NCBI GenBank assembly: GCA_964016885.1 | Contig: OZ024756.1 | Location: 12,338,001-12,402,000, forward strand | Direction: 5' to 3' | DNA: 64,000 nt | Source: Eledone cirrhosa | Lineage: Eukaryota | Shown here: positions 1 through 64,000 of the stretch, piece by piece | Position numbering within the stretch: position 1 is the first letter of the stretch | Layout: each line of letters starts with the position of its first letter | Program-made: the position numbers and the translations under genes | Notes under the pieces: model-generated | The model's database searches: none | Told to the model about the DNA's origin: nothing | The model's input: the letters and a program-made list of their open reading frames with translations, nothing else

Positions 1-64
1 ATACATATATATATATATGTATATATATATACATACATACATATATATATATGTATATATATAT

Positions 65-2532
65 AGGCAGGAGGAGAGTAACATGGTGGTGGAACAGTAA
101 GGTGGAGGGGTCAATTAAGGCCAAAAAGCAGGCTTGGAAAGTGTGGCGGGATGGGGGAAGCAGAGAAGACTATCAAGTGGCCAGGAGGGAAGCTAGGAGA
201 CAAGTGTACTTCGCAAGAAGGGAAGCAGAGGAAAGAAAGTTCAAGCATGTTCTACAACGTGAGGACCAAAAACGTGAGGTGTTCAGGATTGCTAGGCAAT
301 GTGTCAAGGAAAACAGTGATATTGTCGGGGAGAAGTGTGTACTTAACGATGATGGCGTACTTGCCATCACCGACGCCGATAAGAAGGTAGCTTGGAAGTG
401 TCACTATGAAAGGCTACTAAATGAGGAGAATAAATGGGAGAAAGACAGTCTCCCCCATATCGACCCGATAGAGGGACCAGCAGTGTTAGTCGAGGGTAGT
501 ATAATAAGTAAGGCAATCAAAGATATGAAGACAGGCAAGGCGGCTGGGCCTTCGGAAATAGTTGCCAAGATGCTGAAGGCATCTGGTACGGTGGGACACA
601 CCATGGTCACCCGGATAGTCAACCAAGTCATACAGAATGGGGTTGTTCCGAAGGACTGGCGCAGCAGCATTATCGTTAACTGTTATAAGGGTAAAGGAGA
701 TGCCCTAGATAGGAGTAACTATAGAGGCATTAAATTAATCGACCAGGTCATGAAGGTCACGGAAAAAGTTATAGCGCAACTAATCAGAGAGCGAATTGAT
801 CTAGCTGAAATGCAGTTCGGGTTTGTGTCAGGAAAAAGTAACACAGACGCTCTTTTCATTGTACGACAACTACAGGAGAAGTACCTAGCTAAAAGTAAAC
901 CCCTATACTTAGCTTTCGTCGACTTGGAGAAGGCCTTCGACAGAGTCCCTCGTTCCATTATCTGGTGGGCTCTTAGAAAACTAGGTGTTGATGAATGGCT
1001 TGTGAGAGCTATACAAGCCATGTATAAAGAAACAGTCAGCAAGGTTAGAATTAACAACGAATATAGTGAAGAGTTTAGTGTAAAAGTTGGTGTTCATCAG
1101 GGCTCTGTTCTTAGCCCCCTACTATTTATTATTGCCCTCCAGGCTATAACAGTGGAGTTCAAGACCGGCTGCCCATGGGAACTCCTATACGCAGATGATC
1201 TAACGCTCATAGCTGAATCAATGGCCGAGCTAGAGAAGAAATTCCAAACATGGTAGCATGGCCTAGAATCAAAAGGCCTTAAAATTAACCTAGCTAAGAC
1301 TAAAGTTCTAGTTTGTAAGAAAGAAAATAAGGCGGCGGTCCCCTCCGGGAAGTGGCCATGCGCAGAGTGTAGGAAAGGCGTAGGTAGAAATTCCATTTTG
1401 TGTCCCAAATGCAAAGTTTGGGTGCATAAAATCTATGTTCTTAGTTAGGTAAGCTAACTAAGAACATAGATTTTACATGTGGCCGGTGTTCTGGGGAAAT
1501 AAGTAGCAGCAAGTGCCCACAAAATACTAGCTCTTTCAACTGCGCAGAGGGTTCTATAGAAATAGTGGACAGCTTCCGTTACCTGGGTGACAAAATCAGC
1601 AGTGGGGGAGGGTGCTCTGAAAGTACAGTAGCTAGAGTCAGAACTGGGTGGAAAAAGTTCAGAGAGCTTATACCACTATTAGCCGCTAAAGGGTTCTCCC
1701 TAAAAATGAAAGGCAGGCTGTACGATGCCTGCATACGAACAGCAATGTTGCATGGCAGTGAGACCTGGGCATTGTGTGCAGAGGATATACGCAGACTAGA
1801 GAGAAACGAAGCTTGCATGCTCCGCTGGATGTGTAATAGTAATATACGTGAACGACAAAGCATAAACGAACTAAGGAAAAAATTAGAAATAAGAGGGATC
1901 AGATGTTGTTTACTAGAGAGAAGGCTACATTGGTATGGTCACGTGATGCGCATGAAGGACGATAGCTGTATAACAAAGTGCAGGGCAATAAAGATAGACG
2001 GTAGCCACGGAATAGGCAGACCCAGAAAAACCTGGGACGAGCTGATAAACTCCGACCTCACACACTTACACCTCACCAAGACAATGTCACTGGACCGAGA
2101 CCTTTGGCGGTACTCAGTAATAGAGAAGATCCGCCTTACCTAAATACAAAGTAAAACCTACTACAGTCAGTAGGCATCTCTAACAAAATACACCCCCCGT
2201 CCCACCACCTCCACCCCATCCACACCGCCCCCTTCTATGTAAAGTTATGTTGGTGCCACACCATCCAGGCCGAAACAAATGAGATCGTGTAGGTGTCACG
2301 ACAAAAAAACACACAGTCCATGCTGTAATGTGGCCGTGTAGGCAACACGGTAAAAACCTCCCAGACCCACACTGTAAATGTGGTTGGTGTTAGGAAGGGC
2401 ATCCAACTGTAGAAAACCTGCCAGACAGTCCTATGCGAGCAAGACAATCACTCTTGCCTCAAGTGGGAATACCCCCGTCCAAACCCATGCAAGCGTGGAA
2501 CACGGACGTTAAACGTTGATGATGATGATGAT
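65..2532 (+). mobile_element. 5'-truncated RTE-clade LINE (RT with YADD, premature stop and frameshift), 3' UTR and (GAT)n tail
   Basis: QFGF, AFVDLEKAFD, GVHQGSVLSPLLF, LLYADD, RLHWYGHVMRM..GRPRKTW; stop at 1254-1256. Confidence 0.93.
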
Positions 2533-2687
2533 ATACATATATACATACATACATACAAATATATATATATGTATATATATACATATATACATACATACAT
2601 ATATATACATATATACATATATATATGTATATATACATATATATATCTATATACATATATATATCTATATACATATATATACATATA

Positions 2688-3260
2688 CCTCTCCAAGACA
2701 ATGTCACTGGACCGAGACCTTTGGCGGTACTCAGTAATAGAGAAGACCCGCCTTACCTAAATACAAAGTAAAAACCTACTACAGTCAGTAGGCACCTCTA
2801 TCAAAACACACCCCCGTCCCACCACCTCCACCCCACCCACACCGCCCCTTTCAATGCAAAGTTATGTTGGTCCCACAACATCCAGGCCGAAACAAATGAG
2901 ATCGTGTAGGTGTCACGACAAAAAACACACAGTCCACGCTGTAAATGTGGCCGTGTAGGCAACACGGTAAAAACCTCCCAGCCCCACACTGTAAATGTGG
3001 TTGGTGTTAGGAAGGGCATCCAGCTGTAGAAAACCAGCCAGACAGTCCACGCTGTAATGTGGCCGTGTAGGCAACACGGTAAAAACCTCCCAGCCCCACA
3101 CTGTAAATGTGGTTGGTGTTAGGAAGGGCATCCAACTGTAGAAAACCCGCCAGACAGTCCTATGCGAGCAAGACAACCACTCTTGCCTCAAGTGGGAAAA
3201 CCCCCGTCCAAACCCATGCAAGCGTGGAACACGGACGCTAAACCTGATGATGATGATGAT
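2688..3260 (+). mobile_element. Tandem duplicate of the LINE 3' end
   Basis: Near-identical to about 2071-2532, with an extra internal duplication. Confidence 0.9.
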
Positions 3261-3376
3261 ATGTATATATATATCTATATATATATACATATATATACAC
3301 ATATATATATGTATATATATATATACATATATATATATATGTATATATATATACACATATATATATATATATATAC

Positions 3377-3461
<85 letters not shown>

Positions 3462-3467
3462 CACATA

Positions 3468-3499
<32 letters not shown>

Positions 3500-3521
3500 C
3501 ATATATATACATATATATATG

Positions 3522-3579
<58 letters not shown>

Positions 3580-3635
3580 CACATATATATATATGTATAT
3601 ATATATACACATATATATATATATATATATACACA

Positions 3636-3673
<38 letters not shown>

Positions 3674-3674
3674 C

Positions 3675-3721
<47 letters not shown>

Positions 3722-3722
3722 C

Positions 3723-3811
<89 letters not shown>

Positions 3812-3823
3812 CATATATATATG

Positions 3824-3871
<48 letters not shown>

Positions 3872-3936
3872 CATATATACATGTATATATATGTATACAT
3901 ATATATATATGTATATATATATATACATATATATAT
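3261..3936. repeat. (TA)n/(TACA) microsatellite
   Basis: Seen directly; source of the YI-rich ORFs. Confidence 0.97.
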
Positions 3937-4093
3937 GTACGGCCTCCGTTTATTTTTGGGATTCGAAACCGATCGGTAAAGGTAACTATAGTAGGTAAAG
4001 TCAATTTTTTAAAATTTATTTTGAAACTTTTTCATTATTTGCTAAACCTTGTTTATTATATACATATATATATGTATATATATATGTATATAA

Positions 4094-4436
4094 GGAGGCA
4101 CATGGCTTAGTGGTTAGAGCATTGGCCTTGCAATCGAAAGGTTGTGAGTTCAATTCTCAGACCGGGTGATGTGTTGTTTCCTTGAGCAAGACACTTTATT
4201 TCACATTGCTCCAGTTTACTCAGCTGTAGAAATGAGATGATAGGGACTGGGGTCCCTATCATTCCACTGCAATGTGGTCGTGGAGGTGCCACGGCAAAAA
4301 AGCACCCAGCACTCACTGTAAATGAGGTTGGTGTTAGGAAGGGCATCCAGCTGTAGAAATCAAGCCAGAATCAGTTCCCGTCCCACCCTTGCAAGCAGGG
4401 AAAAGTGGACATAAAATGAAATGATGATGAATGATG

Positions 4437-4438
<2 letters not shown>
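4094..4438 (+). mobile_element. tRNA-derived SINE family A, short RTE-like tail
   Basis: A box TGGCTTAGTGG, B box GAGTTCAATTC, CORE-like CCTTGAGCAAGACACTT, tail matching the LINE 3' end plus (GAT)n. Confidence 0.88.
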
Positions 4439-4475
<37 letters not shown>

Positions 4476-4736
4476 CATACAAAGGTATAAGGGGAATCAG
4501 ATGCAGTGTTCTGGAGAGGAGGTTCCATTGGTATGGACATGTGATCCATATGAAGGATGAAAGCTGCATAAAAAGATGCAGAGCGCTCAAAGTTGATGGA
4601 AGCCTTGGAGTGGGGAGACCCAGGAAGCTGATGGTAGATGGTATTTACAATATAGGATAAAGAAGACATAAGGAAGACATAGGAGTGAAATTTATGGTGA
4701 GAACTTTTATGAACTTTTATGTATTTTTTTACTTAC

Positions 4737-4892
4737 CTGGGCTTTAAGGACTTCATTTTCAGCTCTATAATCTTCATTGTCCATCCTTAGTTTATTATAT
4801 TTCTCTTCTTGTACCTGATAAGATTCTTCAGTTGCGTAAGTTTTAGCTGTGAGGTAGTCTACTTGTTCTTGTAAATTTTTATTCTTTTCTAC
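4737..4892 (-). CDS. NEMO/optineurin-like exon 10 (CC2, start of UBAN)
   Basis: tttag|GTA GAA AAG ... CTT AAA GCC CAG|gtaagt; 156 nt ending VLKAQ. Confidence 0.9.
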
Positions 4893-7800
4893 CTAAAAAA
4901 AAAATTTAAAAAAAATAATAATAATTGTTTCTACTTTTGGCACAAGGCCAGCAATTACCCAGTACATTACTGGTACTTTATTTTATCGACCCCATAAGGA
5001 TGAAAGGCAAAGTAAACCTCGGCGGGATTTGAACTCAGATCGTAAAGAGACGTAACTATGCTGGAAAGCATGGCGTCCGACCTTCTACCGATACTGCCAA
5101 TAATGGTTTTTGATTTAGGCACAAGGACAACAATTTTGGAGAAGGGGAAAGTCAATTAACCCTTTAGCATTTAAACCGGCCATATCCGACCAGAATTCTC
5201 TTGCCTCTTTCTGTTCAAACCAGTCATAATTGGCCAATCACACTTAGGTATTGTTCTCAAAATAAATTACATCAAAATTTTGTAGATTCGATATTATCTG
5301 AGATATTATGTGAGGTAAAGCCTTTACTGCAAAAATACAATAGTATATATAGAGTAATGTAAATGTTATCTGAGATATTATGTGAGGTAAAGCCTTTACT
5401 GTGAAAATACAATAGTATATATAGAGTAATGTAAATACTAAAGGGTTAAATCAACCCCAGTGCATGACTGGTACTTTATTTTATCAACCTTGTAAAGAAG
5501 AAAAGTAAAGCTAACCTCGGCGGGATTTGAACTCAAAATGTGAAGGGCCATAACTCTATGCCGCAAAGCATGGTGTCCGACGCTCTACCGATACTACCAA
5601 TAATAATAAAAGATAGTACAGACATACACCAGAAAAGGAATCAGAGAATGACAGAACAACCATTCTCTTGGATATGCCAATAAACACAGACAGAGAGATC
5701 AAGACCAACCGACCAGATATTGTAGTCAAGGACTACAAAGAGAGAAATGTCTTCTAATAAATGTATCAATTCCCACAGATGACAATATATCTTCCAAAGA
5801 AATAGAGAAACTCTCCAAATATAAAGATCTAGAGATATAGATAACTCAAATGTGCACCATGAAAACAGAAACAATCTTTATCTTTATATATATAAAAGCA
5901 AGGATGTGTGTGTGTCTGTGTACAACTTTGGATACCTAAGGCTTTTACAATTACCAACCGAATTTGACCAAATTTTCTGTGCACGTTGCACAGGTCGCTA
6001 AAATGGTCACATCACAATTTTTTTCAATCGACCCACGTTGAGCAATAAAAAAGAGGTACTAGGTACTGCATATATATTATATAGAGTACCACAGCACTTA
6101 CAAATATATACAGCATACAAAAGATAGCACTACTAGGCACTGTATATATATTATATAGAGTACCACAGCACTTACAAATATATACAGCATACAAAAGATA
6201 GCACTACTAGGTACTGTATATATATTATATAGAGTACCACAGCACTTACAAATATATACAGCATACAAAAGATAGCACTACTAGGCACTGTATATATATT
6301 ATATAGAGTACCACAGGACTTACAAATATATACAGCATACAAAAGATAGCACTACTAGGTACTGTATATATATTATACAGAGTACCACAGCACTTACAAA
6401 TATATACAGCATACAAAAGATAGCACTACTAGGCACTGTATATATATTATATAGAGTACCACAGGACTTACAAATATATACAGCATACAAAAGATAGCAC
6501 TACTAGGCACTGTATATATATTATATAGAGTACCACAGGACTTACAAATATATACAGCATACAAAAGATAGCACTACTAGGCACTGTATATATATTATAT
6601 AGAGTACCACAGGACTTACAAATATATACAACATACAAAAGATAGCACTACTAGGTACTGTATATATATTATACAGAGTACCACAGGACTTACAAATATA
6701 TACAGCATACAAAAGATAGCACTACTAGGCACTGTATATATATTATATAGAGTACCACAGGACTTACAAATATATACAGCATACAAAAGATAGCACTACT
6801 AGGCACTGTATATATATTATACAGAGTACCACATGACTTACAAATATATACAACATACAAAAGATAGCACTACTAGGTACTGTATATATATTATATAGAG
6901 TACCACAGGACTTACAAATATATACAACATACACAAGATAGCACTACTAGGCACTGTATATATATTATACAGAGTACCACAGCACTTACAAATATATACA
7001 ACATACACAAGATAACTCTAAAAACCACACTGCACACACTTAAGGTGCACAGAGCTGTGCTTGGTAATGCAGTGATAATACGCAAAATAATAATAATAAT
7101 TATGGTTTCTACAAGGCCAGCAATTTGTAGGGGTGGGGACTTTTGATTACTGCTACATTATTTTAAGAATGAAAGGCAAAGCTAACCTCGGCAGAATTTG
7201 AACTTAGAATGTAAAGGGCTGTGAGTCTATGCCGTGAAGCATGATGTCTGACACTATACTGACTACGTAATAATTATTTCTACTTTTGGCACAAGGCCAG
7301 CAAATACCCCAGTGCATTACTGGTACTTTATTTTATCAACCCCATAAGGATGAAAGGCAAAGTTAACCTCGGCGTAATAATGAGTGCTAATTTAGGCACA
7401 TGGCGAACAATTTGACTATAGGTCTGCTCAATCTTTGTAACAAAACATTGACAGTATGTAACTAAAACACCTTTATGATAATAATAATAATGATAATAGT
7501 GGAGGCACATGGCTTAGTGGTTGGAGCATTGGGCTTGCAATCAAAAGGTTGTGAGTTCAATTCTCGGACCGGGTGATGTGTTGTTTCCTTGAGCAAGACA
7601 CTTTACTTCACATTACTCCAGTTTACTCAGCTGTAGAAATGAGATGATAGGACTGGGGTCCCTATCATTCCACTGCAAAGTGGTCGTGGAGGTGCCACGG
7701 CAAAAAAAGCACCCAGCCCACACTGTAAAGTAGTCGTGTAGGCGCCATGGAAAAAAAAAGCACCCAGCACTCACTGTAAATGAGGTTGGTGTTAGGAAGG

Positions 7801-10800
7801 GCATCCAGCTGTAGAAATCAAGCCAGAATCAGTTCCCGTCCCAGGGAAAAGCAGATGTAAAATGAAAAAAAAAAAAAAATGACTTTGTATAGGGGATTGA
7901 TCCACTCCAGAAATGATGCCTATTGAAAAAGGTTGTAGACGACCAGCAGTAGACAGGGAATGATATTAAAAAGTTGAAGTTGTCCCAGGTGACTGGTTGT
8001 AGCCTGGTATTCCCTAAAATAACCAGCCCAAAGCAACACCAAAGTTGGTTGTGATATATAGACAAATAATAACACAGTAGAAGGAAAACGCAGTAGAGGT
8101 AGACCATGTAAAAGAAGGGCGGAGGTGATGAGAGCAGACCTCAAATCGCTGAAACTCACCGAGGAGATGATGAAGGACCGTGACAAGTGGAGAGATGCTG
8201 TGCTGAATAGGACCCGTCCAACCCTTGCAAGCAGGGACAAGCGGACGTAAAATGATGATGATTTGGCAGAGTCGTTAGAATGTCAAATAGAATGCTTTGC
8301 AGTATTCATTGTGGCTCTCTTCAAGTACAAACCCCACCTTCATAACTTTGAGATTATGAACAGTTGGAAATGAGTTCAAACATTTTAGGATGAGTTATCT
8401 TGTCCATGGCACTGGAATGCATACGTTAGGATGAGTTATCTCCTCTACAGCACTGAAGAGGTTAATGCGTGTTCTTACCATTGGCTGCATTTGTCCATTA
8501 ACATCCAACAGTCCTTTGTAATCTTCCAGCAGCTGTTGGAAGGCTTCACGCAATCTCTTATTTTGATCCCTGCAAAATAAAGTTAAAGCTTATATTCAAT
8601 ATGCTGACCTCCTATTTTACAAGGGTTGCCTGAAAAGATCATAGGCTGACTATGAAGGAGTGATGCTAGAGCTGTGAAATCTTGCAGGCATTAATTACAA
8701 CTCTTCTTATTAATAACTGCATTGTTTCTTTCTACGGACTATGTTGAAAAATAAATCTCATTTGGTTATTCCATGAGAGTATCTTAGTCAGCCTATGAGC
8801 TTTCAACTGAACCTTGTATGTCTGAGAATCTCATTTGGTCATTCCATGAGAGTATCTTAGTCAGCCTATGAGCTTTCAACTGACCCTTGTATGTCTGAGA
8901 ATCTCATTTGGTCATTCCATGAGAGTATCTTAGTCAGCCTATGAGCTTTCAACTGACCCTTGTATGTCTGAGAATCTCATTTGGTCATTCCATGAGAGTA
9001 TCTTAGTCAGTATGAGCTTTCAACTGACCCTTGTATGTCTGAGAATCTCATTTGGTCATTCCATGAGAGTATCTTAGTCAGCCTATGATGAGCTTTCAAC
9101 TGACCCTTGTATGTCTGAGAATCTCATTTGGTCATTCCATGAGAGTATCTTAGTCAGCCTATGAGCTTTCAACTGACCCTTGTATGTCTGAGAATCTCAT
9201 TTGGTCATTCCATGAGAGTATCTTAGTCAGCCTATGAGCTTTCAACTGACCCTTGTATGTCTGAGAATCTCATTTGGTCATTCCATGAGAGTATCTTAGT
9301 CAGTATGAGCTTTCAACTGACCCTTGTATGTCTGAGAATCTCATTTGGTCATTCCATGAGAGTATCTTAGTCAGCCTATGAGCTTTCAACTGACCCTTGT
9401 ATGTCTGAGAATCTCATTTGGTCATTCCATGAGAGTATCTTAGTCAGTATGAGCTTTCAACTGACCCTTGTATGTCTGAGAATTTCATTTGGTCATTCCA
9501 TGAGAGTATCTTAGTCAGCCTATGATGAGCTTTCAACTGACCCTTGTATGTCTGAGAATCTCATTTGGTTATTCCACGAGAGTATCTTAGTCAGCCTATG
9601 ATGAGCTTTCAACTGACCCTTGTATGTCTGAGAATCTCATTTGGTCATTCCATGAGAGTATCTTAGTCAGTATGAGCTTTCAACTGACCCTTGTATGTCT
9701 GAGAATCTCATTTGGTCATTCCATGAGAGTATCTTAGTCAGCCTATGATGAGCTTTCAACTGACCCTTGTATGTCTGAGAATCTCATTTGGTCATTCCAT
9801 GAGAGTATCTTAGTCAGTATGAGCTTTCAACTGACCCTTGTATGTCTGAGAATCTCATTTGGTCATTCCATGAGAGTATCTTAGTCAGTATGAGCTTTCA
9901 ACTGACCCTTGTATGTCTGAGAATCTCATTTGGTCATTCCATGAGAGTATCTTAGTCAGCCTATGATGAGCTTTCAACTGACCCTTGTATGTCTGAGAAT
10001 CTCATTTGGTCATTCCATGAGAGTATCTTAGTCAGTATGAGCTTTCAACTGACCCTTGTATGTCTGAGAATCTCATTTGGTCATTCCATGAGAGTATCTT
10101 AGTCAGTATGAGCTTTCAACTGACCCTTGTATGTCTGAGAATCTCATTTGGTCATTCCATGAGAGTATCTTAGTCAGCCTATGATGAGCTTTCAACTGAC
10201 CCTTGTATGTCTGAGAATCTCATTTGGTCATTCCATGAGAGTATCTTAGTCAGTATGAGCTTTCAACTGACCCTTGTATGTCTGAGAATCTCATTTGGTC
10301 ATTCCATGAGAGTATCTTAGTCAGTATGAGCTTTCAACTGACCCTTGTATGTCTGAGAATCTCATTTGGTCATTCCATGAGAGTATCTTAGTCAGCCTAT
10401 GATGAGCTTTCAACTGACCCTTGTATGTCTGAGAATCTCATTTGGTCATTCCATGAGAGTATCTTAGTCAGCCTATGAGCTTTCAACTGACCCTTGTATG
10501 TCTGAGAATCTCATTTGGTCATTCCATGAGAGTATCTTAGTCAGTATGAGCTTTCAACTGACCCTTGTATGTCTGAGAATCTCATTTGGTCATTCCATGA
10601 GAGTATCTTAGTCAGCCTATGATGAGCTTTCAACTGACCCTTGTATGTCTGAGAATCTCATTTGGTCATTCCATGAGAGTATCTTAGTCAGCCTATGAGC
10701 TTTCAACTGACCCTTGTATGTCTGAGAATCTCATTTGGTCATTCCATGAGAGTATCTTAGTCAGCCTATGAGCTTTCAACTGACCCTTGTATGTCTGAGA

Positions 10801-13152
10801 ATCTCATTTGGTCATTCCATGAGAGTATCTTAGTCAGTATGAGCTTTCAACTGACCCTTGTATGTCTGAGAATCTCATTTGGTCATTCCATGAGAGTATC
10901 TTAGTCAGTATGAGCTTTCAACTGACCCTTGTATGTCTGAGAATCTCATTTGGTCATTCCATGAGAGTATCTTAGTCAGCCTATGATGAGCTTTCAACTG
11001 ACCCTTGTATGTCTGAGAATCTCATTTGGTCATTCCATGAGAGTATCTTAGTCAGTATGAGCTTTCAACTGACCCTTGTATGTCTGAGAATCTCATTTGG
11101 TCATTCCATGAGAGTATCTTAGTCAGCCTATGATGAGCTTTCAACTGACCCTTGTATGTCTGAGAATCTCATTTGGTCATTCCATGAGAGTATCTTAGTC
11201 AGCCTATGATGAGCTTTCAACTGACCCTTGTGTCTGAGAAATAGGCAAAAATATAAACCCTGTTTGGGTAAATGAAAAAAAAAGAATATAAAAAAGAAAG
11301 TTAGTGATTATTGTCTATACTTACTGTTTGATGTTTACATGCTCTCGTTCAGCTATCAACTTCTTATTAAAGTCTTGTATACAATCTTGGAGAGTGTTTA
11401 TTAACTGCTTATCTTGTTCCTGCTGTCTTTTCATCTCCTTAGTGAGACGAAGGTTGGCATCATCAAGCCGCTGACATCTAATGGAAATAAACAACAACAA
11501 TGACAACAATCATTAATTTTCGTTTACACAGGTACAACTTTACCTGTTCTTTCACTTCTTTAACCCTTTAGCATTTAAACCAGCCATATCTGGCCAGAAT
11601 TCTCTCACCACTTTCTGTTCAAACTGACTGTAACCGGTCACTCATACTGATGTTAAGGTATTGTTCTCAAAATAAATAACATCAAAATCTCGTAGATTTG
11701 ATATTATGTGATTATATTGATATTATGCCTTTACTGTGAAGATATAATAGTATCATCATCATCATGTCATTTTACGTCCGCTTTTCCCTGCCTGCAAGGG
11801 TGGGACGGGAACTGATTCTGGATATATTTCTACAGCTGGATGCCCTTCCTAACACCAACCTCATTTACAGTGAGTGCTGGGTGCTTTTTTGCTGTGGTAA
11901 CTCCACGACCACTTTGCAGTGGAATGATAGGGACCCCAGTCCCTATCATCTCATTTCTACAGCTGAATAAACTGGAGCAATGTGAAATAAAGTGTCTTGC
12001 TCAAGGAAAAAACATCACCCGGTCTGAGAATTGAACTCACAACCTTTCGATTGCAAGGCCAATGTTCTAACCACTAAGCCATGTGCCTCCATTGGTATAT
12101 ATAGTATATATAGAACAATGTGAATGCTAAAGGGTTAAATATATGAGGAAGGCGGCAAATTAACAGAGTCTTTAGAATATCAGATAGAATGTTTTGCACT
12201 ATTTGTTCTGGCTCTCTCTGCAATATGAGTTCAAATTCTGCTGAAGTCAACTTTGCTTTTCATCCTTTTGAGGTTGATAAAATGAAGTACCAGTACAGTA
12301 CTGGGGTTGTTTCTTCCTTTATATCTCTTCCTCACTTCCTCTCTCTCACTCTCCTTTTCTGTCTGGAAGAAGTCTTTAGGGATTAGAGAATTGGATTCAC
12401 AATTGTGTGGTTGTGAGAGACCAGGCGATGCATTATGTCCTCAAGCAAGACACTTTATTTCACATTGCTCTTTCTGCCAGGAGTTGCGACCAGTAGATAG
12501 TATCAGCAGTGGAAAGACCAATGGAAACATTGTTTCCTTGGTCCGATTTGATGAGTTCCACCCCACTCGGTTAAGCAAATGCAGAGAAAACAACTCAATC
12601 AACACCAGTATTTTACAGGTACTTAATTAAACAGAAATTGCCAAACAAAAGGTCAGAAGAAATCTTCAGTTGTGCCATAGGCAAACTCCCTAATGTTGCT
12701 GATCTAAATGATAAACACACCCAGTACACTCTGTAAAGTGGTTGCTTATGAGAAAGGCATACAGCCACAGAAAATCTGTATGTATATTTTCTTTCATATT
12801 ATTTGCTCTATATATGTGCACAAAATACTGTTTATCAAACATAATATACGTGAACGGCAAAGCATAAATGAATTGAGAGAGAGACTGAGCATAGGAGGAA
12901 TCAAATGCTGTGTGTAGGAGAGGCGGTTGCGTTGGTATGGACAAGTGATGCGTATGAAGGATGACAGTTGCATAAAAACGTGCAGAGCACTAGAAGTCGA
13001 TGGAATCCACGGAGTGGGGAGACCCAGGAAGACCTGGGATGAGGTGAGAAAAGCCGACCATACCCAATTACACCTCTCAAAGGCGTAATTGGGTATGGTC
13101 CGTAAAGCTTGTAAGCCCAACACTAACCTCTAAGACATGCACCTTCACGTGT

Positions 13153-13235
<83 letters not shown>

Positions 13236-16200
13236 GAGCTACATGGCTTAGTGGTTAGAGCATTGGGCTTGCAATCGAAAGGTTGTGAGTTCAATTCTCA
13301 GACCGGGTGATGTGTTGTTTCCTTGAGCAAGACACTTTATTTCACATTGCTCCAGTTTACTCAGCTGTAGAAATGAGATGATAGGAACTGGGGTCCCTAT
13401 CATTCCACTGCAAAGTGGTCGTGGAGGTGCCACGGCAAAAAAGCACCCAGCACTGACTGTAAATGAGGTTGGTGTTAGGAAGGGCATCCAGCTGTAGAAA
13501 TCAAGCCAGAATCAGTTCCTGTAAGAGCAAGACAAGGTCAACCGACTGGACACTGCTCACAACAGGACACCTCGTCTAACCCATGCTAGCATGGAAGAAC
13601 GGACATAAAACAGTGATGATGATGATGATGATGATGATTTGTCAGTATTTTAAGAAAATAATTATATTTTTAAAATTCTGCTTACTGTTCAACTTTGATT
13701 GCTTGTATCTCTTTTAGAGATGCCATCTCTTCTTTGGTTTCCTTAGTTTCTTTAAGTAACATCATTACTTGATGTTTCAGAGCTTCTTGGTCAACGGCCA
13801 TTGTCTGCAAATAACAACAACAACAATGGCTCTAAGTCTGAACCTAAATCAACAGGAGGACATGGGATATATTCATGGTAGACTGACCATGGTGAACAAC
13901 TGGTGGAGTGGTAGGGGCTTTGTACTGACTAACAGAGTTTCTTGGACACTTTAAACCAGGTACTCAGCCCCTCTCTCTATGTCTGAACACAGACGATTTC
14001 TTCTAGAGAAGGGAGGGGAGGAGAGAGAGGGAGAGGACAAACACACAATCAGAGAGAGGGGCGCATACACACAGACACACACAATCACAGAGAGAAGTGA
14101 GAAAGAGATATGGAGGAAGAATCAACCCCAGTACTGTACTGGTACTTTATTTTATTGACGTCGAATGGAAGGCAAAGCTGACCTCAGCAGGATTTGAACT
14201 CATATTGCAGAGAGCCAGAACAAATACTGCAAAACATTCTATCTGATATTCTAAAGACTGTTAATTTGCCGCCTTCCTCATATATTTAGAGAAATGGAAG
14301 AATAGGAATTCACAATATTTATTATGTTTTTATTCAAGGATATATGTGCCTCAAGTGAACTTAAACAGATTCAATTGTGAATGAAAGCCATATTGTAAAC
14401 TCACCTTACCAGAAGATTCTATTTTGACTTAGAAACACTCCTTGGAGTTAACTAATTACCTCCTATCTGTCCTTCTCACATCATCCACTGTATCGCTCCA
14501 TACACAAACCTGACACTAACTACTTTACCTAACCCTTCCCCTCTGTTACCTTACAACAAACACACTTGAGCTGGGCTGAGCTCACCACACACAACACACA
14601 CATACGCATGAAATGAGCTGAGCTCACCACACATAACACATACACACACGAGCTGAGTTGAGCTCACCACACAACACACACATACACATGAAATGAGCTG
14701 AGCTCACCACACATAACACATACACACACGAGCTCACCACACATAACACACACATATGCATGAAATAAGCTGAGCTCACCACACATAACACATACACACA
14801 CGAGCTCACCACACATAACACACACATATGCATGAAATGAGCTGAGCTCACCACACATAACACACACATACGCATGAAATGAGCTGAGCTGAGCTCACCA
14901 CACATAACACACACACGAACTGAAAAGACCTCACCACACATAACCCACATGCACAAGAACTGAGCTGACCTCACCAAACATAACTCACACATACACATGA
15001 GCTGAGCTGATCTTATCATGCATAACCCACACATACACAAGAGCTGAGCTGGGCTCACCACACATTATATACACATTTACATGACCTGAGCTGACCTTAC
15101 CACATAACACATACATACACATAAGCTGAGCTGATCACACCACAAATAACACATACATACACGAGGTGAGCTGACCTTACCATACATACAGCTGAGCTCA
15201 GCTGACCTTACCATGCATACAGCTGAGCTGACCTTACCATACATACAGCTGAGCTGAGCTGACCTTACCATACATACAGCTGAGCTGTCCTTACCATACA
15301 TACAGCTCAGCTGAGTTGTCCTTACCATACATACACATGAGCTGAGCTGAGCTGACCTCACCATACATACAGCTGAGCTGACCTTACCATACATAGAGCT
15401 GAGCTGACCTAACCATACATACAGCTGAGCTGACCTTACCATACATACACATGAGCTGAGCTGCCCTTGAACTATCTTGGCCTACCTTACTAAACATATA
15501 CATGAGCACTAAAAACAAGAACGTTACCATCATAATATTCGGATCTGGGTTATTTAGCCGTAATCTTGTAATTTCTTCATTATGTTTTCTTTGAAGACTC
15601 TGTATATTTTCTGAATATTTCTCCCTTTCTTGTTCCAATTTAAAATCCATGGTATCTTGCATTTTCTTAATCTATTAAGTGAAGAAAAATAAACATTAAA
15701 AAAAAAATAACAGAGATATATTTAATCTTTAGCACACTGTATTAGTGATACCTACATGACCACTTTACAGTGTGGACTAGGTGCTTCTTGTGACACCTAC
15801 ACCGAACACAGCCAGTTTCAATGCTAAAAGGTTAAATATATAAAATAATGCTTACGGTTTTCTCTAGTTCATTATTTTGCATCCTCAAATCGTTAACAAG
15901 TGTTCTCTCAGTACTCAACTGGTTCATGATACTCTTATAAACTGCATTTTCACAAAAATTGGTAAACTCGCTGTTGTCGTTGATCAGATTAGAAAACCTG
16001 TCACCAGTTTTCAATTCGATGCTTTCCAACTTGGAGCTTAGATTTGTTTTGTCAACAGACCTAGATTCCTGTTTGGTCTGTACGAGAAGAGTCTGTAAAG
16101 AAACATAAGATATACATAGAAAAACAATATAATATATATATATATATAATCGAAATAACAGAAGTAAGCTTTATTCCGTCGTTATGCTTTTCTGTTTTTT

Positions 16201-19200
16201 CTGTTCAAATTGTAGCTGTTTGATGAGGTCATAGCTGTTGCATAACAGTTATCATATTGAAATATATATAACAGCAACTATGAATAAACGAAGTTAATTT
16301 TAACCTGTTGACTTACACTTCGTGTTTATTTATATATATATATATATATATTATATTGTTTTTCTGTCAGCTTTATCTCCCCTGTTTGCTGAAAATTAAA
16401 GTAAGTGAGACTGTCACTACTCTAAAACAATAGTGTAAGGTCTTCGAAATTAAGCATACAGTGTATTGCAAAATACACTATATATACATTTATATATATA
16501 TATACTAGCAGATTTACCCGGCGTTGCTCGGGGTTTGAAATTATGCTAAGAATATACAGCTAGGAAGTAAAAGAAGAACATTATTTGTCTCCAACCTGTC
16601 AAAATAAGCAGAAGTTTTCAATAATTAATGCAAACAAATATTTAGTGCAATCTTTGTACATATAAAACTATACTGATAATGAAGGAAAACACTGAACAGG
16701 ATGTAGTTATACAAATGATTAAAGACAATACACGTTGCAAATCTGTAAAAAAACAGGCAGTTTTGCTAAAGTACAAAAAGTTGTAATGAAAGCAGAGTTG
16801 TATACAAACAAAAAAACAATGAGAGTAGAGTGAGAGAAAATGTATTCTTTGAGAGCATCCTTTGCTGTGTATGGTTAAATTTTGAACTTATAATCCAAAA
16901 TATCCTGCATGACATATTCATTGGTATGTTTTGTAATGAGTAAGGTGAAGTCAAGGCAGAGCTGTAATAAGTTTTTTTGTTAACACTAAAGCACTTCAGG
17001 ATAGACGATATTCTTTGTTTTTCTTTTCGGAACAAACGCAAAGAGATTAACCTCGACAGGATTTGAGCTCAGACCATAAAGGGCCGAAACTCTTTGCTGC
17101 AAAGCATGGCATCTGACCCTCTACCGATACTGCCAATCCAAATAATGATAATTCCTCATCTCTAAAATTCAAACAAAATTTGCATGGTGCCGTAACTCCT
17201 GAAAGAGTCATAGGGGCACCATATTGACATACATCATTTTTGTGATATTTTTAAACCTGGTGAATCCCACCTTCTCTCTAGATCTGAATACAGCAGTTTT
17301 CTTTCAGAGAAGGATAGAGAGAGTGATAGAGTGGAAGTGAGAAAGAGAGATATAGAGGAAAAACGACCCCTTAGTATTAGATTGGTACTTTTTTAACCAG
17401 CCTTGAATGGATGGAAGGCAAAGTTGACCTCAGCAGGATTTGAACTCATATCGCAGAGAGAGCCAGAACAGATACTGTAAAACATTCTATCTGATATTCT
17501 AAAGACACTGTTAATTTGCCGCCTTCCTCATATATTTAACCCTTTAGCATTTACATTGTTCTATATATACTATTATATTTTGACAGTAAAGGCTTTACCT
17601 CACATAATATCTCACATAACATTTACATTACTCTATATATACTATTATATTTTGACAGTAAAGGCTTTACCTCACATAATATCTCACATAACATTTACAT
17701 TACTCTATATATACTATTATATTTTGACAGTAATGGCTTTACTTCACATAACATTTACATTACTCTATATATACTATTATATTTTGACAATAAAAGCTTT
17801 ACCTCACATAATATCTCACATAACATTTACATTACTCTATATATATATATTTTGACAGTAAAGGCTTTACTTCACATAATATCAAATCCTTAATTGACCT
17901 TGATGGGATTTAAACTAAGAGAGAAGAGTGTCGAATGAATACTGCAAAGCATTCTATACGATGTTCTAACGACCAATTTGCTGCCTAAACAAAATTTAAG
18001 GCCAAATTAATTAAAGAGCCATTATAAAAAGAATAATTATAAGTTGAATATTCAAAAAAGACTGGATGTTACACAAGACTCCTGAGACATGCTGTCAACA
18101 TATCTTGGTGACAGAGAGTCACAAATGGAGAACTCTATCTGGTTAGACCCTCCTTGTCAGATATTGTCTAAGAAGGATATGTTTTGTGGGACATTGTTAC
18201 AAGGCAAACAACGAGCGTGTCAGCCATGTTGTTTTATGGAAGCCTGCACACGGCCATAGAAGTAGAGGTCATACTGCAATAACATATCTGGATATGGTAT
18301 GTGCTGGCACGGGAGTAAATTTAACGGATCTTGGAGTGATAATGCTAGATCGAGACAAATTGAGAAAGAGTACTGTTCATTGGATTGAGGAAACTTGACT
18401 CAAAAGTGAGTGAATGAATATTCAAAGAAAAAAAAGAAACATACTTGACATTTTTGATAAGAGTTCACATTCTCTTCTATTAGTTTGTCGTTTTCAGTTT
18501 GTAAATTTTCATTGATTATTGAGGTCTTTTTCAGTTTTTCAAGGAGATGATTTTGATTCCATTTTAGAGATTCCATTTCATCCGACAAAGAAGCATTTGC
18601 AATTTCTAATTCTTTTTTGTGATCCTCGTTTGTCTTCAGCTTTGCTTCTATGTCATTAATAATTTCTTTATTTTCCTCAAACACCTTCAAAGATAAGAAA
18701 GAAACATAATAAATGAACAGCTGGATTTCAAGACAATTTCAGTGAGATTATATAAAGTTACCATTTCAATAGAGCTCCCTTAAAACCTTCCAACAATACA
18801 CATCAAATATATTTAATCTGACAGAGTTATTGTAGCATTAGTAAGTAGTTACACTAGTAAGTAGTTACACTAGTAAGTAGTTACACTAGTAAGTAGTTAC
18901 ACTAGTAAGTAGTTACACTAGTAAGTAGTTACACAAATAAGTAGTTACACTAGTAAGTAGTTACACAAGTAAATAGTTACACTAGTAAGTAGTTACACAA
19001 GTAAATAGTTATACAAGTAAATAGTTACACTAATAAGTAGTTACACTAATAAGTAGTTACACTAGTAAGTAGTTACACTAGTAAGTAGTTACACTAGTAA
19101 GTAGTTACACTAGTAAGTAGTTACACTAATAAGTAGTTACACTAATAAGTAGTTACACTAATAAGTAGTTACACTAATAAGTAGTTACACTAATAAGTAG

Positions 19201-22200
19201 TTACACTAATAAGTAGTTACACTAATAAGTAGTTACACTAGTAAGTAGTTACACTAATAAGTAGTTACACTAATAAGTAGTTACACTAATAAGTAGTTAC
19301 ACTAATAAGTAGTTACACTAATAAGTAGTTACATTAGTAGTTACATTAGTAAGTAGTTATATTACTAGTTACATTAGTAAGTAGTTATATTAGATGGAGG
19401 CACATGGCTTAGTGGTTAGAGCATTGGCCTTGCAATCGAAAGGTTGTGAGTTCAATTCTCAGACCGGGTGATGTGTTGTTTCCTTGAGCAAGACACTTTA
19501 TTTCACATTGCTCCAGTTTACTCAGCTGTAGAAATGAGATGATAGGGGTTCCTATCATTCCACTGCAAAGTGGTCGTGGAGGTGCCACGGCAAAAAAAAG
19601 CACCCAGCACTCACTGTAAATGAGGTTGGTGTTAGGAAGGGCATCCAGCTGTAGAAATCGAGCCAGAATCAGTTCCCGTCCCACCCTTGCAAGCAGGGAA
19701 AAGTGGACGTAAAATGAAATGACGATGATGATGATGATTAGTAGTTACATTAGTAAGTAGTTATATTAGTAGTTACATTAGTAAGTCAAAATCCTAAGTC
19801 ACAATGTCAACTTTGTATTTCACTCTTAACCAGTCAATAAACTATATTATCAAATAGTGGGGTTAATTGTAATCACCCATATTCTACCTTACAGGCTGGA
19901 CAGGGTGGTTTTTGTTGTGGTACATTGTACAGGGTAGACTAGTTTCAAGTTAGCAAAACAAGAGAAGGATCTGAATGTTTTTTTAAAGTAATAGTATGAG
20001 AAATATATTTTGTGTGGCTACAAAGAAATGCTAGCTTCAACCCTTTCATTACCCTCTTTATAATGAAATAAACTTTCAATTAATTAATGCAGAATTTTGA
20101 AGGATTTACTCAAATGCTTAATTGTTTCATTCCTAATATAAGATATTGTTCTTGTACGAGGGGGTTTCAAAAAGTTTGTGGCAAAAGTACATAGCTAAAA
20201 ATCATATGCAATGATTTTGATCCCAATGCACCTGTCCGTTCTTGTACTAACGTGTCACAACATGTTCTACCATGAACCCTTAAATGCATGTTGCAACATG
20301 GCACCAGTCGGAAGTCAGCACCCACTCGAGCAACATGGCCTCCATCAAAACATCAAATACTTGGTGAAGCTAGGGTGGAAGAGCAGCCAAATAATTGACG
20401 CTCTGGAGCAAGTTTATGGGGACAATGCCCCAAAGAAGTCAACAACCAACAAATGGATAAGTCATTTTAGAAGTGGAAGAGATGAGGTTGAAGATGATCC
20501 CCAGTTGGAGCTGCTTTGACATGGTAAATCGCATGTCCCCCAGTTTTATACAGATGGACTTAAAGGCTGGTATCAATGCTTGCAGAAGTGTATTGGCCTA
20601 GATGGAGCATATTTTGAAAAATAAATATCATAACTGAAATCGTTTTTTACAACTGTCCTTTTTCCATGAAATTTTTGAAGCACCCCTCGTGTATTATCAT
20701 GTTAGAAGATATAAATTTATATAGGAATTGTTTGAAATAGGTGGTTTTCTTTCATAGAACCAGGGCCGATTTTGAACGGGTTGGTAGTAAAAGTATTAAA
20801 GCAATCATTAAAACAAATCCCTTTAAGGAATAGATAAATTTCTTTATTAGCCACAAGGGCACAAAAGAAGGGGACAAATACAAATGGGGAGTTTACATAC
20901 AGGTATATGAAAATAAAACTATTAATAAATTTAAACTACTTTACCTGTGATGATTGCCCTGTATTGAGCTGATTTTTTAATTGTTGGATAACTTGCTTGG
21001 TATCTTTAAAACAATCTTGGTTATGCTTATTAGAAGATCTAACATCATCTAACCACAATTTTATGCGATCCCAGTGTTGCTTCATTTTAGCATTGTTTGT
21101 GGCAAGTGTATCTGTTTTTATGGATGAAGAATAACAAAATATATTTTTAAAAAGCAGACACAGAGAGAATCACACACATACACACAGACAAATTATAGAT
21201 AATTACTTGTTAAGTACTGTGGTCAATTCTTTCTCGATATCTCTTGCTCATTCTCTATCCTTCTCTGGAAGAAATCTGCTGCGTTCAAGACTTGGAGAGG
21301 AGATGGACTGTCGGCTTTTAAAAAATACCCTAGAAACTCCATATGTCACTACAGCACCCCCTACGACTCCCTAAGGAGTTACGGGATCATACATACATCC
21401 ATCTTGGTCATTAGGCTGACTATGAATAAGCGATGCTAGAGCTGTGAAATTTTGCCTGCATTAATTTCAACTTTTATTAGTAACTGCATTGTTTCTTTCC
21501 AGGGACTATGTTGAGAAATAAACCTCATTTGGTCATTCCATGGGTATCGCGGTTGGCCTCTATCAACTTTTCAGCTGACCCTCGTAGTAGGGTCTTACTT
21601 ATGTAATAAATATAGTAAGATGAAAATATTTTATTAACTGAAGTTATCCTTACAATTAGTAGAAAAGGTCTCCCTCTAAGGGTGTTTAAAATCTAAACCT
21701 TCAACATCAGCCAAGTTTTTTTTTTTGGGGGGGGGGGTAAAGATGAAGGAGAGAAGGGTATTCCTAGTCATTAAAATTAACTTTTGAAAGAAATGAGGGG
21801 GTGGTATTCAATCTGATAATGAAGACAATGACTGATTTGATGTTGATGGTGACAATGATGATGATGATGTTGATGATGTCAATGATGTCAGTAGTGTCAA
21901 TGTCAATGGTGCCAATGATGTCAATGTCGATGGTGCCGGTGGTGTCAATGATGTCAGTAGTGTCAATGCCGATGATGTCAATGGTGTCGATGATGTCAGT
22001 AGTGTCAATGTCGATGGTGCCAATGGTGTCAATGATGTCAATAGTGTCGGTGCCGATGGTGTCAATGATGTCAGTAGTGTCATCGTTGACGGTGTCAATG
22101 ATGTCAGTAGTGTCATCGTCGACGGTGTCAATGATGTCAGTAGTGTCATCGTCGACGGTGTCAATGATGTCAGTAGTGTCATCGTCGACGGTGTCAATGA

Positions 22201-25200
22201 TGTCAGTAGTGTCATCGTCGACGGTGTCAATGATGTCAGTAGTGTCATCGTCGACGGTGTCAATGATGTCAGTGGTGTCATCGTCGACGGTGTCAATGAT
22301 GTCAGTAGTGTCATCGTCGACGGTGTCAATGATGTCAGTGGTGTCATCGTCGACAGTGTCAATGATGTCAGTAGTGTCATCGTTGATGGTGTCAATGATG
22401 TCAGTAGTGTCATCGTTGATGGTGTCAATGATGTCAGTAGTGTCATCGTTGACGGTGTCAATGATGTCAGTAGTGTCATCGTTGATGGTGTCAATGATGT
22501 CAGTAGTGTCAATGATGTCAGTAGTATCATCGTTGATGGTGTCAATGATGTCAGTAGTGTCATCGTTGATGGTGTCAATGATGTCAGTAGTGTCAATGAT
22601 GTCAGTAGTGTCATCGTTGACGGTGTCAATGATGTCAGTAGTGTCATCGTTGATGGTGTCAATGATGTCAGTAGTGTCATCGTCGACAGTGTCAATGATG
22701 TCAGTAGTGTCATCGTCGACAGTGTCAATGATGTCAGTAGTGTCATCGTTGATGGTGTCAATGATGTCAGTAGTGTCATCGTCGACGGTGTCAATGATGT
22801 CAGTAGTGTCATCGTTGACGGTGTCAATGATGTCAGTAGTGTCATCGTCGATGGTGTCAATGATGTCAGTAGTGTCATCGTCGACAGTGTCAATGATGTC
22901 AGTAGTGTCATCGTCGATGGTGTCAATGATGTCAGTAGTGTCATCGTCGACAGTGTCAATGATGTCAGTAGTGTCATCGTCGATGGTGTCAATGATGTCA
23001 GTAGTGTCATCGTCGATGGTGTCAATGATGTCAGTAGTGTCATCGTCGACAGTGTCAATGATGTCAGTAGTGTCATCGTCGATGGTGTCAATGATGTCAG
23101 TAGTGTCATCGTCGACAGTGTCAATGATGTCAGTAGTGTCATCGTTGATGGTGTCAATGATGTCAGTAGTGTCATCGTCGACAGTGTCAGTAGTGTCATC
23201 GTCGACGGTGTCAATGATGTCAGTAGTGTCATCGTCGACAGTGTCAATGATGTCAGTAGTGTCATCGTCGATGGTGTCAATGATGTCAGTAGTGTCAATG
23301 ATGTCAGTAGTGTCATCGTTGACGGTGTCAATGATGTCAGTAGTGTCATCGTCGACGGTGTCAATGATGTCAGTAGTGTCATCGTCGATGGTGTCAATGA
23401 TGTCAGTAGTGTCATCGTCGACGGTGTCAATGATGTCAGTAGTGTCATCGTCGATGGTGTCAATGATGTCAGTAGTGTCAATGATGTCAGTAGTGTCATC
23501 GTTGACGGTGTCAATGATGTCAGTAGTGTCATCGTCGACGGTGTCAATGATGTCAGTAGTGTCATCGTTGACGGTGTCAATGATGTCAGTAGTGTCATCG
23601 TTGACGGTGTCAATGATGTCAGTAGTGTCATCGTCGATGGTGTCAATGATGTCAGTAGTGTCATCGTCGATGGTGTCAATGATGTCAGTAGTGTCATCGT
23701 CGATGGTGTCAATGATGTCAGTAGTGTCATCATCGATGGTGTCAATGATGTCAGTAGTGTCATCGTCGATGGTGTCAATGATGTCAGTAGTGTCATCGTC
23801 GACAGTATCAATGATGTCAGTAGTGTCATCGTCGACGGTGTCAATGATGTCAGTAGTGTCATCGTCGATGGTGTCAATGATGTCAGTAGTGTCATCGTCG
23901 ATGGTGTCAATGATGTCAGTAGTGTCATCGTCGATGGTGTCAATGATGTCAGTAGTGTCATCGTCGACGGTGTCAATGATGTCAGTAGTGTCATCGTCGA
24001 CGGTGTCAATGATGTCAGTAGTGTCATCATCGACGGTGTCAATGATGTCAGTAGTGTCATCGTCGATGGTGTCAATGATGTCAGTAGTGTCATCGTCGAT
24101 GGTGTCAATGATGTCAGTAGTGTCAATGATGTCAGTAGTGTCATCGTCGATGGTGTCAATGATAATGTTAGCAACAAGTTTTAAATATTTCTTCAAACTT
24201 ACCTCTCAAAACCTTTATTTCAGCAAACTGTTCTTTTATTACAGAAACAGCCTTATCCAGTGTCATCTCACTCAATGAGAAGTCATAGCTCTCCGGTTCA
24301 CTTGATGGAGAACAAGAAGAAGGAGAAGATGTAGGAGAAGATGTAGAAGCTACCACTAACCCTGTGTAAAATAAAAAAAAACATTCACTTTTCATTAGAG
24401 TGACACCTAATTTTTTTTTTTTTTTTTTTTGTGGCAAATTAAGACTATTTAATTTTGTTATCTGTTTTACATAAACATATCAATAAACATGTCAACTATA
24501 TTTTACAGACAAGTTAAGTTATCCTCTCTCTATCTCATGTGTCTCTCTCCCCCTTCTGTTTTACATAAACGTATGTCAATAAACATGTCAACTATATTTT
24601 ACAGACAGAAGTTAAGTTATCCTCTCTCCTGTCTCCCCCCCCCCTCTCTCTATCTCATGTGTCTCTCTCCCCCTTCTGTTTTACATAAACATGTCAATAA
24701 ACATGTCAACTATATTTTACAGACAAGTTAAGTTATCCTCTCTCTATCTCATGTGTCTCTCTCCCCCTTCTGTTTTACATAAACATATGTCAATAAACAT
24801 GTCAACTATATTTTACAGACAAGTTAAGTTATCCTCTCTCTATCTCATGTGTCTCTCTCCCCCTTCTGTTTTACATAAACATATGTCAATAAACATGTCA
24901 ACTATATTTTACAGACAAGTTAAGTTATCCTCTCTCTATCTCATGTGTCTCTCTCCCCCTTCTGTTTTACATAAACGTATGTCAATAAACATGTCAACTA
25001 TATTTTACAGACAGAAGTTAAGTTATCCTCTCTCCTGTCTCCCTCCCCCCTCTCTATCTCATGTGTCTCTCTCCCCCTTCTGTTTTACATAAACGTATGT
25101 CAATAAACATGTCAACTATATTTTACAGACAGAAGTTAAGTTATCCTCTCTCCTGTCTCCCCCCCTCTCTATCTCATGTGTCTCTCTCCCCCTTCTGTTT

Positions 25201-28200
25201 TACATAAACGTATGTCAATAAACATGTCAACTATATTTTACAGACAAGTTAAGTTATCCTCTCTCTATCTCATGTGTCTCTCTCCCCCTTCTGTTTTACA
25301 TAAACGTATGTCAATAAACATGTCAACTATATTTTACAGACAGAAGTTAAGTTATCCTCTCTCCTGTCTCCCCCCCCCCTCTCTATCTCATGTGTCTCTC
25401 TCCCCCTTCTGTTTTACATAAACGTATGTCAATAAACATGTCAACTATATTTTACAGACAGAAGTTAAGTTATCCTCTCTCCCCCCTCTCTATATCTCAT
25501 GTGTCTCTCCCCCTTCTGTTTTACATAAACATATGTCAATAAACATGTCAACTATATTTTACAGATAGAAGTTAAGTTATCCTCTCTCCCCCCTCTCTAT
25601 CTCATGTGTCTCTCTCCCCCTTCTGTTTTACATAAACATATGTCAATAAACATGTCAACTATATTTTACAGACAGAAGTTAAGTTATCCTCTCCCCCCCC
25701 CCTCTCTATCTCATGTGTCTCTCTCCCCCTTCTGTTTTACATAAACATATGTCAACTATATTTTACAGATAGAAGTTAAGTTATACAATGATGGAAATAT
25801 TTTTAAAAAAGATAAAAACAAAATTTTGTAATGAAAAAACATGGGGGAAAGAGTAAAGAAAGGCAGACCTGGCTGTATAGGAAGCCTTTTCACTTCTAGA
25901 GGAGGGACCCTTTCCTGATTGATCGTTTTCTGTTTTGGTCATGTCAGGGGTGTAGCCATACTCACCACGCTTGGCCAATTGCGGGTTGGTGAGGCTACTT
26001 AACCCATAGCTGGGTAAACTCATTTCCACAGCTGAGTGAACTGAAGCAAAGTGAAATAAAGTGTTTTGCTCAAGAACACAATGCAAAGCCCGGCCCGAGA
26101 ATCGAACTCACAATCTTAGGATTGTAAGTTCGACGCTCGAACTATTAAGCAATAAATGAGAAGAAAAGGAGGGACAGTGAAAGGACTATTAGGCAAGGAG
26201 AGAAAGAGGGAAGGGGAGAGGGTGACACGACAAAAAGTGCCCAGTCCACACTGTATAGTGGTCGCGTTGGTGACATGATAAAAAGTGCCCAGTCCACACT
26301 GTATAGTGGTCGCGTTGGTGACATGATAAAAAGTGCCCAGTCCACACTGTAAAGCTTTCATCATATCACAAGCTACTTCAAATGTTGTTTATGTGACACC
26401 GTTACTAACAACTATCTGTTTTTTTTAAAGAAACCATTTCTCTTATTTATTTATTTTTCTTCATTTACCCCGCTTTCATTTCTCTCAATCTAACTATCCG
26501 CTACCCTTTAGAAAACCTTATTTTCTCTATGAACAGACAGGGGTAGCTAATCTCCCTTACATCACACCCTACTGTTTAAAATGGAAAAAAAAGGGCATGT
26601 TGCATAATATGGTCCTAGATTCTCGGTACATATCAAAAACAAAAAGACAAAATGGTCACATCTGTAATGTCTAACAACAGATCAGCATAATCATGACCGA
26701 CCTAGGGTTAAACAACAGCAATGACTCTCCCTCTCTGACACGATGTACTTTGTTCAATTTGTTTCAATTTTGAAGTCAGCAAAAAATAAATAAATATATA
26801 AAATTTTTAAAATAAGGGTTCTATCATTTCACGGCCTTATTTTTTCATTGAATGGAAATCCCATTTAAAACTCGTCTCTCAAAACTACCCAGATTGTAGG
26901 CGCAATATATAGTGAAAGATCTGGCAACTATAAACAATATCGACTGTTCAGTACATGGAGGCTACGAAAGATTCAACAACAGAAACTTTTAGCAGCTTTA
27001 TAGGACACACACTAAACAGACATCACAAATATTCTTTTATCGCATATTCCTCTGACTACGTAATAATGGCTTCTACTTTAGGCACAAGGAAAGTCGATTA
27101 AATCGACCCCAATGCATTACTGGTACTTTATTTTATCGACCCCGTAAAGATGAAAGTCAAAGCTGACTTCGGCGGGATTTGAACTCGGAACGTAAAAGTC
27201 TGTCACGAAGCATGATATCCGACGCTTTACCCATACTGACTACGTAATAATTGTTTCTACTTTTGGCACAAGGCCAGCAATTACTCAGTACATTACTGGT
27301 ACTTTATTTTATCGACCCCGTAAGGATGAAAGACAAAGTTGACATCAGCGGGATTTGAACTCAGAATGGAAAGGGCCGTAACTGTATGCGTCAAAGCATG
27401 GCGTCTGACCCTCTACCGATACTGCCAACTGACTACGTAATAATTGTTTCTAATTTTGGCACAAGGTCAGCAATTACCTAGTGCATTACTGGTACTTTAT
27501 TTTATCGACCCTGCAAGGATGAAAACCAAAGTTAACCTCGGCGGGATTTGAACTCTAATAATTGTTTCTACTTTAGGCACAAGGCCAGCAATTACCCAGT
27601 GCATTACTGGTACTTTAATGAGTGTTAATTTAGACACATTGCGAACAATTTGACTATATGCCTGCTCAACAGACCACTGTCTTTGACCAAAAATGGACAA
27701 ATGACAGTATGTAACTAAAACAACTTCCTTTCTATAAACTGACTAACAAGGACACTTACAACAGAAACCGAGCATTTGTCTGTTGTCAAGTGGACAGAAA
27801 GTGTATACTAAAGTCTTGTATAAGGTACCCTAGATGTGAATGGATTTATAATAGAATACTTATATTCGTTGGTTAGAAGGCTAAATAAAACAATATTGAT
27901 ATGTTTTATTTTAATAAAACGAATTTCTATAAACTTCTGGATATTCGAGCCTGCGATTGTATGATGTGGATTTCCGGATGAAACCATAATATTAAATTAT
28001 AATATTAACTGATTAACAATTCTAAAAGAAACACATGAACATCACAACGTTGTGTTGTTTGTGTTTCCTCGATAAAGCTGAAAGTTTCCTGTTCAATAAA
28101 TTTATTTCAATAAATAAAATATGTAAAATTAAAAGAAAAAAAAAGAGGAAAAGAAATATAGATGGAAAATTAAAAAAAATAAGATAGAGACTTTTTTTTC

Positions 28201-28834
28201 TTGGTATCAATTTTATCAATATCGTAGTGATAAATATAGCCCCCCCCCCCCCCTTGAGCCACGAATGACCATGGTTTTGCACCTAAAAAGTTGCCCTAAG
28301 GCACAAGTCTGGGCAAGGTGTGTTTGGTGGAAGACCAACAGTCGCCCATACCAGTTTCCCCTCTTAACGCCACTGATTATGTCCAAGGGAAAGGCAATGG
28401 CCGATACAGCTTGGCACCAGTGACATCGCAACTCATTTCTACAGCTGAGTGGACTGGAGCAACGGGATATAAAATGTCTTGTTCAAAGACACAAGTTATC
28501 ACCCAGTCGAGGATTCGAAATCACAACCTTGCGATTGTGAGTTCAATGGTAACGAAGGAGAGAGTTCTGAGAGCATAATAGCTAGAATAAGAATAGGATG
28601 GGAAAAGTTTAGAGAACTAGTCCACTTTTATCAACATAATCTTAATAAATAAGATTATGCAGATATATACACAATACTAGAAGAAAAAAAATGCGAGAAA
28701 ACCAACACGCGACAGAGAGCACTAAAGCATCGAAATGTCAACAAAAATATTACAGAATATTACAGAATACTTTTCTAATAATAATAATAAATAATCAACA
28801 GGGATAAAATAACAAATCATAGCATACCTGCCAT
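4737..28834 (-). CDS. NEMO (IKBKG)/optineurin-family coiled-coil ubiquitin adaptor, 5' part (10 exons, 491 codons; continues off the left edge)
   Basis: Ten in-phase GT-AG exons. N-terminal 'VIKEQFAEIKVLRDTLATNNAKMKQHWDRIKLW' (cf. OPTN [33 protein letters not shown]); 'ALKHQVMMLLKE' (cf. NEMO SVKAQVTSLLGE); 'LREAFQQLLEDY' (cf. LQVAYHQLFQEY); last exon ends 'EVLKAQ|' as in NEMO/OPTN before the UBAN core. NEMO versus OPTN orthology cannot be resolved here. Confidence 0.88.
5160..5445. mobile_element. piggyBac-type MITE
   Basis: TTAA|CCCTTTAGCATTTA ... TAAATACTAAAGGG|TTAA; other copies at 11564-12134, 32536-32746, 39740-39961, and partial ones near 17540, 53035 and 60060. Confidence 0.8.
5620..5878 (+). 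mobile_element. R2/R4-type LINE fragment (restriction-like endonuclease)
   Basis: Translates, with a frameshift, as ENDRTTILLDMPINTDREIKTNRPDIVVKDYK..LLINVSIPTDDNISSKEIEKLSKYKDLEI. Confidence 0.8.
5881..6056 (+). mobile_element. Helitron-like 5' end
   Basis: A|TCTTTATATATATAAAAGC...(GT)n...AACCGAATTTGACCAAATTT, typical of Helitron 5' termini. Confidence 0.5.
6057..7014. repeat. 74-bp minisatellite, about 13 copies
   Basis: Unit ctactaggcactgtatatatattatatagagtaccacag...gatagca. Confidence 0.95.
7501..7865 (+). mobile_element. SINE family A copy
   Basis: Same sequence, with an internal ~48-bp duplication. Confidence 0.85.
8479..8569 (-). CDS. NEMO/optineurin-like exon 9
   Basis: tgcag|G GAT CAA ... 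CCA ATG|gtaaga; DQNKRLREAFQQLLEDY. Confidence 0.88.
8620..8816. mobile_element. Tc1/mariner-type MITE
   Basis: TA|CAAGGGTTGCCTGAAAAGATCATAGGCTGAC ... GTCAGCCTATGAGCTTTCAACTGAACCTTG|TA; relative at about 21411-21586. Confidence 0.75.
8755..11240. repeat. 71/73/76-bp minisatellite (about 34 copies) built from the MITE right terminus
   Basis: Unit gagaatctcatttggtcattccatgagagtatcttagtcag(cc)tatga(tga)gctttcaactgacccttgtatgtct. Confidence 0.95.
11325..11477 (-). CDS. NEMO/optineurin-like exon 8
   Basis: ttag|A TGT CAG ... AAA CA|gtaagt; 153 nt. Confidence 0.88.
11752..12090 (-). mobile_element. SINE family A copy nested in a TTAA MITE
   Basis: Reverse complement of 4094-4438. Confidence 0.88.
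13235..13637 (+). mobile_element. SINE family A copy, long-tail variant
   Basis: Same head and body; different 3' tail (…ccatgctagcatgg…gatgat). Confidence 0.88.
13686..13804 (-). CDS. NEMO/optineurin-like exon 7
   Basis: tgcag|ACA ATG GCC ... GAA CA|gtaag; ALKHQVMMLLKE. Confidence 0.88.
14568..15465. repeat. Complex GAGCT/CA-rich minisatellite
   Basis: Units gagctgagctcaccacacataac and gagctgaccttaccatacataca. Confidence 0.9.
15528..15671 (-). CDS. NEMO/optineurin-like exon 6
   Basis: tag|ATT AAG AAA ATG ... ATG ATG|gtaacg; 144 nt. Confidence 0.85.
15856..16092 (-). CDS. NEMO/optineurin-like exon 5
   Basis: tacag|ACT CTT ... AAA ACC|gtaagc; 237 nt. Confidence 0.85.
16215..16275 (+). ncRNA. 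Degenerate hammerhead ribozyme motif
   Basis: gctgt-TTGATGA-hairpin(atagctgtt/aacagttat)-GAAA-tatata-TA-acagc, then AATAAA; lies between TA tracts. Confidence 0.5.
16505..16533 (-). mobile_element. Helitron 3' terminus
   Basis: CCCGAGCAACGCCGGG hairpin followed by TAAATCTGCTAG|T. Confidence 0.75.
18060..18398 (+). mobile_element. Decayed RTE LINE 3' fragment
   Basis: VGHCY..VVLWKPAHGHRSRG..TYLD..MLDRD, typical of the RTE C-terminus. Confidence 0.7.
18445..18684 (-). CDS. NEMO/optineurin-like exon 4
   Basis: aag|GTG TTT GAG ... TGT CAA|gtatgt; 240 nt of coiled coil. Confidence 0.85.
18836..19787. repeat. 16-bp tandem repeat (tagtaagtagttacac) interrupted by a SINE
   Basis: Seen directly. 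Confidence 0.95.
19396..19737 (+). mobile_element. SINE family A copy inserted in the 16-bp array
   Basis: Matches the other copies. Confidence 0.88.
20157..20689 (+). mobile_element. Internally deleted mariner element
   Basis: TA|CGAGGGGGTTTCAAAAAGTTT ... ATTTTTGAAGCACCCCTCG; transposase HTH (IKYLVKLG..QVYGDNAP..KW..FRSGR) followed by the C-terminal KCIGLDGAYFEK. Confidence 0.85.
20945..21111 (-). CDS. NEMO/optineurin-like exon 3
   Basis: cag|AT ACA CTT GCC ... TCA CAG|gtaaa; NEMO N-terminal domain motif NNAKMKQHWDRIKLW. Confidence 0.9.
21850..24162. repeat. 33-bp minisatellite (about 65 copies), stop-free in three frames
   Basis: Unit gtgtcaatgatgtcagtagtgtcatcgtcgacg; intronic. Confidence 0.95.
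24203..24361 (-). CDS. NEMO/optineurin-like exon 2
   Basis: acag|GG TTA GTG ... TTG AGA G|gtaagt; Ser/Pro-rich N-terminus. Confidence 0.88.
24461..25782. repeat. About 95-120-bp minisatellite, about 12 copies
   Basis: Unit tctgttttacataaac...gttaagttatcctctctc...ccccct. Confidence 0.93.
27058..27616 (-). mobile_element. Tandem cluster of SINE family B copies
   Basis: Repeated GAGTTCAAATCCCGCCGAGGT..CTTTGCCTTTCATCCTT..GTCGATAAAATAAAGTACCAG with (ATT)n tails; related copies near 4918-5150, 5450-5605, 7087-7375 and 31228-31393. Confidence 0.8.
28828..28834 (-). CDS. NEMO/optineurin-like: first coding exon (ATG GCA G)
   Basis: ATA ATG GCA G|gtatgc; phase 1 fits the next exon (G|GG TTA). Confidence 0.6.
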
Positions 28835-29324
28835 TATAAAACAGAATAATGTCACAAACTACTCGTTCCTTTAAAGTATCTGCTAGTGAATTTTTAAAAC
28901 ACTTCCTCGTGAAGACTCAAGTATTAATATAGTTGCTGCTGCTGCTTGCTATAATTGACTGTCATGTGCTACAACTAACTTTCTTTACTAAAGAGTTATT
29001 CACAGGGTTTTTTCAGTTTCGCTTCTAAAACAAACTGAAAGTACAGTAATGGTTTTTACCAAAAAAGCAACACCCTCTTTTCTCATCAATATGTTGTTAT
29101 CTACAGAATTATATTTGGAGATTTATATTTATATTATATAAGAAATATTGTATTTGCGTTACATATAAACATGATTTGTCCTCCTTCGTCGATGTGTTAT
29201 CTTTAGAATTATTTAAGTCGACATTTGTATTTATAGTTCATTTATTAATGTAAAATCTGCTATATTTTACGATGTATATAAATAACATTACAAATAATTT
29301 TAAATAAAAAGAAGGAAAAAAAAC

Positions 29325-30706
29325 ACACAGAAGCAGGTAATACATACATCAAGGACCACATACAACACACAAGCAGGTAATACATACATCTAGGACCACA
29401 TACAACACACAAGCAGGTAATACATACATCTAGGACCACATACAACACACAAGCAGGTAATACATACATCTAGGACCACATACAACACACAAGCAGGTAA
29501 TACATACATCTAGGACCACATATAACACACAAGCAGGTAATACATACATCTAGGACCACATACAACACACAAGCAGGTAATACATACATCTAGGACGACA
29601 TACAACACACAAGCAGTTAATACATACATCTAGGACCACATACAACACACAAGCAGGTAATACATACATCTAGGACCACATACAACACACAAGCAGGTAA
29701 TACATACATCTAGGACCACATACAACACACAAGCAGGTAATACATACATCTAGGACGACATACAACACACAAGCAGGTAATACATACATCTAGGACCACA
29801 TACAACACACAAGCAGGTAATACATACATCTAGGACCACATACAACACACAAGTAGGTAGTACATACATCTAGGACCACATACAACACACAAGCAGGTAA
29901 TACATACATCTAGGACGACATACAACACACAAGCAGGTAATACATACATCTAGGACCACATACAACACACAAGCAGGTAATACATACATCTAGGACCACA
30001 TACAACACACAAGCAGGTAATACATACATCTAGGACCACATACAACACACAAGCAGGTAATACATACATCTAGGACCACATACGACACACAAGCAGGTAA
30101 TACATACATCTAGGACCACATACAACACACAAGCAGGTAATACATACATCTAGGACCACATACAACACACAAGCAGGTAATACATACATCTAGGACAACA
30201 TACAACACAGAAGCAGGTAATATATACATCTAGGACCACATACAACACACAAGCAGGTAATACATACATCTAGGACCACATACGACACACAAGCAGGTAA
30301 TACATACATCTAGGACCACATACAACACACAAGCAGGTAATACATACATCTAGGACCACATACAACACACAAGCAGTTAATACATACATCTAGGACCACA
30401 TACAACACACAAGCAGGTAATACATACATCTAGGACCACATACAACACACAAGCAGGTAATACATACATCTAGGACGACATACAACACACAAGCAGGTAA
30501 TACATACATCTAGGACGACATACAACACACAAGCAGGTAATACATACATCTAGGACCACATACAACACACAAGCAGGTAATACATACATCTAGGACCACA
30601 TACAACACACAAGTAGGTAGTACATACATCTAGGACGACATACAACACACAAGCAGGTAATACATACATCTAGGACGACATACAACACACAAGCAGGTAA
30701 TACATA
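29325..30706. repeat. 40-bp minisatellite (about 34 copies) upstream of the NEMO/optineurin-like start
   Basis: Unit cacacaagcaggtaatacatacatctaggaccacatacaa. Confidence 0.96.
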
Positions 30707-31119
30707 TGTAGCGACGTGGTTAATCAGTCTAGTCACTACTTCTGACCAGATCCGAGAATAGTCCTTAGAAGGACTGTTATCGCATACGGTCTGATCAGAT
30801 ATGAAGATAGCCCTTAAAAGGACTGTTGTCACATATAGCCCTTAAAAGAACTGTTGAGGATGGACAGACAAAAGCACAAGTTGAAAGGACGAAGCAAGGC
30901 GAGATGTAAATTCGATCAGCTATTTATTGACAGGGCTAGAGTGTGGTTACCAACTACATCGTCCTGCTTGCTGGAACAAACTGAATGTGCAATGTCTACT
31001 TTGAGAGACGAGAGCTGAATGGGAATAAGAAACTGGTTATGTTGGATAAACTTCAGTTGGACCTTTTCTCCAGACTGGGTGGTGCCTGGTCACAAAAACA
31101 AAGGAACATGAACATCTGT

Positions 31120-31600
31120 CAGAGGTTCTCAAACTTTTCCCCCACCCCTCACGGCCACGTAATACTCTCAGCGTGCACCCCCGTTTCCAGAGAGACCTAC
31201 CTACACACAAATTGAAAATAATATATAATAAATAATTGTTTCTACTTTTGGCACAAGGCCAGCAATTACCCAGTGTATTACTGGTACTTTATTTTATCGA
31301 CCCCGGAAGGATGAAAGGCAAAGTTAACCTCGGCGGGATTTGAACTCAGAATGGCAAGGGCCGTAACTCTATGCGTCAAAGCATGGCGTCCGAATAAATA
31401 ATATCGTTAATTTATATATAAAATATACTATATATGAATAAATATATATTTTTTTATTTTACTATATTTATATATATGTATTGTATCATTTGATATTTAA
31501 TATACTATTATATCATCTCTACTGCCCCCTTAGACCCAGCGCATCCTGGACCTTCTCAATGCCCACCAGGGGGCTGCAGTGCCCACTTTGATAACCTCTG
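31120..31600. mobile_element. hAT (Charlie-like) MITE with nested SINE B
   Basis: TIRs CAGAGGTTCTCAAA / TTTGATAACCTCTG; imperfect 8-bp TSD. Confidence 0.65.
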
Positions 31601-32127
31601 ATCTATGTTGTGAAAAGGTCAGCAGGTGTAGTCATCTTGACCTACTTCACCAACAATCAACTTTTTTTTCCTGGAAAATCAAATAGTTATTCAGAAAAAA
31701 AGTTATGGAAAATAATTACTTCTTTTTCTTCGCCCACTTATTCCTGAGAGGGTCGTGGGGGACAGAGTCCTCAAACACTCCTTCCAGCGGGTCCTGTCAG
31801 AAGCAACCAACTCCAACTGATCCGTCTGGATCCCCAAGTGTGACCAACCATCTTGCTCTGGGTCTCCTACCTATTGGTTTTGCAGATCTACACACAAAAC
31901 GCAAGAGGTGTGTAGGTCTGCAAAACTCAGATGATCTTTTTGCCCCCCCCCCCCTTTCACTCTCCCTTTTCTACAAATCTAGTTGTCTCCAACTGGTTTG
32001 GAAACCATATTCATTGAAGCGAAAAAAAATCATGGAGAAACACAGAGGAGGGAAGCACCCACGTACCTCCTCCATTTTCCAGAAAAAAAGTTGATTGTGA
32101 GCATCTTGGGGGTTAGATTAATTGAGA

Positions 32128-32463
32128 ATCATCATCATCATTTTACGTCCGCTTTTCCCTGCTTGCAAGGGTGGGACGGGAACTGATTCTGGCTTGATTT
32201 CTACAGCTAGATGCCCTTCCTGACACCAACCTCATTTACAGTGAGTGCTGGGTGCTTTTTTGCCGTGGCACCTCCACGACCACTTTGCAGTGGAATGATA
32301 GGGACCCCAGTCCCTATCATCTCATTTCTACAGCTGAGTAAACTGGAGCAATGTGAAATAAAGTGTCTTGCTCAAGGAAACAACACATCACCCGATCTGA
32401 GAATTGAACTCGCAAACTTTCGATTGCAAGGCCAATGCTCTAACCACTAAGCCATGTGCCTCC
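32128..32463 (-). mobile_element. SINE family A copy
   Basis: Matches the other copies. Confidence 0.88.
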
Positions 32464-32535
32464 ATGAGATGTACCTGCATAATTCAATGGTTCAGCTTTG
32501 TGACATTGTTTGTATCAGGCTGAGAACTATGTTAA

Positions 32536-32746
32536 CCCTTTAGCATTTAAACAGCCATATCTGGCCAGAATTCTTTCACATCTTTCTATTCAAACCGACT
32601 GCTCATACTGATGTTAAGGTATTGTTCTCAAAATAAATAATATCAAAATCTCATAGATTCGATATTATGTGAGATAATTATGTGAGGTAAAGCTTTTACT
32701 GTGAAAATCAATAGTATATATATAGAGTAATGTAAATGGTAAAGGG
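32536..32746. mobile_element. piggyBac-type MITE copy
   Basis: TTAA TSD and CCCTTT/AAAGGG termini. Confidence 0.8.
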
Positions 32747-33004
32747 TTAAGGGTTACATGAGTATATCTGTGGAATTCTCGACCTTAACTTATACGTTTA
32801 TTTCAAGAGAAGGCGGTTCTGTCATTGGAATAAATGGAACACTTCATCAAGAATAAATACCGGAAGGAGACGTGTGAGTATGTCTGGCCATTCTCCACAG
32901 TAAGGTAATGCTTTTGCCATTTTGTCGAGGAAACGCAACTGAAACACAACTCAGACTGGGATGCAATGTCTGTCGCTCCCCGCTCTTCCTTTCTTCTGTT
33001 GCTT

Positions 33005-33250
33005 AATTCTTTTTCTTCTTCTTCGCCCACTTATTCCCGAGAGGGTTGTGGGAGCAGAATCCTCACCCACTCCTTCCGGTGGGTCCTGTCAGAAGCAACT
33101 GATTCAGTTGGATCCCCAAGCGAGACCAGCCAAATTCATGAATGTTATCCAACCATCTTCCTCTGGGTCTCCTGCCAGTTGATTTTGCCCATAAAATCTG
33201 TCCACCAATTCTTTCTCCGAGACATTCTAACCCCAAGCCCATAGTATCAG
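33005..33250 (-). mobile_element. RTE LINE 3' end with (GAA)n tail
   Basis: QILWAKSTGRRPRGR..WLDNI; related copy at about 31720-31880. Confidence 0.7.
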
Positions 33251-33669
33251 AGCTGTAATCTCCCAATTCAGAGAAGTAGCGGCTTTACCTGAAGTGACTT
33301 TTTGATCTCAGAACTAGTCACACTATCAAGTAATGTTACTCAAAAGACCCATTGGTGGAACCTCATTTCAGCCACTGGTATTTGTCATCGTATTCTTTCA
33401 GTCAGTATCCAAGATTTATTTCCCTTTTTTGTTCTCTTTTATAGGGTGTTTTGATTTTGTATAAACAGCCTTGTAAAATATAAAATATTGTAAATATATT
33501 ATTGTAAACAGTTGATGTATTTAAAGAATATTGAAGTTTCATCACATTTAATTTGAGTGAATTTGCAAAATATTACGATTAAACTGTTTCTAACCTATGA
33601 ACTAGGTCCTTTGTGTGATCAATCAAATTGTTAGAAATAACAACCAAATCTCCCTCAAATTGCATGACC

Positions 33670-34510
33670 TGAGGTTGTTCTTGATGCTGTCCTTGAAACC
33701 GGAAATGAGGTTATTTTCGGTTAGTGTTGGAGCTTTTTTCCAAGATGGAGCTCACAGTTGCTTTGGGATCCTGCTTTCTTTCATGTGGACAATATGTCCT
33801 CTCCAGCGCATTTGAGATGTTACTTGAGACTCAATGCTTGGACAACCTGCTTTGATAAGGACATGGATGTTAGGAGTTCTATCATCAAGCAATTTGATGT
33901 GTTTGTGGAATAGCACCCAGGCTTCGGTGGAGTATAAAAGAGCAGACAGAACACATGATCTATACACACACACCTTGGTATTGTTGGGAATGTTGCAATT
34001 TGCCCAAACTCTTTTTTCCAATTTTCCGAAGGTAACAGAGGCCTTCTGGATGCACAGATGTATTTCAGCCTCCAAGGAGCCATCATTTGAGAGTGTGCTA
34101 CCCAAGTAGACAAATTTATCTACTACTCCCAACCTAGTTCCATCAACCATGATATGGGGTTCAGTATATGGTTCTCCAGGTGCAGGGGTAAACATTACTT
34201 GGGTCTTTTTAAGGCTGATTCTAAGCCCAAATACTGTACACAAGGATGAGAAATGGTCCATAATATGTTACATGTCAGCTTCTGTGTGTGCTAGGAGGTC
34301 AGTATCGTTGGTGTAAAGAAGGTCTCTGATCAAAGCTTGAAAAGTTTTTGTCTTGGCATTAAACCTTAAGTTGAAAACCTTTCCAGTGGTTCTGAACTGT
34401 AAAAGAATGCCTCTGTCACACTCATGGAAAGAATGTGTGAGCAAGGCAGCAAAGAAGATGGAGAAAAGTGTAGGAGCAGAAATATAACCTTGCTTTACTC
34501 CGTTGTCAAT
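33670..34510 (-). mobile_element. Decayed BovB-like RTE LINE RT fragment
   Basis: NGVKQG..APTLFSIFF, FGLRISLKKTQVM, FVYLGSTLS, MRWRGHIVHM. Confidence 0.85.
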
Positions 34511-34557
34511 ATATTTATATACACATAAATACACTCACACACACACACATATATATG

Positions 34558-34946
34558 CGCATGGCTTAGTGGTTAGAGAATTGGGCTTGCAATCAAAAGG
34601 TTGTGAGTCCAATTCTTAGACTGGGTGATGTGTTGTTTCCTTGAGCAAGACACTTTATTTCACATTGCTCCAGTTTACTCAGTTGTAGAAATGAGATGAT
34701 AGGGACTGGGGTCCCTATCATTCCACTGCAAAGTGGACGTGTAGGCGCCACGGCAAAAAAAAACACCCAGCACTCATTGTAAATGAGGTTGGTGTTAGGA
34801 AGGGCATCCAGCTGTAGAAATCAAACCAGAATCAGTTCCCGTATGAGCAAGACAAGGTCAGCCGACTGGACACTGCCCACAACAGGACAACCCGTCTAAC
34901 CCATGCTAGTGTGGAAGAACAGATGTAAAACGGTGATGATGATGAT
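34558..34946 (+). mobile_element. SINE family A copy, long-tail variant
   Basis: Matches 13235-13637. Confidence 0.85.
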
Positions 34947-34953
34947 CATTCAT

Positions 34954-34984
<31 letters not shown>

Positions 34985-35109
34985 CATGCACACACACAGT
35001 TTCAATCATAAAATGGCTATAAATCAAGCGGAGACATTAGAGAGTAGACAGGACATTTCACGGCTTTATGATGGACATGACAACCTCTGTAGTGCTGGTG
35101 CCATATTAA

Positions 35110-35371
35110 CCTCTTCACGAGATAACTTGTTCTAACATGTTTGCATTCCAGTGCCACGGATGAGATAACTCGTCCCAACATGTTTGAACTTGTTTCCAAC
35201 AGTTCATAACTTCAAAGTTATGAACTCGTTTCCAACAGTTCATAACTTCAAAGCAAGATGGTGTCACTAGTTTATTGATGTGACATTTGTCAATCAACAT
35301 AGTCATTTTACTGGAAAAAAAACCTGGCACAGCAACTGTAGCTGTGTAAAATATACATGGCAGTCAACAGG
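35110..35371. mobile_element. Second TTAA-flanked MITE family
   Basis: TTAA|CCTCTT ... AACAGG|TTAA; related partial copy at about 8340-8465. Confidence 0.55.
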
Positions 35372-35986
35372 TTAAAATGTATTCAATATAACTCTGTAAA
35401 GTGATTGGCATTAAGAAGGTTATCCAGTTGTAGAAACCATGCCAAAATGGAAACGTATGATCGAAAATTAGTTCCCCACTGAGTCATCTTGGAATGTCTA
35501 AGTCTAAAGAGGCTCATGAGGCTGGGAGTAGTTCCAGTTTCCATGGCATGAAACAACTGAGTACAAGACTCCCCCATGGATGGGATTAAAGCCCCAGCTA
35601 TTGCCGGTACCCATTTACAGCCGAGTATACTGGAGCAACAAGAAATGAAGTGTTTTGCTCAAGAACACACAACACACAACCCTGCCCAGGAATCAAACCC
35701 ACAACATTATGATCGTAAGTCCAACAGCCTTACCACTAGGCCATGCGCAGGAGAGTAGTATCTTAAAAAAGAAAACTGACATGGGACAGTTACAACCCAT
35801 GCCAACTTGGAAGACAAATGATGATGATGATAGTGATGCTGATGATACTGATGATGTTAGTAATGATGATGATAGTGGTGATGATGATGATAGTGATGAT
35901 GATGATGGTGATGACGATGATGATGACAGTGATGACAAAAGAAAGAAACAGGAAGAAGCAAAAGACATTTCTTTTTCTTATAAATA

Positions 35987-35992
35987 TTTATT
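35987..35992 (-). terminator. Candidate XRCC1 polyadenylation signal AATAAA
   Basis: TTTATT on the + strand, about 560 nt past the stop and after a CA-rich 3' UTR. Confidence 0.35.
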
Positions 35993-36433
35993 GGAACATT
36001 TATCCAATAGATGTGTGTAAAAATGATTCAAAACATCTGGAGTACATCTGGCAAAATAAACAATATAAAAGATGAAATTAAACCCAGACATCTTTTTGTG
36101 GAGGTAGCATGGAACCATGAGGAGAAAAAAAAAGCGAAAAAAAAAAAAAAAAAAACACTCAAATTTCAAATGAGAATATTTTATGATATAAAATAAAATT
36201 AAAAAAAAAAACACCAAAAGTCATACACGCATACATGTGTGTGCGTGTGTCTGTCTGTCTGTCTCTCTATCTGTCTCTTTCTCCGTCTGTGTGTGTGTTT
36301 GTATGTTTGTCAATCTGTTTGTGTGTGCATGTGTGTGTGTGTGCTTGTGTGATCCACATATGTGTGTGTGCAATCCATGTGTGTGTGTGGTCGGTGAGCT
36401 TGTGTGATCCACATATGTGTGTTGTGTGCGATC

Positions 36434-36506
<73 letters not shown>

Positions 36507-36551
36507 TCGACATGTGTAGTCGACATGTGTGTATGTATGACTCACTGCATG

Positions 36552-36668
36552 TTACTTGACAGATGGAGTGACAATGTGAAGTTGGTAAGGAACCCATTTA
36601 TTCTTCAGATGACAACTGTAAAGCCATTTCGGATGCACAAACGTCAGCTGCGGGTAGTTGGACAATGC
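36552..36668 (-). CDS. XRCC1: XRCC1 last coding exon
   Basis: ttcag|GCA TTG TCC ... GTC AAG TAA; ALSNYPQLTFVHPKWLYSCHLKNKWVPYQLHIVTPSVK*. Confidence 0.95.
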   Translation of the reverse strand, partial: ALSNYPQLTFVHPKWLYSCHLKNKWVPYQLHIVTPSVK

Positions 36669-39600
36669 CTGAAATATGGGAAACAGGAGAGTTATACAGG
36701 GTAACCAAACATACATACACATAGGCTCACACTCGCATAAACATATAGACTCACATACATGCTGTCAGTAAAGTGAGAGTAGGAATGGACTTTAGTGAGG
36801 AATTCCAGATTCAAGTAGGAATACATCAGGGTTTGGTGCTCAGCCCGCTCTTGTTCATTATAGTTCTCCAAGCCATAACAAAGGAGTTTAAGATGGGCTG
36901 CCCATGGGAACTTCTCTATGTTAATGATGTGGTTCTTATAGCAGAATCAGTAGAGGAGCTAGAGAATAAATTCTGGCTATGGAAACAGCAGTTGGAAGCA
37001 AGAGGACTGAGAGTGAACATAGCAAAGACTAAAGTATTGATGAGTAGAAAAGAGGACAAAACTCTGATTCCGTCAAGGAAATGGCCATGTTTGATATGTA
37101 GGAAAGAAGCTGGCATAAATTCTATAAAATGTACACAATGCAGATCTTGAGTACACAAGAGATGTAGCGGGATAGCAGGCAAACTAACAGGTAGGGAGAA
37201 ATACATATGCAGTATATGTACAGGGAAATTAGACAGTAGAAGTCGCATTGATAGACACATTTTTGCAGGTAGGTTCCATAGAGGTGGTTTGGTAGCTTCC
37301 GATATCAAGGTGATCAGATTAGCAAGGGAGGAGAATGCTCCGAGGCAATAGTATCTAGAATAAGGACGGGTTGGAAGAAGTTTAGGGAGCTGCTTCCTCT
37401 GTTGTCAAAAAAGGGTTTCTCCCTATGAATGAAAGGTCGGTTATATGATGCCTGTGTGTGATGGGCGATGCTGCATGGTAGTGAGACAACGACTGGAGAG
37501 AAATGAAGCAAGCATGCTCCGCTGGATGTGTAATGTCAATGTGCGTGAACGACCCAGCATAGATGAGTTGAGAGAGAAACTGTGTATGAGAGGGATAAAA
37601 TGTAGTGTGCGGGAGAGAAGACTGAGATGGTATGGACATGTGATGTGCATGGAGTATGTCCGCTGGGTAAAGAAGTGCCAGGAAATGCCAGTAGAAGGAA
37701 GACACAATAGAGGAAGACCACGAAAATCATGGGCAGAGGTGGTGAGAACAGACCTCAGATCGCTGAATCTCACAGAGGAGATGACGAAGGGCCGTGACGA
37801 ATGGAAAGATGCTGTGCTGAATAGGACCCGCCCTACCCTTGCAAGCAGGGAAAAACGGACGTAAAATGATGATGATGATGCAAGGGTGGGATGGGTCCCA
37901 TTCAGCAATATAATATATATATATACACACACACATATATATATATATATTTACACACATATACGGTGATCATCTTTGCAGATGATTGCCGTCTCCCTAT
38001 GCACCCCATCACACTGAAAGATGTTCTTGAAGATGACACTGGGAGACCAGCCACGATGCTGAAAGATGTTCTTGAAGATGATACTGGGAGACCAGCCACG
38101 ATGCTGAAAGATGTTCTTGAAGATGACACTGGGAGACCAACCATCACACTGAAGGATGTTCTTGAAGATGACACTGGGAGACCAGCCATTTTGCTGAAGG
38201 ATGTTCTTGAAGATGACACGGAGACCAGCCACTATGCTGAAGGATGTTCTTGAAGATGACACTGGGAGACCAGCCACTATGCTGAAGGATGTTCTTGAAG
38301 ATGACACTGGGAGACCAGCCACTATGCTGAAAGATGTTCTTGAAGATGACACTGGGAGACCAGCCACTATGCTGAAAGATGTTCTTGAAGATGACACTGG
38401 GAGACCAACCACTATGCTGAAGGATGTTCTTGAAGATGACACTGGGAGACCAACCACTATGTTGAAAGATGTTCTTGAAGATGACACTGGGAGACCAACC
38501 ACTATGCTGAAGGGTGTTCTTGAAGATGACACTGGGAGACTAGCCACTATGCTGAAGGATGTTCTTGAAGATGACACTGGGAAACCAGCCACTATGCTGA
38601 AGGATGTTCTTGAAGATGACACTGGGAGACTAGCCACTATGCTGAAGGATGTTCTTGAAGATGACACTGGGAAACCAGCCACTATGCTGAAGGATGTTCT
38701 TGAAGATGACACTGGGAAACCAGCCACTATGCTGAAGGATGTTCTTGAAGATGACACTGGGAAACCAGCCACTATGCTGAAGGATGTTCTTGAAGATGAC
38801 ACTGGGAGACCAACCACTATGCTGAAGGATGTTCTTGAAGATGACACTGGGAGACCAACCACTATGCTGAAGGGTGTTCTTGAAGATGACACTGGGAGAC
38901 TAGCCACTATGCTGAAGGATGTTCTTGAAGATGACACTGGGAAACCAGCCACTATGCTGAAGGATGTTCTTGAAGATGACACTGGGAGACTAGCCACTAT
39001 GCTGAAGGATGTTCTTGAAGATGACACTGGGAGACTAGCCACTATGCTGAAGGATGTTCTTGAAGATGACACTGGGAGACCAGCCACTATGCTGAAGGAT
39101 GTTCTTGAAGATGACACTGGGAGACTAGCCACTATGCTGAAGGATGTTCTTGAAGATGACACTGGGAAACCAGCCACTATGCTGAAGGATGTTCTTGAAG
39201 ATGACACTGGGAGACTAGCCACTATGCTGAAGGATGTTCTTGAAGATGACACTGGGAAACCAGCCACTATGCTGAAAGATGTTCTTGAAGATGACACTGG
39301 GAGACCAGCCACTATGCTGAAGGATGTTCTTGAAGATGACACTGGGAGACCAGCCACTATGCTGAAGGATGTTCTTGAAGATGACACTGGGAGACCAACC
39401 ACTATGCTGAAGGATGTTCTTGAAGATGACACTGGGTTGGAGGGAGGGAAATTTAGACAGCAATGCTAGATGGGGTGAGCTGGAGGAGAAACTATGTCAT
39501 GGCACTGATAACAGATGTACAGAAGAAAAAGAAGACATAGAAACTACATAATACAAAGGCTGTGGCCTGAAGACATCCATCATCCTCCATACCAGTAATT

Positions 39601-42600
39601 AGTGTAGGTTGATGGTTGGTTTGCTAGGAGGGTTTAGATATATGAGTGTGATTTAACTTTTCTTTCAGTGTTGGTTAAATGAGGTTGAATATCGGAGTAG
39701 AGTTTATGTTGCTTGGGTTTACGGTTGACTTTGCTTTAACCCTTTAGCATTTAAACCAGCCATATCTGACCAGAATTCTCTCACCTCTTTCTGTTCAAAC
39801 TAACCATAACCAGCTGCTCATACTTATGTTAAGATATTGTTCTCAAAATAAATAATATCAAAATCTTGTAGGTTCGATATTATGTGAGATAATTATGTGA
39901 AATAAAGTGTTTTACAATGAAAATATACTAGTAAATATAGAGTAATGTAAATACTAGAAGGTTAATCTTAATGTATTTATGTTCAAGTTAAGGCAATTGA
40001 TGGTCATAGTTGCATATATACTCATGTATAAGTTACATCAACAGATAAGTCACCCTCCATTTTACAGAAAGACATTTATAATGTACCACATATTTTGAAC
40101 TGGGGTTTTGTATGTCAAGTAGAAAAGTTACCATTTTATATTCATTTATAATGTACCACTGTTTTCATAGCTTGGGCTCTGGCTGGGAATGGTGGATTAC
40201 AATTACTCCTGCGCACATGTTCCAAATGAATTTGTTGAGCAAATTACAAACGAGATCAAAATTCAGTGGATATCAATCTAAATCCTGATTATTATTATAT
40301 AGCGGTGGATTGGCAGTATTGGTAGAGGGTCGGACACCATGCTTTGACACAGAGTTACGGCCCTGGCCATTCTCAGTTCAAATCCCGCCGAGGTTGACTT
40401 TGCCTTTCATCCTTACGGGGGTCGATAAAATAAAGTACCAGTAATACACTGGGGTAATAGCTGGCCTTGTGCCAAAAGTAGAAACAGTTATTATATATTA
40501 TAAGGCGGTGGATTGGCAGTAACATTAAAGCATCGGACACCATGCTTCACAGCACAGGGTTATGGCCCTGTACATTCTGAGGTCAAATCCCGCCAAGGTT
40601 AGCTTTGCCTTTCATCCTTACGGGGTTGATAAAGTAAAGTACCAGTAATACACTGGGGTAATTATTATTATATATTATTATGCTTTGAAGCATAGAGTTA
40701 CGGCCCTTGCCATTCTGAGTTCAAATTCCGTCGAGGTTAACTTTGCCTTTCGTCTTTACAGGGTTGATAAAATAAAGTACCAGTAATGCACTGGGTATTT
40801 GCTGGCCTTGTGCCAAAAGTAGAAGCAATTTTATATTATTATTAAGGGCGGTGGATTGGCAGTATCGGTAGAGGGTCGGACACCATGCTTCACAGCATAG
40901 AGTTACGGCCCTTTCCATTCTGAGTTCAAATCCCGGCGAGGTTAACTTTGCCTTTCATCCTTACGGGGGTCGATAAAATAAAGTACCAGTAATACACTGG
41001 GGTAATTGCTGGCCTTGTGCCAAAAGTAGAAACAATTAATGCATGTGGAGAGATGCTGTGCTGAATAGGACCCGGCCAACCCTTGCAAGCTGGGAAAAGC
41101 GGACGGAAAATGATGATGTGGCAATCCAACATTTTTTAAATGCCACCACAGCCATATCAGTATGAAAATAACAGGTGATAATGATTACTACCACCAGCAC
41201 CACAACCACTACTACATCAGAGTCAATAAAGGAAGGTGTACTGACCTCATCAAAGTTGTCATCCCACTGTTCAGATGTTACAACAAAGTCCACTTTCCCA
41301 TTCATATAGTCTTCAAGTTCACTGAAAACAACAAAAAACAACATTAAGGCCTCTGTGATAATACTTCAACCCTAGTACCTTGTCCACCCTATCAGTTGCT
41401 AGTTTCAGGGTCACATTAACCCTAGTACCTTGTCCACCCTATCAGTTGCTAGTTTCAGGGTCACATTAACCCTAGTACCTTGTCCACCCTATCAGTTGCT
41501 AGTTTCAGGGTCACATTAACCCTAGTACCTTGTCCACCCTATCAGTTGCTAGTTTCAGGGTCACATTAACCCTAGTACCTGGTCCACTCTATCAGTTGCT
41601 AGTTTCAGGGTCACATTAACCCTAGTACCTTGTCCACTCTATCAGTTGCTAGTTTCAGGGTCACATTAACCCTAGTACCTTGTCCACCCTATCAGTTGCT
41701 AGTTTCAGGGTCACATTAACCCTAGTACCTTGTCCACCCTATCAGTTGCTAGTTTCAGGGTCACATTAACCCTAGTACCTTGTCCACCCTATCAGTTGCT
41801 AGTTTCAGGGTCACATTAACCCTAGTACCTGGTCCACTCTATCAGTTGCTAGTTTCAGGGTCACATTAACCCTAGTACCTTGTCCACTCTATCAGTTGCT
41901 AGTTTCAGGGTCACATTAACCCTAGTACCTTGTCCACTCTATCAGTTGCTAGTTTCAGGGTCACATTAACCCTAGTGCCTTGTCCACCCTATCAGTTGCT
42001 AGTTTCAGGGTCACATTAACCCTAGTACCTTGTCCACTCTATCAGTTGCTAGTTTCAGGGTCACATTAACCCTAGTACCTTGTCCACCCTATCAGTTGCT
42101 AGTTTCAGGGTCACATTAACCCTAGTACCTTGTCCATCCTATCAGTTGCTAGTTTCAGGGTCACATTAACCCTAGTACCTTGTCCATCCTATCAGTTGCT
42201 AGTTTCAGGGTCACATTAACCCTAGTACCTTGTCCACCCTATCAGTTGCTAGTTTCAGGGTCACATTAACCCTAGTACCTTGTCCATCCTATCAGTTGCT
42301 AGTTTCAGGGTCACATTAACCCTAGTACCTTGTCCATCCTATCAGTTGCTAGTTTCAGGGTCACATTAACCCTAGTACCTTGTCCATCCTATCAGTTGCT
42401 AGTTTCAGGGTCACATTAACCCTAGTACCTTGTCCATTCTATCAGTTGCTAGTTTCAGGGTCACATTAACCCTAGTACCTTGTCCACTCTATCAGTTGCT
42501 AGTTTCAGGGTCACATTAACCCTAGTACCTTGTCCATTCTATCAGTTGCTAGTTTCAGGGTCACATTAACCCTAGTACCTTGTCCATCCTATCAGTTGCT

Positions 42601-45600
42601 AGTTTCAGGGTCACATTAACCCTAGTGCCTTGTCCACTCTATCAGTTGCTAGTTTCAGGGTCACATTAACCCTAGTACCTTGTCCACTCTATCAGTTGCT
42701 AGTTTCAGGGTCACATTAACCCTAGTACCTTGTCCACTCTATCAGTTGCTAGTTTCAGGGTCACATTAACCCTAGTACCTTGTCCATTCTATCAGTTGCT
42801 AGTTTCAGGGTCACATTAACCCTAGTACCTTGTCCATTCTATCAGTTGCTAGTTTCAGGGTCACATTAACCCTAGTACCTTGTCCACCCTATCAGTTGCT
42901 AGTTTCAGGGTCACATTAACCCTAGTACCTTGTCCACCCTATCAGTTGCTAGTTTCAGGGTCACATTAACCCTAGTACCTTGTCCATTCTATCAGTTGCT
43001 AGTTTCAGGGTCACATTAACCCTAGTACCTTGTCCATCCTATCAGTTGCTAGTTTCAGGGTCACATTAACCCTAGTGCCTTGTCCACTCTATTAGTTGCT
43101 AGTTTCAGGGTCACATTAACCCTAGTACCTTGTCCACTCTATCAGTTGCTAGTTTCAGGGTCACATTAACCCTAGTACCTTGTCCACTCTATCAGTTGCT
43201 AGTTTCAGGGTCACATTAACCCTAGTGCCTTGTCCACTCTATCAGTTGCTAGTTTCAGGGTCACATTAACCCTAGTACCTTGTCCACTCTATCAGTTGCT
43301 AGTTTCAGGGTCACATTAACCCTAGTGCCTTGTCCACTCTATCAGTTGCTAGTTTCAGGGTCACATTAACCCTAGTACCTTGTCCACTCTATCAGTTGCT
43401 AGTTTCAGGGTCACATTAACCCTAGTACCTTGTCCACTCTATCAGTTGCTAGTTTCAGGGTCACATTAACCCTAGTACCTTGTCCATTCTATCAGTTGCT
43501 AGTTTCAGGGTCACATTAACCCTAGTACCTTGTTCATCCTATCAGTTGCTAGTTTCAGGGTCACATTAACCCTAGTACCTTGTCCACTCTATCAGTTGCT
43601 AGTTTCAGGGTCACATTAACCCTAGTACCTTGTCCACTCTATCAGTTGCTAGTTTCAGGGTCACATTAACCCTAGTACCTTGTCCACCCTATCAGTTGCT
43701 AGTTTCAGGGTCACATTAACCCTAGTACCTTGTCCATTCTATCAGTTGCTAGTTTCAGGGTCACATTAACCCTAGTACCTTGTCCACCCTATCAGTTGCT
43801 AGTTTCAGGGTCACATTAACCCTAGTACCTTGTCCACCCTATCAGTTGCTAGTTTCAGGGTCACATTAACCCTAGTACCTTGTCCATTCTATAAGTTGCT
43901 AGTTTCAGGGTCACATTAACCCTAGTACCTTGTCCATCCTATCAGTTGCTAGTTTCAGGGTCACATTAACCCTAGTGCCTTGTCCACTCTATTAGTTGCT
44001 AGTTTCAGGGTCACATTAACCCTAGTACCTTGTCCACTCTATCAGTTGCTAGTTTCAGGGTCACATTAACCCTAGTACCTTGTCCACTCTATCAGTTGCT
44101 AGTTTCAGGGTCACATTAACCCTAGTGCCTTGTCCACTCTATCAGTTGCTAGTTTCAGGGTCACATTAACCCTAGTACCTTGTCCACTCTATCAGTTGCT
44201 AGTTTCAGGGTCACATTAACCCTAGTGCCTTGTCCACTCTATCAGTTGCTAGTTTCAGGGTCACATTAACCCTAGTACCTTGTCCACTCTATCAGTTGCT
44301 AGTTTCAGGGTCACATTAACCCTAGTACCTTGTCCACTCTATCAGTTGCTAGTTTCAGGGTCACATTAACCCTAGTACCTTGTCCACTCTATCAGTTGCT
44401 AGTTTCAGGGTCACATTAACCCTAGTACCTTGTCCATTCTATCAGTTGCTAGTTTCAGGGTCACATTAACCCTAGTACCTTGTCCATCCTATCAGTTGCT
44501 AGTTTCAGGGTCACATTAACCCTAGTACCTTGTCCATTCTATCAGTTGCTAGTTTCAGGGTCACATTAACCCTAGTACCTTGTCCATTCTATCAGTTGCT
44601 AGTTTCAGGGTCACATTAACCCTAGTACCTTGTCCACTCTATTAGTTGCTAGTTTCAGGGTCACATTAACCCTAGTACCTTGTCCACTCTATCAGTTGCT
44701 AGTTTCAGGGTCACATTAACCCTAGTACCTTGTCCATTCTATCAGTTGCTAGTTTCAGGGTCACATTAACCCTAGTACCTTGTCCACTCTATCAGTTGCT
44801 AGTTTCAGGGTCACATTAACCCTAGTACCTTGTCCATTCTATCAGTTGCTAGTTTCAGGGTCACATTAACCCTAGTACCTTGTCCATTCTATCAGTTGCT
44901 AGTTTCAGGGTCACATTAACCCTAGAACCTTGTCCATTCTATCAGTTGCTAGTTTCAGGGTCACATTAACCCTAGTACCTTGTCCATCCTATCAGTTGCT
45001 AGTTTCAGGGTCACATTAACCCTAGTACCTTGTCCACCCTATCAGTTGCTAGTTTCAGGGTCACATTAACCCTAGTACCTTGTCCATCCTATCAGTTGCT
45101 AGTTTCAGGGTCACATTAACCCTAGTACCTTGTCCACCCTATCAGTTGCTAGTTTCAGGGTCACATTAACCCTAGTACCTGGTCCACTCTATCAGTTGCT
45201 AGTTTCAGGGTCACATTAACCCTAGTACCTTGTCCACTCTATCAGTTGCTAGTTTCAGGGTCACATTAACCCTAGTACCTTGTCCACTCTATCAGTTGCT
45301 AGTTTCAGGGTCACATTAACCCTAGTGCCTTGTCCACCCTATCAGTTGCTAGTTTCAGGGTCACATTAACCCTAGTACCTTGTCCACTCTATCAGTTGCT
45401 AGTTTCAGGGTCACATTAACCCTAGTACCTTGTCCACCCTATCAGTTGCTAGTTTCAGGGTCACATTAACCCTAGTACCTTGTCCATCCTATCAGTTGCT
45501 AGTTTCAGGGTCACATTAACCCTAGTACCTTGTCCATCCTATCAGTTGCTAGTTTCAGGGTCACATTAACCCTAGTACCTTGTCCACCCTATCAGTTGCT

Positions 45601-48600
45601 AGTTTCAGGGTCACATTAACCCTAGTACCTTGTCCATCCTATCAGTTGCTAGTTTCAGGGTCACATTAACCCTAGTACCTTGTCCATCCTATCAGTTGCT
45701 AGTTTCAGGGTCACATTAACCCTAGTACCTTGTCCATCCTATCAGTTGCTAGTTTCAGGGTCACATTAACCCTAGTACCTTGTCCATTCTATCAGTTGCT
45801 AGTTTCAGGGTCACATTAACCCTAGTACCTTGTCCACTCTATCAGTTGCTAGTTTCAGGGTCACATTAACCCTAGTACCTTGTCCATTCTATCAGTTGCT
45901 AGTTTCAGGGTCACATTAACCCTAGTACCTTGTCCATCCTATCAGTTGCTAGTTTCAGGGTCACATTAACCCTAGTGCCTTGTCCACTCTATCAGTTGCT
46001 AGTTTCAGGGTCACATTAACCCTAGTACCTTGTCCACTCTATCAGTTGCTAGTTTCAGGGTCACATTAACCCTAGTACCTTGTCCACTCTATCAGTTGCT
46101 AGTTTCAGGGTCACATTAACCCTAGTACCTTGTCCATTCTATCAGTTGCTAGTTTCAGGGTCACATTAACCCTAGTACCTTGTCCATTCTATCAGTTGCT
46201 AGTTTCAGGGTCACATTAACCCTAGTACCTTGTCCACCCTATCAGTTGCTAGTTTCAGGGTCACATTAACCCTAGTACCTTGTCCACCCTATCAGTTGCT
46301 AGTTTCAGGGTCACATTAACCCTAGTACCTTGTCCATTCTATCAGTTGCTAGTTTCAGGGTCACATTAACCCTAGTACCTTGTCCATCCTATCAGTTGCT
46401 AGTTTCAGGGTCACATTAACCCTAGTGCCTTGTCCACTCTATTAGTTGCTAGTTTCAGGGTCACATTAACCCTAGTACCTTGTCCACTCTATCAGTTGCT
46501 AGTTTCAGGGTCACATTAACCCTAGTACCTTGTCCACTCTATCAGTTGCTAGTTTCAGGGTCACATTAACCCTAGTGCCTTGTCCACTCTATCAGTTGCT
46601 AGTTTCAGGGTCACATTAACCCTAGTACCTTGTCCACTCTATCAGTTGCTAGTTTCAGGGTCACATTAACCCTAGTGCCTTGTCCACTCTATCAGTTGCT
46701 AGTTTCAGGGTCACATTAACCCTAGTACCTTGTCCACTCTATCAGTTGCTAGTTTCAGGGTCACATTAACCCTAGTACCTTGTCCACTCTATCAGTTGCT
46801 AGTTTCAGGGTCACATTAACCCTAGTACCTTGTCCATTCTATCAGTTGCTAGTTTCAGGGTCACATTAACCCTAGTACCTTGTTCATCCTATCAGTTGCT
46901 AGTTTCAGGGTCACATTAACCCTAGTACCTTGTCCACTCTATCAGTTGCTAGTTTCAGGGTCACATTAACCCTAGTACCTTGTCCACTCTATCAGTTGCT
47001 AGTTTCAGGGTCACATTAACCCTAGTACCTTGTCCACCCTATCAGTTGCTAGTTTCAGGGTCACATTAACCCTAGTACCTTGTCCATTCTATCAGTTGCT
47101 AGTTTCAGGGTCACATTAACCCTAGTACCTTGTCCACCCTATCAGTTGCTAGTTTCAGGGTCACATTAACCCTAGTACCTTGTCCACCCTATCAGTTGCT
47201 AGTTTCAGGGTCACATTAACCCTAGTACCTTGTCCATTCTATAAGTTGCTAGTTTCAGGGTCACATTAACCCTAGTACCTTGTCCATCCTATCAGTTGCT
47301 AGTTTCAGGGTCACATTAACCCTAGTGCCTTGTCCACTCTATTAGTTGCTAGTTTCAGGGTCACATTAACCCTAGTACCTTGTCCACTCTATCAGTTGCT
47401 AGTTTCAGGGTCACATTAACCCTAGTACCTTGTCCACTCTATCAGTTGCTAGTTTCAGGGTCACATTAACCCTAGTGCCTTGTCCACTCTATCAGTTGCT
47501 AGTTTCAGGGTCACATTAACCCTAGTACCTTGTCCACTCTATCAGTTGCTAGTTTCAGGGTCACATTAACCCTAGTGCCTTGTCCACTCTATCAGTTGCT
47601 AGTTTCAGGGTCACATTAACCCTAGTACCTTGTCCACTCTATCAGTTGCTAGTTTCAGGGTCACATTAACCCTAGTACCTTGTCCACTCTATCAGTTGCT
47701 AGTTTCAGGGTCACATTAACCCTAGTACCTTGTCCACTCTATCAGTTGCTAGTTTCAGGGTCACATTAACCCTAGTACCTTGTCCATTCTATCAGTTGCT
47801 AGTTTCAGGGTCACATTAACCCTAGTACCTTGTCCATCCTATCAGTTGCTAGTTTCAGGGTCACATTAACCCTAGTACCTTGTCCATTCTATCAGTTGCT
47901 AGTTTCAGGGTCACATTAACCCTAGTACCTTGTCCATTCTATCAGTTGCTAGTTTCAGGGTCACATTAACCCTAGTACCTTGTCCACTCTATTAGTTGCT
48001 AGTTTCAGGGTCACATTAACCCTAGTACCTTGTCCACTCTATCAGTTGCTAGTTTCAGGGTCACATTAACCCTAGTACCTTGTCCATTCTATCAGTTGCT
48101 AGTTTCAGGGTCACATTAACCCTAGTACCTTGTCCACTCTATCAGTTGCTAGTTTCAGGGTCACATTAACCCTAGTACCTTGTCCATTCTATCAGTTGCT
48201 AGTTTCAGGGTCACATTAACCCTAGTACCTTGTCCATTCTATCAGTTGCTAGTTTCAGGGTCACATTAACCCTAGAACCTTGTCCATTCTATCAGTTGCT
48301 AGTTTCAGGGTCACATTAACCCTAGTACCTTGTCCATCCTATCAGTTGCTAGTTTCAGGGTCACATTAACCCTAGTACCTTGTCCACCCTATCAGTTGCT
48401 AGTTTCAGGGTCACATTAACCCTAGTACCTTGTCCATCCTATCAGTTGCTAGTTTCAGGGTCACATTAACCCTAGTACCTTGTCCACTCTATCAGTTGCT
48501 AGTTTCAGGGTCACATTAACCCTAGTACCTTGTCCACTCTATCAGTTGCTAGTTTCAGGGTCACATTAACCCTAGTACCTTGTCCACCCTATCAGTTGCT

Positions 48601-51423
48601 AGTTTCAGGGTCACATTAACCCTAGTACCTTGTCCACTCTATCAGTTGCTAGTTTCAGGGTCACATTAACCCTAGTACCTTGTCCATTCTATCAGTTGCT
48701 AGTTTCAGGGTCACATTAACTCTAGTACCTTGTCCATTCTATCAGTTGCTAGTTTCAGGGTCACATTAACCCTAGTACCTGGTCCATTCTATCAGTTGCT
48801 AGTTTCAGGGTCACATTAACCCTAGTACCTGGTCCATTCTATCAGTTGCTAGTTTCAGGGTCACATCAACCCTAGTACCTTGTCCACTCTATCAGTTGCT
48901 AGTTTCAGGGTCACATTAACCCTAGTACCTTGTCCACCCTATCAGTTGCTAGTTTCAGGGTCACATTAACCCTAGTACCTTGTCCATCCTATCAGTTGCT
49001 AGTTTCAGGGTCACATTAACCCTAGTACCTTGTCCATCCTATCAGTTGCTAGTTTCAGGGTCACATTAACCCTAGTACCTTGTCCACCCTATCAGTTGCT
49101 AGTTTCAGGGTCACATTAACCCTAGTGCCTTGTCCACTCTATCAGTTGCTAGTTTCAGGGTCACATTAACCCTAGTACCTTGTCCATCCTATCAGTTGCT
49201 AGTTTCAGGGTCACATTAACCCTAGTACCTTGTCCACCCTATCAGTTGCTAGTTTCAGGGTCACATTAACCCTAGTACCTTGTCCACCCTATCAGTTGCT
49301 AGTTTCAGGGTCACATTAACCCTAGTACCTTGTCCACTCTATCAGTTGCTAGTTTCAGGGTCACATTAACCCTAGTACCTTGTCCACTCTATCAGTTGCT
49401 AGTTTCAGGGTCACATTAACCCTAGTACCTTGTCCACCCTATCAGTTGCTAGTTTCAGGGTCACATTAACCCTAGTACCTTGTCCACTCTATCAGTTGCT
49501 AGTTTAAGGGTCACATTAACCCTAGTACCTTGTCCATTCTATCAGTTGCTAGTTTCAGGGTCACATTAACTCTAGTACCTTGTCCATTCTATCAGTTGCT
49601 AGTTTCAGGGTCACATTAACCCTAGTACCTGGGCCATTCTATCAGTTGCTAGTTTCAGGGTCACATTAACCCTAGTACCTGGTCCATTCTATCAGTTGCT
49701 AGTTTCAGGGTCACATCAACCCTAGTACCTTGTCCACTCTATCAGTTGCTAGTTTCAGGGTCACATTAACCCTAGTACCTTGTCCACCCTATCAGTTGCT
49801 AGTTTCAGGGTCACATTAACCCTAGTACCTTGTCCATCCTATCAGTTGCTAGTTTTAGGGTCACATTAACCCTAGTACCTTGTCCATCCTATCAGTTGCT
49901 AGTTTCAGGGTCACATTAACCCTAGTACCTTGTCCACCCTATCAGTTGCTAGTTTCAGGGTCACATTAACCCTAGTTCCTTGTCCACTCTATCAGTTGCT
50001 AGTTTCAGGGTCACATTAACCCTAGTACCTTGTCCATCCTATCAGTTGCTAGTTTCAGGGTCACATTAACCCTAGTACCTTGTCCACCCTATCAGTTGCT
50101 AGTTTCAGGGTCACATTAACCCTAGTACCTTGTCCACCCTATCAGTTGCTAGTTTCAGGGTCACATTAACCCTAGTACCTTGTCCATTCTATCAGTTGCT
50201 AGTTTCAGGGTCACATTAACCCTAGTACCTTGTCCACTCTATCAGTTGCTAGTTTCAGGGTCACATTAACCCTAGTACCTTGTCCACTCTATCAGTTGCT
50301 AGTTTCAGGGTCACATTAACCCTAGTACCTTGTCCACCCTATCAGTTGCTAGTTTCAGGGTCACATTAACCCTAGTACCTTGTCCACTCTATCAGTTGCT
50401 AGTTTCAGGGTCACATTAACCCTAGTACCTGGTCCACTCTATCAGTTGCTAGTTTCAGGGTCACATTAACCCTAGTACCTTGTCCACTCTATCAGTTGCT
50501 AGTTTCAGGGTCACATTAACCCTAGTACCTGGTCCACTCTATCAGTTGCTAGTTTCAGGGTCACATTAACCCTAGTACCTGGTCCACTCTATCAGTTGCT
50601 AGTTTCAGGGTCACATTAACCCTAGTACCTTGTCCATCCTATCAGTTGCTAGTTTCAGGGTCACATTAACCCTAGTACCTTGTCCATCCTATCAGTTGCT
50701 AGTTTCAGGGTCACATTAACCCTAGTACCTTGTCCACTCTATCAGTTGCTAGTTTCAGGGTCACATTAACCCTAGTACCTTGTCCACTCTATTAGTTGCT
50801 AGTTTTACGGTGATGATAAGAAGCACCCAGTCCACACTGTAATGAGGGTAGAACTAGGAAGGGCAACCAGCCATAGAAACCAATCCAGAAACAATTTCAT
50901 ATGAGCAAGACACAGTCCCCAGAATCTGATTTGTCTCACAATATGACAACCCGTCTAAGCTATGCAAATGTGGAAAAATTGACATATGATGATGATGATG
51001 ATATATACATCATCATCATCATCATCATTTTATGTCCGCTTTTCCCTGCTTGCAAGGGAGGGACAGGAACTGATATATATATGTGTATATATATATAATT
51101 TGATTTTAGGTTTAATCAATACATATAAAATATGATATCATCATCATCATCACCGTTTTACGTCTGTTCTTCCATGCTAGCATGAGTTAGACGGGTTGTC
51201 CTGTTATGGGCAGTGTACGGTTGGCTGACCTCGTCTTGCTCATACGGGAACTGATTCTGGCTTGATTTCTACAGCTGGATGCCCTTCCTAACACCAACCT
51301 CATTTACAGTGAGTGCTGGGTGCACCATAAGTTGCACAATGCATATGCAAGTGATAAGTGCACCTAGGTATTGTTTAGCAGTGGAACGGGAGATCCTTTC
51401 TTCTGAACTAAACAACACACACA

Positions 51424-51488
<65 letters not shown>

Positions 51489-51915
51489 AGAGGTTATATT
51501 TAATTTGTTGGGATACAACAAGCAAATATTTTTATAATTGATATAAAGCACTCAACAAATTAATGGAGTAAAAATACGATATATTAACAAATGGAAACTA
51601 TATTTATAAAACCATATTTATTTCATTATACATATTTCAAGGACACCAAAGCAAATTATGGTGCCCTTTCATCAGATAAAATATAATATAGATCAGTTTT
51701 ATAAACAAATATTGACATACCCTTAAAGAATGCGACCATGTCGGTTGGAAGCTCCCGGATAGGCATTCTTTAAGGGTATGTCAATATTTGTTTATAAAAC
51801 TGATCTATATTATATTTTATCTGATGAAAGGGCACCATAATTTGCTTTGGTGTCCTTGAAATATGTATAATGAAATAAATATGGTTTTATAAATATAGTT
51901 TCCATTTGTTAATAT

Positions 51916-51960
<45 letters not shown>

Positions 51961-54900
51961 TCATCATCATTTTACGTCCGCTTTTCCCTGCTTGCAAGGG
52001 TGGGACGGGAACTGATTCTGGCTTGATTTCTACAGCTGGATGCCCTTCCTAACACCAACCTCATTTACAGTGAGTGCTGGGTGCTTTTTTTGCCGTGGCA
52101 CCTCCATGACCACTTTGCAGTGGAATGATATGGACCCCAGTCCCTATCATCTCATTTCTACAGCTGAGTAAACTGGAGCAATGTGAAATAAAGTGTCTTG
52201 CTCAAGGAAACAACACATCACCCGGTCTGAGAATTTTTATATAATAATATATATATATAAAAATTAGGATTGGTGCTCTGAAATAGCGATGTATACATGA
52301 ATGTATGTATAGTATATTTGGCAATATGCCGTATGTTTAATTAAAAACATTTAGAAGACCTTGCGCTATTATTTTTAAAGTAGTGACTATGTCACTTACT
52401 TCTTTTGTCTGCAAAGGAAGGGAGAGAAGCTGACACACTGTAATGTGGCCATGTTGGTGTCACGACAAAAAGCACCCAGTACACACTGTAATGTAGTCAT
52501 GTAGATTATCAATATATTGTGTAATACCTTCGACAGGTGTGTTTCCAATATAGTCTTAGGTCAGAAGATCCTAACCTTTGTGTGGCTGAGGTAAAGTGAC
52601 TGTCTGAAATCCAGGAAAAAGAGTAAATGAGTAAGTAAGTAGTGTAGAGTCATTAACTCACCCATTATATGCAATGATGTATCGAATTAGCTCGTGTCGC
52701 TCTATTTCATTGAAGTTTCCATAGAGAAAGAAGTGTTTATCCGACAGGAAGTTTGGCAGGACAGGTAACTCTGATTCGGAGGAATCACTATCGCTGTTTT
52801 CATCAACATCTGTGGCAGCACCAAAAGCCTCATCATCATGCCCTTTATCTTTGTCATCATCATCATCATCATCATCATTGTCCACACTACTGTCAATTTG
52901 CTGGGTGTCTGCTGTGCGAAGGAGTTTAGATGTCGATGGACCAGCATCAGATAAAACGGACAATTCTGACCGTTTTTTCCCTGCAGTTTTGATTCTATAA
53001 AATAAACATTAAAAAAAGGTCAATTTCTTTTTAACCCTTTACCATTTACATTACTCTATATTTACTATTGTATTTTCATGGTAAAGTCTTTACCTCACAT
53101 AGCATTTACATTACTCTATATATACTATTGTATTTCCACAGTAAAGGTTTTACCTCACATAATACCTCACATAGCATTTACATTACTCTATATATACTAT
53201 TGTATTTCCACAGTAAAGGTTTTACCTCACATAATATCTCACATAACATTTACATTACTCTATATATACTATTGTATTTCCACAGTAAAGGTTTTACCTC
53301 ACATAATATCTCACATAACATTTACATTACTCTATATATACTATTGTATTTCCACAGTAAAGGTTTTACCTCACATAATATCTCACATAACATTTACATT
53401 ACTCTATATATACTATTGTATTTCCACAGTAAAGGTTTTACCTCACATAATATCTTACATAATATTTACATTACTCTATATATACTATTGTATTTCCACA
53501 GTAAAGGTTTTACCTCACATAATATCTCACATAACATTTACATTACTCTATATATACTATTGTATTTTCACAGTAAAGGTTTTACCTCACATAATATCTT
53601 ACATAATATTTACATTACTCTATATATACTATTGTATTTTCACAGTAAAGGCTTTACCTCACATAATATCTCACATAACATTTACATTACTCTATATATA
53701 CTATTGTATTTTCACAGTAAAGGCTTTACCTCACATAATATCTTACATAATATTTACATTACTCTATATATACTATTGTATTTTCACAGTAAAGGCTTTA
53801 CCTCACATAATATTTACATTACTCTATATTTACTATTGTATTTTCACACATATATATGTCATCATAATAAATACACACACATACACATATATATATGTCA
53901 TCATCATAGTAAATACACACACACACACAAATATGTTATCATAATAAATACACACACACATATATATGTCGTCATCATAATAAATACACACACACAAACA
54001 TATATATGTCATCCTCATAGTAAATACACACACACATGTCATCATAATAAATACACACACATATGTCATCATCATAAATACACACACACACACACATATA
54101 TCATCATAACACACACACACACATCATCATAACACACACACATATATATCATCATCATAACACACACACACACATATCATCATAACACACACACGCACAT
54201 ATATCATCAAAACACACACACACACACACACATCAAAACACACACACACACACACACCATCATCATCATATACATACACACACACACATATCATCATAAC
54301 ACACACACATTTATATCATCATAACACACACACACACACATATATATCATCATAACACACACACACATATATCATCATAACACACACACACACATCATCA
54401 TAACACACACACATATATATCATCATCATAACACACACACACACATATCATCATAACACACACACGCACATATATCATCAAAACACACACACACACACAC
54501 ATCAAAACACACACACACACACACCATCATCATCATATACATACACACACACACATATATCATCATAACACACACACATTTATATCATCATAACACACAC
54601 ACACACACATATATATCATCATAACACACACACACATATATCATCATCATCATAATCACCATTTAATGTCAATTTTTCCAAGCTAGCATGGCTTGGACGA
54701 GTTGTCCTATTATGAGCGAAATCAGATCAGACAACAAAGAAACACACAGTTCACACAGTAATGTGGCCGTGTGGGTAACACGGTAAAAACCTCCCAGTCC
54801 ACGCTGTAATGTGGCCGTGTATGTAACACTGTAAAAACCTCCCAGTCCACACAGTAATGTGGCCCTGTGGGTAACACGGTAAAAAGTTCCCAGTCCACGC

Positions 54901-57900
54901 TGTAATGTGGCAGTGTGGGTAACACGGTAAAAACCTCCCAGTCCATACTGTAATGTGGCTGTGTATGTAACACGGTAAAAACCTCCCAGTCCACGCTGTA
55001 ATGTGGCCGTGTATGTAACACGGTAAAAAGTTCCCAGTCCACGCTGTAATGTGGCCGTGTGGGTAACACGGTAAAAACCTCCCAGTCCACACTGTAATGT
55101 GGCCGTGTAGGTAACATGGTAAAAACCTCCCAGTCCACACTGTAATGTGGCCGTGTAGGTAACACGGTAAAAACCTCCCAGTCCACACTGTAATGTGGCC
55201 GTGTAGGTAACACGATAAAAACCTCCCAGTCCACACTGTAATGTGGCCGTGTAGGTAACACGGTAAAGATCTCCCAGTCGACACTGTAATGTGGCTGTAT
55301 ATGTAACACGGTAAAAACCTCGCAGTCCACACTGTAATGTGGTCGTGTATGTAACACGGTAAAAACCTCCCAGTCCACGCTGTAATGTGGCCGTGTAGGT
55401 AACACGGTAAAAACCTCACAGTCCACACTGTAATGTGGCCGTGTAGGTAACACGGTAAAGATCTCCCAGTCCACACTGTAATGTGGCTGTGTATGTAACA
55501 CGGTAAAAACCTCCCAGTCGACACTGTTATGTGGCCGTGTGGGTAACACGGTAAAAAGTTCCCAGTCCACACAGTAATGTGGCCGTGTGGGTAACACGGT
55601 AAAAAGTTCCCAGTCCACACAGTAATGTGGCCATGTGGGTAACACGGTAAAAAGTTCCCAATCCACACAGTAATGTGGCCGTGTGGGTAACACGGTAAAA
55701 ACATCCCAGTCCACACAGTAATGTGGCCCTGTGGGTAACACGGTAAAAAGTTCCCAGTCCACACAGTAATGTGGCCCTGTGGGTAACACGGTAAAAAGTT
55801 CCCAGTCTACACTGTAATGTGGCCCTGTGGGTAACACGGTAAAGAGTTCCCAGTCCACACAGTAATGTGGCCCTGTGGGTAACACGGTAAAGAGTTCCCA
55901 GTCCACACAGTAATGTGGCCGTGTGGGTAACACGGTAAAAAGTTCCCAGTCCACACTGTAATGTGGCCGTGTGGGTAACACGGTAAAAACCTCCCAGTCC
56001 ACACAGTAATGTGGTCGTGTATGTAACACGGTAAAAACCTCCCAGTCCACACTGTAATGTGGCTGTGTGGGTAACACGGTAAAAACCTCCCAGTCCACGC
56101 TGTAATGTGGCCGTGTGGGTAACACGGTAAAAACCTCCCAGTCCATACTGTAATGTGGCCGTGCGGGTAACACGGTAAAAACCTCCCAGTCCACACTGTA
56201 ATGTGGCTGTGTATGTAACACGGTAAAAACCTCCCAGTCCACGCTGTAATGTGGCCGTGTATGTAACACGGTAAAAAGTTCCCAGTCCACGCTGTAATGT
56301 GGCCGTGTGGGTAACACGGTAAAAACCTCCCAGTCCACACTGTAATGTGGCTGTGTATGTAACACGGTAAAAACCTCGCAGTCCACACTGTAATGTGGCC
56401 GTGTATGTAACACGGTAAAAACCTCCCAGTCCACGCTGTAATGTGGCCGTGTAGGTAACACGGTAAAAACCTCACAGTCCACACTGTAATGTGGCCGTGT
56501 AGGTAACACGGTAAAGATCTCCCAGTCCACACTGTAATGTGGCTGTGTATGTAACACGGTAAAAACCTCCCAGTCGACACTGTTATGTGGCCGTGTGGGT
56601 AACACGGTAAAAGGTTCCCAGTCCACACAGTAATGTGGCCGTGTGGGTAACATGGTAAAAAGTTCCCAGTCCACACAGTAATGTGGCCGTGTGGGTAACA
56701 CGGTAAAAAGTTCCCAGTCCACACAGTAATGTGGCCGTGTGGGTAACACGGTAAAAACATCCCAGTCCACACAGTAATGTGGCCCTGTGGGTAACACGGT
56801 AAAAAGTTCCCAGTCCACACAGTAATGTGGCCCTGTGGGTAACATGGTAAAAAGTTCCCAGTCCACACTGTAATGTGGCCCTGTGGGTAACACGGTAAAG
56901 AGTTCCCAGTCCACACAGTAATGTGGCCCTGTGGGTAACACGGTAAAGAGTTCCCAGTCCACACAGTAATGTGGCCGTGTGGGTAACACGGTAAAAAGTT
57001 CCCAGTCCACACTGTAATGTGGCCGTGTGGGTAACACGGTAAAAACCTCCCAGTCCACACAGTAATGTGGTCGTGTATGTAACACGGTAAAAACCTCCCA
57101 GTCCACACTGTAATGTGGCTGTGTGGGTAACATGGTAAAAACCTCCCAGTCCACGCTGTAATGTGGCCGTGTGGGTAACACGGTAAAAACCTCCCAGTCC
57201 ATACTGTAATGTGGCCGTGCGGGTAACACGGTAAAAACCTCCCAGTCCACACTGTAATGTGGCTGTGTATGTAACACGGTAAAAACCTCCCAGTCCACGC
57301 TGTAATGTGGCCGTGTATGTAACACGGTAAAAAGTTCCCAGTCCACGCTGTAATGTGGCCGTGTGGGTAACACGGTAAAAACCTCCCAGTCCACACTGTA
57401 ATGTGGCCGTGTAGGTAACATGGTAAAAACCTCCCAGTCCACACTGTAATGTGGCCGTGTAGGTAACACGGTAAAAACCTCCCAGTCCACAGTGTAATGT
57501 GGCCGTGTAGGTAACACAATAAAAACCTCCCAGTCCACACTGTAATGTGGCCGTGTAGGTAACACGGTAAAGATCTCCCAGTCCACACTGTAATGTGGCT
57601 GTGTATGTAACACGGTAAAAACCTCGCAGTCCACACTGTAATGTGGCCGTGTATGTAACACGGTAAAAACCTCCCAGTCCACGCTGTAATGTGGCCGTGT
57701 AGGTAACACGGTAAAAACCTCACAGTCCACACTGTAATGTGGCCGTGTAGGTAACACGGTAAAGATCTCCCAGTCCACACTGTAATGTGGCTGTGTATGT
57801 AACACGGTAAAAACCTCCCAGTCGACACTGTTATGTGGCCGTGTGGGTAACACGGTAAAAAGTTCCCAGTCCACACAGTAATGTGGCCGTGTGGGTAACA

Positions 57901-58758
57901 CGGTAAAAAGTTTCCAGTCCACACAGTAATGTGGCCGTGTGGGTAACACGGTAAAAACATCCCAGTCCACACAGTAATGTGGCCGTGTGGGTAACACGGT
58001 AAAAAGTTCCCAGTCCACACAGTAATGTGGCCCTGTGGGTAACACGGTAAAAAGTTCCCAGTCCACACAGTAATGTGGCCCTGTGGGTAACACGGTAAAG
58101 AGTTCCCAGTCCACACAGTAATGTAGCCGTGTGGGTAACACGGTAAAAAGTTCCCAGTCCACACTGTAATGTGGCCGTGTGGGTAACACGGTAAAAACCT
58201 CCCAGTCCACGCTGTAATGTGGCTGTGTGGGTAACACGGTAAAAACCTCCCAGTCCACACTGTAATGTGGCCATGTAGGTAACACGGTAAAAACCTCCCA
58301 GTCCACACTGTAATGTGGCCGTATAGGTAACACGGTAAAGATCTCCCAGTCCACACTGTAATGTGGCCGTGTGGGTAACACGGTAAAAACCTCCCAGTCC
58401 ACACAGTAATGTGGCCGTGTAGGTAACACAGTAAAAAGTTCCCAGTCAACGCTGTAATGTGGCCGTGTGGGTAACACGGTAAAAACCTCCCAGTCCACAC
58501 TGTAATGTGGCTGTGTGGGTAACACGGTAAAAACCTCCCAGTCCACGCTGTAATGAGGCCGTGCAGGTAACACTGTAAAAAGTTCCCAGTCAACACTGTA
58601 AACGTGGTTGGTGTTAGGAAGGGCATCCAGCCGTAGAAAACCTGCCAGATAGTCCTATATGAGCGAGACATGGTCACCCAACCAACCTTGCCTCAAGTGG
58701 GACAACGCCCGTCTAACCCATGCTAGCGTGGAAGATAGACGGTAACCGATGATGATGA

Positions 58759-58789
<31 letters not shown>

Positions 58790-61434
58790 ATGATGATGGA
58801 TCAGGTTATGAAAGTGGCAGAAAGGATATTAGCACAACTAATTAGAGAAAGGATCAAACTAGATGAGATGCAGTTTGGTTTTGTGCCTGGGAAGAGTACA
58901 ACAGATGCCCTCTTCTTGGTGAGACAATTGCAAGAGAGGTTCTTAGAGAAAAATAAGCCACTATACTTAGCCTTTGTTGACCTAGAGAAGGCCTTTGATA
59001 GGGTACCCCGATCTGTCATGTGGTGGTCTCTAAGGAAGCTAGGTGTTGAGGAATGGCTTGTAAGGACAATGCAAACTTTGTACAGAGGTTCTCTCAGTAA
59101 AGTCAGGGTAGGAATGGAGTTTAGTGAGGAATTCCAGATACAAGTAGGAGTACATCAAGGTTCGGTCCTCAGCCCGCTCTTGTTCATTATAGTCCTCCAA
59201 GCCATAACAGAGGAGTTTAAGACTGGCTGTCCATGGGAACTTCTCTATGCTGACGATCTGGCTCTTATAGCAGAATCAGTAAAGGAGCTAGAGAATAATT
59301 TCTGGCTTCCTCTGCTGACGACGAAGGGTTTTTCCCTGCGTACGAAAGGCCGGTTGTACGATGCCTGTGTGAGGAGCGCGATGCTGCATGGTAGTGAGAC
59401 ATGGGCAGCAACTGCAGAGGATATGCTAGAGAGAAATGAGGCAAGCATGAATGTGTTGAGAGAGAAACTGTATCTGAGAGGGATAGAATGTAGTGTACGG
59501 GAGAGGAGACTGAGATGGTATGGACATGTGATGCGCATGGAGGATGACCGATGGGTGAAGAAGTGCCATGAAATGCCAGTTGAAGGAAGACGTGGTAGAG
59601 GTAGAGCACGAAAAACATGGACGGAGGTGGTGAGAACAGACCTCAGATCGTTGAGGCTCACGGTGGAGATGACGAAGGACCGTGACAAGTGGAGAGATGC
59701 TGTGCTGAATAAGACCCGTCCCACCCTTGCGAGCAGGGAAGAGCGGACGTAAAATGATGATGACCATGTCTTGCTCAACACAACTACTTTTGTTGGCGTC
59801 AGTATGTCCTTCCAACCACATCTAGTGTGGACTGTGTGGCTTACTATACAGCATCCAGCCCACCCCCTTCCCCACCACCATCAGTTACCTTCTCACTTCA
59901 TCGTCAGTGTCTTCTTCAGAAAGTCTAACATCTCCTTCTTCATCAGATTCTGGCTCTGAAATGAAATGAAAATGAAATGAAAAAGAAATGTTAATGAAAT
60001 GTTACAGCTCACACTTATGTAGGTTTAGCTAGCCTCATATGAGGTTTCTTGGCTGTTTTAGCCCTTTACCATTTACATTACTCTTTATATACTATTGTAT
60101 TTTCATGGTAAAGGCTTTACCTCACATAATATTGAATCTACGAGATTTTGATATTATCTATTTTGAGAACAATACCTTAACATAAGTATGAGCAGCCGGT
60201 TACAGCCTGTTTGGACAGAAAACGATAAGAGAATTCTGGCCATATATGGCTGATTTAAATGTTAAAGGAAGGATTAATGACAGAGGACCAAGTTCCCTCA
60301 TGTTGTTTATACAGCTCACACCAATGTAGGTTTAGCTGGCCTCCTACAAAGTATCTCATAGGAGGTTTCTTGGTTGTTTTAATGATAGGAGCCTGGTCCT
60401 ATCATGTTGTTTATACAGCTCACACCAATGTAGGTTTAGCTGGCCTCCTACAAAGTATCTCATAGGAGGTTTCTTGGATGTTTTAATGATAGGAGCCTGG
60501 TCCTATCATGTTGTTTATACAGCTCACACCTATGTAGGTATAGCTGGCCTCATATAAGGTTTCTTGGGCATTTTAATAATATGTCTCAGTCCTATAATGT
60601 TGTATCTCAGATTTCTTGGATGTTTTAAAGATAGGGAGCCCAGTCCTGTCATGAAAAATGTGAAATGAAGCACTCACATGACCTCACCACCTCCCACTCA
60701 CATGGCCTCACCACCTCCCACTCACACGACCTCACCACCTCCCACTCACACGACCTCACCACCTCCCACTCACTCACATGACCTCACCACCTCCCACTCA
60801 CATGGCCTCACCACCTCCCACTCACACGACCTCACCACCTCCCACTCACTCACATGACCTCACCACCTCCCACTCACATGGCCTCACCACCTCCCACTCA
60901 CACGACCTCACCACCTCCTATTCACACTCACATTCACAAAATGTTACCATGTCCTACTCACACTCACATTCACAAAATGTTACCATGTCCTACTCACACT
61001 CACAAGACCTCACCACCTCCTGCTCACACTCACATTCACAAAATGTTACCATGTCCCACTCTCACTCACAAGACCATCTTCACTCACCCTCCATGGATGG
61101 CAAGTATTCAGGATCACTTTTCCTCTTCAGCAACCGCAGCTCTTCTGAATGTCCCTTCTTCTTCTCCTCCTCCTCCAATGGCTGTGTCTGGTCTTCCTCC
61201 TCCCCCTCCTCTATTGGCTGTGTCTGGTCTTCCTCCTCCCCCTCCTCTATTGGCTGTGTCTGGTCTTCCTCCTCCCCCTCCTCTATTGGCTGTGTCTGGT
61301 CTCCCTCATCTTCCTCCTCCACTGGCTGTGTTTGCTGCTCCTCTTTTTTCTTCTTTTTCACACGCTCTTTGCCTTTCTTCTCATCATCATCATCATCATC
61401 ATCCTCATCCATTGGTTTCTCCTCCAGTTGATAT
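36552..61434 (-). CDS. XRCC1: DNA repair protein XRCC1, 3' part (5 exons; 5' exons beyond the right edge)
   Basis: Exons 61434-61088, 59955-59889, 52994-52662, 41321-41246, 36668-36552 join in frame via GT-AG. They encode 'EEDTDDEVRR' (cf. XRCC1 GDTEDELRR) and BRCT2 'ELPVLPNFLSDKHFFLYGNFNEIERHELIRYIIAYNG-ELEDYMNGKVDFVVTSEQWDDNFDE-ALSNYPQLTFVHPKWLYSCHLKNKWVPYQLHIVTP'. Confidence 0.95.
36760..37880 (+). mobile_element. RTE LINE 3' half (decayed) with C4HC3 finger and (GAT)n tail
   Basis: GIHQGLVLSPLLF, CPWELLY, RLRWYGHV, TRPTLASREKRT*. Confidence 0.9.
38010..39436. repeat. 45-bp minisatellite (about 32 copies)
   Basis: Unit translates as MLKDVLEDDTGRPAT; intronic. Confidence 0.95.
39740..39961. 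mobile_element. piggyBac-type MITE copy
   Basis: TTAA TSD; same body as 5160-5445. Confidence 0.78.
40300..41037 (+). mobile_element. Head-to-tail cluster of about 4 SINE family B copies
   Basis: GGCGGTGGATTGGCAGTA heads near 40300, 40504 and 40847; B boxes; ATT tails. Confidence 0.82.
41246..41321 (-). CDS. XRCC1: XRCC1 BRCT2 exon
   Basis: ttcag|T GAA CTT GAA GAC TAT ATG ... GAT GAG|gtcagt; 76 nt. Confidence 0.95.
41368..50805. repeat. 50-bp minisatellite, about 9.4 kb and about 189 copies
   Basis: Unit cctagtaccttgtccaYYctatcagttgctagtttcagggtcacattaac. Confidence 0.98.
51619..51683 (-). ncRNA. Mirror copy of the hammerhead ribozyme motif
   Basis: Exact reverse complement of 51813-51877 in the left arm of the palindrome. 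Confidence 0.75.
51813..51877 (+). ncRNA. Minimal type I hammerhead ribozyme motif (Penelope-pLTR-like)
   Basis: Stem I tattttat/atgaaata; CTGATGA; stem II aagggcacca/tggtgtcctt; GAAA; near-palindromic stem III tatgta; predicted AUA cleavage after 51869; AATAAA at 51874. Confidence 0.75.
51958..52234 (-). mobile_element. SINE family A, 5'-truncated
   Basis: Matches the other copies; lacks the A box. Confidence 0.85.
52662..52994 (-). CDS. XRCC1: XRCC1 exon: CK2/FHA-binding linker and start of BRCT2
   Basis: tag|A ATC AAA ... AAT GG|gtgagt; FGAATDVDENSDSD and ELPVLPNFLSDKHFFLYG. Confidence 0.95.
53035..53848. repeat. About 69-bp tandem array from the subterminal part of the TTAA MITE
   Basis: Begins ttaa|ccctttaccatttac; the same unit is amplified at 17540-17883. 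Confidence 0.9.
54742..58600. repeat. 48-bp minisatellite (about 80 copies) inside a retroelement 3' segment
   Basis: Unit cacactgtaatgtggccgtgtgggtaacacggtaaaaacctcccagtc; followed by the LINE/SINE tail to about 58760. Confidence 0.96.
58797..59763 (+). mobile_element. RTE LINE fragment with internal deletions
   Basis: RT motifs with YADD; lacks the finger region; (GAT)n tail. Confidence 0.92.
59889..59955 (-). CDS. XRCC1: XRCC1 exon (EPESDEEGDVRLSEEDTDDEVRR)
   Basis: tttcag|AG CCA ... AGA AG|gtaact; 67 nt; conserved DT[DE]DE.RR motif. Confidence 0.9.
60298..60605. repeat. About 103-bp tandem repeat, about 3 copies
   Basis: tcatgttgtttatacagctcacacc...gtccta. Confidence 0.85.
60672..61086. 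repeat. 24-bp cactcacatgacctcaccacctcc repeats
   Basis: Directly after an XRCC1 donor site. Confidence 0.88.
61088..61434 (-). CDS. XRCC1: XRCC1 exon: end of BRCT1 plus acidic linker with QTQP repeats
   Basis: cag|A TAT CAA CTG ... ATG GAG G|gtgagt; 347 nt; phase matches the next exon. Confidence 0.85.
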
Positions 61435-61721
61435 CTGAAGCAGAAGATAAGGAGTCTTAAAAAAATACATGTAAAATTCCGTTATAACAAAATTTTCAGT
61501 ATAACAAAATTTTTTTCAACCCCTGACGTAATAACAAACAATTTGTTTCAGGTGATTTCGTTCATCATCATCATCATCATCATCGTTTCATTTTACGTCC
61601 CGCTTTTTCCCTGCTTGCAAGGGTGGGACGGAAACTGATTCTGGCTTGATTTCTACAGTTGGATGCCCTTCCTAACACCAACCTCATTTACAGTGAGTGC
61701 TGGGTGTTTTTTTTGCTGTGG

Positions 61722-61787
<66 letters not shown>

Positions 61788-62019
61788 AGGCGGTTTGTAT
61801 AATAATATATTTTTATTTTATCATTCTGTCTGCTTCTTGGTTGAATATTTCAAACAAATGTGGTTTTTCAACCCTTGTACTTTTAGACACACGGTTTACT
61901 GTGTTTCTTACTATATATTATTAATCGGCTCAGTATTTTTATACTTGGAGCTTAATAGTTACAGGGTTCCAATTAAGTTTTAACTCTAATTTTCATATAT
62001 ATATATATATATATATATA

Positions 62020-63245
62020 CGAGGTGTGTCAGAAAAGTTCCAGGACTGATGTCACAAAAGATTTATTTCAAACCCAAACTTCACACTAAGAGTTTTCTCA
62101 TTCAAAGTAATCCCCCTGGAGTATGTAACTGTAATCTTAGCTCTCTGCAGCGATCAAACTTTTTTCTTCATAATTTTATATATAAATGGAGGCACATGGC
62201 TTAGTGGTTAGGGCATTGTGCTTGCAATCGAAAGGTTGTGAGTTCAATTCTCAGACCGGGTGATGTGTTGTTTCCTTGAGCAAGACACTTTATTTACTCA
62301 GCTGTAGAAATGAGATGATAGAGACTGGGGTCCATATCATTCCACTACAAAGTGGTCGTGAAGGCGCCATGGCAAAAAAGCACCCAGCACTCACTGTAAA
62401 TGAGGTTGGTGTTAGGAAGGGCATCCAGCTGTAGAAATCAAGCCAGAATCAGTTCCCGTCCCACCCTTGCAAGCAGGGAAAAAGCGGGCGTAAAATGAAA
62501 TGATGATGATGATGATGTCCTCTGTTTCAGGTCGTCAAGCAATGAGCACAGAGCAACGAACAAACTTGAAAACTCCATCAGAAGCACTGGGATTGCTGCA
62601 GCAAGTGTATGGAGATGAGACGATGTCACGCTCACGTGTTTTTGAGTGGTGCAAGAGGTTTAAAGAAGGACGCGAGGACGTGGAAGATCACCCCAGGAGC
62701 AGAAGGCCCTCAACAACCAGGACTGAGGTCAACGTTGAGCGCGTCAGGCAGATGGTGCGTAGCAATCGTCGGCTGACTGTTCAACTGATGGCAAATGAGC
62801 TGGGCATGAATCGGGACAGCGTCTGGAAGATTCTCACTGAAGATTTGGACATGCGGAAAGTCTGCACGAAGATGGTGCCCAAACTGCTGAACGATGACCA
62901 GAAGGGTCGACGCATGCAGGTGTGCCAGGACATCCTCGAGCGTCTTGAAACCGAACCAGAGTTGCTAGGGACAGTCATCACTGGTGATGAAAATGGATCT
63001 TCAAGTACGACCCGAAGGGGACCCGTTTTGAAGACGTGGACGACATCAAAAAGGCCGTGACGACGGAATTGCGGAGGATCCCGGAAGAATCCTTCCAGGA
63101 GTGCATGCAAGCGTGGCAGAAAAGGATGGAAAAGTGCATTAGACTCCAGGGGGATTACTTTGTAGGAGAAAACTCTTAGTGTGAAGTTTGGGTTTGAAAT
63201 AAATCTTTTGTGGCATCAGTCCTGGAACTTTTCTGACACACCTCG
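62020..63245 (+). mobile_element. Mariner element with 103-bp inverted termini, deleted catalytic core and nested SINE
   Basis: TA-flanked; QVYGDETMSRSRVFEWCKRFKEGRE, KMVPKLL, ITGDE then jumps to KGTRFEDVDDIK...KCIRLQGDYF. Confidence 0.9.
62188..62517 (+). mobile_element. SINE family A copy nested in a mariner element
   Basis: Matches the other copies. Confidence 0.88.
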
Positions 63246-63502
63246 TATACACACACACACACACAATCATCATCATCATCATCATCATCATCGTTTAACG
63301 TCTATCTTCCACGATAGCATGGGTTATCATATATATTATAACCATTATTTTTACGTCCACTTCCCTTTTCCATGTTGGCATGGGTTGGATGGGATGTTTT
63401 TGGCAACATTTTACAGCTGGATACCCTTCCTGACACCAACCCTTTTAGTTGCTTCTTACAACAAAGGATATACAGACACACGCATATATATATATATATA
63501 TA

Positions 63503-64000
63503 TCATCATCATCATCATTTTACGTCCGCTTTTCCCTGCTTGCAAGGGTGGGACGGGTCTTATTCAGCACAGCATCTCTCCACTCGTCACGGTCCTTCGT
63601 CATCTCCACCGTGAGCTTCAATGATCTGAGGTCTGTTCTCACCACCTCCGCCCATGTTTTTCGTGGTCTACCTCTACCACGTCTTCCTTCAACTGGCATT
63701 TCCTGGCACTTCTTCACCCATCGGTCATCCTCCATGCGCATCACATGTCCATACCACCTCAGTCTCCTCTCCCGTACACTACATTCTATCCCTCTCAGAC
63801 ACAGTTTCTCTCTCAACACATTTATGCTGGGTCGTTCACGCACATTTATACTGCACATCCAACGGAGCATGCTTGCCTCATTTCTCTCCAGCCGTCGCAT
63901 ATCCTCTGCAGTTGCTGCCCATGTCTCACTACCATGCAGCATCGCGCTCCTCACACAGGCATCGTACAACCGGCCTTTCGTACGCAGGGAGAAACCCTTC
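63503..64000 (-). mobile_element. RTE LINE 3' end (young-looking; runs off the right edge)
   Basis: Uninterrupted ORF end MLHGSETW...GRPRKTW...TRPTLASREKRT* plus (GAT)n. Confidence 0.92.

Follow-up and report, generated by a model that had tools for sequence, protein, structure and literature searches.

The palindrome and its host intron

The window analysed here, a 64,000-nucleotide stretch of the Eledone cirrhosa genome, carries a near-perfect palindrome of two 160-nt arms (51574-51733 and 51763-51922), which differ at one base and flank a 29-nt centre. The minus-strand exons on either side correspond to two adjoining residue ranges, 1-36 and 37-61, of the XRCC1 chain 3pc6_A and join in frame (GT 52661, AG 41322). 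The palindrome is thus inserted in an XRCC1 intron of about 11.3 kb (41322-52661, minus strand) between two consecutive coding exons. A Pfam search of the XRCC1 exon frames gave no match. The arm comparison and the exon matches together confirm the preliminary description, in which a palindrome of 160-bp arms with one mismatch and a 29-nt spacer was placed in an XRCC1 intron. Most of the same intron is occupied by tandem repeats of a 50-bp unit, in about 189 copies with 97% matches (41368-50805), and other large tandem arrays are present in the window at 54747-58601 (48 bp x 80), 38014-39436 and 8754-11240. The window also includes a 337-aa frame with RT-like motifs (YADD) on the minus strand (58739-59752), presumably a LINE remnant, and a plus-strand frame of 188 aa (62494-63060), which we take to resemble the N-terminus of a mariner/Tc1 transposase.

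The element to which the palindrome belongs was numbered from 1 to 278 on the minus strand, position 1 being window 51762. In this numbering, the stretch 51485-51762 (minus strand) is very probably a tailed copy of the end repeat (pLTR) of a Hydra-type Penelope-like element, running from the inferred RNA 5' end (position 1) to the distal 3' end (position 278); the pLTRs of ORF-bearing copies match it at 76-98%, and the commonest 5' end in the family falls at positions 1-9. This copy is composed of the unpaired centre (51734-51762, minus strand, positions 1-29), the left palindrome arm in XRCC1-sense orientation (51574-51733, minus strand) and an 89-nt tail (51485-51573, minus strand) found on one arm only, which related loci show to be part of the element. 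Two details of the preliminary description were therefore in error, because the tail intervenes between the left arm and the (TA)n tract that the arm was said to abut, and what was taken for a spacer is really the 5' end of the element in the minus-strand reading. The right arm (51763-51922, plus strand) is an inverted, 5'-truncated pLTR copy without tail, covering positions 30-189. The flanking tracts, (TA)29 on the left (51427-51484) and (TA)n on the right (51923-51958), are likely parts of the target microsatellite.

Hammerhead motifs in the two arms

Each arm contains a putative minimal type I hammerhead motif, recognised from sequence and folding, at 51619-51683 on the minus, XRCC1-sense strand (predicted cut after 51627) and at 51813-51877 on the plus strand (predicted cut after 51869). 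The plus-strand motif is arranged in the order stem I (51813-20), CUGAUGA (51821-27), stem II (51828-57), GAAA, UAUGUA-UA and stem I (51870-77), with an 8-bp stem I, a 10-bp stem II in both window hammerheads, and a stem III that is a self-complementary 8-nt palindrome, AUAUGUAU. The core, stems I and II and the self-complementary stem III expected from the preliminary description, which had proposed a minimal type I hammerhead with a short palindromic stem III on each strand, were all found. The AAUAAA of the arm overlaps stem I within AT-rich sequence, and nothing was found that points to a function in polyadenylation. Folding of the isolated arm gave z = -3.9, none of 200 shuffles being equally good. 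The covariance-model check that had been suggested was run against Rfam and left the hammerhead unrecognised, since the 34 matches with E up to 10 included no hammerhead family.

A pairing filter applied to the fetched genomic loci yielded 206 hammerhead motifs of 63 types, from which 21 representatives were chosen for the analysis of covariation; being preselected by pairing, this set gives inflated figures. In the 21 aligned hammerheads the CUGANGA, GAAA and UH core is present and 7 of 22 stem pairs change on both sides, a count inflated by the filter, as is the 92% of paired stem cells compared with 34-55% in slid controls. Stem III was self-complementary in 84/84 cells across five different 8-mers, the filter having favoured palindromes. 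A conserved core with covarying stems was thus seen among genomic homologues, as anticipated, though at a level raised by the preselection. At the fourth pair of stem II, 20 of the 21 have a pyrimidine mismatch, and only the window copy closes it, in both arms (51831 and 51665); the 10-bp stem II is therefore real in the window and atypical of the family. The closed-stem variant was considered as a change private to the window copy, and this was ruled out by eight exact genome matches to the corresponding 32-mer. The mismatch may serve as a tertiary contact. Further hammerhead families were noticed in the flanks of fetched loci (L039:2564-2648, L002:841-921, L091:2466-2542, L159:174-249 and L008:2514-2576), some of them with a different stem III sequence, indicating that the genome holds many such elements.

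The parent element

The hammerhead 33-mer has 943 exact matches in the 3.0-Gb genome, against none for the reversed control. In two cases, matches spaced 9 kb from each other bracket ORFs that are broken but retain motifs of RT and endonuclease. A protein search of the genome gave 150 scored matches from 62,713 candidates, and in all 20 ORF loci fetched from these a sequence resembling the element's pLTR is present within a 9.5-kb stretch. Those protein hits that bear an organism name all come from Argonauta, as is likely for an octopod host. A 743-aa open frame is retained in four of the 20 (L101-L104), with the motifs DKT, RWR, CNCRNKSNC, YVGST, CDLC and CRH; its C-terminal motifs are VVY...YVGST, R, E and N, and a homologue (P0111) is named as a predicted GIY-YIG endonuclease, with no Pfam hit. 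Searches of Pfam with ORF pieces, full ORFs and four homologues gave no relevant match, a PDB sequence search with the ORF gave nothing useful, and a profile search gave weak RT matches (E 0.5). A single-sequence protein model was unusable (pLDDT 35), and the model built from 74 sequences (pLDDT 89) had telomerase TERT as its best PDB match (E 2.8e-9), so that the 743-aa ORF is predicted to fold like telomerase RT.

The pLTRs flank the ORF in both direct and inverted orientation (L062, L085, L097, L103 and L104). The ORF starts about 45 nt beyond the tail, and about 1.4-1.8 kb separate its end from the 3' pLTR. Among the ORF-bearing copies examined, those with the closest pLTR have broken ORFs, whereas the frames that are intact come from a sister subfamily whose pLTRs are 76-87% identical. 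The preliminary description was right to connect the arm with Penelope-like pLTRs, the arm being the pLTR of an ORF-bearing RT-endonuclease element; likewise, the proposed genome search found the arm flanking RT ORFs with a putative GIY-YIG endonuclease, RT being assigned by motifs and by the predicted TERT-like fold.

The Hydra clade of C-terminal EN+ Penelope-like elements is defined by DKT, RWK, a CxCx5C linker and CxxC and CxH around the endonuclease, without CCHH (PMC8557442). The 743-aa frames fit this definition, with RWR for RWK as one conservative change and no CCHH seen by eye, and they share with the clade the single ORF, the hammerhead in the end repeat and the (TA)n target, the last as read by eye in the flanks. 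The Hydra-type assignment fits on the grounds of motifs and by-eye comparison. One octopus family is listed in that source (Craig et al. 2021), Hydra-1_Obim from Octopus bimaculoides. It is a different family, since by eye its protein is homologous but divergent and its hammerhead differs in stems II and III. The tail of about 89 nt is longer than the 30-40 bp quoted for Penelope-like elements.

Anatomy of the genomic copies

For a survey independent of structure, sampling was confined to the first 100 matches out of the 943, which lie on two contigs; merging of close pairs left 88 loci, of which 86 were scored (L051 and L108 being left out), L034/L035 and L045/L046 each representing the two ends of one composite. 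An adjacent inverted arm was detected in 46 of the 86 loci, and the sequence runs on beyond the centre into upstream element sequence in 18, including three that also have an inverted arm. Single arms with neither feature account for 25 loci. Two full outward-facing hammerheads, as in the window, were found in 21.

The 3' ends cluster at two sites, about 184-189 (41 cases) and about 277 (41 cases), with four others. All two-ended insertions (38/38) combine one tailed and one tail-less end, with no tail/tail or tail-less/tail-less combination; under independent choice at even odds this outcome has a probability of 4e-12. In the remaining eight arm pairs one arm reaches neither 3' site. The 5' ends accumulate at one site: 31 of the 86 sampled arms stop over positions 10-110, and 37 of the other 55, which reach position 9, stop at positions 1-9. 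The starts of inverted arms are spread over positions 1 to 245, many of them far downstream (109-245) with little overlap with the partner. The idea of templates cut by the ribozyme found no support, as none of the 46 starts at the predicted cut position 137, the nearest being 131 and 139, though the sample is blind to single arms of that kind. In 12 pairs it is the arm extending further at its 5' end that bears the tail, and in 22 it is the shorter arm, with four ties.

Junctions differ among the copies, and several show short complementary overlaps near positions 5-25. The exact junction of the window occurs three times in the genome, with the tail on the long arm in the window and on the short arm in the other two loci (L002 and L003). 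In an earlier search some 40 nearly identical sites had come up, and at most of them an inverted arm lay alongside; its query included the centre, so that the copies found were biased to similar junctions. The element with a fixed junction at which it hinted was rejected as query bias, junctions being variable in the unbiased set. At one locus (L052 / L091:7129-7692) two head-to-tail 277-nt pLTR units, each beginning at position 1, lie beside an inverted arm; this retrozyme-like tandem could form a hammerhead dimer. A composite insertion (L061:1238-3383, plus strand) contains nested within it a second, more distant Penelope-like ORF.

Variants of partner arms were compared wherever the two arms had 60 or more columns in common, which gave 51 pairs (24 from the unbiased set and 27 from the search that included the centre). 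The partner arm carries the same variant in 46 of 191 calls (24%), compared with a mean of 1.5% and a maximum of 7.1% in 2000 re-pairings; the other 76% are unshared. Divergence is 2.8% within pairs and 3.6% between pairs, a modest gap. This sharing points to one template, one donor or later gene conversion. Position 185, the sole mismatch of the window palindrome (51578 / 51918), is C on the tailed and T on the tail-less arm in seven pairs and the reverse in one, a bias that is not simply explained by one template.

Comparison with known systems

The main features of this layout are already in print: head-to-head pLTRs, one-sided tails, hammerhead pairs on opposite strands and two RT start sites. 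Inverted-pLTR insertions of Penelope-like elements (Arkhipova et al. 2013, PMC3846280; Fig. 2 of PMC8557442) are described there as head-to-head, with unequal 5' ends and one tailed pLTR, as here; in contrast to those insertions, the window locus consists of the two pLTRs alone, without ORF, and the one-tail rule has now been counted. According to Cervera and De la Pena (2014, PMC4209133), minimal hammerheads of Penelope-like elements have the type I core, long helix II and palindromic helix III found here, and dual motifs on opposite strands 100-700 bp apart are reported; the window element differs in its 8-nt stem III palindrome, AUAUGUAU, and this genome's families in the conserved pyrimidine mismatch at the fourth stem II pair. 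PAc, an Anolis Poseidon element (Frangieh et al. 2024, PMC11167929), likewise has two internal 3' ends bounding the tail, an AT-rich target and a hammerhead in the pLTR upstream of both 3' ends, but it belongs to the Poseidon clade and its ORF begins inside the hammerhead instead of beyond the tail. Animal non-LTR retrozymes resemble the window palindrome in being non-coding, derived from Penelope-like elements and provided with a type I hammerhead, but they form tandem head-to-tail arrays, whereas the window locus is a head-to-head pair of two opposed copies only. The E. cirrhosa element is a new family of a known kind, Hydra-type Penelope-like end-pairs, and what is new lies in the mechanistic numbers, namely the 38/38 tail pairing, the 5' stop site and the shared variants (24% against 1.5%).

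Origin of the inverted arrangement

We are strongly inclined to read the palindrome as a head-to-head pLTR pair of a Hydra-type Penelope-like retrotransposon, located between (TA)n runs. For its formation we tentatively propose, with somewhat less than even confidence, an obligatory double priming on one RNA, involving a protein dimer, two nicks, two fixed pLTR sites and run-off at the RNA 5' end. The element protein would nick both strands of a (TA)n run, and each nick would prime reverse transcription on the pLTR part of the element RNA, one start being at the distal site (about 277, tail included) and the other, which leaves out the tail, at the proximal site (about 184-189). Both cDNAs would extend to the RNA 5' end (position 1, as judged from the DNA ends) and then join head to head. 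Since the hammerhead lies between the two start sites, each arm would carry one, facing outward. According to PMC11167929, the Anolis protein nicks and extends both strands and reverse transcription begins at two internal sites bounding the tail. The RT start site is reported there to be the same for both strands, which offers no support for strict coupling in vitro. Also against one simple template are the unshared variants, the bias at position 185 and the trio of loci with the exact junction and tails on opposite sides. In a literature search made mostly without subscription papers, no paper was found stating strict coupling or one-RNA double priming for Penelope-like elements. If true, double priming accounts for both the long-noted head-to-head inversion and the one-sided tail.

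With the identity of the element unchanged, the inverted arm might instead arise when one cDNA, or else an antisense template, snaps back and primes itself, endonuclease resolution then trimming or keeping the tail. Self-priming and endonuclease resolution steps have been proposed in PMC3846280 and PMC8557442, and this route accounts for the variants common to partner arms and for the short complementary overlaps at several junctions. Simple snap-back of one sense cDNA would, however, fix the relation between tail and arm length, which is variable, and the many inverted arms beginning at 109-245 overlap little with their partners; we consider self-priming a genuine contender, if a doubtful one. 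The probability that remains falls to two RNAs of one donor or to gene conversion. A non-autonomous palindromic element, retrozyme- or MITE-like and moving as a fixed hairpin unit, would agree with the outcome of the centre-including search and with the junction common to three loci. That search was biased, however, and the variable starts of inverted arms in the unbiased set, the use of the identical sequence as pLTR in ORF-bearing copies and the definition of animal retrozymes as tandem head-to-tail repeats (bioRxiv 10.64898/2026.07.22.740005) make this quite improbable; the retrozyme-like element with a fixed palindrome, as raised in the preliminary description, is accordingly unsupported. 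An assembly artefact is scarcely conceivable: although no contig from the public sequencing runs examined spans the whole stretch, the two arms are distinguished by one base and by the tail, the layout recurs with different junctions at dozens of loci, and one public run has the element family in 4451 contigs with varied joints, evidence that is not locus-specific.

Relevance to XRCC1

Read-through RNA of the palindrome is predicted to form a hairpin of -261 kcal/mol in which stems I and II have a probability of 0.0, as foreseen from the outward-facing geometry, by which the hairpin was expected to mask the ribozyme in XRCC1 pre-mRNA. The statement that the antisense arm comes first in either transcript is correct for read-through RNA and fails for RNA starting at the inferred 5' end (51762), which lacks that arm and for which stem II is predicted at P = 0.95-0.99 and stem I at 0.04-0.49. 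Both this predicted masking and the location in an XRCC1 intron would suit a selected, self-silencing ribozyme or dsRNA cassette regulating XRCC1. Such a cassette is, however, very unlikely, because the insertion, with arms identical at 159 of 160 positions, looks very recent, an equal layout is present at 21 of the 86 sampled loci, and the window copy has lost the stem II mismatch kept by the others. A self-silenced cassette is also unsupported in view of the arm being the end repeat of an ORF-bearing element that occurs as single arms at 25 of the 86 loci.

Whether XRCC1 needs to be spared from the ribozyme at all is doubtful, given the weakness of minimal hammerheads and the splicing of hammerhead-cut introns in the literature. 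A tested minimal hammerhead of a Penelope-like element showed no cleavage as a monomer and weak cleavage as a dimer (PMC4209133), the Anolis hammerhead required the element protein (PMC11167929), and splicing persisted in introns cut by a hammerhead (work cited in PMC2995048). Short 5'-truncated intronic insertions of such elements are reported to be common in Chlamydomonas (PMC9977147). Masking in XRCC1 pre-mRNA by the 160-bp duplex looks incidental on these predicted structures, the presence of two hammerheads is likely to be a side effect of how the element inserts, not a means of controlling the gene, and the consequence for XRCC1 is probably small.

Significance

The origin of the inverted ends and tails of Penelope-like elements is stated as an open question in PMC8557442 and PMC11167929. 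A young and abundant element family offers countable footprints for retrotransposon biology, such as the pairing of tails, the 5' stop site and the variants shared between arms. If the proportion of 21/86, which comes from two contigs, is extrapolated to some 830 loci, the E. cirrhosa genome may hold very roughly 200 near-perfect hairpins of 150-190 bp, which are potential dsRNA substrates where they are transcribed.

Follow-up and report, generated by a model that had tools for sequence, protein, structure and literature searches.

A coding minisatellite multiplies a candidate TQxI docking motif in the XRCC1 linker of the octopod Eledone cirrhosa

The minus strand of a 64-kb Eledone cirrhosa window (the whole stretch of DNA analysed here) carries the 3′ half of an octopod XRCC1 gene, in which a 36-bp coding minisatellite multiplies an acidic TQ motif of the BRCT1–BRCT2 linker. 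We propose, tentatively and at slightly less than even confidence, that the octopod TQxI element is a docking motif, likely phosphorylated by a PIKK and read by an FHA domain, and that its copies came from slippage and were tolerated rather than selected.

Gene model of the XRCC1 3′ half

From sequence comparison, it is clear that the gene is XRCC1. Its BRCT2 domain is homologous to that of XRCC1 (identity across the domain is 86–87% with Octopus and 81% with Argonauta), and a stretch of exon C matched Octopus XRCC1 and, in the PDB, XRCC1 chains in 4/4 matches (best E 1e-8). Searches with single exons against Pfam gave no meaningful match, and exon A gave none below E 0.99 in the PDB. Five exons with canonical AG/GT ends and matching phases form a single open frame of 312 aa up to the stop; their use, and with it the inclusion of the array in the mRNA, is predicted from splice signals and orthologue alignment.

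All features given here lie on the minus strand. Exon A (61088..61434, 347 nt) encodes YQL, an Asp run, a basic patch, the TQP array and KSDPEYLPSME; both of its ends align to Octopus XRCC1, its acceptor has 13/15 pyrimidines followed by CAG, and its donor is AGG/GTGAGT, with phases that suit exon B. Exon B (59889..59955) carries the conserved acidic EEDTDDEVR, with its Thr motif at 59911-59900, and exon C (52662..52994) holds a sixth TQxI site, a CK2-type site and the start of BRCT2. Exon D (41246..41321) covers the middle of BRCT2 with 84–88% identity to octopod XRCC1, and the last coding exon E (36552..36668) contains the BRCT2 end and the stop codon, with 76–92% identity. The opening YQL of exon A corresponds to the last residues of the O. 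sinensis BRCT1, which Pfam BRCT places at 346-418 and a weaker model extends to 432. The repeat had been placed just after BRCT1 in an earlier note, which is right as far as this YQL tail goes, but BRCT1 itself, together with the N-terminal domain, lies beyond position 64000.

An array of five acidic TQP motifs

The array (61176..61343) translates, from 61343 to 61176, as EEQQTQPV-EEEDEGDQTQPI-(EEGEEEDQTQPI)x2-EEGEEEDQTQPL, giving 56 aa with 26 D/E and no K/R, and its five motifs are TQP[V/I/I/I/L]. The in-frame 36-bp repeat and its translation are thus as the earlier note had quoted them, and the exon is the orthologous XRCC1 linker exon; the interval reported there, 61177..61345, has ends 1–2 nt off. 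The Thr codons start at 61331, 61295, 61259, 61223 and 61187, that is, at spacings of 36, 36, 36 and 36; numbered from the Tyr of YQL, the first of these threonines is residue 35. TRF reports 61157-61331 with period 36, 4.9 copies, 92% matches and a score of 273. With head-to-tail units whose period is a multiple of 3, and with its position in an open exon, the array is a coding minisatellite, and the 36-bp unit has no second occurrence anywhere in the window.

The first motif, EEQQTQPV (61320..61343), is the likely orthologue of a single site, EEQ[Q/H]TQVI, found once in the linkers of O. sinensis, O. vulgaris and O. bimaculoides. The original copy is not fixed, since the identity of EEQQTQ in O. 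sinensis and O. vulgaris favours copy 1, while MAFFT aligned the single Octopus site to the fifth copy and not to the first. The expansion had been taken to have added the motif; instead, it multiplied one already present once in the Octopus orthologues. The TQ is kept in all three Octopus species, but conservation does not extend to the Pro at +2, which is Val in Octopus.

TQxI sites in octopod linkers

Outside the repeat, exon C encodes the sixth site, (AD)TQQI(D) (52895..52906), and such a motif arises in the shuffled 127-aa post-array linker with P=0.012. Its counterparts are ADTQEI in Argonauta, ADTLEI in Octopus and STLPL/STIPL in decapodiforms, so that the Thr and the aliphatic +3 residue persist in 8/8 coleoid rows despite the poor conservation of the region. 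Argonauta has no TQ motif at the array position, its ADTQEI lying in a later exon. The two sites complement each other among species. In Octopus site 1 is retained while site 2 reads TLEI, in Argonauta site 1 is absent while site 2 reads TQEI, and the window carries both, leaving at least one full TQxI site in every octopod examined. Each site has been lost in one lineage, and a nearby Octopus SQ (YSQQ) is HSEE in the window. A tree of the window protein, Octopus and Argonauta did not settle their branching order.

In a set of 89 XRCC1 homologues (4 octopod and 85 others), TQx[I/V/L] occurs in the BRCT1–BRCT2 linker of 4/4 octopod proteins (0.09 expected from shuffles), which are not four independent trials because they represent three lineages and two sites, two of them (P0003 and P0005) being almost identical. 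Among the other XRCC1s it occurs in 2/85, at the chance level (2.0 expected), and the conserved element is consequently the motif and not the repeat. Nor is it a general XRCC1 feature, since it is missing from 3/3 decapodiform linkers and from 32/33 other molluscs; a looser TxxΦ motif without the Gln showed no enrichment in other molluscs, invertebrates or vertebrates. In the window linker, 6/6 TQ dipeptides stand in an acidic context and are followed at +3 by an aliphatic residue (V, I, I, I, L, I). A search for further octopod linkers among short proteins (query O. sinensis residues 405-545, lengths 30-385) passed 0/5390 candidates.

S/T-Q clustering and CK2-type sites

An S/T-Q cluster domain has been defined by a threshold of three S/T-Q within 50 residues, with conservation among orthologues taken as the chief evidence that a cluster is genuine (PMC3564818). 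The window array, with 5 TQ in 50 aa, lies above this threshold, and the maximum in any of the 89 homologous linkers is 3; the definition is a weak one, since 8/89 homologues contain, at some point along the protein, a 50-aa stretch with 3 S/TQ. The likeness to published cluster domains lies in the five TQ in 50 residues, but the window cluster derives from one DNA repeat and is not conserved in orthologues, the Octopus and Argonauta linkers having at most 2 S/T-Q per 50 aa.

In the vertebrate XRCC1 linker, CK2 sites of the form YxxSTDE bind the FHA domains of PNKP, aprataxin and APLF (PMC4655838). The window, in the same linker of the same gene, keeps a CK2-type site before BRCT2, FGAATDVDE (TDVD core at 52802..52813), with EEDTDDE upstream. 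This octopod form of the site, with Ala at the Ser-1 position of YxxSTDE, reads FGAATDVDE also in O. bimaculoides and Argonauta and FDAATDVDE in O. sinensis and O. vulgaris. The CK2 consensus has an acidic residue at +3, and the TQP threonines are not CK2 sites because they have no acid there. The PIKK site described for XRCC1 is the DNA-PK site S371, in BRCT1 (PMC5524842). An SQ stands at the S371 position in 24/28 vertebrates, 0/3 octopods and 0/33 other molluscs; the idea that TQxI compensates for a lost S371 site was thus rejected, since other molluscs are without S371 too.

Comparison with known TQ docking motifs

By sequence, the octopod motif is a better fit to MDC1 Thr4 and to the TQxΦ motifs of plant BCP4 than to TQxF. 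MDC1 Thr4, in M-E-D-pT-Q-A-I, is a PIKK (ATM) site with a conserved Ile at +3, and is bound by the FHA domain of MDC1, which dimerises (PMC3351161). It shares with the octopod motif an acid before the Thr, Gln at +1 and Ile at +3, and ADTQQI of the window and ADTQEI of Argonauta both fit D-T-Q-x-I. The Thr4 site, as described, differs in being single and N-terminal, in binding the FHA of its own protein and in having a conserved Trp after it; since XRCC1 itself lacks an FHA, its sites could be read only in trans.

The MDC1 TQxF cluster, bound by RNF8 and Pellino 1/2, likewise gathers acidic TQ motifs on a repair scaffold, and its pT765 site, EDSEpTQPFD, resembles EEEDQTQPIE of the window, Pro +2 included (PMC11884936). 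However, the MDC1 sites, as presented there, have Phe at +3 and do not form a regular tandem array, whereas an aromatic +3 residue occurs in 0/6 window sites. Since RNF8 and Pellino favour Phe/Tyr at +3 (PMC11884936), both are disfavoured as readers of the aliphatic sites (6/6 in the window), and the likeness is to MDC1 Thr4 (pTQAI), not to the RNF8-docking TQxF cluster that the repeat had been suggested to mimic. The TQxΦ motifs of plant BCP4 number 3-10 according to species, have a hydrophobic +3 and include EETQPI, encoded by the forward primer at the start of the cloned TQ fragment (PMC11014961). BCP4 differs in being a tandem-BRCT γH2A.X reader whose repeats are widespread in flowering plants; in its description no role is assigned to the TQxΦ motifs, with no NBS1 binding in an unphosphorylated assay (PMC11014961).

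A phmmer search with the repeat against 1.84 billion representatives gave 30 matches, with MDC1 or XRCC1 in 0 of the 20 named ones, and the ESM Atlas gave no usable match. TQ content was inspected in 11 sequences (nine matches or members of their clusters taken from named references, a duplicate isoform, and an entry bearing only a gene id). The top-scoring crustacean matches have no TQxΦ arrays, no FHA and no BRCT; they are accordingly compositional, and we rejected the idea that they represent an invertebrate MDC1. Look-alike 12-residue arrays do occur in proteins without an evident repair role: a Branchiostoma protein has 13 TQAV in a 12-residue-spaced TQxV array, with weak hAT and DUF7869 matches only, and an unrelated, Gln-free acidic 12-aa repeat built on a TKPVEEE core is present in LOC106880041 of O. 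bimaculoides.

Origin of the copies and alternative explanations

Ordinary repeat slippage is the probable source of the extra copies, since TRF arrays make up 47.5% of the window, a 12-codon duplication placed at random in the orthologous exon would capture the whole motif in 14% of cases, and units 3–5 are nearly identical (units 3 and 4 over 36 nt, unit 5 equal to them over 33 nt). Of the 21 merged minisatellites with at least three copies in the window, 12, the XRCC1 array included, have a period divisible by 3. It is conceivable, although we consider it doubtful, that motif and repeat are both neutral, the linker needing only length, acidity and flexibility, and a chance TQxI in the octopod ancestor having later been caught by a minisatellite. 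This would agree with the repeat density of the window, with Asp and Glu runs whose lengths vary even among Octopus species, with the Gln-free repeat of LOC106880041 and with the 8/89 homologues that reach the cluster threshold; moreover, the TQP codons are unchanged among units 2–5 to an unremarkable degree (P=0.15), with synonymous positions equally unchanged. A neutral motif sits less well, however, with two separate TQxI sites in one linker, with the retention of the Thr and aliphatic +3 at site 2 in all 8 coleoid rows and with the presence of a full site in each octopod examined.

An unlikely reading goes further, namely that octopods wired XRCC1 into ATM-type signalling through TQxI in this linker and that the expansion was then selected, the five sites 12 residues apart forming a multivalent, possibly length-variable, PIKK-switched tether for dimeric MDC1/CHK2-type FHA proteins at damaged chromatin; the earlier note had likewise proposed a PIKK-controlled, multivalent cluster. 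The +3 codon varies among copies (GTG, ATA, TTG) and always encodes an aliphatic residue, the other changes falling in the acidic spacer; with unit 1 included, 0/10 variable columns lie in TQP codons (P=0.033, a value biased by anchoring the units on the motif). The dimerising MDC1 FHA and the species-dependent BCP4 copy number point the same way, but such an array was found in 0/89 homologues, hence one copy is enough in close relatives, the neutral origin is quantitatively plausible, and no signal of selection on copy number or among copies was found. Very improbable is a third case, in which the array stands outside the main protein, being skipped through an upstream in-frame donor, or in which its copy number is an assembly error. 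A weak donor of the same phase as the true one, AGC/GTGTGA (61358..61366), does place an in-frame GT at 61363 just upstream of the array, and sequence searches found no transcript or protein of this species; yet this donor has 5/9 consensus matches against 8/9 for the exon A donor (7–8 for the four real donors), its use would also delete KSDPEYLPSME, which is kept in Octopus proteins, and internal acceptors have at most 6/15 pyrimidines. The units also differ from one another in a graded way, which speaks against an assembly error.

Proposed role and significance

Taken together, we tentatively favour a conserved, functional TQxI motif with tolerated extra copies. The CHK2 FHA domain prefers pTxxI. 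In a linker that is presumably disordered and accessible, the Thr of TQx(V/I/L) would be phosphorylated by an ATM/ATR/DNA-PK-type kinase and the pThr read by a pTxxI-preferring FHA domain, for example that of MDC1. Octopod XRCC1 would then possess, in addition to its CK2 sites, a docking site induced by damage. This lineage would have six of them, slippage having probably multiplied the site without selection, and any rise in avidity would be a side effect.

If the motif is neutral, the array is a caution that coding minisatellites in repeat-saturated cephalopod genomes can mimic textbook S/T-Q clusters. If the expansion was instead selected, repeat slippage would have built an adjustable connection from single-strand repair to double-strand-break signalling. 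If the reading that we favour is true, the octopod TQxI site is an extra, damage-switched docking route of XRCC1, and the alleles found in nature, with a single site in Octopus and Argonauta and six in this genome, would form a series for the study of motif valency and slippage-built clusters.

The XRCC1 gene and its TQP array

The window carries five XRCC1 exons on the minus strand, A (61434-61088), B (59955-59889), C (52994-52662), D (41321-41246) and E (36668-36552), four of which were placed by tblastn with octopod proteins and the fifth by reading the sequence. With AG/GT ends and consistent phases, they form a single 312-residue open frame running to a stop. All four PDB matches to the exon C stretch are XRCC1 chains, and the same stretch also matches two Octopus XRCC1 clusters. 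For BRCT2, identity is 86-87% with Octopus species, 81% with Argonauta and 73-74% with decapodiforms, which makes the source an octopod distinct from the three Octopus species in the comparison. A 12-row tree sets the protein among the octopods, giving no order for the window, Argonauta and Octopus.

Within the linker between BRCT1 and BRCT2, minus-strand positions 61343-61176 translate as EEQQTQPV EEEDEGDQTQPI EEGEEEDQTQPI EEGEEEDQTQPI EEGEEEDQTQPL. This translation, the spacing of the Thr codons (exactly 36 nt) and TRF (period 36, 4.9 copies, 92% matches) all agree with the in-frame 36-bp repeat and five TQP[V/I/L] motifs claimed in the earlier note. Its placing of the array just after BRCT1 holds in so far as exon A opens with the last residues of that domain, the rest of which lies beyond the window. 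Units 3 and 4 show no difference from each other, and unit 5 departs from them in the last codon only; unit 2 has four base differences, and for unit 1 only the last eight codons can be aligned. The unit was not found elsewhere in the window. A basic patch, KERVKKKKK (61370-61344, minus), directly precedes the array and KKK / KRK follows it; these patches might serve in nuclear localisation or charge pairing. A GAT/ATC microsatellite, common in the introns as well, encodes the Asp runs of the linker (61381-61409 and 52854-52878), whose length varies among Octopus species.

Other elements of the window

A candidate second gene (15384-24479, minus) lies after XRCC1 and shares its strand. Its putative exons, coiled-coil-like in character, are at about 24168-24479, 20936-21169, 18400-18738, 15832-16170 and 15384-15671, and the Pfam matches are weak only. 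Between these candidates lies a 33-bp × 70 array (21872-24125), open for ~800 codons in several frames and probably intronic. The intron upstream of exon A holds a broken mariner/Mos1-type transposase (62494-63179, plus; HTH_48 and HTH_32 matches), whose flanks near 62020-62100 and 63170-63245 look like inverted ends. RVT_1 retrotransposon-family fragments occur at 58739-59752 (plus; E 2e-21), 3-2143, 36749-37864 and 63520-64000, several such reverse-transcriptase fragments sitting in XRCC1 introns.

TQx[I/V/L] motifs in XRCC1 relatives

We compared 89 homologues, namely 87 of the best 120 of 986 XRCC1 matches (29 unnamed and 4 near-duplicate entries being excluded) and two cluster members. 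A linker TQx[I/V/L] is present in 4/4 octopod proteins (0.09 expected from shuffles), which represent two sites in three lineages and not independent trials. It occurs in 0/3 decapodiforms, 1/33 other molluscs, 0/21 other invertebrates and 1/28 vertebrates, with 2.0 expected for the 85 non-octopod homologues.

The exon A site is a single EEQ[Q/H]TQVI in O. sinensis, O. vulgaris and O. bimaculoides, followed by YSQQ where the window has HSEE. Argonauta is without it and has ADTQEI in exon C. There the window has a sixth TQxI site outside the repeat, ADTQQI (52906-52895, minus), at a position that reads ADTLEI in Octopus and STLPL or STIPL in decapodiforms, the Thr and an Ile or Leu three residues later (+3) being kept in all 8 aligned coleoid rows. 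For a motif fixed beforehand by the earlier note, shuffling the post-array linker gives such a site with a probability of 0.012. In the mollusc alignment proposed there for TQP, TQ is kept as one copy in the three Octopus species; the five-copy array is absent from all 89 homologues. A search for more octopod XRCC1 linker fragments found none.

Origin of the expansion

No good sign of selection on the array expansion was found. TRF arrays make up 47.5% of the window, and among its 34 merged minisatellites 21 have at least three copies, 12 of these, the TQP array included, with a period divisible by 3. XRCC1 introns contain minisatellites of 50 bp × 189 (41368-50805), 48 bp × 80 (54747-58601), 45 bp × 32 (38014-39436) and 72 bp × 10 (53094-53813); some have open frames of 500-1300 codons made of the repeat unit only, which are probably non-coding. 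A wholly neutral reading, of motif and repeat alike, is a serious possibility, only somewhat less favoured than the damage-site reading given at the end. A random 12-codon duplication would catch the whole motif in 14% of cases in the orthologous exon and 5.5% in the whole linker. None of 6 variable columns in units 2-5 falls in TQP codons (P=0.15), nor any of 10 in units 1-5 (P=0.033, but with units anchored on the motif and with synonymous positions likewise unchanged). A point for constraint is that the three different codons seen at +3 all encode aliphatic residues. Against it stand O. bimaculoides LOC106880041, with an acidic 12-residue repeat whose TKPVEEE core lacks Gln, and a Branchiostoma protein with 13 TQAV, mostly 12 residues apart, and weak hAT and DUF7869 matches only. 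The LOC106880041 repeat, EEESVSDNTKPV, runs in about 7 copies over residues about 310-395 of this uncharacterised protein, which has no Pfam match. Peromyscus KH domain-containing protein 3 has another TQ array made by tandem repeat (eleven TQ, many 12 residues apart, Ser/Ala at +3).

An adaptive multivalent platform, as in the PIKK-controlled, MDC1-like docking cluster first proposed, would draw on the aliphatic +3 codons and is unlikely. That the array is skipped in splicing, or is an artefact, seems very improbable. Exon A can be aligned to Octopus XRCC1 at either end (through KSDPEYLPSME at the far one). It is 76% purine, and none of its possible internal acceptors exceeds 6/15 pyrimidines, where the true acceptor has 13. 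Rated as a donor, one in-frame GT lying upstream of the array reaches 5/9, against 7-8/9 for the four real donors. Judged from these signals, the array is likely kept in the predicted XRCC1 mRNA.

Likeness to phospho-docking motifs

As background, the CHK2 FHA domain prefers pTxxI, and CK2, CK1 and PLK1 each have consensus rules of their own. The N-terminal M-E-D-pT-Q-A-I of MDC1 is a PIKK site bound by the MDC1 FHA domain with Ile in the +3 pocket, and pT-X-X-I is termed a favoured motif of certain FHA classes (PMC3351161). The RNF8 preference at +3 is for Tyr or Phe (PMC4037201); Pellino 1 and 2 share it, and their best MDC1 ligand is EDSEpTQPFD (PMC11884936). In plants, BCP4 bears three to ten motifs of the TQxΦ type (Φ, hydrophobic), described as having no established role, and the forward primer for a cloned BCP4 fragment encodes EETQPI (PMC11014961). 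With five TQ in 50 residues, the array is an S/T-Q cluster by a definition that is also satisfied by chance (in yeast, 147 expected vs 436 found; PMC3564818). The CK2 route of XRCC1, YxxSTDE (PMC4655838), is kept in the linker in altered form, as FGAATDVDE. DNA-PK targets S371 in vertebrate XRCC1 BRCT1 (PMC5524842); among the 89 homologues, 24/28 vertebrates have the matching SQ, and no mollusc examined has it.

XRCC1, the TQxΦ motif and the coding minisatellite are each already a known kind. In the open-access literature, no paper on XRCC1 in octopus or cephalopods was found, only unrelated ones for molluscs, and, by title and abstract start, none on this array among those on XRCC1 with FHA and TQxF or with linker evolution; the combination appears undescribed in the open-access literature searched. 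The sequence facts and the motif distributions are direct observations, and splicing, phosphorylation, the reader and any effect on fitness are inferences from them. We lean, tentatively and short of thinking it probable, towards octopod TQxI as a damage site: a PIKK would phosphorylate its Thr after damage, a pTxxI-type FHA protein (MDC1 first, CHK2 second) would bind it in trans, and slippage in the window lineage may have multiplied the exon A site fivefold without clear selection.
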